DNA of 64,000 nucleotides from Chloroflexota bacterium. Its GTDB lineage: Bacteria > Chloroflexota > Anaerolineae > CG2-30-64-16. Shown piece by piece: positions 1 through 64,000 of this stretch. The position numbers and the translations under genes are program-made. Positions within the stretch are counted from its first letter, which is position 1. Every line of letters starts with the position of its first letter. The stretch is taken from positions 9,845 through 73,844 of the forward strand of contig JAPLHB010000190.1 of the NCBI GenBank assembly GCA_026389845.1, written 5' to 3'. The notes beneath the pieces are model-generated. The model did no database searches. It had not been told where the DNA came from and saw only the letters and a list, made by a program, of their open reading frames with translations.

Positions 1-477
1 GATCATTATCTCCGCGAAATCTGGCTGGAGTGCTGCGGCCACCTGAGCGCCTTCACGATCGGCGACGTGCGCTACACCCAGGTCTTTGACGACGGCATGG
101 CGTGGGGCGAGGAGCGGGAGATGAACGCGAAGGTGGACGCCCTCTTCACGCCCGGCCTGGAGATCCCCTATGAGTATGACTTCGGCACCACGACCGATCT
201 GGTCATCAAGGTTGTGGCTCAGCGCGAGGGCCGGCCGACCACGTCGCATCCCATCGTCCTGATGGCGCGGAACAAGTTCGAGCCGCCGGCGTGTATCGCG
301 TGCGGCAAGCCGGCCACGCAGCTCTGCAGCGAGTGCATGTACAGAGAAGATGGCCGCTGCGAGTTCTGCGATGACGACGCGATCGAGCACGAACACGGCG
401 AGATGATGATGCCGATCGTCAACTCCCCGCGCGTGGGCCAGTGCGGCTACGTCGGGCCGGCCGAGTCGCCGTATTGA
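1..477 (+). CDS. pRiA4b ORF-3-like family protein, C-terminal part (5' partial, frame open to window start) with Cys-rich zinc-ribbon tail
   Basis: Frame 1 is open from nt 1. YEYDFG motif typical of PF07929-like proteins; C-terminal CxxC...CxxC..CxxC cluster. Confidence 0.4.
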   Translation, partial: DHYLREIWLECCGHLSAFTIGDVRYTQVFDDGMAWGEEREMNAKVDALFTPGLEIPYEYDFGTTTDLVIKVVAQREGRPTTSHPIVLMARNKFEPPACIACGKPATQLCSECMYREDGRCEFCDDDAIEHEHGEMMMPIVNSPRVGQCGYVGPAESPY

Positions 478-686
478 GTTACCGGGAAGATCAACATCCA
501 CCAACCAGGAGGCGCATCACGGCAAAAGATCTCTCGATCCACATCGGTCTCAACCACGTTGCCCCGTCCCACTATCAAGGTGCGGACGGCAAGCCGCGGG
601 ATGGCGCGCACGCCCGCGGATGTGGGGGATGCGCGCCGCCGGGTGATCGCCAGTCTGCCAAGATACCGCCCATGGGCGCCGAGCGC

Positions 687-2540
687 TTAGGGTCGGGTGG
701 GACGCGTCCCGCCGCGACCACCGGGCATGCCGCCCATCCCTGCGCCTGCACCCGTTACGATACTTGAGATCGTATAGCTGGCAACTTGCGTGCCGGCGGT
801 ATACGTTCCATCAGAATATAGACTGTCAGCAACCGTGCCGGTTGCACGCCCGCCGGAGTAGACAACGTAGGTCGAACCGTTCTTGATCTCGGGCGATGAG
901 ATCACGATAGACTGATACGTCTTGGCCGGCGCAAACGTGAGAAGCGCCTTGCCATCCTTGGTCTCGATGTGAACCAGCGTGCCGGCTGCCTGGGCTGAGG
1001 CAAAGTTATATATCAGGGAATACTGCGTGGACGACGTATCCGGCGCCTGCGCCATGCCGGCGCTACCCGCCGCCACCAAGAAACCTCCTGTGATCTTGAA
1101 CCCGGCATGGTCCAGAGCGCCGTTGTTGTTGGAGGTCGGCCCGTTGACGATCACCGTCCCTCCCGTCATGTCAACTGCACCGTTGATGTCAATCCCATCT
1201 CCCAAGGCATTCACTGCGATATAGCCGCCGTTGACGGTGAGGTGGCTATCGCCCGACTCGAAGCCGCCCGGCCCCGGTCGCCCCTGCATCGCCCCGCCGC
1301 TGCTGCTGGTGCTGGGGCCGTTGATCCCGTCATCGCTGGCAACCAGGTGGATCGTCCCGGCGTTGATCGTGATCTTGTTACTCTCCATCCCCTCATAGGA
1401 TTTTGTGATGCGCACGTCTCCGCCGGACACTTCCAGGGTGGCGTCCGCATGGATGGCGTCATCGGCGGAGGCGAGCAGGAATTCCCCGCCGCTGATCGTG
1501 ATGCTGTTGTTGGAATGGAGCGCATCGTCCCCCGAATTGACACTAAAAACACCGCCCGTCACGGTGAGAGCAACGCCGGCCTTCAGCCCTTTGGCACTGT
1601 CGGCAGCCTTGCGAGCGTTGCCGCCGCCTGTGAGCAGGGTGATGTTGCCGCCGCTGACCATCAGCCGGGTCTCCGCCTGAATCCCGTCCATGCCGGCCGT
1701 GATGTTGAGCGTGCCGCCCTCGATGGCGACGTAGCCCTTCTTCGCGTCCTCATCGTTGTTGGCCTGCAGCCCGTCGCCGCCCGCTTTGACGGTGATCGTG
1801 CCATCCTTGACAACGATCGAATCCCGGCCCTTGATCCCATCGTTCACGGCGTTGACAGTGATGTTGCCGCCGGTGATCTTCAGATCGTCCTTGCTGGCAA
1901 TGCCGTTGTTGTAGTTGGCCACCACGGTCAGCGCGCCGCTGCCGTTGATGGTGAGATCATCCTTACTGAAGATCGCGGCGTTAGGCTCATCGGTCTTGGC
2001 GTCGGGAAAGACGTACTTTGCCCCATCGGTGACAGTGTTCTGTGTGCCTTCCGCCAGGGTGATCACGGTCTTTTCGGCGTTGGCTACATAGATGGCGGAA
2101 CTAGTCGTGTTGGTGATGTCCGCGCCGTTGAGCACGAGCATCACCGTTGCGGCATCCTTCGTGTCAACGACGATCTGGCCGTCGTTCAACTTGCCGCTGA
2201 TGCTGTACGTGCCGGCTGACGAAATGGTGAGGACCTTGCCCTTGACCGCGGCGCCCTTGCCCACGAAGCTGATCCCATCGCCCGCCAGCTTCACGGTGGA
2301 CACGTTGGCCTGGCTGGCGCTGGCAACGGTGAGATCATCCTTGTCGTATTCGACCACAACGGGGCTAGTCGGCGTCGCCGAAGCCTGTCGCGTGCTGACC
2401 GCGACGCCGGCTGCGACCGTTGACCTGCTCACCGGCTGCACAACAGGTACAATCGCCGTGGGCGCCGCTGCCTTGCCCGAACAGGCTGCGGGCATGGCGA
2501 GAAGGGTCGCTAATAGGAACAGAGTGACTACTTGTCTCAT
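687..2540 (-). CDS. secreted lipoprotein with right-handed beta-helix repeats (Cthe_2159-like carbohydrate-binding domain)
   Basis: Start refined to ATG at 2540 (MRQVVTLFLLATLLAMPAACSG lipoprotein-type signal, AGGAG RBS). Recurring SGG-I/T and GDDA(L/I)H(S/A) beta-helix repeat units; Thr/Ala linker. Confidence 0.55.
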   Translation of the reverse strand: MRQVVTLFLLATLLAMPAACSGKAAAPTAIVPVVQPVSRSTVAAGVAVSTRQASATPTSPVVVEYDKDDLTVASASQANVSTVKLAGDGISFVGKGAAVKGKVLTISSAGTYSISGKLNDGQIVVDTKDAATVMLVLNGADITNTTSSAIYVANAEKTVITLAEGTQNTVTDGAKYVFPDAKTDEPNAAIFSKDDLTINGSGALTVVANYNNGIASKDDLKITGGNITVNAVNDGIKGRDSIVVKDGTITVKAGGDGLQANNDEDAKKGYVAIEGGTLNITAGMDGIQAETRLMVSGGNITLLTGGGNARKAADSAKGLKAGVALTVTGGVFSVNSGDDALHSNNSITISGGEFLLASADDAIHADATLEVSGGDVRITKSYEGMESNKITINAGTIHLVASDDGINGPSTSSSGGAMQGRPGPGGFESGDSHLTVNGGYIAVNALGDGIDINGAVDMTGGTVIVNGPTSNNNGALDHAGFKITGGFLVAAGSAGMAQAPDTSSTQYSLIYNFASAQAAGTLVHIETKDGKALLTFAPAKTYQSIVISSPEIKNGSTYVVYSGGRATGTVADSLYSDGTYTAGTQVASYTISSIVTGAGAGMGGMPGGRGGTRPTRP

Positions 2541-2578
2541 TGGGTTCAATCTCCTGATTTTCGGAAGAAGCGGGCCGG

Positions 2579-2857
2579 TCATTCGCCCTTGCCCGCTTCG
2601 GGGTTGACATCGAACGCCCCATTCGCATGGGCGATCTGAGAACCGGCGTCGGCTGTCTGTGTGATGGACAGACCGACCGGTCGGGCGACATCGTTGACGA
2701 GATTTACCCCCATGGCCGCCAACGGCCCAGCCTGCTGACGCTCCGCCTTGACGGTATAGGCGATGATAGGTTGATCGCCCATCACGAACGTCAAGAAGCA
2801 CAGGATGGCAAGCAACAACAAGATCATGGGATGGTTACGTTTGAACTCAAGGCTCAT
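2579..2857 (-). CDS. small hydrophobic hypothetical protein
   Basis: 92-aa ORF with one TM segment directly upstream of the lipoprotein gene; no homology recognised. Confidence 0.25.
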   Translation of the reverse strand: MSLEFKRNHPMILLLLAILCFLTFVMGDQPIIAYTVKAERQQAGPLAAMGVNLVNDVARPVGLSITQTADAGSQIAHANGAFDVNPEAGKGE

Positions 2858-2932
2858 ACTTCCCTCTTGTAGGGGCGATCCCTTGCGGTCGCCCCCCTGG
2901 GCAGGCGCAGGGCCATGCCCCTACGGTTGATG

Positions 2933-3613
2933 TTACAGATCCGTGCCGTTGTATCCGGCGGTCAGCATGACCCTGTTGTGGCCGTTCAGGTCCCTGATCT
3001 CGGCGATGAATGGCTGAATCTGGTTGGGCTTCTTTAGGCCGATGCTGTAGGTCAGCTCCGTCAACATACCGCTGTGAACGGAATCCACGCTGATGAGTTC
3101 GGAAGAACTGGTATACTTTACGAAGACCTTGTCAAACAGCGTGTCGAAGGTCGCCTCGTTAGGGACCTGGACGCGCAAAATCTGGCTGGACATCTCGCGC
3201 GCAAACCAATTGAGGCGGGTCATCAGCAAAATCACCAGGCTGATGACGATCGCTGCGATCACGGCCAACAGGTAGAACTTGGTGCCCACCGCCATGCCGA
3301 TCGCCATCGTGAAGAAGATGAAGCCTACGTCACGCGTTTCCTTGACCGCATTCCGGAAGCGGATGATAGAGAGAGCGCCCACCAGCGAGAACGCGCGGGC
3401 AATGTTCGAGCCGACGATCGTCATCACCAGGGCCACCACCATGCCGTTCAGCACCAGGGTAAAGACGAAGCTCTGCGTGTACGACGTGCCGCGATGGCTG
3501 ATCTTGTAAACCCAGCCGATGAAGGCGCTCAGCACAAAACTGAGCACCAGAACAAGGACCACGTCCAAGACCGAAAACGCACCCGTCGAATCCTGCAAGC
3601 CAAAGATATCCAT
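2933..3613 (-). CDS. DUF4956 domain-containing membrane protein
   Basis: Polytopic membrane protein immediately downstream of a VTC-domain gene, the conserved pairing. Start likely MDIFGL at 3613; the ORF extends to 3643. Confidence 0.55.
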   Translation of the reverse strand: MDIFGLQDSTGAFSVLDVVLVLVLSFVLSAFIGWVYKISHRGTSYTQSFVFTLVLNGMVVALVMTIVGSNIARAFSLVGALSIIRFRNAVKETRDVGFIFFTMAIGMAVGTKFYLLAVIAAIVISLVILLMTRLNWFAREMSSQILRVQVPNEATFDTLFDKVFVKYTSSSELISVDSVHSGMLTELTYSIGLKKPNQIQPFIAEIRDLNGHNRVMLTAGYNGTDL

Positions 3614-3646
3614 AAGAAGTCTCCCGTGATTTTTCCCCTCCACCTG

Positions 3647-4417
3647 TCAGAAGGTGGAAAGGGCAAAGTGTGAAGCAGCGGCAGCGCAACCACGCGCCGC
3701 CTCGATGCTACGGCAGTATTTGCTGACGCGGATCATCTGCAAATTGTGAGCGGCCACCAACTCCGTGAGCCAATAGGGGAGGCGCTCATTGACCTTGATC
3801 TCCATCACAACCCAGTTTCCGCCCAACATGGGCACGCCAGACTGCGGCTCGTGCAGGTGCAGCCGGTCGGTTTGCGAGGTCAGGGACGTATCGAAGGTCA
3901 CGCGCAGCCCGATGTCATACTCTGTGCCGATGAAGGCCTGGCGCTCGTAGCGCACAATGCTCGCGGGCCGCATGTCATACTGCCACAGAAAGGTATGAAT
4001 CTCCTCGATGACCGCCCTCTCGGCCGGTGCGTGAGCGGGAATCTGGCGTTCATCGCACAGCCGCAAGGCATCCCCATAACGCAAGCTGGCGCGGCGCTTT
4101 TGGGTCACGCGGTCAACCCGCTGCTTGATCTCGACAAAGACGGGCGTATCTTCCGTAAGCGCCTCGTCCGTTTCGTAATGGCGGATGCGCAGTTTGCGAC
4201 GAAACTTGATCCCATCCACCTTTTCCCAGTAACAACGCAAGTCAGGCGAATCGTAGTACAGGCTGGCCAGTGTATAGCGCCCGTTGTGGTTGCCGTGCTC
4301 GTCAGGGATCAAGTACGCGCCCAGCGCCGATTTGACTCGCTCGGCTTGTTGCAGGGTGATCAGGTATTTGAGCTCGAAGCGGTTAACCCTGCGAATGGCG
4401 TGACTGAGATGATTCAT
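3647..4417 (-). CDS. VTC domain-containing protein (CYTH-like polyphosphate polymerase domain)
   Basis: N-terminal FELKYL motif and RYxxxSLYYD / VEIKQR signature of bacterial VTC/CYTH proteins; paired with DUF4956. Confidence 0.6.
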   Translation of the reverse strand: MNHLSHAIRRVNRFELKYLITLQQAERVKSALGAYLIPDEHGNHNGRYTLASLYYDSPDLRCYWEKVDGIKFRRKLRIRHYETDEALTEDTPVFVEIKQRVDRVTQKRRASLRYGDALRLCDERQIPAHAPAERAVIEEIHTFLWQYDMRPASIVRYERQAFIGTEYDIGLRVTFDTSLTSQTDRLHLHEPQSGVPMLGGNWVVMEIKVNERLPYWLTELVAAHNLQMIRVSKYCRSIEAARGCAAAASHFALSTF

Positions 4418-4627
4418 AGGCGGTTATGTCCTTTACAAAGGGAATTCTAAGGTTCCATCCTGTGAGGATCCCAAGAGGATTCTGTGAGATAGTTGAGAAA
4501 AACCAGTTCGGCGTGGCCCGCCAACATCCCTCAGCCTCTCAGCGATCGCTCAGCATTTGCACAGACCGCTCTCAGCCTGGGTCACTACAATGGAGCAAGA
4601 CTGTTGATAGGGGATATTAACCATTGG

Positions 4628-5503
4628 TGCTAGTTTGACTACAGGCTGAATTCAGCGATGGAGAGCGGCACGAAGCCATCCTCGTCGGCTGGCAAGCCAT
4701 ACCACTGCACGAGGAGGTTGAAAGCGGCCATCGTGAAGGCGAGGCGCATCTGAAAGTAGGCCCACACCCGATGCATCACCTTCTTGAAATGGCAGACCAG
4801 CGTCAACATCGAGAGTACCGTCTCCACCAGCATGCGCTCGTTGTGTTCGCCCCGGTGACAGATTTTGAGATTCTGGGGATCATCGGTGGCGGCGTGCAGT
4901 CCCGTGTCGGCAAAGACCACCATCTGATCCTCGAACTGTTTCACCAAAGGCTGGAAGGTGTTATCGGCCACGTTGGCAGTATCGCAGTCCCAGGCAACCA
5001 CGAGGCCGAGATGGTTCAGCAGCAAGCACAACTTGCCGCCCACGATCCAGCGATGATTCGAGAGGCCTTTGCGGCCGATCTGGGCGGCGCTCCGGCCCTC
5101 GCGAATGGGATGAATCAATTCAAGGCCGTAGGTATCAATCACGCCGAGAATGCTGGGCTCCGCCAGAAACCGCGCGGTCAAAGCCCGATGACTCTTGAAC
5201 AAGCGAAACAACCGGGTCCGGTCGGGCAGCTTTGGAAACAACACCTGGTAGTCCCTGACCAGCCAGCGATAGAATGCTCGATTGCCAACGCCTTTGATCG
5301 CAAACAAGAAGGCGATCGTCACAACTTCACTTGGATAGAGGATCGCTTGGGAATGCTTGGATACATCAGTCAAGACATCATCTATTCGGCAGAACAACTC
5401 GGTGATAAAATCCACGGTGGTCATGAGGCTCGCTCCTTGCTAAAGTGTGGTAACTTATAGCTTGCACGAGCTTCATAGCCTTGTCAACTAGCACCAATGG
5501 TTA
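4628..5503 (-). mobile_element. IS982-family insertion sequence (876 bp) with 18-bp terminal inverted repeats TAACCATTGGTGCTAGTT
   Basis: Perfect 18-bp inverted repeats at 4628-4645 and 5486-5503 flank a single DDE transposase gene. The element's GC content is visibly lower than its surroundings. Confidence 0.7.
4639..5424 (-). CDS. IS982 family DDE transposase
   Basis: N-terminus TELFCRIDD is characteristic of IS982 transposases. 261 aa; bounded by the inverted repeats. Confidence 0.7.
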   Translation of the reverse strand: MTTVDFITELFCRIDDVLTDVSKHSQAILYPSEVVTIAFLFAIKGVGNRAFYRWLVRDYQVLFPKLPDRTRLFRLFKSHRALTARFLAEPSILGVIDTYGLELIHPIREGRSAAQIGRKGLSNHRWIVGGKLCLLLNHLGLVVAWDCDTANVADNTFQPLVKQFEDQMVVFADTGLHAATDDPQNLKICHRGEHNERMLVETVLSMLTLVCHFKKVMHRVWAYFQMRLAFTMAAFNLLVQWYGLPADEDGFVPLSIAEFSL

Positions 5504-5510
5504 TTATAAC

Positions 5511-6683
5511 ATGAACGTGAAACACAATGACCGCAGGGGTGGCCCCTCCGGTGATCGCTCTTCTGGCGCTGCTTCCGCGGATGAGAAACCCAAGAAGCGG
5601 CCCATGCCTGTCGCCTCGTTGGTGGCATGCGATATTCTGCTGATCGGTGCGGCTTTGTGCGTCTTTGCCTTGTTTCACCACGTGCTGCCGCGGGCCTATA
5701 CGGTAGTCCTGCCCACGGTCAGCGCGTCGGTTGCCAGCGCCGCCGTGGCCGATCCCACCGTTGTGCCGGTCCAGAGCCAGCCGACCGCAGTCGCGACTGC
5801 CAGCGCCACACGGGCCTCCAGCGGAACAGCGCGCGCGACGAGCGTCGTGAGAGCGACAAGCGTTGCGAGCGCGCCCCCCGCGCCATCCGCCACGCCGGCC
5901 GTGAGCACGCCAACCGCCGTCAGCGCCGGACTGGGGGGCGGCAAGTTCGCCGCCAAGTTCACCAACGGCAAAGTGATTACCACCGCCAGCAGTTATCAGA
6001 GCGCGAATGTAAATGTGACGCTGACCAAGACGCAGAAGAACGGCGTCACGTACTACGTCGAGGATATCTATATCCGCAACATCGAAACCCTGCGCACCGC
6101 CTTCGCGCAGAATACTTACGGCAAATCCATTACCGCCTGGGTGCTGAATATGGCGAAAGAGAACAGCGCCATCGCCGCGATCAACGGCGACTATTACGGC
6201 ATGGGCTCGATCGGCGTTGTCATCAGAAACGGCACCCTGTACAACGCAAGGACCGACGGTGACGTATGCGTGCTGTTCTACGATGGTACCATGAAGGTCT
6301 ACCAGGCGGCCGAATTCGACGCCCAGAAGGTGATGGCGGCCGGCGCGTACCAGGCCTGGAGCTTCGGGCCTTCCCTCCTTTCCGCGGACGGCAAGGCCCT
6401 ATCGAGTTTCAGAAGCCCCGTCAGCGGTGCGAATCCCCGCACCGCCATCGGCTATTATGAGCCGGGGCATTACGTCTTCGTGCTCGTGGACGGAAGGCAA
6501 GCGGGCTATTCGGACGGGATGACTATGGCGCAGCTCTCCGCGCTCTTTGAGAAGCTCGGCTGCAAGGTGGCGTACAACTTGGATGGCGGAAAGACGTCGG
6601 TCATGACCTTTGGTGACAACGTGGCCAATCAGCCGACCGAGGGCGGACGACAGTCGAGCGATATCATCTACATCGGCGAATGA
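5511..6683 (+). CDS. phosphodiester glycosidase family protein (NAGPA-like), membrane-anchored
   Basis: N-terminal TM helix, Ala/Thr/Ser-rich linker, C-terminal AINGDYYG...YNLDGG domain. The track ORF start (5481) lies inside the IS right inverted repeat; likely true start is ATG 5511. Confidence 0.55.
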   Translation: MNVKHNDRRGGPSGDRSSGAASADEKPKKRPMPVASLVACDILLIGAALCVFALFHHVLPRAYTVVLPTVSASVASAAVADPTVVPVQSQPTAVATASATRASSGTARATSVVRATSVASAPPAPSATPAVSTPTAVSAGLGGGKFAAKFTNGKVITTASSYQSANVNVTLTKTQKNGVTYYVEDIYIRNIETLRTAFAQNTYGKSITAWVLNMAKENSAIAAINGDYYGMGSIGVVIRNGTLYNARTDGDVCVLFYDGTMKVYQAAEFDAQKVMAAGAYQAWSFGPSLLSADGKALSSFRSPVSGANPRTAIGYYEPGHYVFVLVDGRQAGYSDGMTMAQLSALFEKLGCKVAYNLDGGKTSVMTFGDNVANQPTEGGRQSSDIIYIGE

Positions 6684-6700
6684 GCAGAGGAGGTGGCTGT

Positions 6701-6919
6701 ATGAAAACGATAACCAAAGTGCTACCACATATCAGCATCATCATCTCGGTCATGCTGATTGTCTTCTTCGTGATTGATCGCTTCAACAGTGCAATGGGAT
6801 TTCTGGATAACGATGGTGCGAAGGTCCTGATCTTTGTGCTGGGCGTTACGTCTATCATCAACTCCATCATGCTGATCGCGTTCCAGCGGCGCTGCGCACG
6901 GCTGGCAAACGAGCCGTGA
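6701..6919 (+). CDS. small two-TM membrane protein
   Basis: ATG at 6701 preceded by a GGAGG RBS; 72 aa, hydrophobic. Confidence 0.4.
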   Translation: MKTITKVLPHISIIISVMLIVFFVIDRFNSAMGFLDNDGAKVLIFVLGVTSIINSIMLIAFQRRCARLANEP

Positions 6920-6925
6920 AGATAT

Positions 6926-7990
6926 ATGATCCAAACTTTAGTGCGACCTGATCCGGCCGGCAAGTTAGTAGCCCTGCGCCAGAAGGGCCGGTCAACCTTG
7001 CAAGGGGTAAGCTCCTGTCTCCGTTTGCCGAGGGTCAGGCTGGCGGCACAGGTCGCAATGCTCGTTCTCTGCCTGTTTCCCATCGGGCGGCAGGCTGCGC
7101 AGGATTGGCAAGCCGTCAGCCGGCTGGCGCTCCAGGTGAAGGCGCCGGCGTTGCTGGCATCGGCCATCGCGCTGATCCTGGCTTCTTTTTTCCTCCCGAC
7201 TGCGATGGCGGCCTTCACCCACGGCGCGCCGCGGCGCATCAGCTATCGCGATAGCGCGCTCGCGTATTATGGGTCACAGCCGATGAAGTACCTGCCGGGC
7301 AGCTTCTGGATCCTGCCTGGCCGGGTGATCTTGCTGCGCGGCCTGGGTCATGACGTCAGCCTGTCTTCGACAGCGCTGCTCTTCGAGATGACCACTCAGG
7401 TCCTCTCCAGTTCTCTCGTGGCCGCTGTCCTGATCGGTCTGACCGGTTTCACATCCGCCTGGTATCGGGAGGTCGTCTGGCTGATCCTGGCGGGGTCTCT
7501 CGCGTTCAGCCTACTCCTGGTCGTCTCGCCCATGCTGGCTCAACGCGTGCTCAACCGCACTTCGCCTGTCCGCCAGGCGATGGCCCGCCTGGCCGAAATT
7601 CCGCTCGCGGCCCGCCTCAGAAATCTTCTGTGGGCAACGCTGCTCTACGCAATCATGTGGCTGCTCATGGGCGTCAGCTTCTATGCGCTGGTTGTGGCCA
7701 CGGATCCCCACCTGGATCTGGCGCTGCTGAAGGTCTCAATCGGCATCTTCTCCCTCTCATGGCTGGCGGGCTTTCTCACCCCGATCAGCCCAGGCGGCAT
7801 CGGAGTCCGGGAGAGCGCAATTGTGCTGTTGTTGACCCCCTTCGTAGGCGGACCCCAGGCCGTCACCGTGGCGCTGCTCTCCAGGGCGCTTTCGCTTGCC
7901 GTCGAACTGGCCTTCTTTGCCGGTGTCTGGCTGCCGCTGCGCTCGGCGCAGACTGCGGTCGCTTCGTTCAATACGGCCCCGCGACGTTGA
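6926..7990 (+). CDS. flippase-like (lysylphosphatidylglycerol synthase TM region / UPF0104) membrane protein
   Basis: Polytopic membrane protein with the PISPGGIGVRE motif typical of the LPG_synthase_TM family. Confidence 0.5.
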   Translation: MIQTLVRPDPAGKLVALRQKGRSTLQGVSSCLRLPRVRLAAQVAMLVLCLFPIGRQAAQDWQAVSRLALQVKAPALLASAIALILASFFLPTAMAAFTHGAPRRISYRDSALAYYGSQPMKYLPGSFWILPGRVILLRGLGHDVSLSSTALLFEMTTQVLSSSLVAAVLIGLTGFTSAWYREVVWLILAGSLAFSLLLVVSPMLAQRVLNRTSPVRQAMARLAEIPLAARLRNLLWATLLYAIMWLLMGVSFYALVVATDPHLDLALLKVSIGIFSLSWLAGFLTPISPGGIGVRESAIVLLLTPFVGGPQAVTVALLSRALSLAVELAFFAGVWLPLRSAQTAVASFNTAPRR

Positions 7991-8091
7991 GGACTCGACT
8001 CAGATATTGACACAGCCTGGACGTCGGCGTAGAATCAGCAGCAGCCTGGGTCAGGAGAACTGGAAGCGCTGTTCTGAAGGAGCACACACTG

Positions 8092-8517
8092 ATGCAACCC
8101 ACGCAGCACTACCCTGAACCGACCGTCGGCGCACTGATCTTCGACCCGGCGAGCCGCCTGTTGCTGATGCGGTCGCACAAGTGGGCCGGCAAGTACGTCG
8201 TGCCCGGCGGCCACGTGGAGCTCGGCGAGACGCTGGCGGCCGCGCTGCGCCGCGAGGTGGCGGAAGAGACGGGCTTGACGATCTACGGCATCACGTTCGT
8301 GGGCATGCAGGAGTTCATCTACGATCCGGCGTTCTGGCAGCCCCGGCACTTTATCTTCTTCGACTACGCCTGCCGCACCAATGCGACAGAAGTCCACCTG
8401 AATGACGAGGCGCAGGAGTACGTCTGGGCTACCGTTGACGAGGCGCTGCGCCTGCCCATCGAGCCGTATACGGAGGTAGCGATCCGGACTTACCTGGCGC
8501 GGCAAGCCGGCCGGTAA
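8092..8517 (+). CDS. NUDIX hydrolase
   Basis: Nudix box GGHVELGETLAAALRREVAEETGL (Gx5Ex7REUxEExGU). Confidence 0.75.
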   Translation: MQPTQHYPEPTVGALIFDPASRLLLMRSHKWAGKYVVPGGHVELGETLAAALRREVAEETGLTIYGITFVGMQEFIYDPAFWQPRHFIFFDYACRTNATEVHLNDEAQEYVWATVDEALRLPIEPYTEVAIRTYLARQAGR

Positions 8518-8520
8518 CCC

Positions 8521-9237
8521 GTGTACACACAGCCCATGCCCGCCTACAACACACCCGACCTGCACCGCGCCGGCTTTGCGCGCACCAACCGGCAGACCAT
8601 CCAACAGCGCGCCGCGCTGCTGCGCGAGCTACTGCCCGAGACGCGCAGCATTGCCGAGCTGTGCTGCGGCGACTGCGCGGCGCAGTGGCAGATTTACCGA
8701 GAAGCGCTGCCGGGCCTGACCTTCTGCGGCCTGGACGTGGCGCCCGCCATCGTCGCAGCCAACCGGGCGGCCGGCGTGCCCTGCGTCTGCGGCGATGCGC
8801 TGGACCCCACCGTGCTGGCTCAGTTCCTGGGCTATGACGTCATCTTTTTCGGCCCGCCGCTCTCAGCCGGATGCGACGGCCACCGCGGCCTGGCGTTCGA
8901 CGCGGTGCAGCCGGGCTATGTGGCCTTCAGCAACCTCCTGCTCGGCGAGCTGCGCTACGGCGGAACGCTGGTCTGCATCGGCCCGAAAACGACGCATATG
9001 GGCGCCATCCGTGGCCTCTACGACCACATCCGGGCGCGGCGGGACGACTTCGGCCTGCGCCTGATCCAGCACAGCCATGCGACCGTCACCGGCGCCGGGA
9101 TGCCCACTGAGTCGCGGCTCAAGTACGTCGAGTTGTGGTTCTCCAACCGCTTGCCGGATACGTGGGAAGCCCGGCGGTCGGGACCGGCCGCGCCGGAGAC
9201 GCTTGCTGCATATGGATTGATCGGAGCACAGCCTTGA
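8521..9237 (+). CDS. hypothetical protein, possible Rossmann-fold SAM-dependent methyltransferase-like
   Basis: ELCCGDCA (motif I-like) and DVIFFGPP (motif IV-like) segments; weak. Confidence 0.3.
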   Translation: MYTQPMPAYNTPDLHRAGFARTNRQTIQQRAALLRELLPETRSIAELCCGDCAAQWQIYREALPGLTFCGLDVAPAIVAANRAAGVPCVCGDALDPTVLAQFLGYDVIFFGPPLSAGCDGHRGLAFDAVQPGYVAFSNLLLGELRYGGTLVCIGPKTTHMGAIRGLYDHIRARRDDFGLRLIQHSHATVTGAGMPTESRLKYVELWFSNRLPDTWEARRSGPAAPETLAAYGLIGAQP

Positions 9238-9278
9238 ATCCAGCCACTTCGATTCCGCCCGGCCCGCGTCCGGCTAGC

Positions 9279-11105
9279 TTGACCGCCCGCGTAGGCAATC
9301 AGGCCCGTGAGTTCTGGGAGGCGTTGCGCAATACGCCGGAAGCGTTTCGCCTGGTGTGGTTGGCCAGCCGCCGCGCGGCCCTGGCAGGGATCGGCCTGAC
9401 GCTGATCGCGGCCGTCCTGCCCGCCGGGCAGGCGTGGACCGGCAAGCTGATCGTTGATGCCATCGTCAGCGCCATCAAGCAGGGGATGGAACCGGTCGTC
9501 GGACTCCGCTTCGTCCTGCCCTACCTGGCGTTGGAGTTCGCCCTTCTGCTGATCAGTTCGGTGACGAGCCAGGTGAGGACTCTTTTTGATCGTATTCTCC
9601 AGTCGCAGCTCACCAATCACGTCAACAGCCTGATGATTCGCAAGGCGATCAGCCTGGACCTGCAGTTCTTCGAAGACCCGGTCTTCTACGACATGCTGCA
9701 AAATGCGCGGCGCCAGGCGGACACCAGCGCGCTCAACATCGTCAACTCCACGCTGCAGATGGTGCAACAGGTGATCACGCTGGCCTCCCTGGTCGTTTTG
9801 CTCCTGCGGTTCAGTCCGTGGCTTGCGGTCATCGTCTTCGTATCCGCTATCCCCTCCTTTCTTTCGCAATCCCAGTACGCCGAGCGTGCATTCCGCGCCG
9901 TCAGCCGCCGCGCGCCGGAATCCCGCCTCCTGAACTACCTGGAGATGCTGCTGACGGGCAACGACACCGTCAAGGAGATCAAGCTCTTCGGGCTGGGCGA
10001 GCCGCTTCTCAAGCGCTACCAGGAGCTCTTCACGCGGTTCTACCTGGAAGACCTCGGCATTGCCCAGCGGCGCACGCTTGCGGGGCTGGGCTGGGGCCTG
10101 TTATCCAACCTCGCCTACTACGGCAGCTATGCCTGGATCGTCCTGCGCACCGTCGCCGGCCGCATCACCCTGGGCGACATGACGATGTTCCTGGGGATCT
10201 TCCGGCAGTCCCAAAGCTCGATCCGCGCCCTGCTCGACGGCCTGAATCGCCTCTACGAGAGCAACCTGTACCTCGACAACCTGATGGACTATCTGAAGCT
10301 CCAGCCGCTGCTGGTCTCGCGCGCGGACGGCCTCATCGCGCCCGAACCGATCCGCCAGGGCATCGAGTTCCGGCACGTCTCGTTCTGCTACCCCGGTTCC
10401 GACACTTCTGTGCTCCGCGACATCAATCTGCACATCCGGCCCGGCGAGCGCATCGCGCTGGTCGGCCTGAACGGCGCGGGCAAGACGACGTTGATCAAGC
10501 TGCTCACGCGGTTGTACGACCCGACGGAGGGCCAGGTGCTGCTTGACGGTGTGGACCTGCGCGAGTATGACCTGAAGAGCCTGCACCAGCGGTTCGGTGT
10601 CATCTTCCAGGACTACGTGCGTTACCAGTTCACGGTGCGGGAGAACATCGGGTTCGGCCAGGTGGATGCGCTCGACGACCTGGCGCGGATCAAGGACGCG
10701 GCGGACCACGGCGGCGCCAGTCCGATCATCGAAAAGATGCCCCAGGGTTACGATACCATGCTGGGGCGGCGCTGGGAGAAGGGCCAGGAGCTGTCGGGCG
10801 GGCAGTGGCAGAAGATCGCGTTGGCCCGCGCATTCATGCGGAAAGCCGAAGTGCTGGTGTTGGACGAGCCCACTTCGGCGTTGGATGCGGAGGCGGAGTA
10901 TGAGGTATTCCGGCGCTTCGGCGAGCTGATGGAAGGTCGCATTGCCGTGCTCATCTCGCATCGTTTCTCCACCGTGCGCATGGCGGACCGGATCGTGGTG
11001 TTGGCAGCAGGCAAGATCCTCGAACTGGGCAGCCACGCCGAATTGATCCAACTGGATGGCGCGTATGCGCGGTTGTTCAATCTGCAGGCGGAAGGCTATC
11101 GCTAG
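9279..11105 (+). CDS. ABC transporter ATP-binding/permease protein (MsbA-like exporter)
   Basis: Six N-terminal TM helices; Walker A GLNGAGKTT, signature LSGGQWQKIALARAF, Walker B VLVLDEP. The track ORF begins 9135 and overlaps the upstream gene; an in-frame TTG at 9279 is a more plausible start. Confidence 0.75.
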   Translation: MTARVGNQAREFWEALRNTPEAFRLVWLASRRAALAGIGLTLIAAVLPAGQAWTGKLIVDAIVSAIKQGMEPVVGLRFVLPYLALEFALLLISSVTSQVRTLFDRILQSQLTNHVNSLMIRKAISLDLQFFEDPVFYDMLQNARRQADTSALNIVNSTLQMVQQVITLASLVVLLLRFSPWLAVIVFVSAIPSFLSQSQYAERAFRAVSRRAPESRLLNYLEMLLTGNDTVKEIKLFGLGEPLLKRYQELFTRFYLEDLGIAQRRTLAGLGWGLLSNLAYYGSYAWIVLRTVAGRITLGDMTMFLGIFRQSQSSIRALLDGLNRLYESNLYLDNLMDYLKLQPLLVSRADGLIAPEPIRQGIEFRHVSFCYPGSDTSVLRDINLHIRPGERIALVGLNGAGKTTLIKLLTRLYDPTEGQVLLDGVDLREYDLKSLHQRFGVIFQDYVRYQFTVRENIGFGQVDALDDLARIKDAADHGGASPIIEKMPQGYDTMLGRRWEKGQELSGGQWQKIALARAFMRKAEVLVLDEPTSALDAEAEYEVFRRFGELMEGRIAVLISHRFSTVRMADRIVVLAAGKILELGSHAELIQLDGAYARLFNLQAEGYR

Positions 11106-11304
11106 GCGCGAGCAGCGAGTGTACCATGGGTGCGAGGCCATGAAAGCTAGACACAGCCGACCACTTGGAGTATGATAGGCGCCATGAGCGAACCGACGGC
11201 CGTCGAGAAGATCTCTCAGGACTTGACCAGGGATGGATCATCATCAACCACGCCCGCCGCGCCGGCCTGAGCCAGAGGGAGATGGGGCCATACATCATGT
11301 TCTG

Positions 11305-11931
11305 ATGATCTCCTCGGGCATTTTCCACCCGCCCCTGGTGGGTCGGCTGCACCTCTGGCGCGGCCTGGCCGCGCCACCCGGCGTTCGCCTCCACCACGCT
11401 GGCTCCATCGAGGCGTTGGTCGGGGTCAAGCCGGGCGCGTTCAGTGCGATCGTGCTCTACTACCACTGCAAAACGCTTTCGCCCGCTGCCCTAGCCGCCC
11501 TGGATCGTTTCGCCCGTGCGGGCGGCGGCATCCTCGCCATGCACTCGGCCACAGCGTCCTTCAAAAACGATCCGGCTTACTTCGACATCCTCGGCGGAAG
11601 GTTCACTGGACACCCACCGGTAGGCCGGGTGGAAATCCGGCCGGTCTCAGAGGCCGACGAGGTGTTCGGTGCCATCGCGCCCTTCACGGTGACGGACGAA
11701 GCCTATCGGCACGATCTCCGGGACGACATCCGGGTGCACTTCGTCGCCCGCTGCGAGGAGACCGGAGATGGCCAGCTTCCGTTGGTCTGGACGCGCCGCC
11801 ACGACGCCGGCCGCGTCTGCTACGTCGGCCCGGGCCACCGGGCGGCCAGCCTGCGCCACCCCTGCATGGTCTCTATCCTCCAGCGCGGCCTGGCATGGGT
11901 CTGCGGGGCCGGCGGGGAGGTCGCGCCGTGA
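11305..11931 (+). CDS. ThuA domain-containing protein (trehalose-utilisation / class I glutamine-amidotransferase-like)
   Basis: ThuA-like sequence. Start refined to ATG 11305 (GAGGGAGATGG RBS). Translationally coupled (GTGA overlap) to a Gfo/Idh/MocA oxidoreductase, the usual partner. Confidence 0.55.
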   Translation: MISSGIFHPPLVGRLHLWRGLAAPPGVRLHHAGSIEALVGVKPGAFSAIVLYYHCKTLSPAALAALDRFARAGGGILAMHSATASFKNDPAYFDILGGRFTGHPPVGRVEIRPVSEADEVFGAIAPFTVTDEAYRHDLRDDIRVHFVARCEETGDGQLPLVWTRRHDAGRVCYVGPGHRAASLRHPCMVSILQRGLAWVCGAGGEVAP

Positions 11932-12971
11932 GCCGGTACATCCTGGATTTAGCCATCGTCGGCTGCGGCGACGTGGCCCGCTACACTGCCTGGTTCGCCA
12001 GGCTCAACCGCGGCATCCGCCTGGCGGCCTGCTGCGACAGTGTGCCCGAACGCGCGGCGCAGTTCGCGCGGCGCTTCCGAATCCCGCAAGTCTTCAGCGA
12101 TTACGGCCAGTTGCTGGCGGCTTTGGTGTCTGGCCGATCTCAACAGCCGGCACAAGCGACCGCGGCCGCGGTCTATCTGGCCGTGCCGCACCATTTGCAC
12201 GCTCCGATGGTCGAGCGGGCCATCAGAGCCGACATACCGGCCTTGGTCGAAAAGCCGCTGACACGCACGCTGGCCGAAGGGCAGGAGATCGTCGCAGCCG
12301 CGCAGGCGCGCGGGGTCAAGGTGGGCGTGAACTATCAGTACCGCTACGACGCTGGCTGCTACGCCCTGGCCCGCGCCGTCCAGGCCGGCGCGCTGGGCGA
12401 GATCCGCTACGCCCGGTGCAATCTCCCCTGGCATCGCGACGACCGCTACTTCGCCGGCGCAGGGTGGCACGCCCACCTCGTCACGGCCGGCGGCGGCACG
12501 TTGCTCACCCAAGGCAGCCACCTGTTGGATGTCGTCCTGTGGGCGCTCGGTGGCCGGCCGGTCACGGCGATGGGCTACACTGCCCGGCGCGCCTTCGGTC
12601 AGGTGGAGGTGGAGGATCTGGCCCAGGGGATCATCGAGATGGCGGATGGCGCGTTGGTGGAGGTCTGTAGCTCGATGGTCGCCCATGCGGAGCAGGCAGC
12701 CAGCATCGAGGTCTATGGCGCACGGGGCACGGCAATTTACAGCAACCGCCCCTGGCCGCACGTGCAGTTCCTCGGGGTGCGCCCGGCCCGAGAGGCGCCG
12801 CCGGGCGGGCGCATCCACGCCCTGCAGCGCAGCCTGGAGGGCTTCCGCGCCTGGATCGTCGAGGGGCGATCCTACCTGACCCCCGCGGCCGAGGCGTTAC
12901 CCGTCCTGGCCGCCGTTGACGCCATCTATCGCTCAAGCCGCACCGGCCGCCGCGAGGCTGTGACTCTGTGA
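11928..12971 (+). CDS. Gfo/Idh/MocA family oxidoreductase
   Basis: N-terminal Rossmann LAIVGCGDVARYTAW, EKPL motif (VEKPLTRTL) and a conserved C-terminal domain. GTG start overlaps the stop of thuA. Confidence 0.75.
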   Translation: MSRYILDLAIVGCGDVARYTAWFARLNRGIRLAACCDSVPERAAQFARRFRIPQVFSDYGQLLAALVSGRSQQPAQATAAAVYLAVPHHLHAPMVERAIRADIPALVEKPLTRTLAEGQEIVAAAQARGVKVGVNYQYRYDAGCYALARAVQAGALGEIRYARCNLPWHRDDRYFAGAGWHAHLVTAGGGTLLTQGSHLLDVVLWALGGRPVTAMGYTARRAFGQVEVEDLAQGIIEMADGALVEVCSSMVAHAEQAASIEVYGARGTAIYSNRPWPHVQFLGVRPAREAPPGGRIHALQRSLEGFRAWIVEGRSYLTPAAEALPVLAAVDAIYRSSRTGRREAVTL

Positions 12972-12990
12972 ATCTTCCACAAACTCTGAG

Positions 12991-14463
12991 GTGAACATGC
13001 CCACAACTGCCCCTCCTTCATCCGACAAGCTGCCGCTCTGGCGGAAAATCGGCTACGGCCTGGGTGACATCTACGGCGGCGGGTCTCTTGTCCTCGTCAG
13101 CTTCTACTACCTGATCTTCCTCACCGACGTCATCAGGCTCAATCCCGCCCTGGCGGGCACGGTGATCCTCATCAGCAAGGCCTACGATGCGATCACCGAC
13201 CCGTTCGAAGGGGTGCTCTCGGATCGGACGCGCACAAGGCTGGGCCGGAGGCGGCCTTATCTGCTCGCCGGCATCCCGCTGATCTTCCTATCCTTCTTTG
13301 GTCTCTTCTATCCCACCGACCTCAGCTCGGAAGGCGCTCGGTTCGCGTTTGTAATGGCCACCTACCTTTTCTTCTCCACCGTGGTCAGCTTGGTGATGCT
13401 CAACTACAACGCGCTGCAGGCCGAGATCACGCTAGACTACCACGAACGCACCTCGCTCAGCTCGATCCGCATCGGCTTCTCCACCCTCTCGTCCATCGTG
13501 GCTGCGCTGGTGCCATTGGAGATCGTCAAGAGCTTTGGCGACGTGCGCCAGGGCTACATCGTGATGGGTCTGGTCTTCGGCGCGCTGTTCGCCCTCCCCT
13601 TCATCGCCACCGTGGCCGCAGTTCGCGAGCGACGCGAGTTCCAGAAGCCGCCTGAACGGCTGGATCTGGCCGCGACCCTACTACGGCCGTTCCGCGTGCG
13701 CACCTTCGTGTTCGCCCTGCTCATGTACCTGTTCGCCTTCGTCGCCATGGATGCCGTCAGCAGCATCGTGGTCTACTTCATGAAGTACTACCTGGGCCGG
13801 GGCAGCGAAGCCAACTACGTGGCAGGCACGCTGCTCGTCTTCCAGGTGCTGTCCTTGCCTCTGTATGTGGCGCTCAGCCGCCGCACCAGCAAGCGTTTCG
13901 GCTTCATGGTTGGCGGGATCACCTGGATCGCCGTGATGTTCGTCAGCTTCCTGATCACGCCCGCCAGCCCCTGGCTCCTGGTTTACATCTTCGCCGCCCT
14001 GATCGGCCTGGGCACAGGGGGCATCGTGGTGATGATCTACGCCATCTTCCCGGACATCCCGGATGTGGACGAGCTGCAGTCCGGCCAGCGCCGCGAGGGC
14101 ATCTACGGCGCGCTCATCTCGCTCTCGCGCAAGCTCAGCTCCGCCCTCGCCATCTTCGCCGTCGCCAATGCCCTGGGGCTGGCCGGCTACGTCCGGCCTG
14201 TCGAGCAGGTCGTTGGCGGTTTCAAGAAGCTGGTGGACCAACCGCAGTCGGCGGAGTTCGTGCTGGTGCTCCGGCTGATCTTCGCGGTCCTGCCGGTGAT
14301 TTTGGTCGCCTGCTCCGTCTTCTTCGCCAGCCGCTATCCGCTGAACGGCCAGGTTCACACGCGGCTAAACGCGCTGCTGACCCAGCGCCGCGGCGGCGCG
14401 CCGGAGACCCCGGAGATGACGGCCGAGGCGGAGGCCTTGAAACGCCTGCTCATCAACGCGTAA
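12991..14463 (+). CDS. MFS transporter, glycoside-pentoside-hexuronide (GPH):cation symporter family
   Basis: 12 TM helices; N-terminal GYGLGD...LVSFYYLIFLTDV typical of MelB/GPH transporters. Confidence 0.7.
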   Translation: MNMPTTAPPSSDKLPLWRKIGYGLGDIYGGGSLVLVSFYYLIFLTDVIRLNPALAGTVILISKAYDAITDPFEGVLSDRTRTRLGRRRPYLLAGIPLIFLSFFGLFYPTDLSSEGARFAFVMATYLFFSTVVSLVMLNYNALQAEITLDYHERTSLSSIRIGFSTLSSIVAALVPLEIVKSFGDVRQGYIVMGLVFGALFALPFIATVAAVRERREFQKPPERLDLAATLLRPFRVRTFVFALLMYLFAFVAMDAVSSIVVYFMKYYLGRGSEANYVAGTLLVFQVLSLPLYVALSRRTSKRFGFMVGGITWIAVMFVSFLITPASPWLLVYIFAALIGLGTGGIVVMIYAIFPDIPDVDELQSGQRREGIYGALISLSRKLSSALAIFAVANALGLAGYVRPVEQVVGGFKKLVDQPQSAEFVLVLRLIFAVLPVILVACSVFFASRYPLNGQVHTRLNALLTQRRGGAPETPEMTAEAEALKRLLINA

Positions 14464-14473
14464 AGGGGTCAGA

Positions 14474-16489
14474 ATGACCACCATCCACGCATCGCCAAGC
14501 TATCGCATCCGCGCTGCGACACCACCGCCGCCGGGCTACCCAACGCAGCCCACACCCGACGTCTACACCGCGGAGCCGGACGCGGCCGGCTTCGAGGCGC
14601 GGCGCGCGGCGTTCCTGGCCCATTGCCTGGCCAACCCTGCGCCGGAGAACACCAAGATCGTCTCATACGAGCTGGCGCGGCTGGCGGCCGGCGGGACGGT
14701 TCACGAGGCCGCGATTCAGGCCGCGCTGGACTTCATAGACGCGCGCCGCGACTGCGCAGACTTCGCCCTGCACGGCGTTTTGCGGCTGCTGTACCAGTTC
14801 GGCGACCACCCCGGTTTGAGCCGCGACCTGGTGGCACGCTGCCGGCAGACGGTCTTGCGCTTCAAGTACTGGCCAGACGAGCCAGGCGCCGACTCCCTCT
14901 GCACCTGGACGGAAAACCATCACATCCTGTTCGCCAGCGCCGGCTACCTGGCCGGGCAGATGTTCCCCGATGCCGCCTTCACTAACTCCGGTCATACTGG
15001 TGCGGAGAAGATAGCGCTTTGCGGGCCGCGCATCCGGCGCTGGCTCGATCTCCGCTTTCGCACCGGCTTCTCCGAGTGGCTCTCGCACGTCTACTACGAC
15101 GAGGATCTGACCGCGCTCCTCTCCCTGGCCGATTTCTGCCGAGACACCGAGATCGGCGGCCGGGCGGCCATGGTGACCGACCTCCTGCTGCTCGATGTAG
15201 CTCTCAACAGCTTCCGCGGGGTGTTCGGCAGCAGCCACGGCCGCGCCTACGAGAACACCAAGAAATGGGCCAGCAACGAGGGGACGACCGACATCGCGAA
15301 GCTGCTGTTCGGCATGGGCCAATACTCAGGATTCGACAACATGAGCGCCGTCGCGTTCGCGCTCAGCCCCAACTACCGCATGCCACCGGCCATCGCCGCC
15401 ATCGCGGGCGACCTGGGCCGCGGCATCATGGAGAACCGGCAGCGGATGGGCATCCGCCTGGCCGAGGCGGCGCGCTGGGGGCTGGGCGCCGAGAGCTTCG
15501 AGGACGGCATGACCTACCTGACGCTAGAAGCATATCTCCACCCGCGCACCGTGGGCCTGGTCATGCGCATGTTCGATGCGTTCGGCTGGTGGGACAACGC
15601 GTTTTTCGCGCCGTTCAAACCCTATCGGCGGCTGCTGGGGCTCCTGCGCCGGACGGGCACCCTGCGCCTGTTGGCGCGCGCGCTGGAATGGGACCTGTGC
15701 CGCAACACGCGCGAAGAGGTGAACGTCCTGACCTATCGCACGCCCGACACGATGCTGAGCTGTGCGCAAGACTACCGGCCCGGCTACGGGGGCGATCAGC
15801 AACACATCTGGCAGGCGACGCTGGGCCCCGACGCCGTCTGTTTCACCACGCACCCCGCCAGGCTGTCAGGCCCATCGCCCAACTACTGGGCCGGATCAGG
15901 CGTGTTGCCCCGGGCGGCGCAGGCCGGCAACGTGGTCATCGCGATCTACCGCATCCACCGGAGGCCGGCGCTCTACGTGCGCGGACGCCTCGCCTTCACC
16001 CACGCCTGGCTGCCGCGCGACCAGTTCGACGAAGTGGTCGAGCGTGACGGCTGGATCTTCGCCGCCAAGGGGGATGGCTACCTGGCGCTGCGCTCGCAGC
16101 GGCCCTACCGTTGGCAGGAAAAACCTGGCGAGGATCAGGGGCGCGAGATCATCGCCGAGGGCGACAGCAACATCTGGCTCTGCGAGCTGGGACGTCGCGC
16201 AACCGACGGCGAGTTCGGCGCTTTCATCGCCCGCATCTGTCGCGCCCCCGTGCACTACGACAGGCTGAGCGTCACGTACAACTCGCCCTCGCAGGGCAAG
16301 CTGGCGTTCGGCTGGCGCGGTCCCCTGCGCCGCGACGGGCCGGTCGTGCCGCTGCACGGCTACGGCCGCTACGAGAACCCCTACGTGCGCGCCGACTTCC
16401 CCGCCGAGCGCGTGGCCGTGCGCGCCGGCGGACATGCGCTCGAACTGGATTGGAAGCAAATGAGCCGCCAGTGGGAGGGATTGCTATGA
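14474..16489 (+). CDS. hypothetical protein, probable polysaccharide-active enzyme (heparinase II/III-like alpha/alpha-toroid suspected)
   Basis: 671 aa with no signal peptide and many Trp/His; placement in the sugar-utilisation locus. Fold assignment is a guess. Confidence 0.3.
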   Translation: MTTIHASPSYRIRAATPPPPGYPTQPTPDVYTAEPDAAGFEARRAAFLAHCLANPAPENTKIVSYELARLAAGGTVHEAAIQAALDFIDARRDCADFALHGVLRLLYQFGDHPGLSRDLVARCRQTVLRFKYWPDEPGADSLCTWTENHHILFASAGYLAGQMFPDAAFTNSGHTGAEKIALCGPRIRRWLDLRFRTGFSEWLSHVYYDEDLTALLSLADFCRDTEIGGRAAMVTDLLLLDVALNSFRGVFGSSHGRAYENTKKWASNEGTTDIAKLLFGMGQYSGFDNMSAVAFALSPNYRMPPAIAAIAGDLGRGIMENRQRMGIRLAEAARWGLGAESFEDGMTYLTLEAYLHPRTVGLVMRMFDAFGWWDNAFFAPFKPYRRLLGLLRRTGTLRLLARALEWDLCRNTREEVNVLTYRTPDTMLSCAQDYRPGYGGDQQHIWQATLGPDAVCFTTHPARLSGPSPNYWAGSGVLPRAAQAGNVVIAIYRIHRRPALYVRGRLAFTHAWLPRDQFDEVVERDGWIFAAKGDGYLALRSQRPYRWQEKPGEDQGREIIAEGDSNIWLCELGRRATDGEFGAFIARICRAPVHYDRLSVTYNSPSQGKLAFGWRGPLRRDGPVVPLHGYGRYENPYVRADFPAERVAVRAGGHALELDWKQMSRQWEGLL

Positions 16490-16534
16490 AAAACCGAATT
16501 GTCCTACTCATCATCCCACCGGAGAGGTTTGGAC

Positions 16535-16996
16535 ATGAGAAACACGCCCGAAGCCAAAAAGGCACAACTGCTCGCCGATCTGACCGCGGCCCGCGGTGAG
16601 GTCACCGACGCCGTAACCGCGCTCGCAGCCGAAGACCGCGACGTGCCGTTCCTCGGAGTCTGGTCAGCGCATGACATCGTGGCGCACCTGGTCGGGTGGG
16701 ACGGCGCCAACCTGGAAGCGATCGAGGCGATCCAGACCGATCGCCTGCCCGCCTGCTATGCTGCCTATGACCCTGACTGGCGCACCTTCAACGCCGGGCT
16801 GGTGGCCGGGCACAAGCGGGCCACACTGGCCGAGACGCTGGCTGCGGCCCAGGCATCTCATCAGACGCTGCTGGATCGGCTGGCCGCTCTTCCGGCCGCG
16901 GAGATCAGCCGAGATTACGCGGTGCACTCGCCCGGAGGCCGGCGGGTGACGATCGCCATGCTGCTCGGCGTCGAGGCCGGCGTATCCTCTCAATAA
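16535..16996 (+). CDS. ClbS/DfsB family four-helix-bundle protein (DUF1706-like)
   Basis: GVWSAHDIVAHLVGWD pattern. Start at ATG 16535 with a GGAGAGG RBS. Confidence 0.45.
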   Translation: MRNTPEAKKAQLLADLTAARGEVTDAVTALAAEDRDVPFLGVWSAHDIVAHLVGWDGANLEAIEAIQTDRLPACYAAYDPDWRTFNAGLVAGHKRATLAETLAAAQASHQTLLDRLAALPAAEISRDYAVHSPGGRRVTIAMLLGVEAGVSSQ

Positions 16997-17141
16997 TCCG
17001 TGGTAGGGGCATGGCCTTGCGCCTGCCCGCTTGGGCGACCGCAAGGGTGCGCCCCTACAAATTGAGAAGATGCAGGCCGGCGACGAGCACAAGCACGCCG
17101 GCCAGATTCGGGCGTTCGCCGCACAGGGAAAGGAGTAACCT

Positions 17142-18149
17142 ATGTCCTGGCAAGAACAACTCAGAGGCGATCCGCTGCCGTGGCTGCTGGAGACGGATGC
17201 GCCGGGAGTGCGGCACCTGGCGCTGCGCGACCTGCTCGATCTCGCGCCGGATGACCCGCAGCTCGCGGCTGCCCGCCGCGCGGCGCACCAGGCCGGGCCG
17301 ATTGCGACTATCCTCGGCCAGATGGACGAAACCGGTTTCTGGGCCGAGCCTGGCCCAGGCTACCTGCCCAAGTACCGCTCCACCGTCTGGTCGGTCATCC
17401 TGCTGGCGCAACTGGGCGCGTCGGCGGCCGAAGACGAGCGGATCGGACGGGCGTGCGGATACGTCCTGGATCATGCCCTGACCCCGCGCGGCCAGTTCTC
17501 GATATCCGGTCCGCCCTCCGGCACAGTTGACTGTTTACAGGGCAACCTGTGCTGGGCCTTGCTCGAGCTAGGCTGCCGCGATCCCCGGCTGGAAACGGCG
17601 TTCGACTGGCTGGCCCGCAGCGTTACGGGCGAGGGTATCGCCCCCCTGGAAGATCGAGAGGCGGCCGTGCGCTACTACGCGGGCAAATGCGGCCCGACCT
17701 TCGCCTGCGGAGCGAACAACAAGCTGCCGTGTGCCTGGGGCGCGGTCAAGGTGATGTTGGCGCTCGGCAAATGGCCCGCCGACCGTCGGACGCCGTCCAT
17801 GCAGCGGGCCATCGAGCAAGGCGTCGCCTTCCTGTTGGGCGCCGATCCCGCGTTGGCCGAGTATCCCAATGGTTGGGCCGACAAGCCGAGCGGCAACTGG
17901 GGGAAGTTCGGCTTCCCTGTCTTCTACGTCACCGATCTGCTACAGAACGTCGAGGCGCTGGTCGCGCTGGGCTATGGCCGCGATCCCCGCCTGGCCCACG
18001 CGCTCGACGTCATCCGCGAGAAGCAAGATGCCGGCGGACGCTGGCCGCTGGAGTATGACTACACCGGCAAGACCTGGGCCGACTTCGGGCCCAAGAAGCA
18101 GCCCAATAAGTGGGTCACCCTCCGGGCTTTGCGAGTCCTGAAGGCATAA
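17142..18149 (+). CDS. prenyltransferase/squalene-oxidase repeat-containing protein (alpha/alpha toroid)
   Basis: Repeated aromatic- and Gly-rich segments (DAGGRWPLEYDYTGKTWADFG, ETGFWAEPGPGYL) reminiscent of terpene-cyclase/prenyltransferase repeats. Confidence 0.4.
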   Translation: MSWQEQLRGDPLPWLLETDAPGVRHLALRDLLDLAPDDPQLAAARRAAHQAGPIATILGQMDETGFWAEPGPGYLPKYRSTVWSVILLAQLGASAAEDERIGRACGYVLDHALTPRGQFSISGPPSGTVDCLQGNLCWALLELGCRDPRLETAFDWLARSVTGEGIAPLEDREAAVRYYAGKCGPTFACGANNKLPCAWGAVKVMLALGKWPADRRTPSMQRAIEQGVAFLLGADPALAEYPNGWADKPSGNWGKFGFPVFYVTDLLQNVEALVALGYGRDPRLAHALDVIREKQDAGGRWPLEYDYTGKTWADFGPKKQPNKWVTLRALRVLKA

Positions 18150-18467
18150 CCCAAGATCCTCAGCGTCCCGCCGGACGAACGCCAGGGGTGGGAAGAAGCC
18201 CTGGCTGAAATCATGGATCACACCGGCCTGCTCCGCGACCCCGCCCGCTTCGTCGAGCTTCTGGAACAGACCTTGGAGGGGGCATGACAGCCGTCGCGTT
18301 GACACAACACACAGAATGTGTTAGTGATGCTACAACACCTGACCCGGACAAGCCGGAGCCAGGTAGGCGAGAACCACAAAGACACCAAGACACAAAGCCC
18401 ATCAGGTGCTTTCTTGGAGCCTTCGTGTCACTTGGTGGTGAATTTCCTCGCGCGTAACTCCTGTTGA

Positions 18468-19316
18468 CGAAAGAAGGCCACAACCACGTTCGAGCTACCC
18501 GAATTCATCACCCTGGCCCGGCAGATCAACGAGACCCTGACGGGCAAGACCATCAGTCGCGGCTCCCTGGGCAACTCGCCCCACAAGTTCGTCTGGTACA
18601 ACCGGACCCATGAGGAGTTCGCCGGACTGACCGCGGGCAAGACCATCGGTGAGGCGCACGCGCGGGGAAAATGGCTGTTCGTGCCCCTCGACCCCGGCTA
18701 TCTCCTGCTGATCGGGGAATTCGGAGGCCGGCTGCTCTATCATCCGGCCGGTGCGACGCTGCCGGAGAAGTACCACCTGTGGCTGGCGTTCGAAGACGGC
18801 TCCTCGCTCACCGCGCTGACGCAGATGTGGGGCGCGCTGGAGTTGTACCAGGCCGGTCAGGAACGCGAGCGCCAGTACGTGAAAGGGATGCGTCCCACCC
18901 CGGTCGAGCCTGACTTTACCTTCGACGCCTTCGCGGCCCTGATCGCCGGCCTGCTGGCGGGTGAGAAGCGGAGCGTCAAGGCGTTGCTCACCCAAGACCA
19001 GCTCCTCCCCGGCCTGGGCAACGCCATCGCCCAGGACATCATGTTTCGCGCCGGCCTGCACCCCAAACATCCGCTCAGCGACCTCCGCGCAGCGCAACAA
19101 CGCGGCCTCTATGATGCCATCCTCACCACCGTACACGCGGCCATCGCCCGGGGCGGCCGTTATGACGAGTTCGATCTCTACAACCGGTCGGGCGGGTATC
19201 AGCGCCTGATGGACAGCCGGGCCGTGGGCCGGCCCTGTCCCGTGTGCGGCGCCGCCATCGAGAAGATCCAGTATCTCGGCGGCGCGTGCTACTTCTGCCC
19301 GCGCTGCCAGGTTTGA
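18468..19316 (+). pseudogene. Fpg/Nei family DNA glycosylase, N-terminally disrupted (no start codon; catalytic Pro2 replaced)
   Basis: Frame is open from the TGA at 18465-67. Translation TFELPEFITLARQINETLTGKTI aligns to the Fpg N-terminus MPELPEVETSRR..L.G.TI but has Thr-Phe in place of Met-Pro and no ATG/GTG/TTG. H2TH region and C-terminal zinc finger CPVCGAAIEKIQYLGGACYFCPRCQ are intact. The track ORF starts only at GTG 18681. Confidence 0.5.
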
Positions 19317-19845
19317 GAAGGCGAGGGGAAGCGCGCAAAGCTCTGGGGCGCGGAGCTGGCGCAGGCGATGAAGTGACCGGCCCGCGCTCATGGGCTGCTG
19401 GATCAGGCGCCGGCGCGTGTAGGCGCCGGCGCGAGCCGCGGAGGCTGTCATGCCAAGACCAACGACGAAAGCCCAAAGCCTGGCCGACACCTGACTGAAT
19501 GGGAGCAGACGAGGAAAGCCATTTTCGTGCGCCGCGATCTGCCGGGCGGCGGGTCCCCAAACCCAACGGGGGGTGCAATCCAGTCTACGCGCCATGTTCC
19601 CTCACCACAGGCGGCACTCGTCGAGCGTACACTCGAAGGCCATGGTAGCGCTTCTGTTCGATCATCCCAAGTCATGGCGCCGTGGAAGCTAGTACTGACG
19701 ACGGCCGGTGGTCGTCTTCAAGTTCAGTGAGTTTCCCAAAAGGAAAGTATTGTGCTAAACTTGGATACCAGAAAGTGTGTAGCCTCGCAACACGCGTTCT
19801 GTGCTTGTTGGATCATCTTTGCTTCGTGATGCTGAACTGATCGCC

Positions 19846-20622
19846 ATGATCGCAATCCCTGAATCCGCCCTTCGCTTCGGTTTCGAAAACGGTCTCGGCG
19901 GCGCGCATACCAGCCGAACGCTGATGTTGTCCGAGTTGCAGCTTCTGTTTGCGGCTTGTTCGGCGACAGCGACCTACCAAGACTACTGTGCAGCCATCCT
20001 GGATGAAAACTGCCTGCTGAAACAGACAGCGACCACGCGCAGGCGCTCGCTGTGGGCGTTGCGCGAGCTCTATGGTCTTGACCGGCGCCTCCTGGTGTTT
20101 CGAGCGCTACGGGACCTGTGGGAGATCAGTGTTGAAGCACAGCCTCTGCTGGCTTGCCTTTGCGCCATGGCCCGTGATCCCCTTCTTCGCAGTACCTCGA
20201 AGGTCATCGTGGAGGCACAGCCTGGGGCAGTGGTGGCTTCCGATGCCCTCTCAACAGCCATTGCAGAGAGCTTCCCTGGCCGTCTCAATGCGAACATCCT
20301 CGATAAAGTTGGGCGCAACGCGGCCTCCTCATGGACGCAGTCCGGTCATCTCATTGGACGCCAGACCAAGTTGCGCACGGTGGCCCAGAGCAGCCCTGCT
20401 ACTGTAGCTTATGCCCTGCTGCTCGGTCACTTATGCGACGTGCGCGGGAACCTCCTGTTTGAGACCTTGTGGGCGCGCCTGCTCGACGCGCCGGCGCGCC
20501 TGCTCCACGAGCAGGCGTTCGCCGCGTCGCGCCTGGGTTGGCTGGAGTATCGGCATGCCGGCGACGTGACCGACGTGCAGTTCTCCTATCTGCTCAGGGC
20601 TGAGGAGCGGACCGGTGAGTGA
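19846..20622 (+). CDS. brxA: BREX system protein BrxA (DUF1819)
   Basis: Position directly 5' of brxB/brxC and helical DUF1819-like sequence. The track ORF starts at GTG 19801; ATG 19846 preferred. Start uncertain. Confidence 0.65.
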   Translation: MIAIPESALRFGFENGLGGAHTSRTLMLSELQLLFAACSATATYQDYCAAILDENCLLKQTATTRRRSLWALRELYGLDRRLLVFRALRDLWEISVEAQPLLACLCAMARDPLLRSTSKVIVEAQPGAVVASDALSTAIAESFPGRLNANILDKVGRNAASSWTQSGHLIGRQTKLRTVAQSSPATVAYALLLGHLCDVRGNLLFETLWARLLDAPARLLHEQAFAASRLGWLEYRHAGDVTDVQFSYLLRAEERTGE

Positions 20623-21163
20623 GATCGAACTCCTGTTGCAGCAGTACGAACGGCTGGTCGGTATGCCCTGGACGGAGCGTTTGTCGGGCGCCGAGAAGGT
20701 GTGGTTTGTTGTTTACGAACCGGCCCAGGAGCGCCGCCTGCGCCTGCGCCTGCAGGAGTTTCAGATCGTCACAGAGAAGGCCGGCCACGGCTGGAAATTC
20801 GTTGATCTCACGGATGCGTTTGCCCGCTGGATGACAGGCCATCGCTACCGTGAGTCCTATTTCAAGCGGCCGGAGTTGTTGAGCGAGTCCGCGCTGAGTG
20901 GGTTTGCTGCGGCTGTGGCCGATGAGATCAAAGCCGCGCTCGCCACATCCGGCGTGGATGAACGCACGGTCGTGGCGGTCGGCGGGCTGGGATCGCTGTT
21001 TGGCATCGTGCGAGCGTCCGACGTGCTAGGCCAGGTCACCCAGGCCGTTGTCGGCCGCCTGCTGATCTTCTTCCCCGGACGCTACGAAAATAAGGTCTAC
21101 CGCCTGCTGGATGCCAGGGACGGCTGGAACTACCTCGCCGTGCCGATCACCGCCGAAACATAA
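20615..21163 (+). CDS. brxB: BREX system protein BrxB (DUF1788)
   Basis: 182 aa. GTG start overlaps the brxA stop; canonical BREX-1 gene order. Confidence 0.7.
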   Translation: MSEIELLLQQYERLVGMPWTERLSGAEKVWFVVYEPAQERRLRLRLQEFQIVTEKAGHGWKFVDLTDAFARWMTGHRYRESYFKRPELLSESALSGFAAAVADEIKAALATSGVDERTVVAVGGLGSLFGIVRASDVLGQVTQAVVGRLLIFFPGRYENKVYRLLDARDGWNYLAVPITAET

Positions 21164-21170
21164 GAGGGCC

Positions 21171-21250
21171 TGTCCGCATAACTCGCAGCGCGGGCTCCCA
21201 TGCCCGCAACCGGCGGCGTGGGAGCCGCCTCCGCTGGATATTTGATAGGC
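21171..21250. repeat. palindromic REP-like element (core GCGGGCTCCCATGCCCGCAACCGGCGGCG...TGGGAGCCGCCTCCGCTGG); second copy at 33722-33824
   Basis: Near-identical core at 21185-21232 and 33741-33810, each bounded by degenerate CCTATCCGAATAA-type inverted ends. Both copies sit immediately 3' of a gene (brxB; the SPFH gene). Confidence 0.5.
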
Positions 21251-21265
21251 TCAAAGGATGAAGCC

Positions 21266-24200
21266 ATGCTCAACCGAGAAGTCTTCACCAAGGATCCGAC
21301 GACATTCGCCATCCCCAACGACGGGGTCACGGTGGTGGGTGACCCGCAACGGCCCGAAGAGTGGGACGTCCTCCGCTATGAGCTGACCGCGTTCGTGTGC
21401 GAAGGCGAGTACCAGCGCGGCCTGGTGCGCGTGCTGTCCACCTTTCTCCAACACCTCTCACGGCCCAAGCAGCCGGCGGTCTGGGTGAGCGGCTTCTATG
21501 GCAGCGGCAAGTCGCACTTCGTGCGCGTGCTGCAGTACCTGTGGAACAACGTGACCCTGCCGGATGGCGCGCAGGCCCGCGGACTGACGAAGCTACCCGT
21601 CGAAGTGAACGAGCTGCTGACTGAGCTGACCACGGAGGGCAAGCGCCACGGCGGGCTGTGGGCGGCCGCGGGCAAGCTCGGCACAAGTCCAAGCATCCAA
21701 CTCGACATGCTCAAGATCCTCTTTCGGAGCGCGGGCCTGCCGGTTGACTATGCGCCGGCGCGCCTGGTCACGTGGCTGAGGCTGAAAGGGATCTACGATG
21801 CGGTCGCGGCCGGCGTCAGCCAGCGCGGCGCGGAACTGGCGTTCGAACTGGCCAACATGCATGTCTCGCTGGAGCTGGCCGAGAGCATCCACGACGCCTA
21901 TCCGGGCCTGGCCGCGGATGCGCTGGCCGTGTCGGATAAGCTCCAGGCGGAGTTCCCCGGCAAGACGGGGATTGACGATGACGAGATGTTGCAAGCCATG
22001 GAGGATGTGCTGCGTCTGCAATCCAGGGCGCCCGGCAAGCTGCCGCTGACCCTCCTGGTGCTGGACGAGCTGCAACAATCCATCGGCGAACAGCCGGACC
22101 GTGCGTTGGCAGTGCAGGAGATCGTGGAGGCGTGCTCCACCCGCTTCGGCAGCCGCATCCTCTTCGTGGGCACGGGCCAGGCTGCCCTGGAGGCGACGCC
22201 CCAGCTTGGCAAGCTGCAGGATCGCTTCACGGTCCGGGTGCCCCTCGAGGACAAGGATGTCGAGCGGGTCGTACGGGAGGTGGTGCTGCGCAAAGCGCCG
22301 GACAAGGTACCGGCCTTGCAGGCCGTCCTCGATGCGGCCAGCGGCGAGATCAACCGGCATCTGGCCGGCAGCAAGATCGGGTCAACCAGCGCTGACAGCG
22401 GCGACCTGGTACCCGAATACCCGCTGCTGCCCACGCGGCGGCGCTTCTGGGAGCGGGCGCTGCGGGCCATTGATCGCGCGGGCACCGCCGCGCAATTGCG
22501 CACCCAACTGCGCGTGGTGCACGAGGCGGCGAAGGGAGTCGCAGCCCGACCGCTGGGCACCGTGGTCGGGGCGGATACCCTCTATGACCAACAAAAATCG
22601 GCCATGTTGTTGGGACGAGTCCTCCTGCCGGAGATCGCGGCCGCCATTGACGATTTGCGCAAGGATGGCTCGGCCGCGGGCGTGCTCAAGGCCCGGCTCT
22701 GCGCCCTGATCTTCCTGATCGGCGAGCTGCCGGAGATCGGCGTGGCCGCGCCCGGCTTGCGCGCCACCCCGGACACATTGGCTGATCTGCTGGTGGAGGA
22801 CCTGACCGCCGGCAGCGCGGCCCTGCGCGGCCAGATTCCGGGGCTGCTGACGCAACTGGTGGACGCCGGCGCGCTGATGGCCGTGGACGACGCCTACCAC
22901 TTGCAGACCCAGGAGAGCCGTGAGTGGACGCGCGTCTTCAACACACACACCAGCCGCATCAAGGCCGACGATGCGCGCATCGCGGCTGACCGATCCACCG
23001 CGCTCCGCGGCGCGGTGCAGGAGGCTGTGAAGAAGATCCGGCCGGTGCAGGGCGAAAGCAAAACGGTGCGGCGCTTCGAGTTCTATTTTGGTACCGATGT
23101 CCCGCTCGCCGGCGGTGCGTCCGCACCGGAGGCGGTGCCGGTGTGGGTGCGCGACGGCTGGTCGGCCTCCGAGAAGGCGTTCCGGGAGGAGGCCCAGGCG
23201 GCCGGTTCCAACAGCCCCATCGTGTTCATATTCCTGCCGCGCCTCGGCGATGAGGAGCTCAGATCCGCGCTGGCCGGGACCGCGGCCGCGGTGGCCACCA
23301 TCGAGGCCGAGCCGACCCCCAAGACGAGCCAGGAGGGCGCGGCGGCGCACCAGGCCATGGCCTCGCGCCTGACCTCGGAAGCCGAACGCGTGGCGGGGTG
23401 CGTCGCCGTCAGCATCGCCAACGCCCGGGTCTACCAGGGCGGCGGCAACGAGATCGCGGAGGGCAGCCTGGCCGCTGCGGTCGAGGCGGCCATCGGGAAC
23501 GCGCTGGCGCGGCTCTTCCCCAACTTCAAGCTGGCCGATGACGCCAACTGGGGCAAGGTGGTCAAGCGCGCCGGCGAGGGCGCCGGCGATCCGCTGTCGG
23601 GCCTCGGCTACACCGGCAACGCCGAGGACCATCCGGTCTGCAAAGAAGTGCAGACCTTCCTGGGGATCGGGGTGAAAAAGGGGGCCGAGGTCCGCAAGCA
23701 TTTCGGCGGCGCGGGCTACGGCTGGGGTGGCGATGCCATTGACGGCGCCCTGTTGGCCCTGGTCGCCGGCAATACGGTGCGGGCCGAGCGCAACGGCCAG
23801 CCGCTGGCCGCCAAACAGATCATCCAGTCGCAGGTCGGCGTCACGGAGTTCAAGAACGAGGCCGTGATCATCACCGCGGCGCAGCGGATCGGCGTGCGCA
23901 AGCTGATCCAGGATCTGGGCCTGGCCGTCAAGAACGGGGAGGAAGCCCAGGCGATCCCGCTGGTGCTCCAGAAGCTGTGTGACCTGGCGGCCGAGGCCGG
24001 TGGCCCGCCGCCGTTGCCCGAAAAGCCGTCCGTCGAAGCCATCAAGGAACTGCAGGCGCTGAGCGGCAACGAGCAGTTCGCCGCCGCGTTCGACGCACGG
24101 GAGACGCTGCTGGCTCAGCAGCGCGCCTGGGGCCAGGCCAAGACCGCCAAAGACGCGCGGCTGCCCCAGTGGGGGGTGCTGGGGCGGCTCCTGGCCCATG

Positions 24201-24733
24201 CGACCGGGCGGCCGGCCGCCTACACCGTCCGGCCGCAGGTCGAAGCGATCACCGCGCAACGTCTGCTCCTGGCCGAGCCGGACCCCGTCAAACCGTTGCA
24301 CGATGCCTTGACGACCGACCTCCGCAAGGCTGTCCAGGATGCCAGGCAGCGCGTCGTGGATGCCCGCGACCGGGAATTAGCTGCGCTGCGCGAGACGGAT
24401 GAGTGGCGCAAGCTCAGCGACGAGCAGTGGCGGGAGATTCTGCACGCCCAGGGGTTGGGGCCGATCGCGGAGCTGCACGCCGGCACCGATGACCTGCTGC
24501 TGGCCGCGCTGGACGCCAAACCGCTGGAGGCCTGGGCGACTGAGGCGCTGGTGGTCCCCACGCGCATGCGGCAGGCGCGCGAGCAGGCAGCCAAACTGCT
24601 GGAGCCGAAGGCCGTGCGCGTGCGGCCGAAGTCTGCGACGCTGAAGTCAGCAGCCGAAGTGGATGAGTACCTGGGTGTGCTGCGGGCAGAGATCATGGCG
24701 CATATCGAGGAAGGGAAGCCGGTGATTGTGTGA
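21266..24733 (+). CDS. brxC: BREX system P-loop ATPase BrxC
   Basis: Walker A GFYGSGKSH near the N-terminus; ~1150-aa size and position. Start refined to ATG 21266 (AAGGA RBS). Confidence 0.85.
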   Translation: MLNREVFTKDPTTFAIPNDGVTVVGDPQRPEEWDVLRYELTAFVCEGEYQRGLVRVLSTFLQHLSRPKQPAVWVSGFYGSGKSHFVRVLQYLWNNVTLPDGAQARGLTKLPVEVNELLTELTTEGKRHGGLWAAAGKLGTSPSIQLDMLKILFRSAGLPVDYAPARLVTWLRLKGIYDAVAAGVSQRGAELAFELANMHVSLELAESIHDAYPGLAADALAVSDKLQAEFPGKTGIDDDEMLQAMEDVLRLQSRAPGKLPLTLLVLDELQQSIGEQPDRALAVQEIVEACSTRFGSRILFVGTGQAALEATPQLGKLQDRFTVRVPLEDKDVERVVREVVLRKAPDKVPALQAVLDAASGEINRHLAGSKIGSTSADSGDLVPEYPLLPTRRRFWERALRAIDRAGTAAQLRTQLRVVHEAAKGVAARPLGTVVGADTLYDQQKSAMLLGRVLLPEIAAAIDDLRKDGSAAGVLKARLCALIFLIGELPEIGVAAPGLRATPDTLADLLVEDLTAGSAALRGQIPGLLTQLVDAGALMAVDDAYHLQTQESREWTRVFNTHTSRIKADDARIAADRSTALRGAVQEAVKKIRPVQGESKTVRRFEFYFGTDVPLAGGASAPEAVPVWVRDGWSASEKAFREEAQAAGSNSPIVFIFLPRLGDEELRSALAGTAAAVATIEAEPTPKTSQEGAAAHQAMASRLTSEAERVAGCVAVSIANARVYQGGGNEIAEGSLAAAVEAAIGNALARLFPNFKLADDANWGKVVKRAGEGAGDPLSGLGYTGNAEDHPVCKEVQTFLGIGVKKGAEVRKHFGGAGYGWGGDAIDGALLALVAGNTVRAERNGQPLAAKQIIQSQVGVTEFKNEAVIITAAQRIGVRKLIQDLGLAVKNGEEAQAIPLVLQKLCDLAAEAGGPPPLPEKPSVEAIKELQALSGNEQFAAAFDARETLLAQQRAWGQAKTAKDARLPQWGVLGRLLAHATGRPAAYTVRPQVEAITAQRLLLAEPDPVKPLHDALTTDLRKAVQDARQRVVDARDRELAALRETDEWRKLSDEQWREILHAQGLGPIAELHAGTDDLLLAALDAKPLEAWATEALVVPTRMRQAREQAAKLLEPKAVRVRPKSATLKSAAEVDEYLGVLRAEIMAHIEEGKPVIV

Positions 24734-24736
24734 GAG

Positions 24737-24875
24737 AGCGGGCCGGGCCGTCCACGAATGAAACACGAATACACGAATAGCGGGGGCCGGGCCGTCCACG
24801 AATGGGACACGAATTCGCGAATAGGACGGTCGCTCATTCGTGTATTCGTGACGGATTCGTGGACGGCCACCGCTT
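24737..24875. repeat. palindromic repeat unit (CACGAAT x3 / ATTCGTG x3 arms) flanking the GxxExxY gene on the left
   Basis: GTCCACGAATGAAACACGAATACACGAATA ... CATTCGTGTATTCGTGACGGATTCGTGGAC, the same unit as the tandem array at 25411-25752. Confidence 0.6.
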
Positions 24876-24911
24876 CGCACGCACGCAGAAGGGGGCGGGA
24901 AGGAGCGCACT

Positions 24912-25469
24912 ATGCCTGGGCTTGTCGTAGATGCCACCGGCAACGATCTCACCTACCGGATTATCGGCGCGGCCATGCGGGTGCATAACCGATTGGGGCC
25001 AGGGTATAAGGAAGAAGTGTATGAGCGGGCGCTGGCTGCGGAGTTAGAAACAGAAGGCGTACCGGTCGAAACGCAGTATCGGGTTGAGGTCTACGATCAG
25101 GGGATCCTGGTCGCGCTGTTTTTCCTGGATCTCTTTGTGGCCCGCACTGTCGTCGTAGAGGTCAAGGCCTTTGCTCATCAGCTCACGAACGATGAGCGCG
25201 CGCAGGTCATCAACTACTTGAAGGCTACCGGCGCGGCGGTGGGCCTGCTGTTCAACTTCGGCCGGCGCAGGCTGGAGTTCCCGCGCATCTTCCCCGGCGC
25301 GGCGGCCACGGGAGACGATTTGCCGCAACGCCTGGGGCGTGATAATGTCAAGAAGCGTGCCGTGCACGAGTTTGGGGCCGGGCCGCCGTCCACACCCGAT
25401 GCCAGACGCGAGAGTGGCGGGGGCCGGGCCGGGCCGCCGTCCACGAATGAAACACGAATACGCGAATAA
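24912..25469 (+). CDS. GxxExxY family protein (PD-(D/E)XK-like)
   Basis: N-terminal IIGAAMRVHNRLGPGYKEEVYERAL (GxxExxY) and VEVK motifs. The true protein is probably ~130 aa; the 3' tail of the ORF reads into the repeat array. Confidence 0.55.
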   Translation: MPGLVVDATGNDLTYRIIGAAMRVHNRLGPGYKEEVYERALAAELETEGVPVETQYRVEVYDQGILVALFFLDLFVARTVVVEVKAFAHQLTNDERAQVINYLKATGAAVGLLFNFGRRRLEFPRIFPGAAATGDDLPQRLGRDNVKKRAVHEFGAGPPSTPDARRESGGGRAGPPSTNETRIRE

Positions 25470-25752
25470 TGACGGGCGGCCATTCGTGGATTCGTGACGG
25501 ATTCGGGGACGGCGACGACCCGACGCGAGAGCAGCGGGGGCCGGGCCGGGCCGCCGTCCACGAATGGGACACGAATTCACGAATAGCGGCGGGCGGCCAT
25601 TCGTGGATTCGTGACGGATTCGGGGACGGCGACGACCCGACGCGAGCGTAGCGGGGCCGGGCCGCCGTCCACGAATGAAACACGAATTCAAGAATAACGA
25701 CGGGCGGCCATTCGTGTATTCGTGGCGGATTCGTGGACGGCGACGACCCGGC
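25411..25752. repeat. tandem array of three ~118-bp palindromic repeat units
   Basis: Units begin near 25411, 25530 and 25648. Each contains the inverted (CACGAAT)3 arms and a GGGCCGGGCCG spacer-like GC stretch. There is no unique spacer content. Confidence 0.6.
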
Positions 25753-25781
25753 CTCCTCCCACAGACCCAAGAATAGGAACC

Positions 25782-28700
25782 ATGCCATCCCTACCCACCG
25801 ACCTCCGCAAAACCCTTGAAAATGCCATCAACGCGGCCCGGCGGGCCGCGGAGGAGGCGGCGCGCGCCGCGTTGACCACGCTGGCCGTCGCCCGCGACGA
25901 CCCGTTCGCGACCATGGACGAGCCGCAGCGCCAACTGCGCCGCGGCCTGCGCGCGGTGGCGCGCCGACTGGGCGATGACACAAAGTCCGACGCGTTGCCC
26001 CTCCTGACCCACGAGGTCGCCTACGAGCAGTGGCACCGCATGTTGTTCGCTCGCTTCCTGGCCGAGAACGATCTGCTGATGCACCCCTCTGGTGTCGCAG
26101 TGTCGCTGGCGGATTGCGCGGAACTGGCCCCTGACGAAGGCGCGGCCGACGCCTGGGACCTGGCCGCGCGCTACGCGGCTGCGATGTTGCCCGGCATCTT
26201 CCTGGCGGACGATCCGACCGTCCAGGTGCGCTTTGCGCCGGAGGGCCGCCAGCGGCTCGAAGCGATCCTGGCCGGCCTGCCGCCCGCGGTCTTCACCGCC
26301 GACGACGGCCTGGGGTGGGTCTACCAGTTCTGGCAGACGGACAAGAAGCGTGAAGTGAACGCCAGCGGCCGCAAGATCGGCGGGGCCGACCTGGCGCCGG
26401 TGACGCAGCTCTTCACCGAAGACTACATGGTGCGCTTCCTGCTGGAGAACTCGCTCGGCGCGTGGTGGGCGGCGCGCCACCCGGATAGTCCGCTGGTGAA
26501 GGAGTGGGGTTATTTACGGTGGGTGGACGAGGAGTCAGGAGTCAGGAGTCAGGGAGCAGGAGGCAGCGACGGCAATACGCAATACGCAGTACGCAGTACG
26601 CAATACGCAGTACGCAATACGCCGTCCCGCGTCCCCGCCGCCGGCGCCTTCCCCGGCTGGCCCGACCGCGCGGCGCAGGTGACGATGATGGATCCCTGCG
26701 GCGGGTCGGGGCATTTCGTGGTGGCCGAGTTCGGCATGATGCTGCGCATGCGGATGGAGGAGGAGGGGCTGAGCGCGTCCGCGGCCGGCGACGCGGTGAT
26801 CCGCGATAACCTCTTCATGCTGGAGCTGGACCCCCGCTGCACGCAGATCGCGACCTTTGCGCTGGCGTTAGCGGCCTGGAAGAGCGGCGGCTACCGGCCG
26901 CTGCCGACCCCCAACATCGCCTGCTCCGGCATCGCAGTGACGGGACAGCTCGAGGACTGGCTGCGCCTGGCCCGCGGGGACGAACGGCTGCGCACCGCGC
27001 TGGAACGACTGCACAAGCTCTTTACGAACGCGCCCACCCTGGGCAGCCTGATCAATCCCGCGGACGTGCCGCTGAGCGAGCGGATGTTCAGCGCCGACTA
27101 CGAGGAGGTGGCGCCGCTGTTGGGGAAGGCGTTGGCAAAGGAGCGGGACGATCCGGCCGCGGCCGTGTTGGGCGCTGCGGCGGAGGGGGTGGCGAAGGCA
27201 GCGAAGCTGCTGGCAGGGCAGTACACGCTGGTGGCGACGAATGTGCCGTATCTGGGACGCAGCCTCCAGACAGAAACGCTCAAGAACTTTGCAGACAGGG
27301 TTTTTCCAGTCTCAAGGGCTGACCTGGCCACCGTTTTTGTGGAGCGTTCTCTGTCATTTACAGACTCGGGTGGTACCTGTGCGGTTGTCACCCCTCAGAA
27401 CTGGCTGTTTTTGAAATCGTATGAAGAACTTCGCAGGAAATTGCTTCAGTCCCAGTCGTGGAACCTGCTTGCGAGATTGGGTGCTCAAGCATTTCAGACC
27501 CCGATGTGGGATTTCAATGTTGGGCTATTTATCGTCACACACCGTCCACCGGCAGAAAACCATGAAGTGGGAGGAACGGACGTCTCACGTAGCCGAAAGC
27601 CATCGGTCAAGGCCGATTTGTTGCGGAATGACCCAATTCGGTTCGTTAACCAAGAGAGCGAGCTACGAAATCCCGATACGAGGATCACGCTCGAAAAAGC
27701 CAACCTTGGTGCGTTGCTCCTGCATTATGCAGACGGGCTGCAGGGAATCTCCCCGGCAGACTATCCCAGGTTCGGTCGTTGCTTTTGGGAGCTACCAAGA
27801 CTAATCGAGGGCTGGCGATGGTATCAAGGCACGGTTAGTTCTACGATGCCCTTTGGTGGACGCGAAAGAGTTCTCTGGTTTGACGCTCTCTTGCGAGCAG
27901 CACAGGAGCTTGGTTCTGCAATTCGAGGCCGAGCTGCGTGGGGCAAATGGGGTGTGGCAATAAGCCAGATCGGGAAACTCTCCGCGAACTTGTACACAGG
28001 CGATTTGTTCGACAACAACTTGGCGGCTCTGATTCCACACGATCAGACTTTGCTTCCCGCGCTGTGGGCTTATTGTCAGTCCCCGACCTTCCACGACCAA
28101 GTCAGGCGAATCGATCAGAAGCTCTACGTCCAGAATGCTACGCTGGTGAAAATTCCTTTCGACCTTGACTACTGGCAGCAAGTCGCAGACGCGGCCGGCC
28201 CCCTCCCCGAGCCGTACTCCGACGACCCCACCCAATGGCTCTTCAACGGCCACTCCGCGGGCGCCACCGAGCCGCTGCAGGTGGCCGTGGCGCGGCTGTT
28301 GGGCTATCGCTGGCCGCAGCAGGCCCAGGACCACCTCGGCGCCCACGCCGATGCGGATGGCATCGTCTGCCTGCCCGCGGTGGGCGGCGAACAGCCGGCG
28401 GCCGAACGCCTGCGCGCGCTCCTGGCCGCAGCCTTCGCCAATCCGCAATCCCTGCCCAACACCGCAGACGCCGGGCACGCAATACGCAGTACGCAATACG
28501 CCGGATGGTCGGCCGCTGTCCAGGAGCAGTTGCTCGCCGCGGCCGGATTCCCCAGCAAGACCCTGGACGACTGGCTGGCCGACGGCTTCTTCCCGCAGCA
28601 CTGCCGCGTCTTCCACAACCGGCCCTTCATCTGGCATGTCTGGGACGGCCGCAAAGATGGCTTCTCGGCGTTGGTCAACTACCACAAGCTGGATCGCGCT

Positions 28701-29084
28701 GTCCTGGAGAAACTGATCTATACTTACCTCGGCGCGTGGATCACCCGCCAGCGCGATGACCGCGACGCCGGCGCCCCGGCCGCGGAGGGGCGGTTGGTGG
28801 CCGCGCTGGCGCTGCAGAAGAAGCTGATCGCCATCCTGGAGGGGGAGCCGCCGTACGACATCTACGTGCGCTGGAAGCCGCTCCATCAGCAGCCCATCGG
28901 CTGGGCGCCGGACCTCAACGACGGCGTGCGGCTCAACATCCGGCCATTTGTCACAGCGGGCGTGCTGCGGAGCCGGTTCACGATCAATTGGAAGGTGGAC
29001 CGCGGCACGAATCCGGACGGCAGCGAGCGGATCAATGATCGGCACGTCACGCGGGCGGAGAAGCTGGCGGCGCGGGGAAAGTGA
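25782..29084 (+). CDS. pglX: BREX-1 adenine-specific DNA methyltransferase PglX
   Basis: ~1100 aa; DPCGGSGHF (motif I) region; C-terminal block conserved with the remnant at 31331-31568; canonical position. Start refined to ATG 25782. Confidence 0.85.
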   Translation: MPSLPTDLRKTLENAINAARRAAEEAARAALTTLAVARDDPFATMDEPQRQLRRGLRAVARRLGDDTKSDALPLLTHEVAYEQWHRMLFARFLAENDLLMHPSGVAVSLADCAELAPDEGAADAWDLAARYAAAMLPGIFLADDPTVQVRFAPEGRQRLEAILAGLPPAVFTADDGLGWVYQFWQTDKKREVNASGRKIGGADLAPVTQLFTEDYMVRFLLENSLGAWWAARHPDSPLVKEWGYLRWVDEESGVRSQGAGGSDGNTQYAVRSTQYAVRNTPSRVPAAGAFPGWPDRAAQVTMMDPCGGSGHFVVAEFGMMLRMRMEEEGLSASAAGDAVIRDNLFMLELDPRCTQIATFALALAAWKSGGYRPLPTPNIACSGIAVTGQLEDWLRLARGDERLRTALERLHKLFTNAPTLGSLINPADVPLSERMFSADYEEVAPLLGKALAKERDDPAAAVLGAAAEGVAKAAKLLAGQYTLVATNVPYLGRSLQTETLKNFADRVFPVSRADLATVFVERSLSFTDSGGTCAVVTPQNWLFLKSYEELRRKLLQSQSWNLLARLGAQAFQTPMWDFNVGLFIVTHRPPAENHEVGGTDVSRSRKPSVKADLLRNDPIRFVNQESELRNPDTRITLEKANLGALLLHYADGLQGISPADYPRFGRCFWELPRLIEGWRWYQGTVSSTMPFGGRERVLWFDALLRAAQELGSAIRGRAAWGKWGVAISQIGKLSANLYTGDLFDNNLAALIPHDQTLLPALWAYCQSPTFHDQVRRIDQKLYVQNATLVKIPFDLDYWQQVADAAGPLPEPYSDDPTQWLFNGHSAGATEPLQVAVARLLGYRWPQQAQDHLGAHADADGIVCLPAVGGEQPAAERLRALLAAAFANPQSLPNTADAGHAIRSTQYAGWSAAVQEQLLAAAGFPSKTLDDWLADGFFPQHCRVFHNRPFIWHVWDGRKDGFSALVNYHKLDRAVLEKLIYTYLGAWITRQRDDRDAGAPAAEGRLVAALALQKKLIAILEGEPPYDIYVRWKPLHQQPIGWAPDLNDGVRLNIRPFVTAGVLRSRFTINWKVDRGTNPDGSERINDRHVTRAEKLAARGK
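26531..26626 (+). repeat. two adjacent heptanucleotide tandem-repeat tracts inside pglX: (GAGTCAG)3-5 then (AATACGC/AGTACGC)7
   Basis: Direct reading of 26531-26626; encodes ...SGVRSQGAGGSDGNTQYAVRSTQYAVRNT... inserted just before motif I. A shorter (3-unit) copy of the ACGCAATACGCAGTACGC tract recurs at 28481-28501. Confidence 0.7.
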
Positions 29085-29174
29085 GTCAGTAAGCCTATCG
29101 GATTGTGGTAGAATAGGCGCGACGCTCGGAGCGAGTCTCGAGACATCTGCACAGCCAAGGAAGGAGGCCCCCAC

Positions 29175-30275
29175 ATGCAGATTCGCAGGGTCATTCTTAA
29201 ACAAGTTCGCAACTTTCGCGATTTCGACCGCTCCTTCGAGGACGGTTGGACCGGCCGCGTGCCTGACGCGCTGCTGCTGATGGGTTCAAACGGCAGCGGC
29301 AAAAGCACGCTGTTGGACGCGATGGCAGCCCTCTGGCAGGGCCTGGCAGACTCGCTGCATGGGGGAAATCCCCTGACCGATGCCGTAGGGTCGCGCCTTT
29401 TGCAGTCGGCGGACCTGGCTGCAATGGAAGTGATAGGATTCGAGCAAGAGTCACTATGGATTTATGCGGGCAGACAGGATCCCGCCCGGGAATTCGCGGC
29501 CGCCCATGCCAACGCGCACCGGTTTGGGTTGCAGTACCATTATTTCCTTTCCCCGGAAGAGTTGCGCGGCACGCACATCAGCGGCGTCTACACGCCGCCC
29601 GGACTCCCGGAGCGAGATAGCGAGGGTGGACGAAAGCAGGCCGCGATCTGGACCGAACGACTGACCGACCGACTGACCGAGAACCAACTCGGAAAGCGGG
29701 CCGATCTGCCGAACCTCGTGTACCTGGCCAGTGAAAACCGGCTGTTGCTTCCGTTGACCGAGAAATTCAGTGTCCAACCGGAGCCGGAGGAGTACCAGTG
29801 GCTGGCCCGCTACGAGCCGGTCGCCAGCCGCCGAGGTAGTCTGCAGAACTACCTCTACAACTTGAAGGTCGTGGATGAGGTCAGGTTCAACGAGATCGCG
29901 TCACAGTTCAGTGCGTTCCTGGTCGGCAAACGGCTGAATGGCTTCGACCGGCGCACCGGCAACCTGTTGGTGCAGGTTGGCAACGGAGAAAGCCACCCGA
30001 TCGAGGAACTGAGTAGCGGCGAGAAGCAAGTGCTCCTGATGCTGGCAACGATCACCCGCTGGCTGTGGCCCGGCGGCATCGCGTTGGTTGACGAGCCGGA
30101 CCTTCATCTGCACGTCTCGTTGGCGAGGGCGTTCGTCAGCCACCTGCGGCGGATGGTAGAGGAGAAAGGTGGCCAACTCATCATTGCTTCCCACATGCCG
30201 GAACTTTGGGAGGAATTCACCGACTCTCACCGGGTGCGGCTGAACGCATCCGATGAAAAGGGGCAGACCAAGTGA
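29175..30275 (+). CDS. AAA15/ABC-type ATPase, PARIS AriA-like
   Basis: Walker A GSNGSGKST, ABC signature-like LSSGEKQ, Walker B IALVDEPDLHLH; 366 aa; immediately followed by a DUF4435/Toprim gene with a 4-bp overlap. Strong RBS AAGGAAGGAGG. Confidence 0.55.
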   Translation: MQIRRVILKQVRNFRDFDRSFEDGWTGRVPDALLLMGSNGSGKSTLLDAMAALWQGLADSLHGGNPLTDAVGSRLLQSADLAAMEVIGFEQESLWIYAGRQDPAREFAAAHANAHRFGLQYHYFLSPEELRGTHISGVYTPPGLPERDSEGGRKQAAIWTERLTDRLTENQLGKRADLPNLVYLASENRLLLPLTEKFSVQPEPEEYQWLARYEPVASRRGSLQNYLYNLKVVDEVRFNEIASQFSAFLVGKRLNGFDRRTGNLLVQVGNGESHPIEELSSGEKQVLLMLATITRWLWPGGIALVDEPDLHLHVSLARAFVSHLRRMVEEKGGQLIIASHMPELWEEFTDSHRVRLNASDEKGQTK

Positions 30276-31096
30276 GCCAGACACCACGGTGGGTCAGAGA
30301 TATTGAGAGTCTGGCTCGTGGCCTTCCCGTTCTGTTGGTCGAAGGCGAGGACGACGTCACCCTGCTCGGGTATTTTCTGGGCCAGCACGCTCCCGGCTGG
30401 CAGCAGCGCCTCTACCTGGCGGCGGCAAACGGCAAGGGCCACGTCGTTAGCGGCGTGGCCGTCCACCGTCCTGACTGGATCGGAATTGTGGATCGCGATG
30501 AATGGAGCCCAGCCGACGTCCAAGCGGCCGCGGCACGCTCTCCGCGACTGCACGTCCTGCCGCGCTTCTGCACCGAATCCTACTTCTGCGATCCGGCCGA
30601 GCTTTGGGCCGCCCTCCCGGCGCAACAGCAGGCACGCGCGGGGGATAACCTCCTTGCGCTGGCCGGGCCGATTCACGCCAAACTTCCCGACTGGGTGGCA
30701 CACGGCGCGATGTGGCGCGTCCTGCGCGACCTCTACAAGGAGGCGCGGCTGCCGGCCAAGCTAGAGGATAGTCCGGTGACCGACGAAGCGACCATCCGTA
30801 GCATTCTCACCGACTGGCACGCCCGCCTTGCTCCCGACCCGGTCTTGGCGCACTATCGCAATGAATTGGGCAACGCCCAAACACTCGCTGCGGCGGCACA
30901 ACTGCACGAATACATCCACGGCAAGAAGTTTTTCAACCAAGTCGTGGTCCAGGTGTTGGATGGGTTGTTCGCCGGTAAGGGCGCCGACGACTGGTTACAA
31001 AAGTTGCGCGATGCCCCGATCCTGTCGCCGCCCGATTTGGTTGCGCTGTTCGATCAAATCCTGGCCCAGTTGCCCAGACAGGCCCCTCATGAGTGA
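30272..31096 (+). CDS. DUF4435 (OLD-family Toprim) protein, PARIS AriB-like
   Basis: Toprim catalytic motifs VLLVEGEDD (Glu) and GIVDRDEW (DxD); 274 aa; coupled to the upstream ATPase. Confidence 0.55.
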   Translation: MSQTPRWVRDIESLARGLPVLLVEGEDDVTLLGYFLGQHAPGWQQRLYLAAANGKGHVVSGVAVHRPDWIGIVDRDEWSPADVQAAAARSPRLHVLPRFCTESYFCDPAELWAALPAQQQARAGDNLLALAGPIHAKLPDWVAHGAMWRVLRDLYKEARLPAKLEDSPVTDEATIRSILTDWHARLAPDPVLAHYRNELGNAQTLAAAAQLHEYIHGKKFFNQVVVQVLDGLFAGKGADDWLQKLRDAPILSPPDLVALFDQILAQLPRQAPHE

Positions 31097-31568
31097 GCCA
31101 ATTGCGTTTCTCGAAGCGCTGGTTGCCGCGCTGCAACGCGCCGGCAGCTATAACAAAAACGACCAGTGCCCACCGGCGGCCATCCTCTGGCCCGATAAGG
31201 AGCGGCAGTGGGAACCTTTGTTGCCGGTGCTGCGTGAGCGGCTGCCGCTGCTGACCCTCGGCTCTTACGCACCAACTCAACGCACTGGCCCGGCCTATTG
31301 GCTGCGCTGCATGATCGCGCGAACCCTGCCCTACGACATCTACGTGCGCTGGAAGCCGCTCCAGCAGCAGCCCATCGGCTGGGCGCCGGATCTCAACGAT
31401 GGGGTGCGGCTCAATATCCGGCCGTTCGTGACCGCCGGCGTGCTGCGCAGTCGGTTCACGATCAATTGGAAGGTGGATCGGGGGACGAACCCGGATGGGA
31501 GCGCGCGGGTGAATGATCGGCACCTGACGCGCAGCGAGAAACAGGCCGTGCGCCGGTCATACCCATAG
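31089..31568 (+). pseudogene. chimeric remnant: pglZ 5' end (~80 codons) fused in frame to pglX 3' end (~78 codons)
   Basis: MSEPIAFLEALVAALQRAGSYNKNDQCPPAAILWPDKERQWEPLLP...MIARTLP is near-identical to the PglZ N-terminus (34294-). The following YDIYVRWKPLQQQPIGWAPDLNDGVRLNIRPFVTAGVLRSRFTINWKVDRGTNPDG... is near-identical to the PglX C-terminus (28850-29084). Confidence 0.65.
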
Positions 31569-31690
31569 GCATGACTTGACGGCTGGTCTGGCGTAAGTTT
31601 TGCGCAATCACAGGCTGAATCGCTTGCGGGCTGACAAAGTCAGCATTTGGTATCGCCGTCATAAGTACCTAAACTCAAGGAGGTAGGATC

Positions 31691-33718
31691 ATGATCATGG
31701 TGATCGGAATAGCTCTGCTCATCGTCGTGTTGGTGGTGCTGGCGTTGCTCGCCTTGTCGGGCATCCGCTTCATCCCCAACAACCGCGTTGGCATCGTCGA
31801 GAAGCGCTTCGGCGCCAAGTCCGTCGAGACCGGCTTTATCGCACTCAAGGGAGAGGCTGGCTTCCAACCCAAGCTGCTGCGCGGGGGCCTGCACTACCTG
31901 ATGCCGATCCAGTATCTCGTCCACCGTTCGCCCCTGGTGACCATCACCCAGGGCAAGATCGGCTACGTCTTTGCGCGCGACGGGCATCCGCTGGTGCCGA
32001 TGCAGGTGCTGGCTTCGAACGTCACCGCCAATGACTTTCAGGATGTGGCCGCGTTCCTGCAAGACGGCGGCCAGCGCGGGCCACAGCGTCAGATCCTGCG
32101 CGAAGGCACCTACGCCATCAACCTGGCGCAGTTTATCGTCATCACCGAGGAGAAGGTCTACTACCTGCCGCTCAACCGCGCCGAAGAAGGGGTCATACAG
32201 GATATGGCCAAGGTGATCGCCGAGCGTGACGGCTTTCGGCCGGTAGTGCTCAAGGATCAGGACGACAAGACCGGCATTGTGACGATCCACGACGGACCCT
32301 CGTTGCCGCCGGACGAGATCATCGCGCCCATCGTGGGCGGCGACCCAACCAACGTGGAGACGTACCACAATAACTTCCAGGCGCCTGACCGGTTCCTGAA
32401 GGCCGGCGGCCTGCGAGGGCGCCAGTTGCAGGTCTTGGTCGAAGGCACCTACTATCTCAACCGGCTGTTTGCCACGGTGGAGATGATCCCCAAGACCATC
32501 ATCGAAATCGGGACCGTCGGCGTGGTGGTTTTCTACACCGGCGAGGCCGGCCGTGACCTGTCGGGCGAGGACTATCGGCATGGTGAGTTGGTGGCGAGAG
32601 GCCATCGCGGCGTGTGGGACGCGCCGCTCATGCCGGGCAAGTACGCGTTCAACACCTACGCCGGCAAGGTCGTGGCGGTCCCCACTACCAACGTCATCCT
32701 GAAGTGGATCCGAGGCCAGGTCGGCTCGCACCACTTCGACGAGAACCTGGCGGAGATCTCGTTGATCACCAAGGACGCCTTCGAGCCGTCGCTGCCGCTG
32801 TCGGTGGTCATGCACATTGACTACCGCAAGGCTCCCCTGGTGGTCCAGCGCTTCGGCGACGTGAAACGGCTGGTCGAGCAGACCCTCGACCCCATGGTGT
32901 CGGCCTACTTTAAGAACATCGGCCAGACGCGCACGCTGATCCAGCTCATCCAGGAGCGCGGCAACATCCAGCAGATTTCGAGTCAGGAGATGAAGGAAAG
33001 GTTCACGCACTATAACCTGGAGCTGGAAGAGGTGCTGATCGGCACGCCGGTCGCGATGGCCGAGGACAAACAGTTCGAGCTTATCCTGAACCAACTGCGC
33101 TCCCGGCAGATCGCCGTAGAGCAGATCGAGACCTATGGACGGCAGCAGATGGCGGCAGGGAAGGAACGGGAGCTGCGCGAGGCACAGGCGCGCGCTGATC
33201 AGCAGCGCAACATCACCGAATCGGAGCTGAGCATCACGGTGCAGAGCAACCAGGGCAAGGCCGAATACGCCCGGGCGCTGCAGCAGGCGGCGCAGATCCG
33301 CGCCCTGGCCGAAGCTGAGGCCGAAAAGACCGCCCGCGTCGGCATCGGTCAGGCCATCGCCATCGAGGAACAGGTGGCGGCCTATGGCGGCCCGCAGTTC
33401 CAGGTCACGCAGCAGGTGATGAACCGCTTTGCCGAAGCGGTGCAGCAGTCGAAAGTGGACGTGGTGCCGCGCGTGGTGATTGGCGGCGCCGGGGGCACTG
33501 CGACCAGCAGCGGCGTGATGGAAGGGCTGTTGACGCTCCTGCTATCCGACAAGCTAGGCCTGGAAGTGAGCGCCGCTCGGCAGCGAGAACCGAATCCGCA
33601 AGCGGACCAGTTGCGGGCTCAGATCCGCGAGGGCCTCAAGGAGAGCCGGCAGGGCACAGCCGGGCCAGTGCCGCCCGCCCCGGCCCCGGCTGGCCCGTCG
33701 GGGGCGAAGCCGGCTTAG
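31691..33718 (+). CDS. SPFH/band-7 (flotillin-like) membrane protein with long C-terminal coiled coil
   Basis: N-terminal TM helix, SPFH-like IRFIPNNRVGIVEKRFG region, Ala/Glu/Gln-rich coiled coil and C-terminal Pro/Ala tail; AAGGAGG RBS 8 nt upstream. Confidence 0.55.
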   Translation: MIMVIGIALLIVVLVVLALLALSGIRFIPNNRVGIVEKRFGAKSVETGFIALKGEAGFQPKLLRGGLHYLMPIQYLVHRSPLVTITQGKIGYVFARDGHPLVPMQVLASNVTANDFQDVAAFLQDGGQRGPQRQILREGTYAINLAQFIVITEEKVYYLPLNRAEEGVIQDMAKVIAERDGFRPVVLKDQDDKTGIVTIHDGPSLPPDEIIAPIVGGDPTNVETYHNNFQAPDRFLKAGGLRGRQLQVLVEGTYYLNRLFATVEMIPKTIIEIGTVGVVVFYTGEAGRDLSGEDYRHGELVARGHRGVWDAPLMPGKYAFNTYAGKVVAVPTTNVILKWIRGQVGSHHFDENLAEISLITKDAFEPSLPLSVVMHIDYRKAPLVVQRFGDVKRLVEQTLDPMVSAYFKNIGQTRTLIQLIQERGNIQQISSQEMKERFTHYNLELEEVLIGTPVAMAEDKQFELILNQLRSRQIAVEQIETYGRQQMAAGKERELREAQARADQQRNITESELSITVQSNQGKAEYARALQQAAQIRALAEAEAEKTARVGIGQAIAIEEQVAAYGGPQFQVTQQVMNRFAEAVQQSKVDVVPRVVIGGAGGTATSSGVMEGLLTLLLSDKLGLEVSAARQREPNPQADQLRAQIREGLKESRQGTAGPVPPAPAPAGPSGAKPA

Positions 33719-33828
33719 TGCCTATCCGAATAATAGCAGCGCGGGCTCCCATGCCCGCAACCGGCGGCGGGCGAAAGTACAGCCGATGTCTGGGAGCCGC
33801 CTCCGCTGGTTATTCGGATAGGCTGAGC

Positions 33829-34024
33829 TATACTCGGCACGGTCACAAAATGCGCTTGTAGGCGGCTGTCATTCTGAGCGGGTCTACCCCTGACTTCTCG
33901 TGACGGCGAGCATCCAGCGAAGAATCCGTCCCGCGACGAGACCCCTTCGACTGCGCTCAGGGCAGGCTCTTCGCTGGATTTTCACCGCGACGCACTTCAC
34001 GGGACCAACCCGCTCAGGGTGACA
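33829..34024. repeat. MITE-like repeat, copy A (inverted termini TGTCATTCTGAGCGGGT / ACCCGCTCAGGGTGACA)
   Basis: Shares >85% identity in blocks with copies at 34076-34241, 43091-43308, 46622-46755 and 49619-49768. Internal palindromes ATCCAGCGAAGAATC / CTTCGCTGG and CTTCGACTGCGCTCAGG. Confidence 0.6.
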
Positions 34025-34075
34025 AAGCCAAGGTTTCAGCGCCGCGAAAAACGCAGTCTATGCCCGTGTGCAGTA

Positions 34076-34241
34076 TATACTCGGCACGGTCACAAAATGC
34101 GCTTGTAGGCGGCTGTCATTCTGAGCGGGTCTACCCCGTGTCGTGCGTGGCGGCGAGTCTCTAGCGAAGGGTCTTGTTGCAGTATGGAACGGATTCTTCG
34201 CTGGTTTCACGCCGCAACGAGGAGTCTGGGGCTAACCCGCT
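34076..34241. repeat. MITE-like repeat, copy B (short variant)
   Basis: Same 5' block ATACTCGGCACGGTCACAAAATGCGCTTGTAGGCGGC plus inverted termini TGTCATTCTGAGCGGGTCTACCCC ... GGGGCTAACCCGCTCAGAATGACA. Confidence 0.6.
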
Positions 34242-34293
34242 CAGAATGACAATTATTCACTCATGAAATAGCTGAACCGATCAGTGAGGCGCC

Positions 34294-36612
34294 ATGACTG
34301 ATAGCATGACCTTCCTTGATGCGCTGGCGCAAGCTATCTATCGCGCGGGCAGCTACAACAAGAATGACCAATGCCCGCCGGCCGCGATCCTCTGGCCCGA
34401 CAAGGAGCGCCAGTGGGAGCCGCTGCTGCCGGCGCTGCGCGAGCGGCTGCCGCTGCTGACTCTCGGCCCCTACGCGCCCCAAGAGCGCAGCGGCCCGGCC
34501 TGCTGGCTGCGCTGCATGATCGCGCGCACGTTGCCCGACGACATCCTGCCGGCCGACGCCGCCCCGATCATCTATCTGCCGGGGGTCAGCCGCGCCGAAA
34601 TCCGCGCCATCGAGGAGTGCCCCAAGCCGCTCCAGCCGCTCGCCGAGCTTCAGTACCGCGGCGTGCTGTGGACGCACAAGAACGGCCGCGACTGGACGGT
34701 CGCCGGCTTCTTGCAGAGTACCGACAGTGGCCTGGGCATCGCCGTCAGCGGCGACACAGCCACGAAGGAAGCGCTTGGTCGGGCGTTGCTCAAGCTGGCT
34801 TACGAACCGGTAGCTCGCCTGAAGAAGGAGGCGCCGCTCCGTGCGGCCTTCTTCGACGAATTGCTCAACCCGGATCAAGTACGACGTCTGTTGCTCTGGC
34901 TTAATGACCCCGATAGCTACCCAAAGACCCTGGCCCAGGCCGAGTGGTACGCATTTTGCGACCTCTGCAAGCGCACATACGGCCTTCACCCCGTGGACGA
35001 CGGCGCGCTGATCGCGGCGGAACGTCTCGGGACTTCGCAGGGCGCCTGGGAGATCGTCTGGGACCGCTTCAACGAGAATCTGGAGGGGTATCCCAACCTG
35101 CCGGAACTCCTGCGCCGGGCGCGGCCGGAACGATCTATCTTTGAAAAGAGCCTGCCCTACTGGCCGCAGGACACCGAAACGGCCGAGGGGGACTTGCGCG
35201 CGGCGCTGCTGGCGTTGGGCGATGCTTCACCGACCGGCGCGCGCGAGGGCATCGCGCAGCTTGAGGCCGAGCACGGCGCGCGCCGCGGCTGGATCTGGGC
35301 CAGGCTGGGCCGGGCTCCACTCGCCGCCGCGCTGGCACATCTGGCGGCCCTGGCCCAGGCAACCGAGAAAACGCTCGGCGGCGCGACTGTGGCCGACGTA
35401 GCCGCGGCTTACACTGGAGGGGGCTGGCAGGCAGATGCCGCCGTGTTGGATGCGTTGGCCGCGGTTGAGGCCGCGGAGGACGTGGCAGCAGTGAAGGCCG
35501 CGCTCCTGCCGCTCTACCGCCCGTGGCTGGAAAAAGCAGCGGCGGCGCTCCAGGCCGCCATCCTCGGCAACCCGGTAGCGAACTATGGGACGACGACGCC
35601 ACCGGCAGCCGATGCGGGCACGTGCATCTTGTTCAGCGATGCCTTGCGTTTCGATGCCGGCATGAGGCTGGTGGCCGCGCTGGAGCGCCGGGGCCTGTCA
35701 TGTACCACCGGGTGGCGCCTGGCCGCCCTGCCAACCGTCACGCCGACAGCCAAGCCCGCGGTTTCGCCTGTCGCTGAACTGATGATTGGCAGCAGCGAGC
35801 CGAGCCTGACCCCGGTGGTCAAAGCGACCGGCGCGAGCAGTACGGTTGCCACCTTGCGCAAGCTGCTCGAAGGGGCCGGCTACCAGATCCTGACCGGGGA
35901 TGCCCTCGGCGATCCGAGCGGGATGGCGTGGACCGAGTTGGGCGCGATAGACCAGTACGGCCACGAGCACGGTTGGGAGGTGGCGCATCATCTGCCGGGC
36001 GAGCTGCGCAACCTCGAAAGACGGATCGACGCGCTGCTGAGCCACGGCTGGCAGCAGGTGATGGTCCTCACCGACCACGGCTGGCTCCTGCTCCCCGGCG
36101 GCCTGCCGAAGATCGAGCTGAAAGAGCATCTGACCGTGCTCCGCAAGGGCCGCTGCGCCGCGCTCAAAGAGGGCGCGCAGACCGATCAGCACACGATCCC
36201 GTGGCATTGGGACAAGAACGTGCGTATCGCCGTAGCGTCGGGCATCGCCTGTTACGAGGCCGGCAAAGAGTACGAGCACGGCGGCATCAGCCCGCAAGAG
36301 TGCGTCGTGCCGGTCATCGCGGTCTCAAGGCCGGTTGCCACCATCGCCCAAGAGACCCAAATCACCGGCGTCACCTGGAAGGGGCTGCGCTGCTCGGTCT
36401 CAGTGAGTGGGGCGGGTGCGGGCATGACCGCCGACATCCGCACCAAGGCGGGCAACGCGGCCACGTCGCTCACCACGCCGCGACCCGTCGAGACCGGCGC
36501 CGCGTCACTGTTGGTCGAGGATGACGACCAACTGGGCGCGGCTGCGTTCGTCGTGGTCCTTGCAGCAGATGGGTCGCTCGTGGCACAAACACAGACCACG
36601 ATTAGCGGATAA
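34294..36612 (+). CDS. pglZ: BREX-1 alkaline-phosphatase-superfamily protein PglZ
   Basis: 772 aa, PglZ-type phosphatase domain (TDHGW, QYGHEHG metal-binding segments); canonical position before brxL. Confidence 0.85.
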   Translation: MTDSMTFLDALAQAIYRAGSYNKNDQCPPAAILWPDKERQWEPLLPALRERLPLLTLGPYAPQERSGPACWLRCMIARTLPDDILPADAAPIIYLPGVSRAEIRAIEECPKPLQPLAELQYRGVLWTHKNGRDWTVAGFLQSTDSGLGIAVSGDTATKEALGRALLKLAYEPVARLKKEAPLRAAFFDELLNPDQVRRLLLWLNDPDSYPKTLAQAEWYAFCDLCKRTYGLHPVDDGALIAAERLGTSQGAWEIVWDRFNENLEGYPNLPELLRRARPERSIFEKSLPYWPQDTETAEGDLRAALLALGDASPTGAREGIAQLEAEHGARRGWIWARLGRAPLAAALAHLAALAQATEKTLGGATVADVAAAYTGGGWQADAAVLDALAAVEAAEDVAAVKAALLPLYRPWLEKAAAALQAAILGNPVANYGTTTPPAADAGTCILFSDALRFDAGMRLVAALERRGLSCTTGWRLAALPTVTPTAKPAVSPVAELMIGSSEPSLTPVVKATGASSTVATLRKLLEGAGYQILTGDALGDPSGMAWTELGAIDQYGHEHGWEVAHHLPGELRNLERRIDALLSHGWQQVMVLTDHGWLLLPGGLPKIELKEHLTVLRKGRCAALKEGAQTDQHTIPWHWDKNVRIAVASGIACYEAGKEYEHGGISPQECVVPVIAVSRPVATIAQETQITGVTWKGLRCSVSVSGAGAGMTADIRTKAGNAATSLTTPRPVETGAASLLVEDDDQLGAAAFVVVLAADGSLVAQTQTTISG

Positions 36613-36741
36613 GTGTAGGGCAATTTGCCAAATTGCCCTACAGAACCGACCGGAATAGAGCCTTCAGGCGGTCTGGCGAGCGCACGAACCGGCTGAAGCC
36701 TTGAATCCAGAGCAGCGGGGAGCGATTTTCAGGACGGTAAG

Positions 36742-38787
36742 ATGGAACTGGATAGGTTGGACCAACTCGCGGCCGAAGCATTCACGGGGTACGTCGTCCG
36801 CAAGGACCTGGCTCTGCGGTTTCGCGGCCAGTATCCCGTGCCGACCTACGTCGGCGAGTTCCTGTTGGGACGCTACTGCGCCAGCACCGACCCGGCCGAG
36901 ATCGCGGAAGGGCTGGAGATCGTCGAGCGCCAGATGCGCGAGCGCACCGTGCGGCCGGGCGAGGAAGAGTTGTTCAAGTCACGGGCGCGCGAGCGCGGCT
37001 CAGTCAAGCTGATTGATCTGATCACCGCGCGGCTGGACACCGCGACCGACTCCTACCTGGCCACGCTGCCCAGCCTGCGCTTGCGCGACGTGCGCATCGA
37101 CGCGGAGACGGTCGCGGGCAACGAGCGCATGTTGACCGGCGGCTTCTATGCCGAAATCCAGCTTGAGTACGACGCCGCGATTGCCCAGGAACGCAACGGC
37201 CGGCCCTTCGGCATCACCGCCTTGCGCCCCATCCAGCTTTCCAAGCGCGGCGTTTCGGATGACCTGGCCCGCGGCCGCGCGGCCTTCACCACCGAGGAAT
37301 GGCGGCAACTCCTGTTGCGGAGCGTCGGCTTCGAGCCGGAGCAGTTCACCCGGCGGGCACAAGACATTCTGCTCCTGCGTATGGTCCCGTTCGTCGAGCG
37401 CAACTTCAACGTGGTGGAGCTTGGTCCGCGCGGCACCGGCAAGTCACACCTCTACCAGCAAATCTCCCCCTACTCGCACCTGGTCTCCGGCGGCAAGGCC
37501 ACCGTGGCGCAGATGTTCGTCAACAACGCCACGGGCCAACGCGGCCTGGTGTGCCTCTACGACGTGGTCTGCTTCGATGAGGTCTCCGGCATCGCCTTCG
37601 ACCAGCGGGACGGCGTCAACATCATGAAGGGCTACATGGAGGCCGGGGAGTTCAGCCGGGGCCGCGAGAACATCCGCGCCAGTGGCAGCATCGTCATGGT
37701 GGGCAACTTCGAGGTGGACGTGGAGCATCAGCAGCGGATCGGCCACCTGCTGGGCCCGCTCCCGCCGGAGATGCGCAACGACACCGCCTTCATGGATCGC
37801 ATCCACGCCTACCTGCCCGGCTGGGACGTGCCCAAGCTCGACCGCGCCCTGTTCACCGAGCACTTCGGACTGGTGAGTGACTTCCTGTCAGAGGGTTGGT
37901 CACAACTGCGTGCCGAGAACCGGCTGCCGGTCGTCGCGAGCCGCATCCGCTACGGCAGCGCGATCAGCGGCCGCGATGCCAACGCCATCAACCACACCGT
38001 CAATGGCCTGCTCAAGCTGCTCTATCCCGACCGCGAGATGGCGATCAGCGATGAAGACCTGGCATGGGCCGTGGAACTGGCGCTGGAGTGTCGCCGCAGG
38101 GTGAAGGAGCAGCAGAAGCGCATCGGCAGCGCAGAGTTCCGCAACACCCACTTCAGCTATCAACTCGGCGTCGAAGGGGTCGAGAAGTTCGTCGTGACAC
38201 CGGAGCTACAAAGCACCCAGGCCATCGGCAGCGATCCGCTGCCGCCGGGCCAGGTGTGGGGCATCAGCCCCGGCGGTCCGGACGAAGGCGCCGGCCTCTA
38301 CCGGATTGACGTCAACGTGGGGCCGGGCGCCGGCGTGCGCATCGTCAACTTCCCCGCGCCGGGGCCGTTCCGCGAGAGCATCAAGTACGGCGAGCAGAAC
38401 CTGATCATGCGTGCCCGCGAGCTCGTCGGCGACCGCGACCCGCGCCAGCACGAGTTCACCGTGCAACTGCGCGCCTTCGACGCGGCCAAGACCGGAGCGT
38501 TCCTGGGCCTGCCCGCGCTGCTGGCATTCTGCAGCGCGCTGCTGGGCAAGAGCCTGAAGGGTGGCCTGATCGCCGTCGGCGCGCTCAACCTGGGCGGCGG
38601 CCTCGACCCGGTCTACAACGCCGTCAACGTTGCCGAGTTGGCGATCGAGAAGGGCGCGTCCATGCTGCTCATCCCCATCTCCGCCCGCCGGCAGTTGAAC
38701 GAGCTGTCGGACGAGATGGCGATGAAGCTGACGATCCTGTTCTATGCGGACGCGCGCGAGGCGCTGTTGAAGGCGCTGGGGGATTAG
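36742..38787 (+). CDS. brxL: BREX system Lon protease-like protein BrxL
   Basis: 681 aa; AAA+-like P-loop GPRGTGKSH plus C-terminal Lon protease-like domain; terminal gene of the BREX-1 operon. Confidence 0.85.
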   Translation: MELDRLDQLAAEAFTGYVVRKDLALRFRGQYPVPTYVGEFLLGRYCASTDPAEIAEGLEIVERQMRERTVRPGEEELFKSRARERGSVKLIDLITARLDTATDSYLATLPSLRLRDVRIDAETVAGNERMLTGGFYAEIQLEYDAAIAQERNGRPFGITALRPIQLSKRGVSDDLARGRAAFTTEEWRQLLLRSVGFEPEQFTRRAQDILLLRMVPFVERNFNVVELGPRGTGKSHLYQQISPYSHLVSGGKATVAQMFVNNATGQRGLVCLYDVVCFDEVSGIAFDQRDGVNIMKGYMEAGEFSRGRENIRASGSIVMVGNFEVDVEHQQRIGHLLGPLPPEMRNDTAFMDRIHAYLPGWDVPKLDRALFTEHFGLVSDFLSEGWSQLRAENRLPVVASRIRYGSAISGRDANAINHTVNGLLKLLYPDREMAISDEDLAWAVELALECRRRVKEQQKRIGSAEFRNTHFSYQLGVEGVEKFVVTPELQSTQAIGSDPLPPGQVWGISPGGPDEGAGLYRIDVNVGPGAGVRIVNFPAPGPFRESIKYGEQNLIMRARELVGDRDPRQHEFTVQLRAFDAAKTGAFLGLPALLAFCSALLGKSLKGGLIAVGALNLGGGLDPVYNAVNVAELAIEKGASMLLIPISARRQLNELSDEMAMKLTILFYADAREALLKALGD

Positions 38788-38877
38788 CCGGGACGATAAC
38801 ACAGACTTATCGTACGACCGACTTCCTCCGTGCGGATGATTGTGCCAAGAGAGCCATATTCTTGGTTGTCACCCCAA

Positions 38878-38912
38878 GATTGACACCGCCCCGACCCTGA
38901 TGTAGAGTCATC
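38878..38912 (+). promoter_or_regulatory. sigma-70-like promoter candidate TTGACA-N17-TAGAGT
   Basis: TTGACACCGCCCCGACCCTGATGTAGAGT in the 360-bp brxL-VOC intergenic region. Confidence 0.3.
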
Positions 38913-39154
38913 CCAGGGTCGCCTTTCAGTAACTGGTCGCACCAGGCAACGGCTATCTTGCTCCCCAAGGTGCTTGAGGCCCGACAGCAGGCCATCTCCT
39001 CGAGGTGATCTGCTCTCGGGTCGGTGTCATCTCATCAGGAGCAAGAACCATGTTGCAGAGTATGTCTGGCCGCAACTGACCCCAACAAAAAAGGCCCAGC
39101 CGGCGCAGAGCCGGTCGGGCCAATGCAGCGCTTTGCATCCAGAGGTTGAATCCT

Positions 39155-39631
39155 ATGTCCCAGCCGCCCAACACTGCGATTCCCGCCCGCTACGTCCACA
39201 CCAACTTGATCGCCCGCGATTGGCAGGCGCTCGCTCGTTTCTACGAGACGATCTTCGGTTGCGTGCGCGTGCCGCCGGAGCGCGATCTGGCTGGCCCCGA
39301 CATGGAGGCCGGCACGGGCCTCCCCGCGGCGCACCTGCGCGGGGTCCACCTGCGCCTGCCGGGCTACGGCGACGCCGGCCCGACGCTGGAGATCTTCACC
39401 TACGATCGCCTCGAAGAACGGCCAGCCACGGCGGTCAACCGGCCCGGCTTCGGTCACCTTGCCTTCAGCGTGGCCGATGTCGCGGCCGGCCGGGCCGCGG
39501 TCCTGGCGGGGGGCGGACGGCCTGTGGGGCAGGTCGTCACAGTCACGGTGGCGGGCGGCGGTCGCGTCACCTGGTGCTACGTCACCGACCCGGAAGGCAA
39601 CGTGATCGAGCTGCAGGCCTGGACGGGGTAA
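39155..39631 (+). CDS. VOC family protein (glyoxalase/bleomycin-resistance fold)
   Basis: Two-module VOC pattern (HTNLIARDW...FY ; GFGHLAFSV...DPEGNVIEL). The track ORF starts at TTG 39146; ATG 39155 preferred. Confidence 0.55.
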   Translation: MSQPPNTAIPARYVHTNLIARDWQALARFYETIFGCVRVPPERDLAGPDMEAGTGLPAAHLRGVHLRLPGYGDAGPTLEIFTYDRLEERPATAVNRPGFGHLAFSVADVAAGRAAVLAGGGRPVGQVVTVTVAGGGRVTWCYVTDPEGNVIELQAWTG

Positions 39632-39682
39632 AGGGCCGCTGGAAGCTCCTTCGACTGCGCTCAGGATAGACGCCGGCACGCC

Positions 39683-40564
39683 CTACGCCAGCGGCAGATG
39701 GATCGCGAAACTGCACCGGTCGTCTCCCTGCAAGATGGACTTGAGCAGTTCGACGCGCACCGGACCGCCCATGATACCGTCCCAAAGCTGCTGATACCAG
39801 CCCGCGCCGCAGTAGCAGTAGGTGCGCGACAGGGTCAGCCCGGTCTGGATGGATTCCGCCAGCAGCCGGCAGTGGCAGAGGGTGCGGTCGCCAGCCATGA
39901 GCGCCAGCAGCGCGTCCAGGTCGCCGGTGCGTTCGTAGAACGCGGCCATCTCGCGGATGCGCGCCCGCGGGAACTGGTCGCCGACCGTGATCATGATGTC
40001 GCGGCAGACGTCCTCATCGCCGACCAGCCCGTCCAGCCGCGCCATGGCGGCCTTGTACCACTCGGCTCGCTCGCAATAGGAGCAGGACGCGTACCGCTCG
40101 CTGCCGGTCATCACCTCCCGGCGCACCGTCTCCCCCGCATAGCGCTCCAGGTTCTCGGCCAGCCGCTCCACGCGGTAGAACTTGTACGCCAACTGCGCCT
40201 CGGTCAGGGTGCACGCCGTGTCGTCGCCGTGTTCCTCCGGCCCCTCCAGGCAGAGTTCGCGGCGCGGGACGGAATTGGCGATGACCGAGTGCTGCCGGAC
40301 GTGACCGAAGATCGCCCGCCAGGCATCGGTGATGCTGCCCGGCTCCCCACGCACGCCCAACGGGCCGGCGTGCATGGCGCAGAGCATCCGGCCGCCCTCC
40401 AGCACGTGACTCTGCACCGCGCCGACCGCGATGGGCTGGCTGACCGGATAGCAGACCTCCAGATCCTGGCCCGGCTCGACGCTCTGGTCGAAGAAGTAAT
40501 GCGGCAACATGCCCTTCCCGGTCACGTGGGGCTTGATCGTCCACGGCCTATCGGCCCGATCCAC
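39683..40564 (-). CDS. hypothetical protein with Cys-rich C-terminal domain
   Basis: 293 aa; CSYCERAEWY...CHCRLL...CYCGAGWY cysteine cluster; function unknown. Confidence 0.3.
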   Translation of the reverse strand: MDRADRPWTIKPHVTGKGMLPHYFFDQSVEPGQDLEVCYPVSQPIAVGAVQSHVLEGGRMLCAMHAGPLGVRGEPGSITDAWRAIFGHVRQHSVIANSVPRRELCLEGPEEHGDDTACTLTEAQLAYKFYRVERLAENLERYAGETVRREVMTGSERYASCSYCERAEWYKAAMARLDGLVGDEDVCRDIMITVGDQFPRARIREMAAFYERTGDLDALLALMAGDRTLCHCRLLAESIQTGLTLSRTYCYCGAGWYQQLWDGIMGGPVRVELLKSILQGDDRCSFAIHLPLA

Positions 40565-43067
40565 CGTCTGTCGTCAGCGTGACCACGCCCGCGCTGCCGT
40601 CCACGGTGATGACCTGGCCGCTGCGGATGCGTTCGGTCGCGGCGCCGGTGCCCAACACGGCCGGGATGCCGTATTCACGCGCCACAATCGAGCCGTGGCT
40701 GAGCGGCCCGCCCACGTCGGTGACGACGGCGGCCGCGCGGGCAAACAACGGCGTCCAGGCAGGCGTGGTGATGGCAGCCACCAACACGTCGCCCACCCGC
40801 ATCAGATGGAAGTCCTCCGGGCCGTGCAGGACGCAGGCCGGCGCGGTCACGCGGCCTGGGCTGGCGGCAACGCCCTTGATGCTGTCTCCGCTGTGCCGCC
40901 GCTTGCGGCCGGTCTTGAGTGCCCCCAGGTCTTTCCCCAGGAACTTCATCTGAGGCAGCATCATCGGCGGTGTGATACGCCTGGCGGCGCGCCAGGTAGC
41001 TCGGCGTTCCGGCACGATCGTGCTGAGATCCTCCAACGGCTGACCGCGATCGAGCGCAGCCGCGGCTTGTTCCACTTCTGACTGCTTCAGCCAGAAGATG
41101 TCGTCGGGCGTTGCGATCAGGCCGCCTTCGGTGAAACGGCGGCCCAGCTCGCGGAGCATCTGCCGCAGCAAGGGATAGCCCAGGCCCACATCGGCCAGCC
41201 CATCTTCGCGTAGGGGCGCGTAGCGTTGTGCCGGCGCGAGGAATTTGCGGAAAAGCCGCAGACGCAGTCCTCGCGACTTGTTCAGCATCGCCTGCGTTGC
41301 CTGCTCACGGCGCTCAGCCGCGGCCTGCTGGCGTGCGTGCGGGTTGACCCCCTGGCCGTTGATGAACATCTTGCACGTCTCCAGCAGCGGCGCCGGATCG
41401 TCGGCAGGCACCGGGTTGGCAAAGTCGAGATCGTAGATCGCGTGACCGTAACGTGTCAGGTGCGCCTGGAAGCGACTCTGGAACTCGCGCCAATCGTCTG
41501 CGTCCACGTCCTGCGGCGTCTGGCCGTCCCCAAGTTGCGCGGCGAGCTGAGCGGCCGGCGCGTCCTTCAGGTAAGCGGCCACGCTGTGCCCGGCACGCAT
41601 GCGGACCCACTCGGCCAGGTCATACAACGCCTTCTCGCCCAGGATGGGGGCGCTGTCGAATCCCAGCAGATAGGTCGGCGCGGGCGGATCGCCGCGGCGC
41701 TGGATCAGCCGGTTGTAGGCGGTCGTGAAGAGGGCTTCGCTGATCCAGGCGGCCGGAATGACGCCGGACACCAGCGCGCCGTAAGCGTCAATCGCCGCTT
41801 CCGCCAGCCCGCGTACCGCGTCCAGGAGTTCGATGGCCGGGAGCTGGCGCCAGGGTTGAGCCTGCCAGCGCGCCACCGTGGTCACGTAGCGCGGACGGCC
41901 CACGTCGGTCCAGCGCGCGACCGCGCCTGTGAACATCCGCTTCATGATCCCCACGCTGCCCAACAGCACCCGCGCCAATTGCCCGGCCTTGAGCGAGCCA
42001 TTGTTGTAGGCGTATCCATTGACGCTGATAATAAGCTCCTCCGGTATCATCCCTGGCTTGCCGAAGAACGCGGCCATCAGGCGATTGAAGCTGGTATTGA
42101 TCGCCGTCCGACCCAACGTGTCGAACAGGGGCGTCAGCGGATTGGCCATCAATTCGACGATGTTGTTGCGCATCGCAGCGTAGACGCCCTTTGGTACCTT
42201 CCACTCGGTCGGGGCCGGCGGTTCGGGGTCAGGCAGGGCCGTGATCGGCCGGGCCTGGAGGATGGCGAAGGTCTTTTCGGCCAGCGCCCACTCGATATCC
42301 ATGGGCATGCCGTACAGGGTTTCGATCCGACCCGCCAACTGCACCAACTCGGCGGCCTGGGCGTCGGAGAGCACGGGCGCGCGGCGCAACGGCTCGGGGA
42401 CGGGCTGCTCACGCGTGCCGCTCCCCAGCAGCACCGTCATGACCTGCTTGTCGGCCGTCTCGCGTGCCAGCACGCGGCCGGTCGCCTTGTCCACGATGAG
42501 CGTGTCCGGCGTAACGAGTCCGCCCACGATGGCTTCGCCCATGCCCCAGGCCGCGCTGATCATGGCCTGATCCCGCTGTCCGGTGACCGGGTTAGCGGTG
42601 AACAATACGCCTGAACTGTCGGCGCGCACGAGCTGCTGGACGATCACGGCGATCTCGTGGACGGCGCTCATGCCTTTGGCCTGGCTGTAGGCCTGGACGC
42701 GCGCGCTGTGCCGTGAGTGGTAGACCGTGTGGATGGCCTGGCGGATCTCCTCGTCGGTGCGCACGTTGAGCACGGTCTCGAACTCGCCGGCGAACGAGGC
42801 CTGGGCGGAATCTTCGCTCAGGGCAGATGAGCGCACAGCCAACGCGAGGTCGTGGTCCGCCGCGCGCAGGCGCGCCAGAGAGAGTTGAGCCTGTGCCCAG
42901 GCCTCCGGTTTCAGCCCCGCGTCGTCAAAGGCCGAGGGCAGGATGACAAACCCATCCGGCACCGGATAGCCCGCCTGGGAGAGCCGGGCCAGCGATCCTC
43001 CCTTGCCCCCGGCCGCGGGCTGCTGGTCTGTCGTCAATTCTGCGAACGATCGGAGGGTGTCACTCAT
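40548..43067 (-). CDS. PEP-utilising enzyme family protein (phosphoenolpyruvate-synthase / rifampicin-phosphotransferase-like)
   Basis: N-terminal PEP-synthase-type ATP-grasp (GGKGGSLARLSQAGYPVPDGFVI). C-terminal mobile His domain TDVGGPLSHGSIVAREYGIPAVLG. 839 aa, the size of RPH-type enzymes. Confidence 0.6.
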   Translation of the reverse strand: MSDTLRSFAELTTDQQPAAGGKGGSLARLSQAGYPVPDGFVILPSAFDDAGLKPEAWAQAQLSLARLRAADHDLALAVRSSALSEDSAQASFAGEFETVLNVRTDEEIRQAIHTVYHSRHSARVQAYSQAKGMSAVHEIAVIVQQLVRADSSGVLFTANPVTGQRDQAMISAAWGMGEAIVGGLVTPDTLIVDKATGRVLARETADKQVMTVLLGSGTREQPVPEPLRRAPVLSDAQAAELVQLAGRIETLYGMPMDIEWALAEKTFAILQARPITALPDPEPPAPTEWKVPKGVYAAMRNNIVELMANPLTPLFDTLGRTAINTSFNRLMAAFFGKPGMIPEELIISVNGYAYNNGSLKAGQLARVLLGSVGIMKRMFTGAVARWTDVGRPRYVTTVARWQAQPWRQLPAIELLDAVRGLAEAAIDAYGALVSGVIPAAWISEALFTTAYNRLIQRRGDPPAPTYLLGFDSAPILGEKALYDLAEWVRMRAGHSVAAYLKDAPAAQLAAQLGDGQTPQDVDADDWREFQSRFQAHLTRYGHAIYDLDFANPVPADDPAPLLETCKMFINGQGVNPHARQQAAAERREQATQAMLNKSRGLRLRLFRKFLAPAQRYAPLREDGLADVGLGYPLLRQMLRELGRRFTEGGLIATPDDIFWLKQSEVEQAAAALDRGQPLEDLSTIVPERRATWRAARRITPPMMLPQMKFLGKDLGALKTGRKRRHSGDSIKGVAASPGRVTAPACVLHGPEDFHLMRVGDVLVAAITTPAWTPLFARAAAVVTDVGGPLSHGSIVAREYGIPAVLGTGAATERIRSGQVITVDGSAGVVTLTTDGGSGR

Positions 43068-43090
43068 TGCATTTCGCTCCTTGTCTCTAT

Positions 43091-43308
43091 GCTTGGCACG
43101 GTCCCAAAGTGCGTTTCCCGGCGTCTGTCATTCTGAGCGGGTTTGCCCCTAACTTCTCGCGACGGCGAGTATCCAGCGAAGAATCCTTCACTGCGTTCAG
43201 GACAGGTTCTCACCTCGCAACGAGACCCCTTCGACTGCGCTCAGGGCAGGCTCTTCGCTGGATGCTCGCCGCGAGCCACTTCACGGGGCCAACTCGCTCA
43301 GGGTGACA
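43091..43308. repeat. MITE-like repeat, copy C, in the 5' leader of the PEP-utilising enzyme gene
   Basis: TGTCATTCTGAGCGGGT ... AACTCGCTCAGGGTGACA termini; same internal blocks as copies A and E. Confidence 0.6.
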
Positions 43309-43384
43309 CGGCGAGTGCTATAGTATCACGATAAGCGCAACTGATGGCCGTTGACAGTGCGGCGCGAGCACAGGGCTGCGCCAC

Positions 43385-43756
43385 TCAGCCTGTTTGCGGC
43401 TGGCGGTCGCTGCAACACCGAACCGCGTCCACCAGGCGCTCCGGCGGATCGCTCTTGCTGACAAAGGCATCCGCTCCGGCCGCCAGCGCGGCCCGGCGCG
43501 CGCCGGGGCGGCCGCTGAGACAGAGGACGCCGAGTTGTGGGGCGGCCGGGCGGAGCGCCCGCAATCCGCCGGCTTCGGCCAGACCCGGCAGGTCCCAGTC
43601 CAACAGCAACAGATCGGCCCGCCCGGCGCGCAGCTCGACCACCAGGGCCGCGGCATCGGCAACCTCGACCACATCCGTCACGCCGGGCTGCTGCGCCATC
43701 AACACTCGCAGGGCGAAGCGGACTCTCGGCTGGCTGTCGGCAAGTAGGATACGCAT
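43385..43756 (-). CDS. response regulator receiver (REC) domain protein
   Basis: MRILLADSQ ... LLLLDWDLPG single REC domain, 123 aa. Confidence 0.55.
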   Translation of the reverse strand: MRILLADSQPRVRFALRVLMAQQPGVTDVVEVADAAALVVELRAGRADLLLLDWDLPGLAEAGGLRALRPAAPQLGVLCLSGRPGARRAALAAGADAFVSKSDPPERLVDAVRCCSDRQPQTG

Positions 43757-43883
43757 CAGAAAGCCTCGTTGGGTGATTGCCTACCGCCTCCCATTGAACA
43801 ACAAAAATCCCTCGCGCACATCGGGCACGTGGGGGATTCTCCGATTGGCCGAGTGGCTAGTGTGAGGCAAGCCCAAAGTTGTG

Positions 43884-44510
43884 TCATCCCAGCCGCAGGA
43901 CACCGCGCTGAAGCGCCACCGTCACCGCGGCGGTGCGGTCGGCAACGCCCAGTTTGCCGAAGACGTGCAGCAGGTGTGATTTGACCGTGGCCTCGCTGAT
44001 GTGCAGCGCCTGTGCGATGTCGCCGTTGCTCGCGCCGTTGGCGACCAGGCCGAGCACCTCCAGCTCGCGAGCACTCAGCCGCTCCTCAGCCGGCGCGCGC
44101 ATCTTGCCCATCAGTCGCGCGGCCACCGCCGGCGCCAACACCGATTCCCCGGCGGCAGTCGCACGAATGGCACGAAACAGCTCGTCGCGCGGCGTGTCTT
44201 TCAGCAGGTAGCCGGTCGCGCCCGCCTCGATGGCCGGCAGGATGTCCGCATCCGTGTCATACGTGGTGAGCACCAGGATGCGCGCCGCGGGTTGCCGCGC
44301 CCGAATCTGGCGGATGGCCGTCACGCCGTCGAGGACCGGCATTCGCAAGTCCATCAGGATCACATCCGGCCGCAGCTCCGCCGCCAGGGTGACGGCGACC
44401 GCGCCGTCGGCGGCTTCCCCCGCCACCTGAAAGTCGGGCTGACTCGCCAGCATGGCGCGCAACCCATCGCGTACCACGGGATGATCGTCCGCGATCATGA
44501 GCCGAATCAT
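43884..44510 (-). CDS. NarL/LuxR-family DNA-binding response regulator
   Basis: REC domain (MIADDHPVVRDG...DVILMDLRMP) plus C-terminal LuxR HTH (LSARELEVLGLVANGASNGDIAQALHISEATVKSHL). Confidence 0.8.
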   Translation of the reverse strand: MIRLMIADDHPVVRDGLRAMLASQPDFQVAGEAADGAVAVTLAAELRPDVILMDLRMPVLDGVTAIRQIRARQPAARILVLTTYDTDADILPAIEAGATGYLLKDTPRDELFRAIRATAAGESVLAPAVAARLMGKMRAPAEERLSARELEVLGLVANGASNGDIAQALHISEATVKSHLLHVFGKLGVADRTAAVTVALQRGVLRLG

Positions 44511-45724
44511 AGTTGCGCCTCCGGTATCGAGACCGCCACCGTCGTGCCGCGGCCCGGCGCGCTCTCCACCGCCACCGCGCCGCCGAGTTGCGCCGCCCGC
44601 TCGGCCATGGCCGCCAGCCCGATCCCGTTGCTCGGCGCGGCCGGATCGAACCCCACGCCATCATCGTGGACATCCAGCGTGACCTGGTCGCCCATGTACG
44701 AGAGGGTCAGGTTGACCTGGTGGGCGCGGGCGTGTTTGCGGACGTTGGTCAACGCCTCCTGGGCGGCCCGCAACAGCGTCACTTCCGCCTCGGGGTGGAG
44801 CGCCACCGGCTCGCCCGTGACGGCCAGATCTGCGGGTACGCCCTCCTCCGCCCAGTGCGCAGCCACGCGGCGCAGCGCCTCGGGCAGCGAGGCATCTTCG
44901 AGCGGCTCGGGGCGCAACGCCAACACCAGCCGCCGCGCCTCACGCAGACCGGCGCGCGCGGTCTCGCGGGCGCGGCTCACGTGCGTGCGAACCGGCTCCG
45001 CCCCCGCCGGCAGCGCAGCATCGGCCGCCTCCAGGTGCAGCACGATGCTGGTGAAGTCCTGGGCCAGCGTGTCGTGGATCTCGCGCGCCAGCCGCTGCCG
45101 CTCCTCCAGCACGCCCGCCTGGCGCTCGGCCTGGGCCAGGCTCTGGCGCGTGGCCTCCAACTCCTCGATCAGCCGCTGCCGCTTCTGGCTCTCCTGCATC
45201 ACCGAGCGCATCCACAGCGCCAACAGCACGGCCCAGCCTAACCCGAAGGCGCCGCTCAGCAGCGGCCAGCCCAGCAGGGACGAGAGCGGCTGTCCGGCCG
45301 TGACCAGGCTGCGCAGTAGGATCAAGAGCATCAGCACGACATTGCCCGCCACCGCCCAGCCGAACGGCAGGAAGGCCCACATCATCCCGAAGTAGTTGGC
45401 GCTGACCAGGAAGTACGCCTGATGCCAGCCCGCCAGCGGGTACCAGAGGGCCAGCGCACCCGCCAGGAAGGTCAGCCCGACGCGCGCCTGGTTGACCGGG
45501 GTCGGGCTGCGCCGGATCACCGTCAGCCAGTACCACGCCCCCAGCAGGCCGCTCAGCCCGATCATGGCCGGCGCGGGCCCGGTCGCGGTCTCCGTCAGCA
45601 GGGCGATGGCGGTGGCAATCACCAGGCTGGCATAGAACACGACATGCCAGACCGACACCCACCGCTGCCAGGCGGGGCGGGTGTTTTTGGGGGGGCTGGG
45701 CGAGGGTGGGGTGTGTGCGTTCAT
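44507..45724 (-). CDS. sensor histidine kinase (HisKA_3 / NarX-DesK type)
   Basis: Multi-TM N-terminus, H-box RLAREIHDTLAQ, and HATPase_c motifs (N-box NVRKHA, G1 HDDGVG, G2 GLAAMAER). 4-bp overlap with the downstream regulator. Start refined to ATG 45724. Confidence 0.7.
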   Translation of the reverse strand: MNAHTPPSPSPPKNTRPAWQRWVSVWHVVFYASLVIATAIALLTETATGPAPAMIGLSGLLGAWYWLTVIRRSPTPVNQARVGLTFLAGALALWYPLAGWHQAYFLVSANYFGMMWAFLPFGWAVAGNVVLMLLILLRSLVTAGQPLSSLLGWPLLSGAFGLGWAVLLALWMRSVMQESQKRQRLIEELEATRQSLAQAERQAGVLEERQRLAREIHDTLAQDFTSIVLHLEAADAALPAGAEPVRTHVSRARETARAGLREARRLVLALRPEPLEDASLPEALRRVAAHWAEEGVPADLAVTGEPVALHPEAEVTLLRAAQEALTNVRKHARAHQVNLTLSYMGDQVTLDVHDDGVGFDPAAPSNGIGLAAMAERAAQLGGAVAVESAPGRGTTVAVSIPEAQL

Positions 45725-45725
45725 G

Positions 45726-45760
45726 TGCGTGACAAGGTGACAAGGTGACAAGGTGATAGT
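45726..45760. repeat. (CACCTTGT)3 tandem octamer immediately upstream of the histidine-kinase start codon
   Basis: Plus strand reads GTGACAAGGTGACAAGGTGACAAGGTGA. Confidence 0.4.
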
Positions 45761-45789
45761 GTACACCAAATGGCGTCAGGCGAGAAAAG

Positions 45790-45840
45790 TTGGCCCTCCC
45801 CCCCGCCCCTCCCGTTGCCGACAGGAGGGGAGAGGGACGA
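45790..45840 (-). terminator. possible intrinsic terminator / hairpin downstream of the ABC-2 permease gene
   Basis: CCTCCCGTTGCCGACAGGAGG stem-loop followed on the minus strand by a C/T-rich tract; weak. Confidence 0.25.
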
Positions 45841-45842
45841 GC

Positions 45843-46592
45843 TCACTCCCACCGGAATAGCACGGCTGACAGCCCCACGCCCAGGCCCAGCAGCCCGAAG
45901 AGCACCGCCATCGGCACGGCGATTGTAGCCAGGCCATCGCCGAACCACAAGCCCTGCATCAGCTTCACCACGTAGCTCAGCGGCAGGAGCTTGCTGAATT
46001 CCTGCAGGCCTGGGGGCAACATCTGCACGGGCATCCCCGCGCCGGAGAGGAAAATCATCGGGAAGAAGATCGCCATGCCCAACGCCTGGGCCATACGCGC
46101 GGTGCGGGCGACGCTCGCCAGCACGTAACCGGCGGCGAAGAACGCCAGCGCGCTGAGCGTAAAGCCCGCCAGCACCGCCGGCCACGAACCGGCCATCTTG
46201 AGATCGAAGACCAGCTTGCCGATGACCATCAGGATGGCGATCCCCAACAGCGCGATCAGGAAGTAGACGGCGATGCTGGCGACCAGGTAGGTGAGGGGTT
46301 GCAACGGCGTCGCCCGGAAGCGCCGCAGCGCGCCCGAATCGCGGTTGGCCGCGGTGTCAATGGGGATGTTCATCAGCGCGATCGTGCCGATGATCAGCCC
46401 GATGTACGCGGGCACGCTGGCATCCACCGTGCCGACCGGCCGCCCCCAGAACGCGGGGGCCGGCTCGTTGCCATAGATCGCGCCGAAGAGCAGCAAGCAC
46501 AGTGCCGGGAACGCCAGCGTGAAGAAGAACGCCGCCGGCTCGCGCAGATAGAGCTTGAACTGCACCCATATGAGATTTTTCAGGCCACGCAT
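45843..46592 (-). CDS. ABC-2 type transporter permease
   Basis: Six TM helices; start refined to ATG 46592 with a GGAGG RBS. The track ORF extension covers repeat copy D. Confidence 0.6.
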   Translation of the reverse strand: MRGLKNLIWVQFKLYLREPAAFFFTLAFPALCLLLFGAIYGNEPAPAFWGRPVGTVDASVPAYIGLIIGTIALMNIPIDTAANRDSGALRRFRATPLQPLTYLVASIAVYFLIALLGIAILMVIGKLVFDLKMAGSWPAVLAGFTLSALAFFAAGYVLASVARTARMAQALGMAIFFPMIFLSGAGMPVQMLPPGLQEFSKLLPLSYVVKLMQGLWFGDGLATIAVPMAVLFGLLGLGVGLSAVLFRWE

Positions 46593-46621
46593 GGGATACC
46601 TCCATTTGCAATACCGAAAAC

Positions 46622-46755
46622 TCACTTTTGTCACCCTGAGCGGGTTGGCCCCGTGAGGTGCGTTGCGGCGCGAATCCAGCGAAGGGTCTCGTTGGATCAA
46701 AAAGATTCTTCGCTGGTGTCACGCCGTAACGAAAGGTTTGGGGTAGACCCGCTCA
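46622..46755. repeat. MITE-like repeat, copy D (short variant) between the ABC ATPase and permease genes
   Basis: TGTCACCCTGAGCGGGTTGGCCCC ... GGGGTAGACCCGCTCAGAATGACA. Confidence 0.6.
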
Positions 46756-46776
46756 GAATGACAGATCTGGCAGCGG

Positions 46777-47706
46777 TCACAGCGGGTTCCCGCTCTCCCG
46801 CGCGTCACGATGCCCGGTCAACGCCAGGAACACATCCTCCAGGTTCGGCTGTTCGGTGCGGAGGTTACGGAAGCGAACCCCGTCAGCCTCCAACGTGTTC
46901 ACCACCGCGGCGAGCGATCCGCCGCAGACGACCACGCGCTCGCCCTCCCGCTCGACGCGACGGACGCCGTCGAGCACGCCCAGGGTCGCCGCGTTCAGAT
47001 CACCGTCCAGATCGAAGACCACCCGCGCCTCCGCGCCCAGGCGACGCACCAACGTCGCGGGGGCATCCAGCGCGATGATCCGGCCGTGATCCACGATCGC
47101 CACGCGATCGCACAGGCGCTCGGCCTCGTCCATGAAGTGGGTGGTCAGGACCACGGTCGCGCCCTCGGCCCGAATCTCGCGCACCAGGTCCCAGGTGGCG
47201 CGCCGCCCCTGCGGATCGAGGCCGGTCGTCAACTCGTCCAGGAAGACGACTTCCGGCCGGTTGATCAGCGCCAGGGCGACGAAGAGCCGCTGCCGTTGTC
47301 CGCCGGAAAGCTGGCTGACGTAGGCCTTGCGCGTGTTGCCCAGCCCGAGACGCGCCAGGAGCGCGTTCCCGTCGGCTGCCTGCCGGTAGAACGAGGCAAA
47401 CAGGCCCACCGCCTCGCCCACCTTGATCCGCTGGGGCAGGCTGGCGGTCTGCAACTGCACCCCCATGCGCTCGCGCAACGCCTGCGCGTCCCGCCAGGGA
47501 TCGAGACCCAGCACAGTCACGCGGCCCGCGTCGGGACGCCGCAGCCCCTCGACGCACTCTACCGTCGTCGTTTTGCCCGCGCCGTTGGGGCCGACCATCC
47601 CGAAGATCTCCCCGCGGCCCACCTGGAAGGAGATGCCGTCCACCGCCGCCAGGTCGCCGTAACGCTTAGCCAGGCCATCTGCCACCACAACCGCTTCGCC
47701 GTTCAT
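46777..47706 (-). CDS. ABC transporter ATP-binding protein
   Basis: Walker A GPNGAGKTT, signature LSGGQRQRL, Walker B VVFLDELTTGLD. Start refined to ATG 47706 (AGGAGGG RBS). Confidence 0.8.
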   Translation of the reverse strand: MNGEAVVVADGLAKRYGDLAAVDGISFQVGRGEIFGMVGPNGAGKTTTVECVEGLRRPDAGRVTVLGLDPWRDAQALRERMGVQLQTASLPQRIKVGEAVGLFASFYRQAADGNALLARLGLGNTRKAYVSQLSGGQRQRLFVALALINRPEVVFLDELTTGLDPQGRRATWDLVREIRAEGATVVLTTHFMDEAERLCDRVAIVDHGRIIALDAPATLVRRLGAEARVVFDLDGDLNAATLGVLDGVRRVEREGERVVVCGGSLAAVVNTLEADGVRFRNLRTEQPNLEDVFLALTGHRDARESGNPL

Positions 47707-47859
47707 CGCTGTCCCTCCTGTGTGTCTTGCTGATAGTATACGACCTCGGCCCGCGGTTGTCAGCCACCAGGGGATGGAATCTGCCATGCGTGGAGTGACT
47801 GAGGGAGGCATCCACCGAACGATGGATGGGGGGCGACTTTTGAGGGGATCAACGCGAAT

Positions 47860-47940
47860 GCGCCCCGTACTGGATGGTGCGGGGCGCATTCGCGCTTGTG
47901 GGGTAGACCTTTAGGGTCTCGCAGACCCTAAAGGTCTCGT
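47860..47940. other. two consecutive perfect hairpins (12-bp and 16-bp stems)
   Basis: CGAATGCGCCCCG-N10-CGGGGCGCATTCG and AGACCTTTAGGGTCTC-gca-GAGACCCTAAAGGTCT. Located between the small Lys-rich ORF and the ABC operon on the minus strand. No U-tract. Confidence 0.4.
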
Positions 47941-47947
47941 TGCCGTA

Positions 47948-48061
47948 CTACGGCGTGCTCTTCTGTTGCTTATCCTGCTGCTTCTCGGCCTTTTGCTTTT
48001 CTTTGCTTGCCTTCTGCTTCTGATCCTTGTTCTTATCCTTTTTTCCGCCCTTGTCTCCCAT
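47948..48061 (-). CDS. 37-aa lysine-rich small protein (MGDKGGKKDKNKDQKQKASKEKQKAEKQQDKQQKSTP), not in the ORF track
   Basis: ATG preceded by the near-consensus RBS AAAGGAG at optimal spacing. Found by translating the reverse complement of 47948-48061. Confidence 0.35.
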   Translation of the reverse strand: MGDKGGKKDKNKDQKQKASKEKQKAEKQQDKQQKSTP

Positions 48062-48414
48062 GGTGTGTCTCCTTTCCGTTTGTGTGTCTTATTTCGCCGT
48101 GAGGGGTAGTCGCACGGCCGATTCTGACACTGATCTACTGCTGCCCACATCCTACCATGCAGCCTTGCCGGCGTCAAGTCGCAAAAATGCCGGTTCTGCA
48201 GAATCAACATCGCATCGCCGAAGCTGTAGAACCGGCAGCGCAGATTTCTGGCGTGGCTCGGTCAGAGACCGGCCCGAACAGGGTCGGTCGCCGGGCAGGA
48301 TGGCATACTCGAACTCCCCCCGAAGGAGATATACTACCCGGCGGCGGCCGGTTTGGCCGAACCTCGCCGACCATGCTATACTGCATAAGATAAGGTCACA
48401 GTAAGGACAACCCG

Positions 48415-49461
48415 ATGATCCCCACCCAACACGAAATCCTCACCCCTTCTCCCCTCCTCGACGCCCGCGGCCGATTGACTCAGGCCGGCTGGAGTCGGGC
48501 GCCGCTGCTCGATTGCAATCTTGAGCAGGCAGCTTTCTACCCGCACTCCCTGCGCTTCCTGCAACGCTTGCGGATCAAGCGGTGGGACTACTACGGCGTA
48601 ACCACGCCTGACCGGTTCTTCTCCGCTACCCTGGCCGATCTGGGCTACGCGGGACAGGCGTTCATCTACACCGTGGACTTCGCCACGGGCGAGTATCACG
48701 AGGAGACGCTGACGATCCCGCCAGGCGGTGGCATCGTCTTGCCGCGCAACAGCACCGCGGGCGAAAGCCGGTACGCCAACGGCAAAGTGCGCCTGGCCTT
48801 CCACGTGACACCGGAAGAGCGCCAGCTCGCCGTGGAGTGGCCGAATTTCGGCGGCCAGTCATTGACCGCGGCGATCACCTTCCGAGTGGCGCCAGAACAC
48901 GAGTCCACCGTGGTGGTCATCCCGATCCGCAGCAATCGGTTCTACTACAACCGCAAGATCAACTGCATGCCGGCCACAGGGTGGCTACAGATCGGCGGCC
49001 AGCGGACGGAGATCCAACCGGAGACCTGTCTCGGCAACCTGGATTGGGGCCGCGGGGTCTGGGAATATCGCTCGTTCTGGGTCTGGGCCAGCGCATCGGG
49101 ATTCCTGCCAGATGGCCGGACGGTCGGCCTGAACCTGGGGTTCGGCTTCGGCGATACCTCGGCCGCTACCGAAAACACGCTCATCTTGGATGGCCGCGTC
49201 CACAAACTGGGCCAGGTGGATTTCACCTACGACGCGCGCGACTTCAAGCGGCCCTGGCACATGACGTCTCCCGACGGCCGGCTGGACCTGGAATTCGTGC
49301 CCTTCGTCGAGCGCGTAGCCAGGACGAACCTGCTGGTCATCGCCAGCCAGGTGCACCAGATGTTTGGCCGCTACCGTGGCACAGTCAAGACCGACGATGG
49401 GGAGGTCATCGCTATCGTCGGTCTGATCGGGTTCGCCGAAGAGCACCACGCCCGCTGGTAG
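48415..49461 (+). CDS. DUF2804 domain-containing protein
   Basis: 348 aa, Trp-rich beta protein (RWDYYG, WGRGVWEYRSFWVWASA) matching my recollection of DUF2804. Possible promoter TTGGCC-N18-TATACT at 48344-48373. Confidence 0.45.
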   Translation: MIPTQHEILTPSPLLDARGRLTQAGWSRAPLLDCNLEQAAFYPHSLRFLQRLRIKRWDYYGVTTPDRFFSATLADLGYAGQAFIYTVDFATGEYHEETLTIPPGGGIVLPRNSTAGESRYANGKVRLAFHVTPEERQLAVEWPNFGGQSLTAAITFRVAPEHESTVVVIPIRSNRFYYNRKINCMPATGWLQIGGQRTEIQPETCLGNLDWGRGVWEYRSFWVWASASGFLPDGRTVGLNLGFGFGDTSAATENTLILDGRVHKLGQVDFTYDARDFKRPWHMTSPDGRLDLEFVPFVERVARTNLLVIASQVHQMFGRYRGTVKTDDGEVIAIVGLIGFAEEHHARW

Positions 49462-49465
49462 TGTG

Positions 49466-49499
49466 CGACCAGACCTTCGAGGTTTCGGAAACCTCGAAG
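49466..49499 (+). terminator. 14-bp-stem hairpin immediately after the DUF2804 stop (terminator candidate)
   Basis: ACCTTCGAGGTTTC-gga-AACCTCGAAGGT followed by CTTGACTG; a short, imperfect T-tract. Confidence 0.35.
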
Positions 49500-49618
49500 G
49501 TCTTGACTGACGTTGGCTTGACAAGATACCGTTCGCTTTCCTCTCTGGCCTCGCCCCATCGCACCGCTCTGGAGTTGAGATCCTCCCGCAGGTTCCAGGA
49601 TCGGGCGAAAACGTCACG

Positions 49619-49768
49619 CTGAGCGTGAGCGGGTTGGCCGCCAAACTCTCGCAACGGCGAGAATCCAGCGAAGAATCCCTTCGTTGCACTCAGGGCAGGC
49701 TCTTCACTGCGTTCAGGACAAGTTCTCCTTGCCGCGACGAGACTCCTTCGACTGCGCTCAGCAGCTAT
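49619..49768. repeat. MITE-like repeat, copy E (3'-truncated)
   Basis: GTCACGCTGAGCGTGAGCGGGTTGGCC ... CTTCGACTGCGCTCAG; lacks the right terminus. Confidence 0.5.
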
Positions 49769-49774
49769 CGGCAG

Positions 49775-50000
49775 GCGCGCTGGCCTGCGGTAATCCTCTA
49801 CGGCCTGGCCGGCAGCGGCATAACCGCGCTCGCCTGGGCGCTGGCGGACGATGAGCGCGTGGGGCGCGCGTTTCGCGACGGCATCCTGTGGGCCGATAGC
49901 AGCCGGAATCCCAAGAAAGAAACCCGCCGCCTGTGCGGGGCGTTGGGGCTGGGGCGCGCGCCGGGCGAACGCTGGGGCGAAGGCTGGCGGCGAACCCGGC
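49775..50000 (+). pseudogene. remnant of a STAND (NB-ARC/NACHT-like) NTPase with a degenerate Walker A
   Basis: AVILYGLAGSGITALAWALADDERVGRAFRDGILWADSS resembles the NB-ARC P-loop start but has GSGIT (Lys to Ile). The frame collapses on both sides; it abuts repeat copy E. Confidence 0.3.
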
Positions 50001-50288
50001 CACCCCAAGCTGGCGGATGTCGCCAGTCGCGCATCTGATACTGAGAGAGAACGTGCAGTAGTGTGAATCCAGAGGAAGCGAGCGGCAACATCAGTTGTGT
50101 TTTCTGACCGCTTGTGCTAAACTGCTCCCAGTCACGACCCCTCGGCTGATACCGATTATGGGGAGACCTGCGTGGCGGCCGCGCACCGTCGTTTGTGACA
50201 TTCTTATGGTGGTCGGAGAGGCTTTCTCGACGATCCGCGCGACCTCAGCAGGCCCGGGTCTCCTTCAACGCACGGGTGACCTATTCCC

Positions 50289-53204
50289 ATGACCACTCCC
50301 TACCACGCCAAGTACTTCGCCTACGAGCTCACCCGCCAGGGTGGCGCGGGGGTCGAGCGGTTGTCGCGCTCGCTGTTCGATGCGTCGGTGGACCTGAATC
50401 CTCACCAGGTGGAGGCCGCGCTGTTCGCCATGCGGTCGCCATTGTCCAGCGGCGCACTGCTGGCCGATGAGGTCGGCCTGGGCAAGACGATCGAAGCGGG
50501 CATCGTGCTGTGCGAGTGCTGGGCCGAGCGCCGCCGCCGGCTGCTGGTGATCTGCCCGGCGGCAATCCGAAAACAGTGGGCGCTGGAGTTGACCGAGAAG
50601 TTCCACCTGCCCTGCCTGGTCATTGACGAGAAGTCATATCGGGAGCGCCGGGACGCCGGCGTTGCGCAGTCGTTCGAGGCGCCGGCCGTGGTGATCACCT
50701 CGATCAACTTTGCCAGCCGCTATGCTGAGGAACTGCACGCCATCCCCTGGGATCTGGTTGTGGTGGATGAAGCGCACAAGTTGCGCAATGCCTACCGCCA
50801 GAGTAACGTGATGGGCCAGCGCATCCGTTGGGCCATTGGCGACCGGCGCAAGCTGCTGCTGACCGCGACCCCGCTGCAAAACTCGCTCACCGAGCTATAC
50901 GGCCTCTCGACCCTGATAGACGAGCGGCTGTTCGGCGACCTCCCGTCGTTCCGTACTCAGTACATGAACGCGGGCGCGGACCTGGCCGAACTGCGGGAGC
51001 GTCTGCGCACCTTCTCCACGCGCACGCTGCGCCGCCAGGTGGTGGAGTATGTCCGCTTCACCGAGCGCCGGTTGATCACCCGCCCGTTCCAACCGACGGA
51101 GAACGAGCAGAAGCTGTACGAGGCGATCTCCGGCTTCTTGCAGCGAGACAACACCTATGCGTTGCCACAGCAGCAGCGCCATCTGATGACGCTGATCGTG
51201 CGCAAGCTGCTGGCATCGTCTTCGCAAGCCGTGGCCGGAACGCTGGAAGCGATGCGTGACCGCCTGGTTGCCATGTTGGATGCGAAGGGAAAACCGGGGC
51301 AATTGCCGTTGGCTGAGGCGCTGGTCTCCGAGGAGGAGATGGCTGACGAGCTGCTGGACGAGATCTTGGGGGAGGCTGTCGTAGACTCTCAAGGTCTCGG
51401 AGACCTTGAGAGTCTCGTGCCAAGTCTTGCGCCGCCGCTGGACCGGAGCAAGCTGGAAGCCGAGATCCGGGAGCTGAACGACTACATCCGCTGGGCGCGC
51501 AGCATCGGGGTGGATACCAAGGCGCGCGCGCTGCTGGCTGCGCTGCAGATCGGCTTCGGCAGGATGGCGGAGATGGGCGCCGCGCCCAGGGCGGTGATCT
51601 TCACCGAATCACGGCGGACGCAGACCTATCTCAAGGACTTCCTCGACGCCAACGGCTACGCCGGCAAGACGGTCCTTTTCAACGGGACCAACAGCGACCC
51701 CGAAACCACACGCATCTATGAGCGCTGGGTGGAGGCCAACCGTGACCTGGGCCGGACGGCCGGTTCCCGGCAAGTCAACGTGCGGACCGCCATCATCGAG
51801 CACTTCCGCGACCAGGCGAACATCATGATCGCCACCGAGGCCGCGGCCGAGGGCATCAACCTCCAGTTTTGCTCGTTGGTGATCAATTTCGACCTGCCGT
51901 GGAACCCGCAACGCATCGAGCAGCGTATCGGCCGGTGTCATCGCTACGGCCAGGAGCACGACGTCGTCGTCATCAACTTCTTGAACGAGCGCAATGCCGC
52001 GGACCAACGGGTATACGAGTTGCTCAACGAGAAGTTCCGGCTGTTTGACGGCGTCTTCGGCGCATCCGATGAGGTGCTGGGCAGCATCGAGTCGGGCGTG
52101 GATTTCGAGCGCCGCGTCCTGGACATCTACCAGCAGTGCCGTTCAACCGAGGAGATCGAGGCCGCGTTCGTGGCGCTGCGCGCGGAACTGGACGCGGCCA
52201 TCCAGACGCGCATCCGGGACACGCGGCGCATCCTGCTGGAGAACTTCGACGAGGACGTGCATGAACGGCTGCGCGCCAACCTGACCGGCACGCGCGAACA
52301 GCTCGACCGGACGGGGCGAATGTTCTGGACGACGACCCGCTTCGTACTGGATGGCCGCGCCGCCTTCGACGACGCGGGGTTGACCTTCGATCTCCTGCCG
52401 CCGGGCGTATCCGGGTGCCGGCACGGCCGCTACCACTTGATCACCAAGAACGGCGCTACTGCGTCCGAAGGACGATTTCCCGCCGATAGCGAGTTCCTCT
52501 ACCGGCTGTCCCACCCGTTGGGCGAGCACGTGTTGGAGACGGCCAAGGCGCTGCCGACGCCCGCGGCAAGCGTGACCTTCGATATCACAGGCCATCCGGC
52601 GCGCATTGCTGTGGTGGAGGCGCTGCGCTCACGCGCCGGCTGGCTGCGCTTACAGCGGCTCACGGTGGATTCCTTCGAGCGTGAGGAGTACCTGCTCTTC
52701 TCCGGCCTGGACGACGCGGGCAACTCACTGGATCCCGAGACGTGTGAGAAGCTGTTCAATTGCGCGGGCCGAACCGATGGGTTGGTCCCGTTCCCTGATA
52801 CCCCTGCGGCGCGGCTGGACGCCGAGGCTGAGCAGCATGTCAAGGCGACGATCAGCAGGTCGCTGGAGCAGAACAACCGCTACTTCCAGGAGGCCCGCGA
52901 GCAGTTGGAGAAGTGGGCGGATGACATGGTGCTGGCTGCGGAGCGTGAACTGAAGGAGACCAAGCAGCAGATCAGCGCGCTGAACCGCCAGTCCCGCCAG
53001 GCGCCCACCCTGGAGGAGCAGCACGCCATCCAGGAGAAGATCGCCGGGCTGGAACGGACCAAGCGCCGTCAGCGTTTGCGCATCTTCGAAGTCGAAGACG
53101 AGGTGATGGCCAAGCGGGATGGTTTGATCTCGGCGCTGGAGCGGCGGATGGCACAGAAGACGGCGGTCGAGGCGTTGTTCACCATCCGATGGACGGTCGT
53201 TTGA
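50289..53204 (+). CDS. SNF2-family helicase with ~400-aa C-terminal coiled-coil extension
   Basis: SNF2 motifs DEVGLGKTIEAG (I), VVVDEAHKLRN (II), INFDLPWNPQRIEQRIGRCHRYGQ (VI); 971 aa. Confidence 0.8.
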   Translation: MTTPYHAKYFAYELTRQGGAGVERLSRSLFDASVDLNPHQVEAALFAMRSPLSSGALLADEVGLGKTIEAGIVLCECWAERRRRLLVICPAAIRKQWALELTEKFHLPCLVIDEKSYRERRDAGVAQSFEAPAVVITSINFASRYAEELHAIPWDLVVVDEAHKLRNAYRQSNVMGQRIRWAIGDRRKLLLTATPLQNSLTELYGLSTLIDERLFGDLPSFRTQYMNAGADLAELRERLRTFSTRTLRRQVVEYVRFTERRLITRPFQPTENEQKLYEAISGFLQRDNTYALPQQQRHLMTLIVRKLLASSSQAVAGTLEAMRDRLVAMLDAKGKPGQLPLAEALVSEEEMADELLDEILGEAVVDSQGLGDLESLVPSLAPPLDRSKLEAEIRELNDYIRWARSIGVDTKARALLAALQIGFGRMAEMGAAPRAVIFTESRRTQTYLKDFLDANGYAGKTVLFNGTNSDPETTRIYERWVEANRDLGRTAGSRQVNVRTAIIEHFRDQANIMIATEAAAEGINLQFCSLVINFDLPWNPQRIEQRIGRCHRYGQEHDVVVINFLNERNAADQRVYELLNEKFRLFDGVFGASDEVLGSIESGVDFERRVLDIYQQCRSTEEIEAAFVALRAELDAAIQTRIRDTRRILLENFDEDVHERLRANLTGTREQLDRTGRMFWTTTRFVLDGRAAFDDAGLTFDLLPPGVSGCRHGRYHLITKNGATASEGRFPADSEFLYRLSHPLGEHVLETAKALPTPAASVTFDITGHPARIAVVEALRSRAGWLRLQRLTVDSFEREEYLLFSGLDDAGNSLDPETCEKLFNCAGRTDGLVPFPDTPAARLDAEAEQHVKATISRSLEQNNRYFQEAREQLEKWADDMVLAAERELKETKQQISALNRQSRQAPTLEEQHAIQEKIAGLERTKRRQRLRIFEVEDEVMAKRDGLISALERRMAQKTAVEALFTIRWTVV

Positions 53205-53224
53205 GCATCATGGGGAGAGCTACC

Positions 53225-53434
53225 ATGCAGAAGTGGGAGTACTTTCGAATCTGGGCATATTTTCAGGGAAACATTCAGCCGAAGTGGTACTTTGACTACA
53301 ACGGTAAGAGGCTTGAGGCAAAGGATTGGATGCCGGTCATGAATGAACTGGGCAACGAAGGATGGGAGCTTGTGTGTTCACTCCCGGTCAATCCTGCGCA
53401 GGTCGAGCTTTATTTCCAGCGCCCGAAACCGTAA
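53225..53434 (+). CDS. DUF4177 domain-containing small protein (~69 aa)
   Basis: MQKWEYFRIW...LNELGNEGWELVCSL...ELYFQRP pattern. Start refined to ATG 53225. GC about 49% versus about 65% in neighbours. Confidence 0.45.
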   Translation: MQKWEYFRIWAYFQGNIQPKWYFDYNGKRLEAKDWMPVMNELGNEGWELVCSLPVNPAQVELYFQRPKP

Positions 53435-53460
53435 TCCGACTTCTGAATGCCGAGGTATTC

Positions 53461-56535
<3,075 letters not shown>

Positions 56536-56592
56536 GAAATCCGAAACGCGGATCCGGCGAAGGAAGCATCTGACACGTAGCCCGGGGGTGAC

Positions 56593-57636
56593 ATGATGAA
56601 ATCCAGGTACGCAGCGTGGCTGCCGGTCTTAGCTTTGACCTTTGAGGCGGCGCTGTTGCTCACCAGAATTGATCGCCTGCGCGACATTTCCCCTGAAACT
56701 GCCATGGTGCTGTGTTCAGGCGCGGCACTGTTTTTGGCTGTTGCCATTCCGGTTTTCGTGCTGTTGGGTAGGGGTGGGATCCTATCGGGCATCTTGGCCG
56801 TTGTAGCGGGCCTGATGCTGCTTCTCGTCCCCCTCAACTTCATATTCGATGGGCTTCCCGATTGGCTCAGTTTCAAGCTTGTTTATGGTTCCATCCACCT
56901 GTTCCCATGTTATGTGGCCCGGCCTGCCGTAGGATGGTCCATGCTGCCCTTCGCCTTGGCACTGGCAGCATGGCGCGGGATTCGCCTCGGCCCGCGTCTG
57001 CTCTTTGTGTTGGCGGCCGTCATCTTCGTAGTCATCCACGGGCTACCGGGTCCCTCGACTCTGTTGTCTGGGTCTGCATCCCTGTGGCCCGGGTTCTCTA
57101 TGTTTACCCGCTTTCGGGAGCCTGATGGCTTCTTACAGATCCCAACATTCGGGCCTACACTCGGCATTGTCTTTGCTATCATCCTGGTCGCCATGGGGCT
57201 GGCAATCACAGCGGACGATGGGGAGAAAACACGCGTCCTCATCGCCCTGTGTTGCCTGGCGCTTGGGGAGATGGTGCTCATGGGGCAGATCGTTCCCTGG
57301 GTCATCAGGCACCCTGTCGAGTGGAAATGGGTATTTATCGCCAAGGGCGTGTGGATCAGTCTGGTGGGTATAGTCGGGCTGGCGATGCCGATCGAGTCTG
57401 ATCGGCTGAAATGGGCCGTTGGATTCGCTATCGCCGGATTGGCCGCGTTCAGTGCATTTGGCACGGAAGGCCTAGCGCTCGTTATTGTCGTCCCCCTGCT
57501 TCTGGCCGCCTTAGGTGCCGCGGGGGTCGTTGTTGGTGTCATTCTTCAGGGAGCAGCCCGCGCTGGGATCGAAGATGCTGAGCGCATCCGGCAGGGCAAG
57601 CCGCCCAAGTACCTTCCGCCACCGCCCTGGTTCTGA
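56593..57636 (+). CDS. polytopic membrane protein of unknown function (~9-10 TM)
   Basis: 347 aa, hydrophobic throughout with a Pro-rich C-terminal tail. GC about 57%, lower than the flanking genes. Intercalated between the MTase and nuclease-helicase genes. Confidence 0.45.
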   Translation: MMKSRYAAWLPVLALTFEAALLLTRIDRLRDISPETAMVLCSGAALFLAVAIPVFVLLGRGGILSGILAVVAGLMLLLVPLNFIFDGLPDWLSFKLVYGSIHLFPCYVARPAVGWSMLPFALALAAWRGIRLGPRLLFVLAAVIFVVIHGLPGPSTLLSGSASLWPGFSMFTRFREPDGFLQIPTFGPTLGIVFAIILVAMGLAITADDGEKTRVLIALCCLALGEMVLMGQIVPWVIRHPVEWKWVFIAKGVWISLVGIVGLAMPIESDRLKWAVGFAIAGLAAFSAFGTEGLALVIVVPLLLAALGAAGVVVGVILQGAARAGIEDAERIRQGKPPKYLPPPPWF

Positions 57637-57697
57637 TAAGGAGAACGGGCCTAGGCGGGCTTTGCTTCCGCCCAGGCGCTCTCCTCGGGAGACATGA

Positions 57698-60600
57698 ATG
57701 CCAAAGCGATCCCGTGCCGGCAGCCCTCAGCTCTTTGAAGCGAGACCCCTCCGTTTCGACCAGAAGTTGGTCCTGAACCGTTGGCTCATCAGCCTGTTCG
57801 AGATGCCCAGCCTCGAACAGTTGGCCAAGGAGCTAACTAACCCCGATCTGGAAGGCTTCGACGCCGACAACGTCAGCCACTTCTGCACCGCCTTGCGCAA
57901 CCGCACCGTCGACCGCGCGGCGCTGTCCGGCGACCTGCTGCTCGCCTACGATCGTAACATCGTCCGCCACTGGCGGCAGATCACCGAGCGGCGCAACCGG
58001 GTCGAGCGCCGCCTGCTCTATCCCAAGCCCTTTCAGTACCTGGCACTGCTCTTCACCGAGATCTACCTGGATCGCTACTTCCGCGACCGCGACCGGCTGC
58101 TGGCCGACCTCAACGCGCACGTGGCTGCGTTCAACGCCGAAGCGGCGCCGGATGACAGGCTCAGCCCCTACCAACCCGAAGATCTCAACAAGATCGCCTT
58201 CTGGATGGCCACCGGCAGCGGCAAGACGCTGCTGATGCACATCAACATCCTGCAATACCAGCACTACCTCGCGCTGCACGATGCCGGCGAATCGATCAAC
58301 CGGGTGATCCTGCTCACCCCCAACGAAGGGCTTTCCCGCCAGCACCTGGCCGAGTTTGCGTTATCGGGAATCGAGGCCGACATCTTCAGCAAGGACGGTC
58401 GCTCCCTCTTCGCGGGCCGGGCGGTGGAGATCATTGACATCCACAAGCTGGCCGACCGCAGCGGCGAGAAGACCATCGCGGTGGAGGCGTTCGAGCGCAA
58501 CAACCTGGTGCTGGTGGACGAGGGGCATCGCGGGGCCAGCGCCAGCGAGGAAGGGGAGTGGATGCGCCGCCGCGCGGAGCTATGCGCCGACGGCTTCTCT
58601 TTCGAGTATTCCGCCACTTTCGGTCAGGCGGTCAAGGCCAGCGGCGCCCGCAACCTGGCCGGTATCTATGCCCGCTGCATCCTGTTCGACTACTCCTACA
58701 AGTACTTCTACAACGACGGCTACGGCAAGGAATACCGCATCCTCAACTTCGAGAACGACACGAACGAAGCCCAGCGCCAGCGCTACCTCGCCGCCTGCCT
58801 GCTGGCCTACTATCAGCAACAAAAACTCTACGCCGATCGCAGCGCTGAATTCCGCCCCTTCCTGCTCGAACGGCCGCTCTGGATCTTCGTCGGCGGCAGC
58901 GTCAACGCGGTACGGTTGCAGGGCGGCCGGATGGTCTCCGACGTGACCGACATCCTGCTCTTCCTGGCCAGTTTTGCCAGCCCTGACCACAAACGAGACA
59001 TGATCACCTTGATCGAGCAGTTCCTGCACGGTCGGGCGGGCCTGCTGGACGTCAAGGGCAACGACCTCTTCGCTGGGGCCTACACCTACCTGGTTAGGCT
59101 CGGCCTCACCGCCGAGCAGGTCTACGCCGATATCCTGCGTGTGATCTACAACGCGCCGGCCGGCGGCAGCCTGCACGTCGTCAACTTGAAGGGCACGGAC
59201 GGCGAGATCGCCTTGCACCTGGGCGATCACGACCCCTTCGGCGTCATCAACGTCGGCGACGCGCCCCGACTGTGCAAGCTGTGCGAGGACTATCGAACGC
59301 TAGTCGTTGAGGAGCGCGAGTTCACCGGCTCGCTCTTCCACGCCATCAACGGCAGCGACTCCACGATCAACGTCCTGATCGGCTCCAAGAAGTTCACCGA
59401 GGGCTGGAGTAGTTGGCGGGTCAGCACGATGGGCCTGATGAACATCGGCCGCACCGAAGGCTCCGAGATCATCCAACTGTTCGGCCGCGGCGTGCGGCTC
59501 AAGGGCCGTGACTTCTGCCTCAAGCGCAGCCGGTGCATCGTTGGCATCCACGCCCCCGCCGAGATGGAGCGGCTGGAAACCCTCAACGTCTTCGGCATCC
59601 GCGCCGACTACATGCGCCAGTTCCGCGAATACCTGGCCGACGAGGGCCTCCAAAACGGCGAGCCGCCCATCGAGTTCGTGCTGCCAGTGCTCAAGAACCT
59701 GGGCGAGGTGCGGCTCAAGACGCTGCGGGTCAAGACGGGCTATGATTTCAAGCGCCAGGGTCCACGGCCGGCCGTCGGTCCCGTGTCCGATAGTCTCCGC
59801 AAGTACCCCGTGGAGGTCAACTGGTATCCCAAGCTGCAGGCGCTCGCGAGTCAACACGGCCAGCCCCGGTCACAGCCAGCCGAGCTGCACGAGGCCCGCT
59901 TCACCGATGCGCACCTGGAATTCCTGGACTTCGACGCCATCTACTTCGAGCTCCAGCGCTTCAAGAACGAGCGTACCTGGTACAACCTGGCGATCCCGCC
60001 GGAAGGCTTGCGCGCTCTGTTGCGGGACGGCGACTGGTACCGCCTGCTGATCCCGGCCGACGAGATGCAGTTCCGCTCCTTCGAGCAGGTGCGCGGCTGG
60101 CAGGAGATTGCCGTCGCGCTGCTGACCAAGTACTGCGATCGCTACTATAAGAACTGCAAGGCCGCGTTCGAGCAGGATCACCTGGAATACGCCGACCTGG
60201 CCCCCGACGACGGCAACTTTGTGTCCGAATACCGCATCCTGGTCGAGCGGTCCCAAGATGACATCATCGCCAAGCTGGAAGAAATCAGGCGCCTGATCGC
60301 CCGGCGGGTGCTGCGTGATGTAGAGTACGGCCGGCTGCACGCCATCATGTTCGGCCAGCACCTCTACCAGCCGTTGCTCTACGTCAACAGCGAACTGATC
60401 GAAGTGCGTCCGGTGCATCTCAACGAGGGGGAGCGCGACTTTGTGCTCGACCTGCGGGAGTACTACGAGCATCACCGGTCGTTCTTTGCGGGCCGCGAGC
60501 TTTACCTGCTGCGCAACATGAGCCGCGGCCGCGGCATCGGCTTCTTCGAGGCCGGCAACTTCTACCCCGACTTCATCCTCTGGCTGGTGACGGGCGACGG

Positions 60601-60880
60601 TCAGCGCATCGCGTTCGTGGATCCGAAGGGCATCCGCAACCTGGAAGGAATGAACGACCCCAAGATCCGCTTCCACCAAACGATCAAAGAGTTGGAAGCG
60701 AAGCTCGGCGACCCGACCGTCAAGCTCAGTTCCTTCATCATCTCCAACACGCCGCACCAGCAGGTCGCCTGGTGGGGGCCGGGACTCAGCAAGGATGAGT
60801 TTGAGGCGCGCAATGTGCTGTTTCAGGTGGAGGATCGGGCGACGTATATCAGCAGGATGCTGGAGCAGACGCTGGCCTGA
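57698..60880 (+). CDS. Type III restriction Res-like SF2 helicase with C-terminal PD-(D/E)xK nuclease domain
   Basis: Motif I MATGSGKTLLM, II LVLVDEGHRG (DEGH), III EYSATFG, VI QLFGRGVRLKGR. C-terminal GDG...AFVDPKG endonuclease motif about 85 residues from the end. 1060 aa. Confidence 0.7.
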   Translation: MPKRSRAGSPQLFEARPLRFDQKLVLNRWLISLFEMPSLEQLAKELTNPDLEGFDADNVSHFCTALRNRTVDRAALSGDLLLAYDRNIVRHWRQITERRNRVERRLLYPKPFQYLALLFTEIYLDRYFRDRDRLLADLNAHVAAFNAEAAPDDRLSPYQPEDLNKIAFWMATGSGKTLLMHINILQYQHYLALHDAGESINRVILLTPNEGLSRQHLAEFALSGIEADIFSKDGRSLFAGRAVEIIDIHKLADRSGEKTIAVEAFERNNLVLVDEGHRGASASEEGEWMRRRAELCADGFSFEYSATFGQAVKASGARNLAGIYARCILFDYSYKYFYNDGYGKEYRILNFENDTNEAQRQRYLAACLLAYYQQQKLYADRSAEFRPFLLERPLWIFVGGSVNAVRLQGGRMVSDVTDILLFLASFASPDHKRDMITLIEQFLHGRAGLLDVKGNDLFAGAYTYLVRLGLTAEQVYADILRVIYNAPAGGSLHVVNLKGTDGEIALHLGDHDPFGVINVGDAPRLCKLCEDYRTLVVEEREFTGSLFHAINGSDSTINVLIGSKKFTEGWSSWRVSTMGLMNIGRTEGSEIIQLFGRGVRLKGRDFCLKRSRCIVGIHAPAEMERLETLNVFGIRADYMRQFREYLADEGLQNGEPPIEFVLPVLKNLGEVRLKTLRVKTGYDFKRQGPRPAVGPVSDSLRKYPVEVNWYPKLQALASQHGQPRSQPAELHEARFTDAHLEFLDFDAIYFELQRFKNERTWYNLAIPPEGLRALLRDGDWYRLLIPADEMQFRSFEQVRGWQEIAVALLTKYCDRYYKNCKAAFEQDHLEYADLAPDDGNFVSEYRILVERSQDDIIAKLEEIRRLIARRVLRDVEYGRLHAIMFGQHLYQPLLYVNSELIEVRPVHLNEGERDFVLDLREYYEHHRSFFAGRELYLLRNMSRGRGIGFFEAGNFYPDFILWLVTGDGQRIAFVDPKGIRNLEGMNDPKIRFHQTIKELEAKLGDPTVKLSSFIISNTPHQQVAWWGPGLSKDEFEARNVLFQVEDRATYISRMLEQTLA

Positions 60881-60908
60881 GAGACAGATCAGGCCTGGGA
60901 GATAGCGC

Positions 60909-61937
60909 ATGAAAACGGAATTGATGACGCTGATGTCGCTGATCGTATCTATCCTGGGGCTGATAGTCACAGTGCTGAGTCTCCTTCGAGACTTCTTCAA
61001 TTGGGGGCCGCAGTCCTGGAAGAAGGAGTACTCTCAGTGGATCAGACGCGTCGCCTTCGCTTTTTTGGGTGTCGGGGTTGTTGCCTACGCCATCCTACAG
61101 CACGTCCAGTCCACACAAGGCGCACACGCTGCTGCACAAGCGCAGGCACAGCAGACTGCTCAGGTCGCAACCATCGCGGTGCTTGAGGAATCAAGCCGCT
61201 CTCAAGGAACCGCCCTGGCTGAAGCTCGCGCAACTCAGACACGCCAAGTAGCAACTGCGACCGCGTTAGAGGAAACCTATCTCCGGCGATCCACTGAACT
61301 TGCGCAGGCTCGAGCGACATTGACCGCGCCGAGGACTGCGCCGGTGGCGTTGGCAGCAGATCAACTCGTCGCGCCCGAATCTTTCGATGCCGGATCGCCA
61401 AAATGGAAACTTGACATAGGATGGCGTGCAGAAAACGAAAACGAAAACGGATACCTGTGTGCCAAGAGCGCTGAAGGCCAATCTACCTATGCGACACCAG
61501 AAGAGTCACCTGACGTAGTCAGGTGGTCGGTCACAAGCGACTATGTTTTCGAAGTCGATGTCAAGCCCATCAGTTTCAGCACCAAGGGCATATGCGGAAT
61601 CCTGCTGCGCAAGAGCGATCCAAAGTCGGTCTTTTACGCTCTACACCTCAAACCCACCGGAGTGGCCATTTACGAATGCGCCGGTGATTCCTGCAATAAC
61701 CAACTATGGGAAGCTAAGTCGTCCATCGCATCGGGCGCGTGGCATACCATCTTCGTGCAGGCAGAAGGCGCCGAGATTCTAGTATTATTGGACGGCCGTC
61801 AAGCCCTTCGAGAACGGACAGAGAACAAGAACCCGTACAGCGGTATGCCTCAGCCTCGGGGGATAGCTTGGCTCGACGTCGGATTCGGAGCAGAGTGCTG
61901 TTTCGATAACATTCGGGTCTTGAAGGTACAACGGTAA
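60909..61937 (+). CDS. membrane-anchored DUF1080 (3-keto-disaccharide hydrolase / LamG-like) domain protein
   Basis: Two N-terminal TM helices, Ala/Gln/Thr repeat linker (TAQVATIAVLEE / TRQVATATALEE), C-terminal ...LWEAKSSIASGAWHTIFVQAEG...CFDNIRVLKV typical of DUF1080. GC about 55%. Confidence 0.45.
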   Translation: MKTELMTLMSLIVSILGLIVTVLSLLRDFFNWGPQSWKKEYSQWIRRVAFAFLGVGVVAYAILQHVQSTQGAHAAAQAQAQQTAQVATIAVLEESSRSQGTALAEARATQTRQVATATALEETYLRRSTELAQARATLTAPRTAPVALAADQLVAPESFDAGSPKWKLDIGWRAENENENGYLCAKSAEGQSTYATPEESPDVVRWSVTSDYVFEVDVKPISFSTKGICGILLRKSDPKSVFYALHLKPTGVAIYECAGDSCNNQLWEAKSSIASGAWHTIFVQAEGAEILVLLDGRQALRERTENKNPYSGMPQPRGIAWLDVGFGAECCFDNIRVLKVQR

Positions 61938-62354
61938 GTAGAACCGAAAGGCGCAACTTGACGCCATCCTGGCGCTCTTCGATCAGGCCCGCGCTACCGG
62001 CACTAACTCACCGATGATACTGACTGTCCCCGATGCCGTGGGTGATCAGTAGCCGTTGCGAAGCGGTGTCCAACGTGACGAGGCGCGGCGCTCTCGCAGA
62101 CCAGCTGACGATTCGCCGCACCTTCACTTGAGACAGACATGCCTACCCACCTCTGCATCGCCCCCGCCGCATCCGGCAAGACGGCCTACGTCTTGACCCT
62201 GGCCCGGTGCGCACAGACGTTGGCTTGACACCGTACTGTTAGCTCTCCCCGCTTGCCTCGCCCCCAGACGATTTGACACCCCGGCCGGTCGTGCTATAAT
62301 ACCTAAGAAACTTATGTGATAATCTGACTGGTTCTTCCCCTTTCGAGAGGCCCG

Positions 62355-62474
62355 ATGCAACAAGTAGACCAAATGCGCAAAGGCACCACCACGCGGGCGA
62401 TCCCGAAGCTGCTGGCCGATGCCGATCAGACCATGCACGGCTATCAGATCATCCAGGCGCTGGAAAGGAGACCA
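62355..62474 (+). pseudogene. truncated PadR-family regulator N-terminus (about 40 codons)
   Basis: MRKGTTTRAIPKLLADADQTMHGYQIIQALE resembles the PadR winged-helix start; the reading frame then degenerates and overlaps the next gene. Confidence 0.25.
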
Positions 62475-62478
62475 AACT

Positions 62479-64000
62479 GTGTCCTATCTTCCAACCATCC
62501 AACGACTTGCCGAGAACCCCGAAGAGTTGGAGCTGGCCTACCAGCAGGCCGTCAAGGCCGGCGACCAGGCGGCCTTCGCGGAGGCGGTCGAGGCCAGTTA
62601 TGCCGAGTCGAGCGCGAACCTGCTGCTGGCGGCCTGGCACTATCGCCTGGCCCACGCCGCGGCCGCGGTCAAAAAGCGGGCCGTCGCCTGGGGCTGGGCG
62701 CTGCCGCTGGGCGTGTTCAACGGGCTGCTGCTGTGGCTGCTGTCCGACTTTCAGCGGTTCAAGATCCAGGTGACGAACCCGCTGTACGGCACGGTCCACG
62801 ACGTGATGCCGGCCGTGGTGTTGCTGGCTGCGCCCATCAGCGCGGCGCTGATCGCGCTCTTTCTGACGCTGGCCGGCAAACAGCGTGTGGCCCGCGGCCT
62901 GGCCGTCGGGTTGGGTCTGGCCGCGGGCACGGCCTACGTGCTGCTGCTCGCCCCCCACATCTGGCCGCGGGTGTTCCAGGAGCAGTACCTCGGCCTGATG
63001 GCGCTGCACCTGGGTCTGCTGGCCTGGGCCGCGGTCGGCCTGGTGGCGCTGGCTCGGCGCGGCGATCAGGCGAACCGCTTCGCCTTCCTGGTCAAATCGC
63101 TGGAAGCCGCCGTGGTGGCCGGGCTGCTGGCGATCGCCGGCGGGATCTTCACCGGCATCACTTTCGGCTTGTTCAACGCGTTGGGCATCCAGCCGCCTGA
63201 CGTGGTGATGCGGCTCTTCGGAGCCGGCGGTGGCGGGCTGATCGCGCTCATCGCGGTGGCGCTGGTCTATGATCCGACCGCGACGCCTCAGCAGCAGTCC
63301 TTCGATGAGGGGTTGAGCAAGCTGGTGGCGCTGCTGATGCGCCTGCTGCTGCCGCTGGCGGTGGCGGTGCTGCTGGTCTACCTGGCCTTCATCCCCTTCA
63401 ACTGGCGCCAGCCGTTCGAGAACCGCGATGTGCTGGTGGTCTTCAACGCGCTGCTCTTTGCAGTAGCCGCCCTGCTGATAGGCGCGACGCCGGCGCAGGG
63501 GGCTGAGCTCGGCGAGAAAGCGCAAACCTGGCTGCGCCGTGGGGTGATCGCCCTGGCCGGCCTGACGCTGCTGGTCGGCCTCTACGCGCTGGCCGCGCTC
63601 CTCTATCGCACCGCCAACGACCGCCTGACCCCCAACCGCCTGCTGTTCATCGGCTGGAGCCTGGTCAACATCGCCATCCTGGCCACCCTGTTGATCCAGC
63701 AGGCGCGGGCGGGACGGTCGCGCTGGCTGCCGGCCCTGCACCGCGCCTTCGCCATCGGCATCGTGCTCTATCTGATCTGGTCGTTGGCCGGTCTGCTGGC
63801 TGTGCCCTGGCTGTTCCGAGGCTCTCTCGCGGAGGTGGCCGGCCTGCCGCCGAGCGTCCAACAGCTCGTCTACGAGCGCGCGGACCCCATCCTGCTCAAA
63901 TGCCCCAGCAGCGCGCACATCTACCTGCTGCAAAAGGGCCAAAAGCGCTGGATCCAGGACATCCCCGTCTTCGAGGCCGAGGGCTATCGTTGGGGCGACG
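62479..64000 (+). CDS. polytopic membrane protein (3' partial, runs off window end); absent from the ORF track
   Basis: GTG 62479 preceded by AAAGGAG; frame open to nt 64000 (>500 codons). Translation VSYLPTIQRLAENPEELELAYQQAV... then 10+ TM helices. The antisense 497-aa track ORF is its shadow. Confidence 0.45.
   Translation, partial: MSYLPTIQRLAENPEELELAYQQAVKAGDQAAFAEAVEASYAESSANLLLAAWHYRLAHAAAAVKKRAVAWGWALPLGVFNGLLLWLLSDFQRFKIQVTNPLYGTVHDVMPAVVLLAAPISAALIALFLTLAGKQRVARGLAVGLGLAAGTAYVLLLAPHIWPRVFQEQYLGLMALHLGLLAWAAVGLVALARRGDQANRFAFLVKSLEAAVVAGLLAIAGGIFTGITFGLFNALGIQPPDVVMRLFGAGGGGLIALIAVALVYDPTATPQQQSFDEGLSKLVALLMRLLLPLAVAVLLVYLAFIPFNWRQPFENRDVLVVFNALLFAVAALLIGATPAQGAELGEKAQTWLRRGVIALAGLTLLVGLYALAALLYRTANDRLTPNRLLFIGWSLVNIAILATLLIQQARAGRSRWLPALHRAFAIGIVLYLIWSLAGLLAVPWLFRGSLAEVAGLPPSVQQLVYERADPILLKCPSSAHIYLLQKGQKRWIQDIPVFEAEGYRWGD

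What the first reader, a model, noticed from the sequence alone, without database searches (positions are those of the whole stretch)
26531..26626. In-frame heptanucleotide microsatellites inside pglX: possible phase-variation switch
(GAGTCAG)n is directly followed by (AATACGC/AGTACGC)7, and a 3-unit copy of the second repeat is at 28481-28501. Gain or loss of one 7-bp unit would frameshift the methyltransferase. Slipped-strand mispairing could thus toggle BREX ON/OFF, a behaviour reported for Pgl/BREX methyltransferases via other repeat types. The repeats encode an NTQYAVRSTQYAVRNT insertion just upstream of motif I.
Basis: partly seen in the sequence, partly recalled or inferred. Interest (0 to 1): 0.55.

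Follow-up and report, generated by a model that had tools for sequence, protein, structure and literature searches.

The report
Seven-base repeats inside BREX methyltransferase gene
The seven-base tandem repeats in this phage-defence methyltransferase gene are real and could knock the gene out of frame by slipping, but they look mainly like a common kind of repeat tolerated in a floppy protein loop, not a proven on/off switch.

Summary
An intact pglX in a complete type 1 BREX locus carries (GGAGTCA)3 plus two decayed units, then seven AATACGC/AGTACGC units (26530-26622). Three more units lie at 28481-28501. All are in frame.

Gain or loss of one or two units stops translation at residue 297-344, at or just after motif I, so no methyltransferase domain would be made.

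The switch interpretation is only partly supported.

For it:
- The three closest orthologues carry the same two-part array at the same loop, with different copy numbers and lineage-specific units.
- Four relatives have a frameshift inside their tract.

Against it:
- The window's arrays are short and interrupted, with at most three perfect units.
- Recent growth was in 21-bp in-frame steps.
- Two orthologues with about 10% flank divergence have identical tracts.
- At least 23 tract-bearing alleles are intact against 4 shifted ones.
- The same heptamer occurs at more than 119 genomic sites, mostly in Chloroflexota, and none is pglX. Four checked sites lie in frame inside recognisable housekeeping-type enzymes.

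Period-7 arrays are strongly over-represented in those genomes. Both peptides are predicted to be disordered.

Best reading: a heptameric simple-sequence repeat in a permissive PglX loop that sometimes inactivates BREX. Programmed phase variation remains possible but unproven.

The parts
25782..29084 (+). pglX (BREX type 1 N6-adenine methyltransferase), intact, 1100 aa. An alternative GTG start lies at 25722.
   Evidence: PADLOC PDLC02528 matched at 22-1119 of 1120 residues, E=0. Pfam Eco57I, N6_Mtase and MmeI_Mtase hits. Homologous to the solved PglX/BrxX structures 8c45 and 9ewz.
26530..26566 (+). Array A: (GGAGTCA)x3 perfect plus two decayed units. Encodes ESGVRSQGAGG.
   Evidence: The homologous GRGNCAG arrays in L001, L002 and L003 have 5 to 8 units.
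26574..26622 (+). Array B: seven AATACGC/AGTACGC units in the order A A G G A G A, with a 21-bp higher-order period. Encodes NTQYAVRSTQYAVRNT.
   Evidence: Homologous arrays are AATACGC in L001, AATCGAA in L002 and AATCTGC in L003/L124.
28477..28503 (+). Array C: ACGCAAT ACGCAGT ACGCAAT, flanked by the direct repeat ACGCCGG. Encodes HAIRSTQYA in a second variable loop. Unique to this allele.
   Evidence: Absent from L001, L002 and L003 at that site. Its 3' junction, AATACGCCG, is the same as that of array B.
26691..26717 (+). Methyltransferase motif I (DPCGGSGHF), 23 residues after array B. The N(V)PY catalytic motif (TNVPYL) is at residues 486-491.
19801..24733 (+). brxA (19801-20622), brxB (20615-21163) and brxC (21200-24733).
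   Evidence: PADLOC BrxA 9e-87, BrxB 2e-72, BrxC E=0.
34294..38787 (+). pglZ (34294-36612) and brxL (36742-38787).
   Evidence: PADLOC PglZ 3e-279. BrxL 4e-285.
24740..25750 (.). Hairpin elements built from inverted CACGAAT/ATTCGTG heptamer arrays. One copy lies at 24740-24870 and three 117-bp tandem copies at 25405-25750. They flank a GxxExxY (PDDEXK_3) gene at 24912-25469, between brxC and pglX. This is context showing that the genome carries other heptamer-repeat elements.
   Evidence: Hairpin fold of -49.6 kcal/mol, z=-2.9.

Best explanation
The tracts are heptanucleotide simple-sequence repeats of the long-SSR / STRR-like kind that is over-represented in many bacterial genomes. They sit in frame in two disordered surface loops of PglX that tolerate insertions.

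The first loop links the N-terminal helical bundle to the methyltransferase fold, just before motif I. It has carried a two-part heptamer array since the ancestor of a Chloroflexota PglX subclade. The array turns over by replication slippage or unequal exchange. This is seen as different copy numbers and lineage-specific homogenised units. Selection on an intact BREX methyltransferase keeps only lengths divisible by three, and recent growth was in 21-bp steps.

The third array, 1.9 kb downstream, is probably an ectopic copy of array B made by template switching at the shared ACGCCG microhomology.

Slips of one or two units do occur in nature and destroy PglX, and therefore BREX methylation and defence. 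In this allele the arrays are short and interrupted. Such events are therefore expected to be infrequent by-products, not a tuned high-frequency switch.

Shown:
- The anatomy of the arrays and the consequences of unit changes for the reading frame.
- Orthology of the arrays across relatives.
- Dispersal of the heptamer to other genomes and genes.
- Predicted disorder of the encoded peptides.

Inferred:
- The slippage mechanism.
- The template-switch origin of array C.
- The low switching rate.
For: - Of the 80 listed loci, 50 are Chloroflexota by my count, and several MAGs have 3 to 5 loci each. None of these loci is pglX.
- Period bias: in those 807 kb, with the ascertained array excluded, there are 45 perfect period-7 arrays of at least 3 copies. 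Periods 4-6 and 8-9 give 1 to 14 each, and periods 10-12 give none.
- Other genes: the arrays lie in frame inside a PLP-dependent Orn/DAP/Arg-type decarboxylase, gamma-glutamyltranspeptidase, a class A PBP and an ABC permease.
- Hypervariable loop: 23 of 108 full-length relatives carry inserts at the PglX site, many with 7-residue periodicity. The rest read YLRFRDDG-TPAAG.
- Predicted disorder: the lowest-confidence coil segments of the AlphaFold model are residues 251-281 and 888-907, which are exactly the two tract peptides.
- Orthology: the closest orthologues share the architecture (GRGNCAG)n-CGACGG-(AATNNNN)n with 5+7, 5+4, 8+5 and 5+5 units.
- In-frame growth: there is 21-bp higher-order periodicity in the window and in L128.
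- Stability: the tract is identical in L003 and L124 although their flanks are about 90% identical.
- Imperfection: the longest perfect run in the window is 3 units.
- Literature: heptameric SSRs are over-represented in bacteria and also occur as inverted pairs (PMC4692102, PMC4679880).
Against: - The tract sits where a contingency repeat would be expected, in the 5' third of the gene before the catalytic motifs. pglX is the BREX gene known to phase-vary.
- Of five disrupted tract-bearing alleles, four shift frame inside the tract. The binomial p is about 0.0005-0.016, depending on the fraction of the sampled length assumed to be tract.
- Lineage-specific homogenisation of units implies continuing slippage.
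- In 64 kb, the only exact period-7 runs are in pglX.
- Nothing is known about read-level heterogeneity in this strain.
Confidence: 0.6

Rival explanations
1. This is a true contingency locus. The heptamer arrays are maintained because slipped-strand mispairing switches PglX, and so BREX, ON and OFF reversibly. It would follow the 'divisible by three' rule of neuO, letting a subpopulation escape BREX costs or take up DNA.
For: - One or two unit changes truncate the protein at residue 297-344.
- The array is conserved at the same site in orthologues, with different copy numbers and homogenised units.
- Shifted alleles L203, L204, L205 and L206 have otherwise collinear coding sequence. In L203 and L204 a single added unit would restore the frame.
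- Disruptions are enriched at the tract.
- Precedents exist: the pglX G-tract (PMC4365076), pglX phase variation described as common (PMC11341690), and the neuO heptanucleotide switch (PMC13001214).
Against: - The arrays are short and interrupted, with at most 3 perfect units. neuO has 3-53 perfect units and 65.6% of genomes are OFF (PMC13001214).
- At least 23 tract-bearing alleles are ON against 4 OFF, although the two samples were collected differently.
- L003 and L124 have identical tracts despite about 10% flank divergence.
- Growth was in 21-bp steps.
- The same heptamer arrays sit in housekeeping-type genes that are not expected to phase-vary.
- Frameshifted pglX fragments are common outside tracts too: 52 of 120 fragments, many from assemblies of unknown error rate.
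- L203 has a second frameshift, so it may be a decaying pseudogene.
Confidence: 0.27
2. The tracts are footprints of a mobile or insertion-prone repeat element, analogous to in-frame MITE or RPE insertions. They would have landed in pglX and been tolerated, with no slippage-based dynamics of their own.
For: - The same heptamer array is dispersed over many genomes and phyla, sometimes as inverted pairs.
- L205 carries (GGAGATT)4...(AATCTCC)3, an inverted heptamer pair, in the same PglX loop.
- Array C is flanked by a 7-bp direct repeat, ACGCCGG.
- Hairpin elements made of heptamers lie just upstream of pglX.
- Other orthologues carry different repeat-like inserts in this loop (P0008, P0012, P0096).
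Against: - The two-part array is orthologous in four lineages and has diverged in place, with homogenised units. That requires in-situ turnover.
- The pglX tract does not fold as a hairpin (z=+0.85).
- No transposase or other mobilising gene is associated. The GxxExxY gene is not linked to AATACGC arrays (0 hits in 807 kb).
Confidence: 0.08
3. The repeat-encoded peptide is itself functional. It would be a tunable linker whose length modulates PglX activity or complex formation, or helps evade phage inhibitors, as longer heptad tracts raise NeuO activity.
For: - The loop lies between the N-terminal bundle and the methyltransferase fold.
- Length varies in 7-residue steps among orthologues.
- NeuO is a precedent (PMC13001214).
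Against: - About four-fifths of the close relatives work without any insert (85 of 108 full-length relatives have none), so the peptide is dispensable.
- The peptide sequence is not conserved. Only its 7-nt DNA periodicity is.
- It is predicted to be disordered.
Confidence: 0.05

Closest known systems
neuO heptanucleotide contingency repeat of E. coli K1 (5'-AAGACTC-3')n
   Same: A tandem 7-nt unit inside the 5' part of a coding sequence, translated as a 7-residue repeat. The full-length protein is made only when the unit count keeps the frame, that is, when it is divisible by three (PMC13001214; for pglX).
   Different: neuO tracts are perfect and long (3-53 units, commonly about 20). Strains differ widely and 65.6% of genomes are OFF. 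Here there are two different adjacent arrays of 5 and 7 units, both interrupted, and most relatives are ON. No switching has been measured.
Phase variation of pglX in the Streptomyces coelicolor Pgl (type 2 BREX) system
   Same: The same gene family and the same logical outcome: a length change in a repeat within pglX turns phage resistance off and on (PMC4365076).
   Different: In S. coelicolor the repeat is a homopolymeric G tract, with measured switching of 1e-2 to 1e-4. Here the repeat is a heptamer array in a type 1 system of Chloroflexota, and no rate is known.
Over-represented heptameric long SSRs: cyanobacterial STRR, Xanthomonas GGGAATC, Beggiatoaceae/cyanobacterial TAACTGA
   Same: Tandem 7-nt units occur in many dispersed copies per genome, with several unit families per genome. 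They sometimes form inverted pairs that fold as stem-loops. Length varies between related strains, and the same unit appears in distant phyla (PMC4692102, PMC4679880).
   Different: The published families are mostly intergenic. The AATACGC family seen here is often in frame inside genes. No paper in the searched library mentions this unit.
In-frame repeat-element insertions in proteins (Rickettsia palindromic elements); named from my own knowledge
   Same: Selfish or neutral repeats are tolerated in surface loops of otherwise conserved proteins, including housekeeping enzymes.
   Different: RPEs are 100-150-bp palindromic elements, not tandem heptamers. No element termini are defined here.

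Membership tests
BREX type 1 PglX methyltransferase | Full-length match to a PglX profile, with gamma-class N6-adenine methyltransferase motifs (motif I GxG and NPPY-type motif IV) | tested here: met
   PDLC02528 E=0 over residues 22-1119. DPCGGSGHF at 304-312 and TNVPYL at 486-491, both invariant in the family alignment. Aligns to the solved structures 8c45 and 9ewz.
BREX type 1 PglX methyltransferase | Encoded in a locus with brxA, brxB, brxC, pglZ and brxL | tested here: met
   All six genes are on the + strand between 19801 and 38787, with inserted genes between them.
SSR-mediated phase-variable (contingency) locus | A tandem repeat within the ORF or promoter whose unit length is not a multiple of three, so that a unit change alters expression | tested here: met
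   7-nt units. +/-1 or +/-2 units give a stop at residue 297-344, and +/-3 keeps the frame.
SSR-mediated phase-variable (contingency) locus | A tract long and perfect enough to be hypermutable | tested here: not met
   The longest perfect run is 3 units (24 nt). Array B is interrupted in 3 of 7 units. For comparison, neuO has 3-53 perfect units (PMC13001214) and the H. influenzae hmw repeats have 13-38 (PMC2651432).
SSR-mediated phase-variable (contingency) locus | Copy-number polymorphism, including OFF alleles, among closely related strains | tested here: inconclusive
   Copy number differs between orthologues of 68-77% identity, and four shifted alleles exist in relatives. However, L003 and L124 have identical tracts. 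No conspecific sequence of the window was found: the best full-length relative has 74% protein identity and the best N-terminal fragment has 91%.
SSR-mediated phase-variable (contingency) locus | Reversible high-frequency switching of the phenotype | not testable with these tools
   Needs reads or cultures of the source organism.
Heptameric long SSR / STRR-like dispersed repeats | The same 7-nt unit occurs as tandem arrays at many unrelated loci | tested here: met
   More than 119 loci, with several per MAG. None is pglX. This was shown in other genomes. Only 64 kb of the source genome is available.
Heptameric long SSR / STRR-like dispersed repeats | Excess of period-7 arrays over neighbouring periods, with several unit families per genome | tested here: met
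   45 period-7 arrays, against 1-14 each for periods 4-6 and 8-9 and none for periods 10-12, with many different units. The window has GGAGTCA, AATACGC and CACGAAT families.
Heptameric long SSR / STRR-like dispersed repeats | Predominantly intergenic location | tested here: not met
   93 of 125 arrays lie in stop-free stretches of at least 150 codons. Four of the six spanning ORFs scanned against Pfam lie in frame within or between domains of recognisable enzymes. The stop-free criterion over-counts in GC-rich DNA.
MITE/RPE-like in-frame insertion element | Defined element ends, target-site duplication and hairpin potential | tested here: inconclusive
   Array C has the flanking direct repeat ACGCCGG. 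L205 has inverted arrays. The window's main tract does not fold, and no common termini were identified.

The most novel reading that the evidence does not exclude
The loop before motif I of PglX in a Chloroflexota subclade is a conserved, selected heptanucleotide contingency site. It would be a neuO-like 'divisible-by-three' switch that turns BREX on and off in environmental bacteria, built from a heptamer-repeat system that these phyla share. A bolder version holds that the cross-phylum identity of the AATACGC unit, and its in-frame spread into housekeeping genes, reflect a dedicated but unknown repeat-generating or repeat-transferring mechanism.
Probability: 0.25. Interest if true: 0.6.

Novelty: new member of a known kind. 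Interest (0 to 1): 0.4.

Why it matters
If the tract does switch BREX, it would be the first simple-sequence-repeat switch described for a type 1 BREX system outside pathogens and streptomycetes. It would show that environmental Chloroflexota hedge their bets on phage defence as mucosal pathogens do.

Even under the more likely 'tolerated repeat' reading, two points are useful.
- A specific, disordered PglX loop accepts 20-60-residue insertions. This is relevant for engineering and for reading PglX structures.
- Chloroflexota and several other phyla carry a heptamer-repeat family (AATACGC) that often sits in frame inside conserved proteins. Annotators will meet it as odd NTQYAIR peptides and as occasional apparent frameshifts.

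Tried and rejected
- Chance or artefact: rejected by shuffles and by orthologous arrays in independent assemblies.
- A pglX-specific repeat: rejected. The genome scan found the same heptamer in more than 119 non-pglX loci.
- Link between AATACGC arrays and GxxExxY (PDDEXK_3) genes, suggested by the heptamer hairpins that flank such a gene upstream of pglX: no GxxExxY hit in 807 kb around the arrays.
- Structured DNA or RNA at the tract: none (z=+0.85).
- OFF alleles in 80 metagenomic pglX loci: all are single-frame, but only about 4 carry a tract, so the test has little power.
- Conspecific strains for copy-number comparison: none found. The best full-length relative has 74% protein identity. 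The 91%-identical N-terminal fragment P0121 lacks the tract and is frame-shifted elsewhere.
- P0138/L207 as a near-isogenic OFF partner of L208 (98% nt identity): the break is exactly in the tract, but the sequence then diverges and the contig ends after about 140 bp. It could be an insertion, a rearrangement or an assembly break, so it was not counted as a slip.
- Literature: no paper in the searched library links heptanucleotide repeats with Chloroflexi or mentions this unit.
- Idea not pursued: that ACGCAG or AGTCAG within the units is the BREX recognition motif. There is no way to infer the motif here.
Full report
**What is there**

The window has 64% G+C. It carries a complete type 1 BREX locus on the + strand:
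- brxA, 19801-20622
- brxB, 20615-21163
- brxC, 21200-24733
- pglX, 25782-29084
- pglZ, 34294-36612
- brxL, 36742-38787

All have very strong PADLOC matches. Extra genes are inserted between them.

Three heptanucleotide arrays lie inside pglX.
- Array A (26530-26566): three perfect GGAGTCA units and two decayed ones.
- Array B (26574-26622): follows the junction CGACGGC. It has seven units in the order AATACGC, AATACGC, AGTACGC, AGTACGC, AATACGC, AGTACGC, AATACGC, with a 21-bp higher-order period (93% matches).
- Array C (28481-28501): three units of the same family.

The gene is intact and matches the PglX profile end to end. The arrays encode EESGVRSQGAGGSDG-NTQYAVRSTQYAVRNT (residues 250-281) and HAIRSTQYA (about residues 899-907).

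The repeats far exceed chance. The longest exact period-7 run is 17 nt, against at most 11 in 200 shuffles. The best 42-nt window has 38 matches, against at most 27 in 100 shuffles.

**Frame logic**

I edited the sequence in silico. Removing or adding one or two units in either array moves the first stop to residue 297-344. That is at or just after motif I (DPCGGSGHF, residues 304-312) and far upstream of the NVPY catalytic motif. Three units more or fewer keep the frame.

**Where the tracts sit in the protein**

In an alignment of 36 relatives, all from Chloroflexota-type sources, array A+B falls in a hypervariable gap. The gap lies between the conserved ...SPL..(Y/F)LR(W/F) and PAAGTFPGWP...DPCGGSGHF. 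Of 108 full-length relatives, 85 read essentially YLRFRDDG-TPAAG. The other 23 carry inserts of about 10-60 residues, many with 7-residue periodicity.

By homology the gap corresponds to residues about 280-305 of Salmonella PglX (8c45). That region lies between the N-terminal helical bundle and the methyltransferase fold (PMC11341690).

The AlphaFold model is of moderate quality overall (mean pLDDT 69.5). Its lowest-confidence coil segments are residues 251-281 and 888-907, which are exactly the two repeat-encoded peptides. Both tracts therefore lie in loops predicted to be disordered, and many relatives lack them.

**Orthologues at the DNA level**

The three closest full-length relatives have 72-77% identity in the alignment (74%, 72% and 70% by BLASTP). 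All carry the same two-part architecture at the same position:

| Locus | Array A type | Array B type |
|---|---|---|
| Window | 5 units | 7 x AATACGC/AGTACGC |
| L001 | 5 units | about 4 x AATACGC |
| L002 | 8 units | AATCGGC + 3 x AATCGAA |
| L003 | 5 units | 4.7 perfect AATCTGC |

The shared form is (GRGNCAG)n, then CGACGG, then (AATNNNN)n. The arrays are therefore inherited, not independent insertions. Each lineage has homogenised its own unit variant, which is concerted evolution, and copy number differs. This implies continuing slippage or unequal exchange over evolutionary time.

Two observations point to slow, in-frame turnover.
- L003 and L124 are about 90% identical in the flanking pglX DNA, yet have identical tracts in both sequence and copy number.
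- In the window and in L128 the newest repeats are 21-bp blocks of three different heptamers. Recent growth therefore went in frame-preserving steps.

Array C is unique to the window. It replaces part of a second variable loop and is flanked by the direct repeat ACGCCGG. It shares its 3' junction, AATACGCCG, with array B. I infer an ectopic copy made by template switching at that microhomology.

**Are there OFF alleles?**

All 80 metagenomic pglX loci fetched were single-frame. Only about four carry a tract, so this test has little power.

A protein search with the N-terminal 249 residues returned 120 short fragments. Of these, 52 end in out-of-frame tails, at positions spread over about 280 alignment columns. 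Disrupted pglX fragments are thus common in these data in general. This fits the literature on frequently disrupted pglX (PMC9122589), but it could also reflect assembly error.

Five disrupted fragments carry a tract.
- P0124/L204, P0125/L203, P0130/L205 and P0149/L206 change frame inside the heptamer region, with collinear coding sequence on both sides.
- In L203 (13 CAATTCA/CCATTCA units) and L204, one added unit would restore the frame.
- The fifth, P0139, shifts frame 12 residues after its tract.

Four of five is more than expected if disruptions were spread evenly. The binomial p is 0.0005-0.016 for a tract share of 10-25% of the sampled length. This is real support for 'the tract is a frameshift hotspot'. 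The caveats are the small numbers, a second frameshift in L203, unknown sequencing platforms, and 23 intact tract-bearing alleles collected by a different search.

**The repeat is not specific to pglX**

I estimate about 17 hits from uniform composition. Of the 80 listed loci, 50 are Chloroflexota by my count. The rest are Planctomycetota, Kiritimatiellales, Bacteroidota/Rhodothermales, Gemmatimonadota and others. Several MAGs have 3-5 loci, and some loci have inverted pairs. None of these loci encodes PglX.

I excluded the ascertained arrays and counted perfect arrays of at least three copies in the same 807 kb. Period 7 gave 45, with many different units. Periods 4-6 and 8-9 gave 1-14 each, and periods 10-12 gave none.

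The AATACGC arrays often lie in long open frames, giving NTQYAIR or STQYAVR peptides. I scanned six spanning ORFs against Pfam. Four of them place the array in frame within or between domains of recognisable enzymes:
- a PLP-dependent Orn/DAP/Arg-type decarboxylase
- gamma-glutamyltranspeptidase
- a class A penicillin-binding protein
- an ABC permease

The window has a third heptamer family, CACGAAT. It is arranged as inverted arrays that fold into long hairpins on both sides of a GxxExxY gene between brxC and pglX.

This matches published descriptions of heptameric long SSRs. They are over-represented in many bacteria, dispersed, variable in length, sometimes inverted, and sometimes share a unit across phyla. 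No function is established for them (PMC4692102, PMC4679880). No paper in the searched library mentions this unit or links heptanucleotide repeats with Chloroflexi.

**Interpretation**

The most economical account is as follows. The pglX tracts belong to a lineage-wide class of heptameric repeats. One permissive, disordered loop of PglX has hosted such an array for a long time. The array breathes by slippage, and selection for a working BREX methyltransferase filters for lengths divisible by three. Occasional slips of one or two units inactivate the gene. I put this at about 0.6.

In neuO, the heptanucleotide AAGACTC allows translation only when the count is divisible by three, the range is 3-53 units, and 65.6% of genomes are OFF (PMC13001214). 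This claim remains possible, at about 0.27. It is favoured by the position of the tract, its conservation, the homogenised units and the tract-centred frameshifts. It is disfavoured by four things: the short interrupted arrays of this allele, the identical tracts in diverged orthologues, the ON-dominated sample, and the same repeat in housekeeping-type genes. A mobile-element footprint and a functional linker peptide are minor alternatives.

**Novelty and score**

Phase variation of pglX and heptanucleotide coding-region switches are both known, and so are heptameric dispersed repeats. New here is their coincidence: a conserved heptamer-array site in a type 1 BREX pglX of Chloroflexota, with natural frame-shifted alleles. 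Also new is the finding that the AATACGC family is frequently in frame within conserved proteins. I class it as a new member of a known kind, with moderate interest (0.4). Read-level length heterogeneity and methylome data for the source strain would decide the question. Neither is available with these tools.

Noticed in passing
window 24740-24870 and 25405-25750, flanking ORF 24912-25469: A GxxExxY (PDDEXK_3, E=2e-34) gene sits between brxC and pglX. It is bracketed by hairpin elements made of inverted CACGAAT/ATTCGTG heptamer arrays. The downstream element is a 117-bp unit repeated three times in tandem. One unit folds at -49.6 kcal/mol (z=-2.9). A GxxExxY gene occupies the same brxC-pglX position in L124, L158 and L172.
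   Followed up: partly
window 29175-31096 and 31691-33718: An AAA_21/AriA-like ATPase and an AriB-like protein (a PARIS-like pair), followed by a 675-aa SPFH/Band-7 protein, are inserted between pglX and pglZ. This looks like a defence island nested inside the BREX operon.
   Followed up: no
L064 3512-3733; L022 3-126; L083 1442-1516; L088, L091, L097: In other genomes the same heptamer forms much longer arrays: about 32 units in a Chloroflexia MAG, and 10-18 units in Kiritimatiellales and Pontiella. Some lie at contig ends, where they probably break assemblies.
   Followed up: no
L047, L066, L093, L048 (arrays at residues 334, 346, 484 and 282 of the spanning ORFs): (AATACGC)n arrays lie in frame inside a PLP-dependent Orn/DAP/Arg-type decarboxylase, gamma-glutamyltranspeptidase, a class A PBP and an ABC permease. 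They add NTQYAIR-type peptides within or between conserved domains.
   Followed up: partly
L003 5465-8683 versus L124 3001-6300: These two pglX genes are about 90% identical at the nucleotide level over the first 1.4 kb and the last 0.85 kb. The central ~1 kb, which by position falls in the region between the catalytic motif IV and the C-terminal part, does not align. This suggests a swap of the specificity region between otherwise similar alleles.
   Followed up: no
L205 1270-1340; L206 1040-1110: In a more distant PglX group the segment PAAGTFPGWP..VT.M before motif I is missing. It is replaced by repeats: (GGAGATT)4 followed by the inverted (AATCTCC)3 in L205, and (CAATTCA)4 plus CT-rich repeats in L206. 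Both genes are frame-shifted there.
   Followed up: partly
L207 5866-6005 versus L208: A pglX 98% identical to an intact one breaks exactly inside its heptamer tract (after ...CCATTCATC). It then continues into unrelated sequence for about 140 bp until the contig ends. This could be an insertion, a rearrangement or an assembly break at the repeat.
   Followed up: partly
alignment A1 columns 285-350 (P0008, P0012, P0096, P0011): Other orthologues carry non-heptamer inserts in the same loop, for example NVILS..DPSL.. and GEGRVRVEP...GEGLGVRVEP. These look like translations of other dispersed repeat elements, so the loop accepts several kinds of repeat.
   Followed up: no
L187 2-6114: Two pglX paralogues lie in tandem, with 47% and 39% identity to the query.
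   Followed up: no
window 45729-45756 and 61431-61449: A perfect octamer repeat (GTGACAAG)x3.5 and a hexamer repeat (GAAAAC)x3.2 lie elsewhere in the window. Their context was not examined.
   Followed up: no

Follow-up and report, generated by a model that had tools for sequence, protein, structure and literature searches.

An open reading frame of 159 codons at positions 31,089-31,568 of the window (the 64,000-nucleotide stretch of Chloroflexota DNA that was analysed; all of the features described here lie on its forward strand) encodes residues 1-81 of PglZ fused in frame with residues 1044-1118 of PglX. It sits within a BREX-1 operon, between a PARIS-like gene pair and an SPFH gene, and is probably a scar, left where two different BREX loci were joined illegitimately and the inserts of both came to be stacked in one operon. 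The in-frame switch, ...CMIARTLP|YDIYVRW..., is read in the translation of the ORF exactly as the preliminary description of this DNA had it.

Judged by its PADLOC and Pfam matches, the host operon is an otherwise complete type 1 BREX of the PglZ type B kind in a Chloroflexota metagenome-assembled genome (MAG), and the locus is known from a single contig of that MAG. Its six genes are in the order brxA-brxB-brxC-pglX-pglZ-brxL, in one orientation and with every ORF intact: brxA (19,801-20,622; PADLOC BrxA, E 9e-87), brxB (20,615-21,163; BrxB, E 2e-72), brxC (21,200-24,733; BrxC, E 0), pglX, the intact resident methyltransferase gene (25,722-29,084; PADLOC PglX, 1385 bits over residues 22-1119, and Pfam Eco57I/N6_Mtase), pglZ, likewise intact (34,294-36,612; PADLOC PglZ, E 3e-279), and brxL (36,742-38,787; Pfam BrxL_N and BrxL_ATPase). 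The resident PglZ scores 860 bits against the NCBIfam equivalog for PglZ type B (NF033450), above its curated cut-off of 400. A GxxExxY nuclease gene (24,912-25,469) precedes pglX, the real start of which possibly lies a few codons further downstream. The interval between pglX and pglZ holds two cargos, one on either side of the chimeric ORF.

The two halves of that ORF are separately identifiable. Residues 8-81 match the PADLOC PglZ model (E 2e-27), residues 7-81 match the NCBIfam model 'PglZ type B', and residues 75-156 match PADLOC PglX (E 1e-29). The pglZ 5' part (codons 1-81; 31,089-31,331) also appears as a DNA repeat of the resident gene; the pglX 3' part (codons 82-159 and the stop; 31,332-31,568) is 90.7% identical in blastp to PglX residues 1044-1118, beyond the equivalent of which it has a divergent tail of its own. 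Aligning both halves places the joint on an 8-nt microhomology, ACGACATC (31,333-31,340), which is common to resident pglZ (34,538-34,545) and resident pglX (28,855-28,862). It follows the first 81 codons of pglZ and precedes the last 75 of pglX, which requires one or more illegitimate joins; homologous recombination through the flanking arms alone cannot have made it. The preliminary description had proposed that defence cassettes are acquired or stacked here by homologous recombination, with the pglX 3' and pglZ 5' ends serving as flanking homology. What survives of that proposal is the hotspot, the two stacked cargos and the remnant as the seam between them; the mechanism does not, since homologous recombination would replace one cargo with another and could not produce a joint of pglZ-5' to pglX-3'.

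Neither half of the remnant is a close copy of its resident counterpart. The stretch 31,088-31,340 aligns ungapped with 34,293-34,545 at 78% nucleotide identity (resident pglZ 5' arm, 34,294-34,536), and 31,328-31,552 aligns with 28,850-29,074 at 86% over 225 nt (resident pglX 3' arm, 28,850-29,084). Both similarities are far above chance (blastn E 1e-25 to 1e-65 to the corresponding gene ends of other loci). Divergence is high at synonymous sites: dN is 0.13 and dS 0.92 for the pglZ part, 0.054 and 0.645 for the pglX part, and dN/dS is 0.08-0.14 for the two; all of the conserved PglX C-terminal residues are kept. High dS combined with low dN/dS points to a different, functional BREX locus as the source of the remnant, rather than local duplication, and suggests that its halves diverged within working genes under purifying selection and were joined recently. 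A tandem duplication in situ of pglX-3', cargo and pglZ-5', followed by divergence and the replacement of one cargo, would also leave direct repeats of both gene ends flanking a seam. It is, however, scarcely credible: a pseudogene copy decaying in place to a dS of 0.65-0.92 should approach a dN/dS of at least 0.5, the one cargo has no relation to the other, and the number of steps required is larger. The remnant had been taken for a duplicate of the local pglX|pglZ junction, nearly identical to the true gene ends, with lack of near-identity named as grounds for abandoning the reading. Near-identity is not what the comparison gave, and the remnant appears instead to be imported; the divergence argues for a foreign origin.

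That origin is also supported by the way in which the remnant is attached to the first cargo, the PARIS-like pair (29,175-31,096). Its AriA-like protein (29,175-30,275) is an OLD-family ABC ATPase by PADLOC and Pfam (AriAB, E 2e-24; AriA, E 2e-20; AAA_21/AAA_15 and SMC_N), although PtuA and other ABC ATPase models match it too. The adjacent AriB-like ORF (30,272-31,096; 274 aa, with a 4-nt overlap), in the place where PARIS has the TOPRIM/DUF4435 nuclease AriB, has only a weak PADLOC AriB match (E 1e-9, residues 20-119), and Pfam and NCBIfam gave none. The AriB-like stop codon and the ATG of the chimeric ORF overlap (ATGAGTGA). In a related locus, L004, a homologous AriA gene and the last ~29 nt of ariB are contiguous with a full pglZ, in the same register as in the window. 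These two arrangements together identify the PARIS-like pair and the pglZ 5' end as a native unit, and, with the high dS, they support the view that the flank preserved in the remnant is foreign and was carried in with one of the modules.

The second cargo is of another kind. The SPFH/Band-7 membrane protein gene (31,691-33,718; Pfam Band_7, E 6e-12) has no PADLOC match. It shares 91% nucleotide identity with two non-BREX metagenome loci (L087 and L088) over exactly 31,672-33,718, which suggests capture as a single gene. BREX genes were found near none of 80 close SPFH homologues, and the same 80 loci contain no parental pglX-SPFH-pglZ arrangement; the notion of SPFH as a typical BREX cargo cassette is therefore given up. 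The spacer between it and pglZ (33,719-34,293) consists of structured repeats with a fold z-score of -14: a long palindrome (33,720-33,823) and a MITE-like element that is present twice (at about 33,829-34,030 and 34,076-34,255) and has a third copy at about 43,090-43,310. No Rfam element was found in 28,500-34,600, and no promoters or terminators above shuffled expectation in 28,900-34,400.

We envisage two parents. One would be a BREX-1 locus in which the PARIS-like pair immediately preceded pglZ, contributing the pglZ 5' end; the other, a second and diverged BREX-1 locus with the SPFH gene downstream of pglX, would contribute the pglX 3' end. A single out-of-register, microhomology-mediated joint would fuse the one end to the other; together with a single homologous exchange of the ordinary kind, within the BREX genes common to both loci, it would yield one complete six-gene operon with both inserts stacked. 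The likeliest route would be homology-facilitated illegitimate recombination of incoming DNA, anchored by homology in pglZ/brxL or in pglX and joined at its other end at ACGACATC; this process is described, in work cited through PMC5361080, as joining at GC-rich microhomologies of 3-10 nt in the vicinity of an anchoring homology (de Vries and Wackernagel 2002; Meier and Wackernagel 2003). Which side was resident and where the homologous exchange fell we infer, the parental loci not having been found. Relative to the locus L001 the operon is a mosaic, with amino acid identities of 66% for pglX, 81% for pglZ and 95% for brxL, which would be compatible with a homologous exchange on the other side of the insert; sliding identity along pglZ-brxL also showed a mosaic and yielded no clean breakpoint. 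No donor closer than about 84% nucleotide identity was found. Such a join leaves two pairs of diverged direct repeats, through which homologous recombination could later remove the one cargo or the other.

The same product could be reached in other ways. Within the pglX-3' arm the first 59 nt differ between remnant and resident at 2 positions and the following 166 nt at 30; against about 60 other loci those first 59 nt show at least 4 mismatches (median 11-12). The arm holds exact-match runs of 32, 26 and 26 nt. The near-identical patch fits a tract of homologous exchange or conversion in this arm. It could also have been the crossover or conversion tract of an excised circle, in which pglX-3'-cargo-pglZ-5' was looped out of a donor locus at a microhomology and integrated into another BREX locus by one crossover in an arm. 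Such a circle would explain why the arms are short (the smallest circle with enough homology) and why the order is always pglZ-5' to pglX-3'. We nevertheless consider it improbable: a non-replicating circle would have to pass between hosts as diverged as the dS values indicate, arms 78-86% identical over about 230 nt are a poor RecA substrate, and the pglX-3'-only scars of L004 and L005, described below, do not fit. Arm-flanked cargo was not found on viral contigs, and plasmids gave just 8 distant matches.

Somewhat less improbable, though still unlikely, is a deletion between tandem loci. A single microhomology-mediated event running from pglZ codon 81 of a first locus to pglX residue 1044 of a second would remove pglZ-3', brxL, brxA'-brxC' and most of pglX', leaving a hybrid operon that keeps both cargos; it would generate exactly the observed product from one illegitimate event. 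Deletions of microhomology type do occur in BREX loci (a brxA-5'|pglX-3' fusion in L171, one internal to pglZ in L054 and one internal to pglX in P0066), an orphan pglX 3' end lies beside another BREX locus in L170, and L029 has tandem pglX genes. Yet a tandem pair of complete BREX-1 loci is absent among 77 genome loci, and the end points of such deletions should scatter over about 4 kb on one side and 9 kb on the other, whereas each of the three independent joints is no further than 250 nt from the cargo on either side. L170 and L171 themselves are decayed BREX loci and are not counted as stacking events, and the same is true of L078, which has a lone pglZ 5' fragment ending ...CMIAR.

The other two joints come from two further lineages, each represented by three assemblies, in which chimeras with different joints separate different defence cargos; the seam architecture of the window is thus a recurrent one. 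In L001-L003, pglX is followed by genes for a 2044-aa AAA_22 protein and a 431-aa protein, by a scar that joins PglZ residues 1-54 to PglX residues 1053-1118 on the microhomology GCCRCT, and then by GmrSD and pglZ. In L081-L083 a scar joining PglZ at residue ~48 to PglX at ~1054, with a microhomology of about 5 nt, lies between PDC-M41A/B and SoFic. In L004 and L005 the cargos are separated by scars made up of a pglX 3' end only. At all of these loci, as in the window, an older module is kept beside a newer one. The recurrence bears on the fear that a metagenome assembler has joined the BREX loci of two strains, which a single MAG contig and the plausible coexistence of strains with different cargos would otherwise encourage. 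Mis-assembly is very improbable: the equivalent chimeras come from three independent assemblies each, the pglZ-5' and pglX-3' sequences have no more than 8 nt in common where they meet, too little for a k-mer assembler to bridge, and a switch between strains would be expected in register and not between different genes.

All three chimeras are in frame, and their joints are confined to pglZ codons 48-81 and PglX residues 1044-1055. This clustering makes the simplest form of the model insufficient; selection against long or out-of-frame remnants is needed, or else an ascertainment bias of the protein search. Translation offers one possible basis for selection: with an in-frame scar, ribosomes entering at the old pglZ start, coupled to ariB, end at the old pglX stop, and polarity on the genes further downstream may in this way be avoided. 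The product itself is probably non-functional. The opposite position, that the chimera is a selected small protein (for example a regulator, a decoy for anti-BREX proteins or an adaptor linking the cargo to BREX), draws on the intactness of all three frames, on the conserved PglX C-terminal residues of the window copy, and on a conserved gene at the same position in six species, a fusion of the PglZ N-terminal domain with a Schlafen AlbA_2 domain, which shows that fusions with a pglZ N-terminal region can persist there intact. We think it quite improbable. The joints differ (pglZ codons 81, 54 and ~48), so that no common domain boundary is kept; of the N-terminal domain of PglZ, roughly 190 aa long, not even half is present; the L001 remnant lacks the conserved GW motif and has a dN/dS of 0.34; and only three such proteins were seen in the best 120 of 933 matches from 5.8 billion sequences. 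No relative of the chimera with a solved structure was found. The list of homologues contains many short PglX C-terminal proteins, or proteins reading as a PglX end followed by a PglZ start, that at first resembled widespread remnants; six candidates (P0002, P0004, P0007, P0011, P0018 and P0032) proved to be artefacts, frameshift-fragmented genes on low-coverage long-read contigs, and are not counted.

The site of the scar is a hotspot in its own right, as a survey of other BREX-1 loci confirmed: the pglX|pglZ gap of 21 out of 57 related species loci holds inserts of 0.3-8.4 kb with varied defence-type genes. Ordinary exchange through the flanks would fit locus pairs such as L067 and L072, which differ in cargo and show 85-94% identity in the last 500-900 nt of pglX and pglZ. 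Whether recombination keeps the arms similar is less evident: among 51-55 diverse loci, identity at four-fold sites is only a little higher at the pglX 3' end (0.33-0.39) than in mid-gene (0.26-0.30) and is flat along pglZ, no clear signal at that depth, and the PglX C-terminus is conserved at the protein level, as other regions are. Outside PglZ type B, the pglX-3'/pglZ-5' junction of pEFER, used as the query for E. coli BREX (PglZ type A), matched 388 places in 387 records from 385 genomes, with no detectable duplicated arms; the search is sensitive to about 70% nucleotide identity, and at that sensitivity the scar phenomenon is not general. (BrxU of pEFER lies between brxC and pglX, not in the pglX|pglZ gap.)

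Genes between BREX components are no novelty. They have been counted in about 7000 of about 9000 genomes, and a PARIS system between pglX and pglZ is described in the Salmonella D23580 BREX (Went et al. 2024, PMC11341690). These inserts share with the present ones the site, the operon orientation and types of cargo (a PARIS-type OLD-ABC ATPase pair here, GmrSD in L001). The report concerns co-localisation only, with no mention of duplicated gene ends, chimeric remnants or the route of arrival, and the present locus differs in belonging to the PglZ type B subfamily and to Chloroflexota. Stacking by homology-facilitated illegitimate recombination has likewise been proposed elsewhere, for the orphan immunity arrays of Vibrio T6SS loci and for displaced Rhs/CDI modules (Kirchberger et al. 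2017, PMC5361080). There too the arriving module carries part of the conserved flanking gene with it and joins by homology on one side and illegitimately on the other, and the old module is displaced but kept; as the arrays lengthen, pieces of the conserved gene come to separate their modules. In T6SS/Rhs loci, however, the conserved anchor is on one side only and what is displaced are toxin tips and immunity genes, whereas at the BREX site two different conserved genes flank the cargo and the scar combines the start of the downstream gene with the end of the upstream one. The preliminary description knew of no precedent for stacking in BREX. Insertion at this site and the recombination mechanism are, as just set out, both published; of a chimeric scar in BREX, or of stacking there by an out-of-register illegitimate join, we found no description in the literature.

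Two other systems invite comparison. The immigration control region of E. coli, with restriction-gene cassettes between conserved flanks (Sibley and Raleigh, as cited in PMC9009780), resembles the BREX site in its conserved flanks and variable defence content, as do defence hotspots flanked by core genes, and L067 and L072 are consistent with homologous exchange through such flanks. Replacement of that type leaves no scar and produces no stacking, and the flanks of the BREX cargo are genes of the same operon, the integrity of which is needed for BREX function. Integron cassettes are also stacked in order, as promoterless cargo at one site, but the BREX locus has neither an integrase nor attC-like conserved sites: no recombinase gene was found in the ten larger flanking ORFs scanned, and the position of the joint differs among the three chimeras, which is not what a site-specific cassette system would leave.

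The cases are few, they come from uncultured bacteria and so far from one BREX subfamily, and the recombination mechanism is already known elsewhere. Within that compass, how inserts enter BREX operons without breaking them has not been described so far, and the scars are physical evidence for one route, in which diverged BREX loci exchange DNA through two joins, the one homologous and the other mediated by microhomology. Such small 'hypothetical' genes would then be scars rather than new defence components, and duplicated gene ends with chimeric small ORFs provide a searchable signature of recent cargo gain. A broader proposition is that the pglX|pglZ boundary of PglZ type B BREX-1 is a recombinase-free platform for gene capture, at which cargos travel with short arms and stack, only in-frame scars survive by keeping translational coupling, and direct repeats allow cargo to be shed and reshuffled. 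That is a speculation, to which we give perhaps one chance in several; if true, it would be a general and testable route by which defence islands expand within operons. The scars themselves show that inserts can accumulate, beyond replacing one another, and offer a concrete model for such growth.

The window, drawn from one MAG, carries on its + strand all six genes of a type 1 BREX operon, brxA, brxB, brxC, pglX, pglZ and brxL, each of them intact. Its PglZ scores 860 bits on the NCBIfam equivalog 'PglZ type B', for which the cut-off is 400. A 5.2-kb gap separates the pglX stop codon, which ends at 29084, from the pglZ start at 34294. It is filled, all on the + strand, by an AriA-like ABC ATPase gene (29175-30275), an AriB-like ORF that overlaps it (30272-31096), a chimeric ORF (31089-31568) and an SPFH/Band-7 gene (31691-33718), followed upstream of pglZ by 575 nt of highly structured repeats (33719-34293; fold z-score -14).

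The chimeric ORF encodes 159 residues, and its product is 100% identical to the hypothetical protein NT169_24900 of a Chloroflexi MAG. Residues 1-81 are the N-terminus of PglZ (PADLOC E 2e-27; NCBIfam PglZ type B over residues 7-81) and residues 82-156 the C-terminus of PglX (PADLOC E 1e-29), with 90.7% identity to residues 1044-1118 of the resident PglX. The preliminary description placed the switch between MIARTLP and YDIYVRW, which is borne out, as is its claim that a pglX end and pglZ start pair is present twice, each split by a different insert: the pglZ 5' copies match without gaps (31088-31340 and 34293-34545, 78% DNA identity) and the pglX 3' copies (31328-31552 and 28850-29074) at 86%. 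The pglX part differs from the resident end at 33 of 225 nt (dN 0.054, dS 0.645) and the pglZ part at 54 of 243 (dN 0.13, dS 0.92). This high synonymous divergence, with dN/dS near 0.1, implies that the copies parted as portions of working genes in different lineages, and it rules out a recent local duplication as the source of the remnant. By the same rates the remnant can have been a pseudogene only briefly, and one set of gene ends would have originated in another BREX locus, foreign to this one.

At the joint the resident pglZ reads TTGCCCGACGACATCC, the resident pglX CCGCCGTACGACATCTAC and the remnant CTGCCCTACGACATCTAC. The crossover lies on ACGACATC (31333-31340), common to all three; around the joint, beyond these nucleotides, pglX and pglZ are unrelated. 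Homologous recombination through the conserved gene ends, the process originally proposed, can swap cargo but cannot fuse pglZ codon 81 to PglX residue 1044; one microhomology-mediated join is required. By its sequence, the joint is illegitimate.

The AriB-like stop codon overlaps the ATG of the remnant (ATGAGTGA). In L004, a homologous AriA gene (76% at the amino acid level) is followed without a break, and in the same register, by the final ~29 nt of ariB and a full-length pglZ. Together these arrangements argue that one parent natively had PARIS joined to the pglZ start; its counterpart plausibly supplied the pglX end, SPFH gene, repeats, pglZ and brxL. As a passenger the SPFH gene is unusual: it has no PADLOC match, its 91% nucleotide homology with non-BREX loci extends over exactly 31672-33718, and BREX genes lie near its homologues in none of 80 loci. 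The motif GCCTATCSGAWT (expected count in the window, 0.04) occurs at 29093-29104, 33720-33731 and 33812-33823, lying 9 nt past the pglX stop and 2 nt past the SPFH stop, with a hairpin foot at both; on either side of the SPFH capture, it may be what is left of the sequence that once followed pglX. A strongly self-complementary MITE-like element of ~200 nt, with ends TGTCATTCTGAGCGGG...CCCGCTCAGAATGACA, is present three times (33829-34030, 34076-34255 and 43090-43310), two copies standing in tandem just 5' of pglZ.

The scar is real and recurrent. A protein search with the chimera identified, among the 120 best hits, two other true pglZ-5'/pglX-3' chimeras. P0003 (120 aa; three MAG assemblies, L001-L003) joins PglZ 1-54 to PglX 1053-1118 on GCCRCT and has lost a conserved GW motif; its arms are likewise divergent from those of the resident genes (dS 0.24 and 0.59). 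The order there is an IS-truncated pglX, genes for a 2044-aa AAA_22 protein and a 431-aa protein, the scar, GmrSD (a type IV restriction enzyme) with small genes, pglZ and brxL. P0024 (113 aa; assemblies L081-L083), joined near PglZ 48 and PglX 1054, has PDC-M41A/B on one side and a SoFic gene on the other. Two further loci hold only a pglX 3' fragment between cargos: L004 (HTH gene, PglX 1071-1118, AriA, pglZ) and L005 (pglX, a toxin-antitoxin-like pair and one gene, PglX ~1078-1118, an NB-ARC STAND NTPase). Numerous further short 'fragments' among the hits proved to be frameshift artefacts of low-coverage long-read contigs and were discarded.

Two other illegitimate fusions involve the pglX 3' end. 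In L171 (4552-5127, P0053) a brxA-like 5' part is fused to PglX ~1029-1114, and brxB, brxC and most of pglX are lost while cargo, pglZ and brxL are kept. In L170 (10001-10369, P0060) a pglX 3' end stands orphaned, and 3.4 kb downstream of it begins what may be another brxA-brxB-brxC set, judged by gene lengths alone (260, 181 and 1151 aa). In L029 (7085-13458), from an Anaerolineales MAG, two full-length tandem pglX genes, each ~51% identical to the window PglX, precede a single pglZ.

The comparisons show that two diverged BREX loci were joined once, illegitimately and out of register, and that the outcome is a single functional-looking operon holding both inserts. The second exchange is inferred; it must have been homologous and within shared BREX genes. 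That step is supported by the first 59 nt of the pglX-3' arm, where remnant and resident differ at 2 positions, against 30 in the next 166 nt; in ~60 other loci the same patch has at least 4 mismatches (median 11-12). The same product would arise by deletion between two tandem BREX loci, which we consider unlikely, or by integration of a looped-out cargo circle, more doubtful still. Of the known processes, homology-facilitated illegitimate recombination fits best; it has been put forward to account for orphan immunity arrays in T6SS clusters and for the displacement of Rhs C-termini (PMC5361080). The simplest model leaves two features unexplained: every joint lies within 250 nt of cargo on both sides, and all three chimeras are in frame, a count that protein-search detection biases upward. 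Both could plausibly reflect selection, acting against long dominant-negative fragments and against polarity on pglZ and brxL. No recombinase gene was found among ten larger flanking ORFs scanned, and no arm-flanked cargo on viral contigs. In E. coli BREX (PglZ type A) the junction matched at 388 places in 387 records, and the arms are not duplicated.

In 57 species-representative loci the two gene ends share a contig; pglX and pglZ are 3-140 nt apart in 36 of these and 0.3-8.4 kb apart in 21. Among the inserts are AAA_14-DUF4143 ATPases, HTH-peptidase M78 proteins, OLD-type ABC ATPases with DUF4276, GmrSD-HNH and HNH proteins, and a PglZ-N::Schlafen fusion. In pairs such as L067/L072, pglZ and the final 500-900 nt of pglX show 85-94% identity, with unrelated cargo. 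Six species share a conserved gene of ~361 aa placed directly between pglX and pglZ (L074 8861-9943; starting at L007 5396, L012 11702, L021 1143, L070 6650 and L071 12149); its product begins with ~190 residues that form a diverged copy of the PglZ type B N-terminal domain (NCBIfam E 1e-51) and ends in a Schlafen AlbA_2 domain (Pfam E 4e-13). The gene looks like a pglZ-5' duplication turned part of a new gene. L067, L069 and L077, assigned to different phyla (Verrucomicrobia, Saccharimonadales and Bifidobacterium MAGs), are 65-90% identical in nucleotides across the pglX 3' end, AAA_14-DUF4143 cargo and pglZ; preceding this cargo, L069 and L077 carry further inserts, ~1.9 and 2.8 kb long, and no scar. 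The pattern suggests transfer between phyla (or binning error) and stacking that leaves no scar.

The pglZ-brxL spacing (36613-36741) is ~125 nt as against 4 nt in the close relative L001, and the alignment marks an insertion at this second gene boundary. Between brxC and pglX a second gene is embedded, GxxExxY/PD-(D/E)XK_3 (TIGR04256, E 6e-35), and 3' of it a 117-nt tandem repeat (three copies, with internal inverted repeats) reaches into the annotated pglX start; the two together span 24912-25746. Within the pglX reading frame (26530-26622 and 28477-28501) are heptanucleotide tandem repeats (AGGAGTC x5.3, GCAATAC x7.3, ACGCAAT x3.6), corresponding to a segment at PglX residues ~270-300 that is missing in most homologues. 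Since one 7-nt unit more or less would change the reading frame, the methyltransferase could be subject to slipped-strand phase variation. Streptomyces pglX undergoes phase variation through a G-tract.

Genes lie between BREX components in most genomes with co-localised pglX and pglZ, BrxU and PARIS being among the most frequent known embedded systems (Went et al. 2024, PMC11341690), and a 2026 survey (PMC12839542) catalogues many embedded effectors. Duplicated gene ends and chimeric remnants go unmentioned in both papers and in the StySA genetics paper. Earlier work had thus described the hotspot as such, and the recombination mechanism was known as well; the scar, of which we found no description for BREX, is a mechanistic footprint.

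Follow-up and report, generated by a model that had tools for sequence, protein, structure and literature searches.

A flotillin-like SPFH gene in the pglX–pglZ cargo slot of a Chloroflexota BREX locus is probably a captured passenger

An SPFH gene lies inside a type 1 BREX locus

We analyzed a 64,000-nt stretch of a Chloroflexota bacterium contig (JAPLHB010000190.1), hereafter called the window. It contains a complete type 1 BREX locus surrounding an SPFH/Band-7 gene annotated as flotillin family (Table 1). BrxA, BrxB, BrxC, PglX, PglZ, and BrxL were all recognized by PADLOC, with E-values from 1e-72 to 0, and the PglZ of the window is 100% identical to P0271, a Chloroflexi MAG protein. Transporter genes precede the BREX genes, and a PPDK-like enzyme is encoded after them. 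Between pglX and pglZ, the order is AriA/AriB, a chimeric pseudogene, the SPFH gene, and two MITE/REP copies. The SPFH gene thus has scars, MITEs, and pglZ as its neighbors, and no nuclease, NTPase, or NfeD partner is adjacent to it in the window.

Table 1 Features of the BREX locus, the SPFH gene and its protein, and the corresponding gaps of sister loci. Positions are nucleotides of the window unless given as amino acids (aa).
Feature	Position	Strand	Remarks
BrxA	19801–20622	+	PADLOC
BrxB	20615–21163	+	PADLOC
BrxC	21200–24733	+	PADLOC
PDDEXK_3 gene in the brxC–pglX gap	24912–25469	+	
PglX methyltransferase	25722–29084	+	Left cargo-slot arm at its 3′ end
PARIS-like pair, first cargo cassette	29175–31096	+	AriA (OLD/ABC ATPase) 29175–30275; AriB 30272–31096
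pglZ 5′ scar, foreign, codons 1 to ~84	31089–31331	+	78% identical to resident pglZ, 82% to sister loci
pglX 3′ scar, foreign, last ~77 codons and stop	31332–31568	+	86% identical to resident pglX, 86–89% to sister loci
Spacer, pglX scar to SPFH RBS	31569–31673	+	Small hairpin at 31630–31644
Shine-Dalgarno region CAAGGAGGTAGGATC	31674–31690	+	Directly 5′ of the SPFH ATG
SPFH/Band-7 gene	31691–33718	+	ATG start, 675 aa, NCBI MCX6032519.1
Internal duplication in the SPFH gene	32029–32123 and 32368–32462	+	71% DNA identity
MITE/REP copy 1	33867–34024	.	Terminal inverted repeats GTCATTCTGAGCGGG / CCCGCTCAGGGTGAC
MITE/REP copy 2	34114–34251	.	Hairpin-forming
PglZ	34294–36612	+	Right cargo-slot arm at its 5′ end
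BrxL, Lon-like protein, end of the BREX locus	36742–38787	+	PADLOC
SPFH protein: TM anchor	aa 2–23		Hydrophobic helix (AF2 model)
SPFH protein: beta-rich, vault-like repeat region	aa 25–270		AF2 model
SPFH protein: SPFH domain	aa 271–457		Pfam; SPFH alpha/beta fold in the model
SPFH protein: single continuous helix, ~105 residues	aa 460–564		AF2 model
SPFH protein: C-terminus			Further helices, then a disordered Pro-rich tail (AF2 model)
Gap of sister loci L170/171			2044-aa AAA_22 protein and 431-aa protein, then GmrSD; scar of pglZ aa 1–54 and the last ~68 aa of pglX
Gap of sister loci L172–174			DUF5131, then ABC/AAA_21 ATPase with a 161-aa partner; scar of pglZ aa 1–50 only
Gap of sister loci L175/176			Fic
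Gap of sister loci L177/178			HTH protein, then ABC ATPase; scar of the last ~50 aa of pglX only
Gap of sister locus L179			150-aa protein and 1457-aa unknown protein

The chimeric pseudogene is composed of a foreign pglZ 5′ scar followed by a foreign pglX 3′ scar. The start codon of the pglZ scar and the stop codon of AriB overlap (ATGAGTGA), as is also seen at cargo–pglZ junctions of sister BREX loci, which shows that PARIS once stood directly before a pglZ. The two halves of the pseudogene meet at a 9-nt microhomology, TACGACATC (31332–31340); the resident pglX also carries TACGACATC, and the resident pglZ carries GACGACATC. The spacer that follows showed no homology to any relative or sister locus, and a sigma-70 consensus promoter was not detected in it. 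Scans for promoters and terminators (28900–34400) and for Rfam families (31000–34400) returned nothing above chance.

The SPFH gene is intact and under purifying selection

NCBI lists the product as "SPFH domain-containing protein [Chloroflexi bacterium]". Database searches found more than 8000 homologues, and the best 120 of these align over the full length at 73–94% identity. Pairwise dN/dS between the window gene and its relatives ranged from 0.10 to 0.28, and the value for the window copy was ~0.13, corresponding to purifying selection equal to that on copies elsewhere. Because of these homologues and the low dN/dS, 31691–33718 is a genuine gene rather than an ORF that arose by chance in GC-rich DNA. 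A 484-aa ORF on the opposite strand (31640–33094) was rejected as a shadow ORF of GC-rich DNA.

In an alignment with 32 homologues, mean column identity was 78%, with variation confined to the TM segment and the C-terminal tail. The Shine-Dalgarno region is the sole upstream sequence that the window gene has in common with its close relatives.

The gene lies beside pglZ and pglX pseudogene fragments and no consensus promoter was detected, which could suggest that it is decaying or has lost its function and merely accompanies the recombination scars. However, the ORF is full-length and preceded by a canonical RBS, every family-invariant residue is kept, dN/dS is as low as given above, and the AlphaFold2 (AF2) model described below is confident. 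The intact ORF and purifying selection effectively refute this reading, and we give it hardly any credence.

The protein combines vault-like modules with an SPFH domain

The Pfam Band_7/SPFH model (PF01145) matched aa 271–457 with 46.5 bits against a cut-off of 23.6. No family in PADLOC-DB v2 matched the protein at E ≤ 0.1, no NCBIfam model matched it, and a single-sequence phmmer search against the PDB gave no match. With flotillin-2, the profile of the family produced only weak coiled-coil matches (E 2e-4).

We utilized AF2 to predict the structure. An alignment of 32 close homologues gave a pLDDT of only 36, and the prediction was rescued by a diverse alignment of 84 sequences (30–89% identity). 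The resulting monomer model had a pLDDT of 82.9 and a pTM of 0.66, with values mostly above 90 over aa 1–460. It predicts an N-terminal membrane anchor, a beta-rich region, the SPFH domain, and a long continuous helix followed by further helices and a disordered tail (Table 1). The internal duplication of the gene encodes the motif NxFQ..FL..GG.RG.Q..L.EGTY.iN of two successive ~113-aa beta modules. Positive charges following the TM helix suggest a cytoplasmic orientation. The Band_7 score, the alpha/beta fold, the N-terminal anchor, and the long post-SPFH helix place the protein in the SPFH/Band-7 superfamily, and it is a new member of this known family.

Compared with prohibitin, HflK/C, QmcA-YbbJ, stomatin, erlin, and flotillin-1/2, the window protein has ~245 extra residues between the TM segment and the SPFH domain. 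These form the two beta modules. A further difference is that no gene for an NfeD or FtsH-type partner accompanies the SPFH gene. In the model, beta-repeat domains stacked ahead of an SPFH shoulder and a cap helix resemble the major vault protein (MVP). However, MVP is a soluble protein, and the window protein is TM-anchored and contains two or three modules only; sequence identity is 11–15%, and no Vault Pfam repeat matched at E ≤ 0.1. By annotation and architecture, the protein also resembles E. coli YqiK and B. subtilis FloT (COG2268), which are membrane-associated SPFH proteins with a coiled coil. Family members are labeled "flotillin family protein" or "SPFH domain-containing protein" by NCBI and "uncharacterized membrane protein YqiK" by JGI. 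Unlike flotillins sensu stricto (flotillin-1/2, FloT, YqiK), it has no flotillin C-terminal domain by Pfam. It further departs from YqiK and FloT in its lack of an NCBIfam match and of an adjacent NfeD gene: an NfeD-family partner of the yqiJ/yuaF type was found neither beside the window gene nor among the ten commonest recurrent neighbor clusters of its homologues.

The model is compatible with a membrane scaffold that forms cages. Judging from prohibitin, HflK/C, QmcA, stomatin, erlin, flotillin, and the vault shell, the protein would most likely build a large ring or cage at the cytoplasmic side of the membrane. Such a cage may corral or regulate membrane proteins, a function of the housekeeping type. 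The family represents a widespread but uncharacterized type of membrane-anchored SPFH protein whose wall modules are vault-like, and bears on the evolution of SPFH and vault cages.

The pglX–pglZ gap is a variable cargo slot

We compared the window with ten sister BREX loci from five lineages, whose PglZ is 70–83% identical to that of the window. The sister loci hold differing modules between pglX and pglZ, often split by scars similar to those of the window (Table 1), and the gap is therefore a true site of variable cargo, filled as cassettes are stacked. Scars of the pglZ N-terminus, the pglX C-terminus, or both separate successive cargo modules in four of six lineages, the window counted, and their breakpoints are all different. 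Sister loci with a single module have no scars. The SPFH gene is framed by the pglX scar (31332–31568) as its left arm and by the resident pglZ as its right arm, and the cargoes of sister loci are framed alike.

In its descriptive part, the preliminary description proved accurate. It had placed a 675-aa SPFH/flotillin-like ORF at these coordinates, and the ATG start and the Band_7 match agree with this exactly. It had assigned the gene to a second cargo slot bounded by a junction remnant and MITE/REP repeats, and we found PARIS and the pglZ/pglX scar upstream and the two MITE copies downstream. It had regarded the slot as a place for defense genes, and sister loci hold GmrSD, Fic, DUF5131, and OLD-type ABC modules there. 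Its observation that the gene stands alone, with no recognizable nuclease or NTPase partner, also holds for the adjacent genes of the window.

In the simplest model, each cargo would be a cassette consisting of a pglX 3′ arm, the cargo itself, and a pglZ 5′ arm. Cassettes would be swapped by homologous recombination through the conserved arms and stacked by illegitimate joining of two of them. In the window, an SPFH cassette with its own pglX 3′ arm may have been joined to a PARIS cassette with its own pglZ 5′ arm at the 9-nt microhomology, and in a donor BREX the SPFH gene would once have been the cargo immediately after pglX. Scars and arms can be read directly in the DNA, whereas the donor locus and the course of events are reconstructed from them. 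Such pglZ-5′::pglX-3′ scars show how embedded systems build up in BREX loci and are shuffled there, and this mechanism could serve systematic mining of cargo genes.

Since the slot is otherwise filled with defense-type cargo, guilt by association favors a defense role for the SPFH gene and speaks against its being a passenger. A mobile SPFH sub-lineage might have been recruited as island cargo, making the gene a co-opted defense gene or BREX accessory. It could then act as a membrane abortive-infection or superinfection-exclusion factor, for example by blocking DNA injection or a holin; alternatively, it could protect the membrane or organize BREX/PARIS components. Its location in a verified defense-cargo slot, framed by cassette arms, argues for this possibility. 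Like PARIS, BrxU/GmrSD, and auxiliary nucleases embedded in BREX, the SPFH gene sits between core BREX genes. However, those are recognized families that recur across BREX loci, whereas SPFH occupies the slot only in the window: the gene is absent from all ten sister loci of the five lineages and from PADLOC. PARIS-like modules within BREX have been described (PMC12839542). The same 2026 comparative survey of BREX-associated genes, a large one, does not mention SPFH or flotillin (PMC12839542), and our literature search for SPFH, flotillin, or Band-7 with BREX or defense islands found no report linking them, which also counts against a defense role.

The SPFH family is mostly found outside defense contexts

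We examined the distribution of the family, which occurs in ~170 Anaerolineae loci at 68–96% identity. A genome scan yielded at least 80 loci in 80 different Anaerolineae/Chloroflexota species genomes, with one locus per assembly among the loci listed, and a metagenome scan yielded at least 80 further loci. None of 169 SPFH loci had BrxA/B/C, PglX, PglZ, BrxL, AriA, or AriB within 10 kb, and a pglX scar was found in one locus only (L001, described below).

When flanking ORFs were clustered, a Castor/Pollux-type RCK ion-channel gene was found to lie directly upstream of the SPFH gene in 30 loci, with both genes on one strand; downstream, 19 loci had an ECF sigma factor and 15 a zf-HC2 anti-sigma factor. 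Other recurrent neighbors included aconitase, an ABC ATPase, and an MBL hydrolase, indicating partial synteny. Being adjacent in 30 loci, the RCK channel is a plausible client of the putative scaffold. When we looked for the usual flanking genes in the window to trace an ancestral position of the SPFH gene, only generic paralogues were found (ABC ATPases and two-component systems).

Among the nearest neighbors of the homologues, 5 of 146 matched PADLOC at 1e-8. The second-nearest neighbors (143) matched at ~5–7%, with scattered and mostly generic hits, giving an overall defense-neighbor rate of ~3–7% for the family. Individual homologues lie in ordinary surroundings. In Longilinea arvoryzae and on a 3-Mb contig, the contexts are metabolic. 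The closest homologue (L010; 96% amino acid and 94% DNA identity) is found among TIM-barrel enzyme, LysM, LysE, and GNAT genes, and on Rhizobium chromids, ligD and aromatic-catabolism genes flank homologues of 60% identity. By these measures, the family as a whole is not a defense family.

These results bear on the functional part of the preliminary description, which had proposed a stand-alone defense gene or an uncharacterized BREX accessory and had named a conserved housekeeping flotillin in syntenic, non-defense context as the finding that would refute it. Such a picture is largely what the ~170 Anaerolineae loci present, with contexts that are only partly syntenic, and the defense inference is therefore not supported. 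In the proposed search of other defense islands and BREX loci, homologues were not enriched beside defense genes; three of eight contexts in the close clade are defense-like. With BREX and PARIS genes near none of 169 loci, the gene missing from all ten sister loci, and few defense genes among the neighbors, we consider a defense or accessory role unlikely. Nor has the sequence of the window copy diverged from those of copies in ordinary settings: it is 96% identical to L010, and dN/dS is the same.

Some candidate associations were discarded. BrxB-like tblastn matches near SPFH genes in L019, L030, and L041 (E 5e-4 to 0.04) were noise, as they were lost in an enlarged database. A phage origin of the gene was ruled out, since only a remote match to a PHROG "lipoprotein" was found and phage matches reached at most 34% identity. 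SPFH genes are also present in some large phages.

The close clade moves as a single gene

The clade closest to the window gene (85–94% DNA identity) stands apart from other family members in its behavior. None of 48 pairs within it, at 85–97% gene identity, share flanking DNA, compared with 121 of 147 pairs (82%) of equal identity elsewhere in the family, even though close-clade dS is only 0.18–0.44. Homology is limited to the CDS plus at most ~85 nt upstream and at most ~40 nt downstream. The absence of shared flanks indicates that the clade has been relocated or transferred repeatedly as a single-gene unit, behavior typical of accessory or mobile genes. We looked for a boundary motif (attC-like or inverted repeat) or a recombinase belonging to this unit and found none, the Shine-Dalgarno region alone being shared.

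Eight contexts were available for the clade, too few to decide its character: three are defense-like, one has only a HicB antitoxin, one has only a PIN-domain gene (L090/91), and three are neutral. The defense-like contexts are the BREX locus of the window, L001, and L002–5. In L001 (87% DNA identity), a decayed pglX fragment lies ~100 nt upstream of the SPFH gene; it corresponds to PglX aa 988–1034 at 57% identity with an in-frame stop, and its homology ends at the same GACATC site. The neighbors in L001 are a 1768-aa helicase gene and several TA genes. In L002–5, the SPFH gene adjoins an MmeI-type RM system and a DUF433/DUF5615 TA pair.

The pglX fragment of L001, the RM and TA neighbors of L002–5, and the single-gene mobility of the clade are the points in this comparison that favor a defense or accessory role, and the occurrence of SPFH genes in some large phages makes a function at the phage–host interface conceivable. 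Most of the eight contexts, however, are not defense-like. A more specific form of the idea would regard the window gene, L001, L002–5, and the other close relatives as a mobilized, defense-specialized offshoot, namely a single-gene, vault-like SPFH cage traveling between BREX gaps and RM/TA islands and providing immunity at the membrane. Possible routes would be exclusion of phage DNA entry, a delay of lysis, or organization of BREX/PARIS at the envelope. We regard such an offshoot as doubtful, with the chances clearly against it.

Interpretation of the locus

Overall, we favor the reading that an ordinary conserved membrane-scaffold gene was captured as a cassette and acts here as it does elsewhere. 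The SPFH protein of the window is probably a passenger and not an immune effector. If so, the locus calls for caution: not every gene in a verified defense hotspot serves defense, and "guilt by position" has to be checked across the whole family. The by-products of the analysis, namely the recurrent scars and the single-gene mobility of the clade, may be more useful and interesting than the gene itself. Should the defense reading be true, a membrane-scaffold class would be added to the anti-phage systems.

A passenger might still affect its surroundings. If the SPFH gene were the only copy of a beneficial housekeeping gene in the genome, its position would penalize deletions of the BREX/PARIS region, and selection for the scaffold function, rather than for immunity, would keep the arrangement. 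The single locus per assembly among the 80 loci listed, the intact window copy under purifying selection, and the host-type MITEs gathered beside the gene, which indicate residence in this genome, are consistent with this proposal. However, it is purely inferential, and the frequent relocation of the clade indicates that the gene can be re-acquired elsewhere. We consider both the stabilizing effect and the selection it implies improbable.

As for the MITE/REP elements themselves, copy 1 is predicted to form a long hairpin with a folding energy of −87.6 kcal/mol (z = −6.8). With 37 nt of its left flank included, copy 2 forms a perfect 62-nt direct repeat (33829–33890 and 34076–34137). The terminal repeat of the elements also occurs at ~43.1 kb and ~46.7 kb of the window.

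Probable stacking of cargo cassettes in the BREX loci

In four of the six related BREX lineages, each cargo module is set apart from the next by scars, chimeric or partial, made of the 5′ part of pglZ and the 3′ part of pglX (see table). Their breakpoints differ in each of the four scar-bearing lineages, which indicates that BREX cargo cassettes were stacked recurrently via conserved arms. In the gene-caller annotation the scars appear as hypothetical ORFs of 49-120 aa. In the window, the ATG of the pglZ scar overlaps the stop codon of AriB (31089-31096; ATGAGTGA). The original junction between cargo and pglZ is thereby preserved in this overlap, showing that AriA/AriB, the PARIS pair, came along with its own pglZ arm.

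The gap between brxC and pglX is a second variable slot of these loci. Its ATPase plus 161-aa module in the sister locus L175 resembles a module in the pglX-pglZ gap of L172, and this likeness across different gaps suggests that cargo transfers between the two slots.

The spacer between the SPFH gene and pglZ is occupied by two copies of a MITE/REP family with a perfect 62-nt direct repeat. The terminal inverted repeats of the family (GTCATTCTGAGCGGG) have 7 matches in the window against 0.15 expected, and long hairpins are formed by each of the elements (z = -6.8). About 11 kb downstream of BREX, the window contains a second defence locus, whose components are given in the table.

Coordinates of scars, cargo, repeats and related features
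Feature	Locus	Position	E-value
pglZ-5′/pglX-3′ scar (chimeric or partial)	L170	6762-7115
pglZ-5′/pglX-3′ scar (chimeric or partial)	L172	8214-8363
pglZ-5′/pglX-3′ scar (chimeric or partial)	L177	8628-8771
pglZ-5′/pglX-3′ scar (chimeric or partial)	window	31089-31568
brxC-pglX cargo: PDDEXK_3	window	24912-25469
brxC-pglX cargo: PDDEXK_3	L172	2834-3637
brxC-pglX cargo: AAA_15 + 161-aa protein	L175	3622-5267
brxC-pglX cargo: 411-aa protein + DUF3800	L177	2319-4372
brxC-pglX cargo: PIN + two small ORFs	L179	189-1774
MITE/REP family	window	33867-34251; 43127-43141; 46630-46762
Second defence locus	window	50289-60880
Second defence locus: DrmD-like SNF2 helicase	window		9.5e-197
Second defence locus: type III methyltransferase	window		2.5e-239
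Second defence locus: 347-aa unknown protein	window
Second defence locus: type III restriction enzyme	window		1.6e-237
SPFH homologue (L180)	Rhizobium hidalgonense pPR19E02	145447-147489

Mobility and relatives of the SPFH gene

Within the close SPFH clade (window 31691-33718 compared with the homologue loci L010, L009, L002, L090, L092 and L001), homology is confined to the CDS. Flanks were common to none of 48 close-clade pairs, compared with 82% of pairs of equal identity elsewhere in the family. That close-clade members have only the CDS in common implies that the gene relocated repeatedly as a single gene.

Besides L180, another 85 plasmid records contain full-length homologues with 55-60% identity, which carry the annotation "flotillin family protein"; the replicons are Rhizobium chromids, with 49 records, and megaplasmids of Clostridium butyricum. 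Such identity is high across phyla and suggests that the family spread horizontally in ancient times. A further homologue (34% identity, 74% of the protein covered) is encoded in an uncultured "megaphage" record of 642 kb (LR756502.1, 343898-345283), and more distant SPFH genes occur in three Vibrio phages of about 160 kb each. Three giant relatives of 1638-1802 aa (P0139, P0144 and P0147) each contain 10-12 matches to the N-terminal β module of the SPFH protein, recalling the repeat stack of the vault.

At 30 loci (L086:7985-9889 and 29 others), the SPFH gene is immediately preceded by a Castor/Pollux-type RCK ion-channel gene in the same orientation, at a median distance of 172 nt, and is often followed by an ECF sigma/anti-sigma pair. 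The SPFH scaffold may have this channel as a functional client.

Follow-up and report, generated by a model that had tools for sequence, protein, structure and literature searches.

The analysed window, a stretch of 64,000 nucleotides from a Chloroflexota bacterium (contig JAPLHB010000190.1), contains six open reading frames on the forward strand between positions 50289 and 61937, where an earlier note on this DNA had placed six co-directional genes. All six were also called as genes, with identical sequence, on the independent Logan contig L001. GGGAGA-like Shine-Dalgarno motifs are located 5-7 nt in front of all six genes, and no terminators above chance were detected within the block. With respect to GC3, the first, third and fifth genes (0.79-0.87) resemble the host genes, the joint range being 0.79-0.91, whereas the remaining three genes show values of 0.59-0.68.

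The block is bracketed by a 52-nt imperfect direct repeat on the + strand, with an upstream copy at 49506..49557 and a downstream copy at 62213..62264 that agree at 42 of 52 positions. This single repeat, of which just two copies are present within the window, takes the place of the MITE-like repeats that had been reported for the region. A sigma-70 consensus promoter (12/12) is located at 62273-62300, after the downstream copy. Between the upstream copy and the first gene of the block lies an ORF of 137 aa (49625..50038, + strand), which had been regarded as a STAND NTPase remnant. The ORF is possibly a degraded P-loop/STAND fragment, with a marginal AAA_16 match (E 0.038) and 35-39% identity across 38-48 aa to an intact STAND NTPase of the nearest relative, locus L164 (35% over 48 aa). 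The genes upstream of the block encode a PPDK-like enzyme, a two-component system, an ABC transporter and a DUF2804 protein, and the proposed setting in a defence island is accordingly weak.

The first core gene (50289..53204, + strand) encodes an SNF2-family helicase of 971 aa with matches to PF00176 (4e-34) and Helicase_C (9e-20) and a DEAH box that is invariant among 52 orthologues. Its closest resemblance is to models of DrmD, with 654 bits for the PADLOC model PDLC02619 and 661 bits for the NCBIfam model DISARM_DrmD_b, the latter below the cut-off of 950 bits, and the DISARM_DrmD alignment extends over nearly its full length. The PADLOC model BrxHI|BrxHII yielded 227 bits, and the closest match in the PDB is RapA (1.5e-33). 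The C-terminal part of about 310 aa, which ends in a coiled coil, is without a match among the PADLOC models, and domain and model searches found no nuclease domain within the protein itself.

The second core gene (53461..56535, + strand) specifies a Type III Mod-like beta-class N6-adenine methyltransferase of 1024 aa. The most likely start is the ATG at position 53461 (MPTKFERL...) and not that at 53362, which would overlap the preceding small gene; the call on L001 likewise gives 1024 aa, and the length of 1057 aa assumed earlier is corrected in this way. The assignment to the beta class in the earlier note agrees with the PF01555 match (3e-22) and with the order of the motifs, as DPPY (residues 478-481) precedes FxGxG (residues 773-777); D478, P479, P480, F773 and G775 are invariant among the homologues. 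The protein is composed of a conserved N-terminal domain (residues ~1-470), the DPPY motif, a variable target recognition domain (TRD, residues ~500-760), the FxGxG motif and a conserved C-terminal domain. Conservation is lowest in the TRD, dipping to 0.46-0.53 at residues 560-720. The N-terminal region of about 480 aa, previously described as unplaceable, turned out to be a conserved part of the existing PADLOC Type III methyltransferase family and is not specific to this locus: the model MTase_III (PDLC03646) is covered over its full length with 795 bits. Sequence searches of the PDB matched Mbo45V and the Mod subunit of EcoP15I, and Foldseek matched 4zcf_A (E 2e-21). In both sequence and fold, the catalytic and TRD region matches EcoP15I and Mbo45V as well as a further Type III Mod of solved structure.

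The third core gene (57698..60880, + strand) encodes a Res-like SF2 helicase of 1060 aa. In line with the earlier description, which combined a DEGH helicase and a PD-(D/E)xK motif at the C terminus, the protein matches ResIII (9e-10) and contains the motifs ATGSGKT, DEGH, SAT, QxxGRGxR and a C-terminal PD...DxK, the residues D958, D975 and K977 of which are invariant in 60 homologues. No sequence homology to the canonical Type III Res protein of EcoP1I was detected past motif I, a search of the PDB with the family profile found nothing, and the predicted structure is of moderate quality only (pLDDT 67). With their invariant catalytic motifs, all three core proteins look like active enzymes, and each is matched nearly over its full length by a PADLOC model (DrmD-like, MTase_III and REase_III, respectively).

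The three other genes of the block are of a different kind. The small gene between SNF2 and Mod (53225..53434, + strand; GC3 0.64) has its start corrected to position 53225, possesses a good Shine-Dalgarno motif, is called on L001 and encodes 69 aa, as predicted before. Its designation as a DUF4177 protein is backed by similarity that remains weak and sub-threshold, with 18.9 bits for DUF4177 (curated cut-off 25) and 26 bits for Sp36_fam (cut-off 50). Located between Mod and Res is the expected polytopic membrane protein of 347 aa (56593..57636, + strand; GC3 0.68), with 6-8 hydrophobic segments; the annotated frame scores highest of the six frames and is preceded by the Shine-Dalgarno-like motif GGGGGTG. 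This ORF is an orphan, as it has no match in Pfam, PADLOC or NCBIfam, had no match but itself in a set of 5.8 billion protein clusters and, when 1.84 billion representatives were searched exhaustively with HMMER, gave a single weak match (E 6e-5). Downstream of Res lies a gene for a 342-aa protein (60909..61937, + strand; GC3 0.59) that consists of an N-terminal hydrophobic hairpin, a Q/A-rich linker and a DUF1080/LamG-like beta-sandwich. Its former label, a membrane-anchored DUF1080/LamG protein, fits this architecture, but the score for DUF1080/3keto-disac_hyd (PF06439) is 23.2 bits and therefore below the cut-off of 26.8.

The genetic composition of the block was compared with that of 80 related loci from more than 12 phyla and of five close relatives. 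A tblastn search with the six proteins against the 80 loci, which belong to Chloroflexota, Planctomycetota, Acidobacteriota, Pseudomonadota, Cyanobacteria, Bacillota, Nitrospirota and others, recovered the order SNF2-MTase-Res. Of the 60 loci that could be evaluated, 53 (88%) have the SNF2 gene 5' of Mod-Res, always in the same order and orientation, and the core genes abut directly in most loci, the median intergenic gaps being 30 nt and 49 nt and the usual range 30-50 nt. The trio is also present on an E. coli IncF plasmid. Mantel correlations of the pairwise distances were 0.90 for SNF2-Res, 0.79 for MTase-Res and 0.71 for SNF2-MTase, values that none of 999 permutations reached, although high correlations are also expected from the co-inheritance of linked genes alone. 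No fourth conserved gene flanks the trio on either side in the 80 related loci. In 7 of the 60 loci, and also in L164 and L167 among the five closest relatives, the SNF2 gene is absent or only a scar of it is left, so that Mod-Res may work without SNF2; a Hymenobacter plasmid likewise carries the pair alone. The scars retained in several of the SNF2-less loci point to secondary loss. Judging from these comparisons, SNF2, Mod and Res represent a widespread, unnamed three-gene unit with a predicted role in restriction and modification; in the searchable literature, the trio is neither named nor tested. The earlier proposal of SNF2 as a conserved partner of a Type III-like Mod/Res pair is thereby borne out.

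The junctions of the trio are frequently occupied by additional genes. Inserts were detected at SNF2|Mod in 18 of 54 loci and at Mod|Res in 27 of 73 loci, and they belong to unrelated families, including AbiE (AbiEi/AbiEii), Fic, GmrSD-like, OLD-like, RhuM and AAA+DUF4276 (AAA_21+DUF4276) proteins. The cargo at the junctions also differs in each of the five closest relatives; L164 contains a 670-aa Tricorn/PD40-like protein at Mod|Res and lacks the small gene. The DUF4177-like gene is absent from all 84 other loci and from a phage collection, and the membrane ORF is likewise absent from all 84. Because of this absence elsewhere, their atypical GC3 and the unrelated inserts that occupy the same junctions in relatives, the two genes are, by their distribution, putative lineage-specific junction cargo outside the conserved system. 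The DUF1080-like gene was found elsewhere only in L164, with 54-58% amino acid identity and beside a Res with 89% identity, and is absent from the remaining 83 loci. That this gene is kept beside Res in two relatives counts against reading it as cargo.

The locus therefore most likely comprises the trio as a restriction-modification unit, two lineage-specific genes inserted at its two junctions and, as downstream neighbour, a gene for a membrane-anchored DUF1080-like protein that is specific to the sub-lineage. The functions of the domains can be predicted from conserved motifs and homology. Mod, with a TRD varying between loci, would methylate adenine at N6 within a short asymmetric site of the host DNA and would additionally bring Res onto unmethylated sites of incoming DNA. 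The DEGH motor of Res would use ATP to communicate over long distances on the DNA, and cleavage would be due to the PD-(D/E)xK domain at the C terminus of Res, although a mechanism based on EcoP15I may not transfer, since Res is without detectable canonical homology past motif I and its structural model is moderate. The RapA/DrmD-like SNF2 protein would act as a third, usually retained subunit that is not absolutely required for the persistence of Mod-Res, as it was lost in some relatives. Our best guess, drawn purely from synteny and co-evolution, is a dsDNA translocase that helps Mod-Res to reach or connect sites or strips bound proteins off invading DNA. The 69-aa and membrane proteins would be passengers and not components of the restriction machine. 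Their genes are probably co-transcribed with the operon, and the tight spacing, the Shine-Dalgarno motifs of all six genes and the lack of internal terminators make co-expression and some local functional coupling possible.

The same features, together with the shared direction of the genes and the position of the DUF1080-like gene behind Res in L164, speak for the proposal of the earlier note that the six genes make up a single composite defence system. In such a system, the membrane and DUF1080-like proteins would serve as sensors or effectors alongside SNF2, Mod and Res. That proposal was made dependent on the co-occurrence of the six genes in other genomes, and three of the six fail to co-occur (two in 0 of 84 other loci, the DUF1080-like gene only in L164). 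In addition, L164 has an unrelated protein in its Mod|Res junction, the GC3 of all three extra genes differs from that of the trio and the core genes abut directly in most loci. The six-gene reading is consequently highly improbable and, on the comparative data, largely refuted by the missing co-occurrence. A narrower role for the junction genes, modelled on PrrC, would be that of back-up effectors silenced by the restriction complex and freed upon phage inhibition. Two reports describe the PrrC anticodon nuclease of a Type I hsd locus as linked to and silenced by the restriction-modification enzyme and activated by a phage anti-restriction factor (PMC2610378, PMC3874168); the cargo of the relatives often consists of bona fide defence or toxin modules, and a polytopic membrane protein could serve as an abortive-infection effector. 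Such a guard function nevertheless appears improbable, as no homologue or motif was found for the 69-aa and membrane genes, the cargo families are too diverse for one specific interaction with Mod or Res, and hitch-hiking on operon transcription and horizontal transfer of the unit is the simpler reading.

The trio itself might be divided into an ordinary two-gene Type III system and an independent, linked SNF2 helicase with a defence or housekeeping function. Mod-Res does persist without SNF2 in the loci mentioned above, PADLOC would class Mod and Res alone as RM type III, and single-gene SNF2 defence proteins exist, an example being HmaA (PMC11232893). Conversely, 88% of the evaluable loci maintain SNF2, in an order and orientation that do not change and at a spacing of ~30 nt across phyla and plasmids, it tracks Res more closely (r 0.90) than Mod does, the scars in several loci indicate that it was lost secondarily, and it is without a nuclease domain of its own, which makes two independent neighbours unlikely. 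It is very improbable that the locus represents a variant of class 1 DISARM or a DISARM-like hybrid, with a Res-like helicase-nuclease in place of DrmA, DrmB and DrmC. The resemblance of SNF2 to the DrmD models and the position of its gene directly before an adenine methyltransferase gene, as in class 1 DISARM (bioRxiv 10.1101/2021.12.28.474362), are offset by the sub-threshold score (661 versus 950 bits) and the unmatched C-terminal 310 aa, by the absence of DrmA, DUF1998/DrmB and PLD/DrmC from the block and from the 80 related loci, and by a PF01555 beta-class methyltransferase that fits Type III models and not DrmMI. These data uphold the earlier view that the locus matches neither DISARM nor the canonical Type III system with its two genes.

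In comparison with known systems, the trio shares with canonical Type III systems (EcoP1I/EcoP15I) a beta-class N6-adenine Mod with a central variable TRD, the gene order mod-res, the layout of Res, in which an SF2 DExH helicase precedes a PD-(D/E)xK nuclease at the C terminus, and the placement of both proteins under Type III models by PADLOC. It differs from them by the SNF2 gene as a third member, by the additional conserved N-terminal (~470 aa) and C-terminal (~190 aa) domains of Mod and by the divergence of Res from EcoP1I past motif I. With class 1 DISARM (DrmD, DrmMI, DrmA, DrmB, DrmC), the similarity is confined to the DrmD-like SNF2 gene immediately 5' of an adenine methyltransferase gene. 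BREX type 3 (BrxHII+PglXI), ARMADA (ArmA+ArmB) and the DUF499-centred BREX-related systems combine a RapA/BrxHII-like Swi2/Snf2 protein, an N6-methyltransferase and a separate effector (PMC12839542, PMC12458937), and the trio shows the same pairing, with RapA as the best solved relative of its SNF2 protein. In contrast to these systems, the locus is without PglZ, BrxC/DUF499 and a YprA-like helicase, its methyltransferase is not PglX-like and its effector is a Res-like helicase-nuclease; assignment to a BREX-related system was rejected, as DUF499 is lacking. Finally, like the Type I hsd loci with PrrC or RloC, the trio carries unrelated defence or toxin genes inside a restriction operon, in 33-37% of the loci per junction, with the difference that the host operon is a Type III-like trio and not of Type I.

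The six co-directional ORFs that the earlier note had combined into a composite defence system were confirmed in the window. They comprise an SNF2 helicase gene (50289..53204), a DUF4177-like gene (53225..53434), a Mod-type methyltransferase (MTase) gene (53461..56535), an orphan membrane ORF (56593..57636), a gene for a Res-like helicase-nuclease (57698..60880) and a DUF1080-like gene (60909..61937), all located on the plus strand. The block recurs, identical in sequence and with all six genes likewise called, on an independent Logan contig of the same organism. A start at position 53225, behind the Shine-Dalgarno sequence GGGGAGAG, gives the small protein a length of 69 aa. The MTase ORF is likewise present, but the proposed length of 1057 aa had to be corrected to 1024 aa, counted from the ATG at 53461 (MPTKFERL...); the deduced protein is identical to the NCBI-annotated protein P0121 ('MAG: Chloroflexi bacterium').

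The view of the block as a single six-gene machine is not borne out; all six families co-occur in no other locus. Searches with Pfam and PADLOC models yielded matches to the three large proteins, and PADLOC returned nothing for the other three. To compare gene order, 80 genomic loci were fetched via the family alignment and searched by tblastn with all six window proteins. The order SNF2-MTase-Res proved to be conserved. Of 84 other loci, none contains the DUF4177-like or the membrane gene and one contains the DUF1080-like gene; among the 80 fetched loci, tblastn detected no match to any of these three proteins.

At least 7,795 homologues of the Res-like protein exist, with identities of typically 60-68% across phyla. 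The SNF2, MTase and Res genes occur in that order in Chloroflexota, Planctomycetota, Acidobacteriota, Pseudomonadota, Verrucomicrobiota, Nitrospirota, Cyanobacteria, Bacillota and others, and no further gene is conserved on either flank of the trio in the related loci. Pairwise distance matrices of 46 clean trios were correlated with r = 0.90 for SNF2-Res, 0.79 for MTase-Res and 0.71 for SNF2-MTase, values as high as these being reached in none of 999 permutations; the three genes thus move together as a unit. Among the 60 loci whose upstream sequence is long enough for a judgement, 53 have an SNF2 gene there, and several of the seven loci devoid of it contain a 3' SNF2 scar (L005, L016) or a CRISPR-like array instead. 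In three Pyrinomonadaceae loci (L013, L015 and L016), periodic repeats fill the SNF2 position approximately 2-6 kb upstream of the MTase gene; their translations recur as LNAFRHHWNFH / CSTPFGIIGIFT, and Cas2-like and Cas4/Cas1-like ORFs adjoin. Judged from the ORF translations, these repeats look like a CRISPR array abutting the Mod-Res pair.

The trio is also carried by an E. coli IncF conjugative plasmid, with a small HTH gene in front; among 5,426 complete E. coli genomes, only two have it intact. An E. coli copy lies on plasmid pEC316_2 (NZ_CP018955.1, 29496-39248; locus L083). Additionally, a 298-bp fragment of the MTase 3' end, 99.7% conserved and annotated as 'DUF1158 domain-containing protein', was observed on plasmids of about 155 E. 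coli genomes (for example NZ_AP023198.1, 104173-104470, corresponding to positions 8324-8621 of the E. coli plasmid trio locus L083 used as query). Plasmid pHsw1 of Hymenobacter swuensis (L082, 211-17467) carries a Mod-Res pair at 48% identity without SNF2. This pair is flanked upstream by genes for a 1210-aa RecD/UvrD-like SF1 helicase and an uncharacterized 433-aa protein, and downstream by one for a 1673-aa Sacsin-domain SF1 helicase; the flanking helicases may represent an alternative motor partner or merely plasmid genes. In the openly searchable literature, the trio is neither named nor tested in any paper, and the SNF2-Mod-Res combination receives only an incidental mention, concerning a Cronobacter integrative element.

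The MTase contains the Pfam domain N6_N4_Mtase (PF01555; 3e-22), and its motifs DPPY (residues 478-481) and FxGxG (773-777) are both invariant and arranged in the order DPPY, target-recognition domain (TRD), FxGxG. Searches with phmmer retrieved Mbo45V (3.5e-34) and EcoP15I Mod (4.6e-19). Foldseek aligned the Mod model (pLDDT 76) with 4zcf_A at an E-value of 2.4e-21; the fold searches used whole models, and the matches were dominated by the catalytic domain. Judged by sequence and predicted fold, the catalytic and TRD portion is that of a Type III Mod protein. The PADLOC profile MTase_III PDLC03646 (1057 positions) matches the protein over nearly its full length with 795 bits, and the best 25 of 29 matching PADLOC families are all MTase_III or MTase_II models. 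The N- and C-terminal extensions are common solely to PADLOC's own Type III MTase families, and the N-terminal domain (residues 1-470), which includes highly conserved blocks at 121-160 and 281-400, is linked by PADLOC to two of these families alone. Conservation is lowest at residues 560-720, in keeping with a diversifying target-recognition domain.

In the Res-like protein, the motifs of an SF2 helicase precede a PD-(D/E)xK endonuclease at the C-terminus. The protein is matched by a nearly full-length PADLOC REase_III model (PDLC03654, 789 bits) and by Pfam ResIII, the latter being limited to the N-lobe. Sequence homology to the Res subunits of EcoP1I and EcoP15I was not detected. Neither phmmer with the single sequence nor hmmsearch with a 16-sequence family profile found a match in the PDB at E <= 1, and hhalign aligned the family profile with P1 Res over 42 columns around motif I/Ia alone, with a probability of 8.8%.

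The SNF2 protein contains the Pfam domains SNF2-rel_dom and Helicase_C. Its nearest solved structure is RapA, and the defence proteins that it resembles most are DrmD and BrxHII. The PADLOC model DrmD PDLC02619 matches it over nearly the full length of the model with 654 bits. The NCBIfam model NF038318 (DISARM_DrmD_b) scored 661 bits with a cut-off of 950, covering profile positions 22-650 of 868, and NF038317 scored 265 bits with a cut-off of 610. The HmaA model reached no more than 173 bits, over the helicase core. The C-terminal 334 aa contained no Pfam domain, and the last 310 aa had no match in PADLOC either.

Among the three additional genes, DUF4177 and DUF1080/3keto-disac_hyd were recognized by Pfam with 18.9 and 23.2 bits, respectively, both below the gathering thresholds, and the 69-aa protein had no match in a phage collection. 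The 347-aa product of the membrane ORF had no Pfam match and matched itself alone among 5.8 billion protein clusters; exhaustive HMMER scanning of 1.84 billion representatives added one marginal match. Its best-scoring reading frame, a Shine-Dalgarno motif and 6-8 hydrophobic segments make it look like a real gene. The DUF1080-like gene is real and is common to the window (60909-61937) and locus L164 (11973-13001), the nearest of the five closest relatives, alone. The two proteins have the same layout of transmembrane hairpin, Q/A-linker and beta-sandwich and are 54-58% identical, the identity of the adjoining Res proteins being 89%. Most of the differences between them fall in the Q/A-rich linker and in parts of the beta-sandwich, a pattern suggestive of relaxed or diversifying selection acting on a membrane-anchored, outward-facing protein. 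The GC3 values of the three genes range from 0.59 to 0.68, compared with 0.79-0.87 for the trio, which is in line with the host housekeeping genes (0.82-0.91).

The core genes abut in most loci, the gap having a median of 30 nt at one junction and 49 nt at the other. Inserts of more than 400 nt were found between SNF2 and Mod in 18 of 54 loci and between Mod and Res in 27 of 73, with both junctions occupied in 10. They are mostly co-directional and belong to many unrelated families, including an AAA_21 ATPase with DUF4276 (eight loci), Fic (six loci), GmrSD_N (four loci), 23S_rRNA_IVP and RhuM (three loci each) as well as HTH-Peptidase_M78, AIPR and OLD-TOPRIM. The junction content differs in each of the five closest relatives, whose Res proteins are 80-89% identical to that of the window. 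In L164 (153-3526), what is left of SNF2 is the initial 42 codons, at 93% identity, and a 39-nt piece of the 3' region; its place is taken by an intact 1040-aa STAND NTPase (AlbA_2, NB-ARC, TPR), and a 670-aa Tricorn/PD40-like gene lies between Mod and Res. The end of this locus carries a PhdYeFM/PIN toxin-antitoxin pair, a nucleotidyltransferase, DUF433 and a phage-type integrase. The relative L165 contributes a PDDEXK_3 gene, and L167, a relative without SNF2, has a complete AbiEi/AbiEii pair between Mod and Res (8441-9975; PADLOC 3e-79 and 1e-105). The simplest reading is that the three extra genes are passengers at recurrent insertion points. A parallel is provided by the 'restriction-linked' genes, such as PrrC, of Type I hsd loci (PMC2610378, PMC3874168).

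The block is bracketed by an imperfect direct repeat of 52 nt (49506-49557 and 62213-62264; 42/52 identical, shared core GACGTTGGCTTGACA) that occurs in two copies only in the 64-kb window and encloses 49558-62212, including a STAND-like fragment. A perfect hairpin located past the DUF2804 stop codon precedes the upstream copy. The repeats could be att-like island boundaries or a dispersed regulatory repeat, and the pair may mark an old insertion; no integrase was found between them, and downstream synteny with the window was absent from the 80 metagenome loci compared, which carry DUF2804 relatives (best identity 76%). Directly past the downstream copy, a perfect sigma-70 consensus promoter (62273-62300, plus strand, 12/12; TTGACA, 16 nt, TATAAT, extended TG) points into the unannotated ORF 62355-63200, which had no family match. 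Upstream of SNF2, a 52-nt segment (49626-49677) is 83% identical, in inverted orientation, to positions 4217-4268 of the L164 MTase gene and looks like a rearrangement scar. A defence-island setting, as initially envisaged, is not evident because the upstream genes are housekeeping-like.

Type III enzymes hemimethylate an asymmetric site, and their ATP-dependent cleavage needs two inversely oriented unmethylated sites. From the domain composition of the trio, Mod would methylate adenine at a TRD-defined site and recruit Res, which on unmethylated DNA would use ATP for long-range communication and cut with its PD-(D/E)xK domain. The SNF2 translocase would act as a usually retained third subunit that aids access to or coupling of sites; it is not indispensable, since it has been lost repeatedly in relatives. 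The moderate interest of the locus rests mainly on this SNF2 role and on the junction hot-spots, which are a practical place to search for new defence or toxin genes.

The earlier proposal of an SNF2-assisted Type III-like or DISARM-like hybrid holds in its first part. As in canonical Type III systems, the trio combines a beta-class N6-adenine MTase homologous to known Mod proteins with a Res of the expected architecture; it departs from them in the lack of detectable Res sequence homology and in exceeding two components, SNF2 being conserved in 53 of 60 loci and co-evolving with Res. A DISARM class 1 identity is unlikely. The SNF2 protein is related to DrmD, the role of which is itself undefined (bioRxiv 10.1101/2021.12.28.474362), but remains below the equivalog thresholds of the curated models; the MTase belongs to PF01555 and not to the DrmMI adenine methylases (PF13659); and DrmA (helicase), DrmB (DUF1998) and DrmC (PLD) are absent from the six proteins and their flanks, with no genes of these types conserved across the 80 related loci. 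BREX type 3 is characterized by the BrxC/DUF499 ATPase and PglZ, and BREX-related (BR) systems by DUF499, in each case together with an SNF2 helicase and an MTase (PMC12839542). The block contains neither BrxC/DUF499 nor PglZ, related loci show no conservation of either, and a BR identity was rejected because these systems are centred on DUF499. Hma was likewise discarded; HmaA is an SNF2 helicase fused to a NOV_C nuclease domain (PMC11232893), and the window protein matches its model weakly and has no Pfam domain in its C-terminal part.

The locus is accordingly one more member of a widespread, database-recognised, uncharacterised three-gene Type III R-M variant with lineage-specific cargo. 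A more far-reaching joint reading, which we consider tentative and rather doubtful, is that the trio forms a distinct, unnamed ATP-dependent restriction class with two different motors, distributed over more than 12 phyla and enterobacterial plasmids, in which the RapA/DrmD-like SNF2 protein serves as a functional third subunit and the Res family is unrelated in sequence to EcoP15I Res. The junctions would then be exchange points for defence cassettes, and the membrane and 69-aa proteins previously unseen defence cargo, possibly guarded by the enzyme much as PrrC is by a Type I system. If SNF2 is a true third subunit of the Type III R-M variant, the trio, itself very common, would represent a Type III-like restriction system equipped with an added chromatin-remodeller-type motor and a tractable model for the function of DrmD-like proteins; the intact copy on the E. 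coli IncF plasmid makes this role directly testable. ARMADA and BREX type 3 have a RapA-like SNF2 and MTase module in common with the trio, but their effectors differ (PMC12839542, PMC12458937). A true SNF2 subunit would link Type III R-M to the defence systems that combine SNF2 with a methyltransferase, namely DISARM class 1, BREX type 3 and ARMADA.
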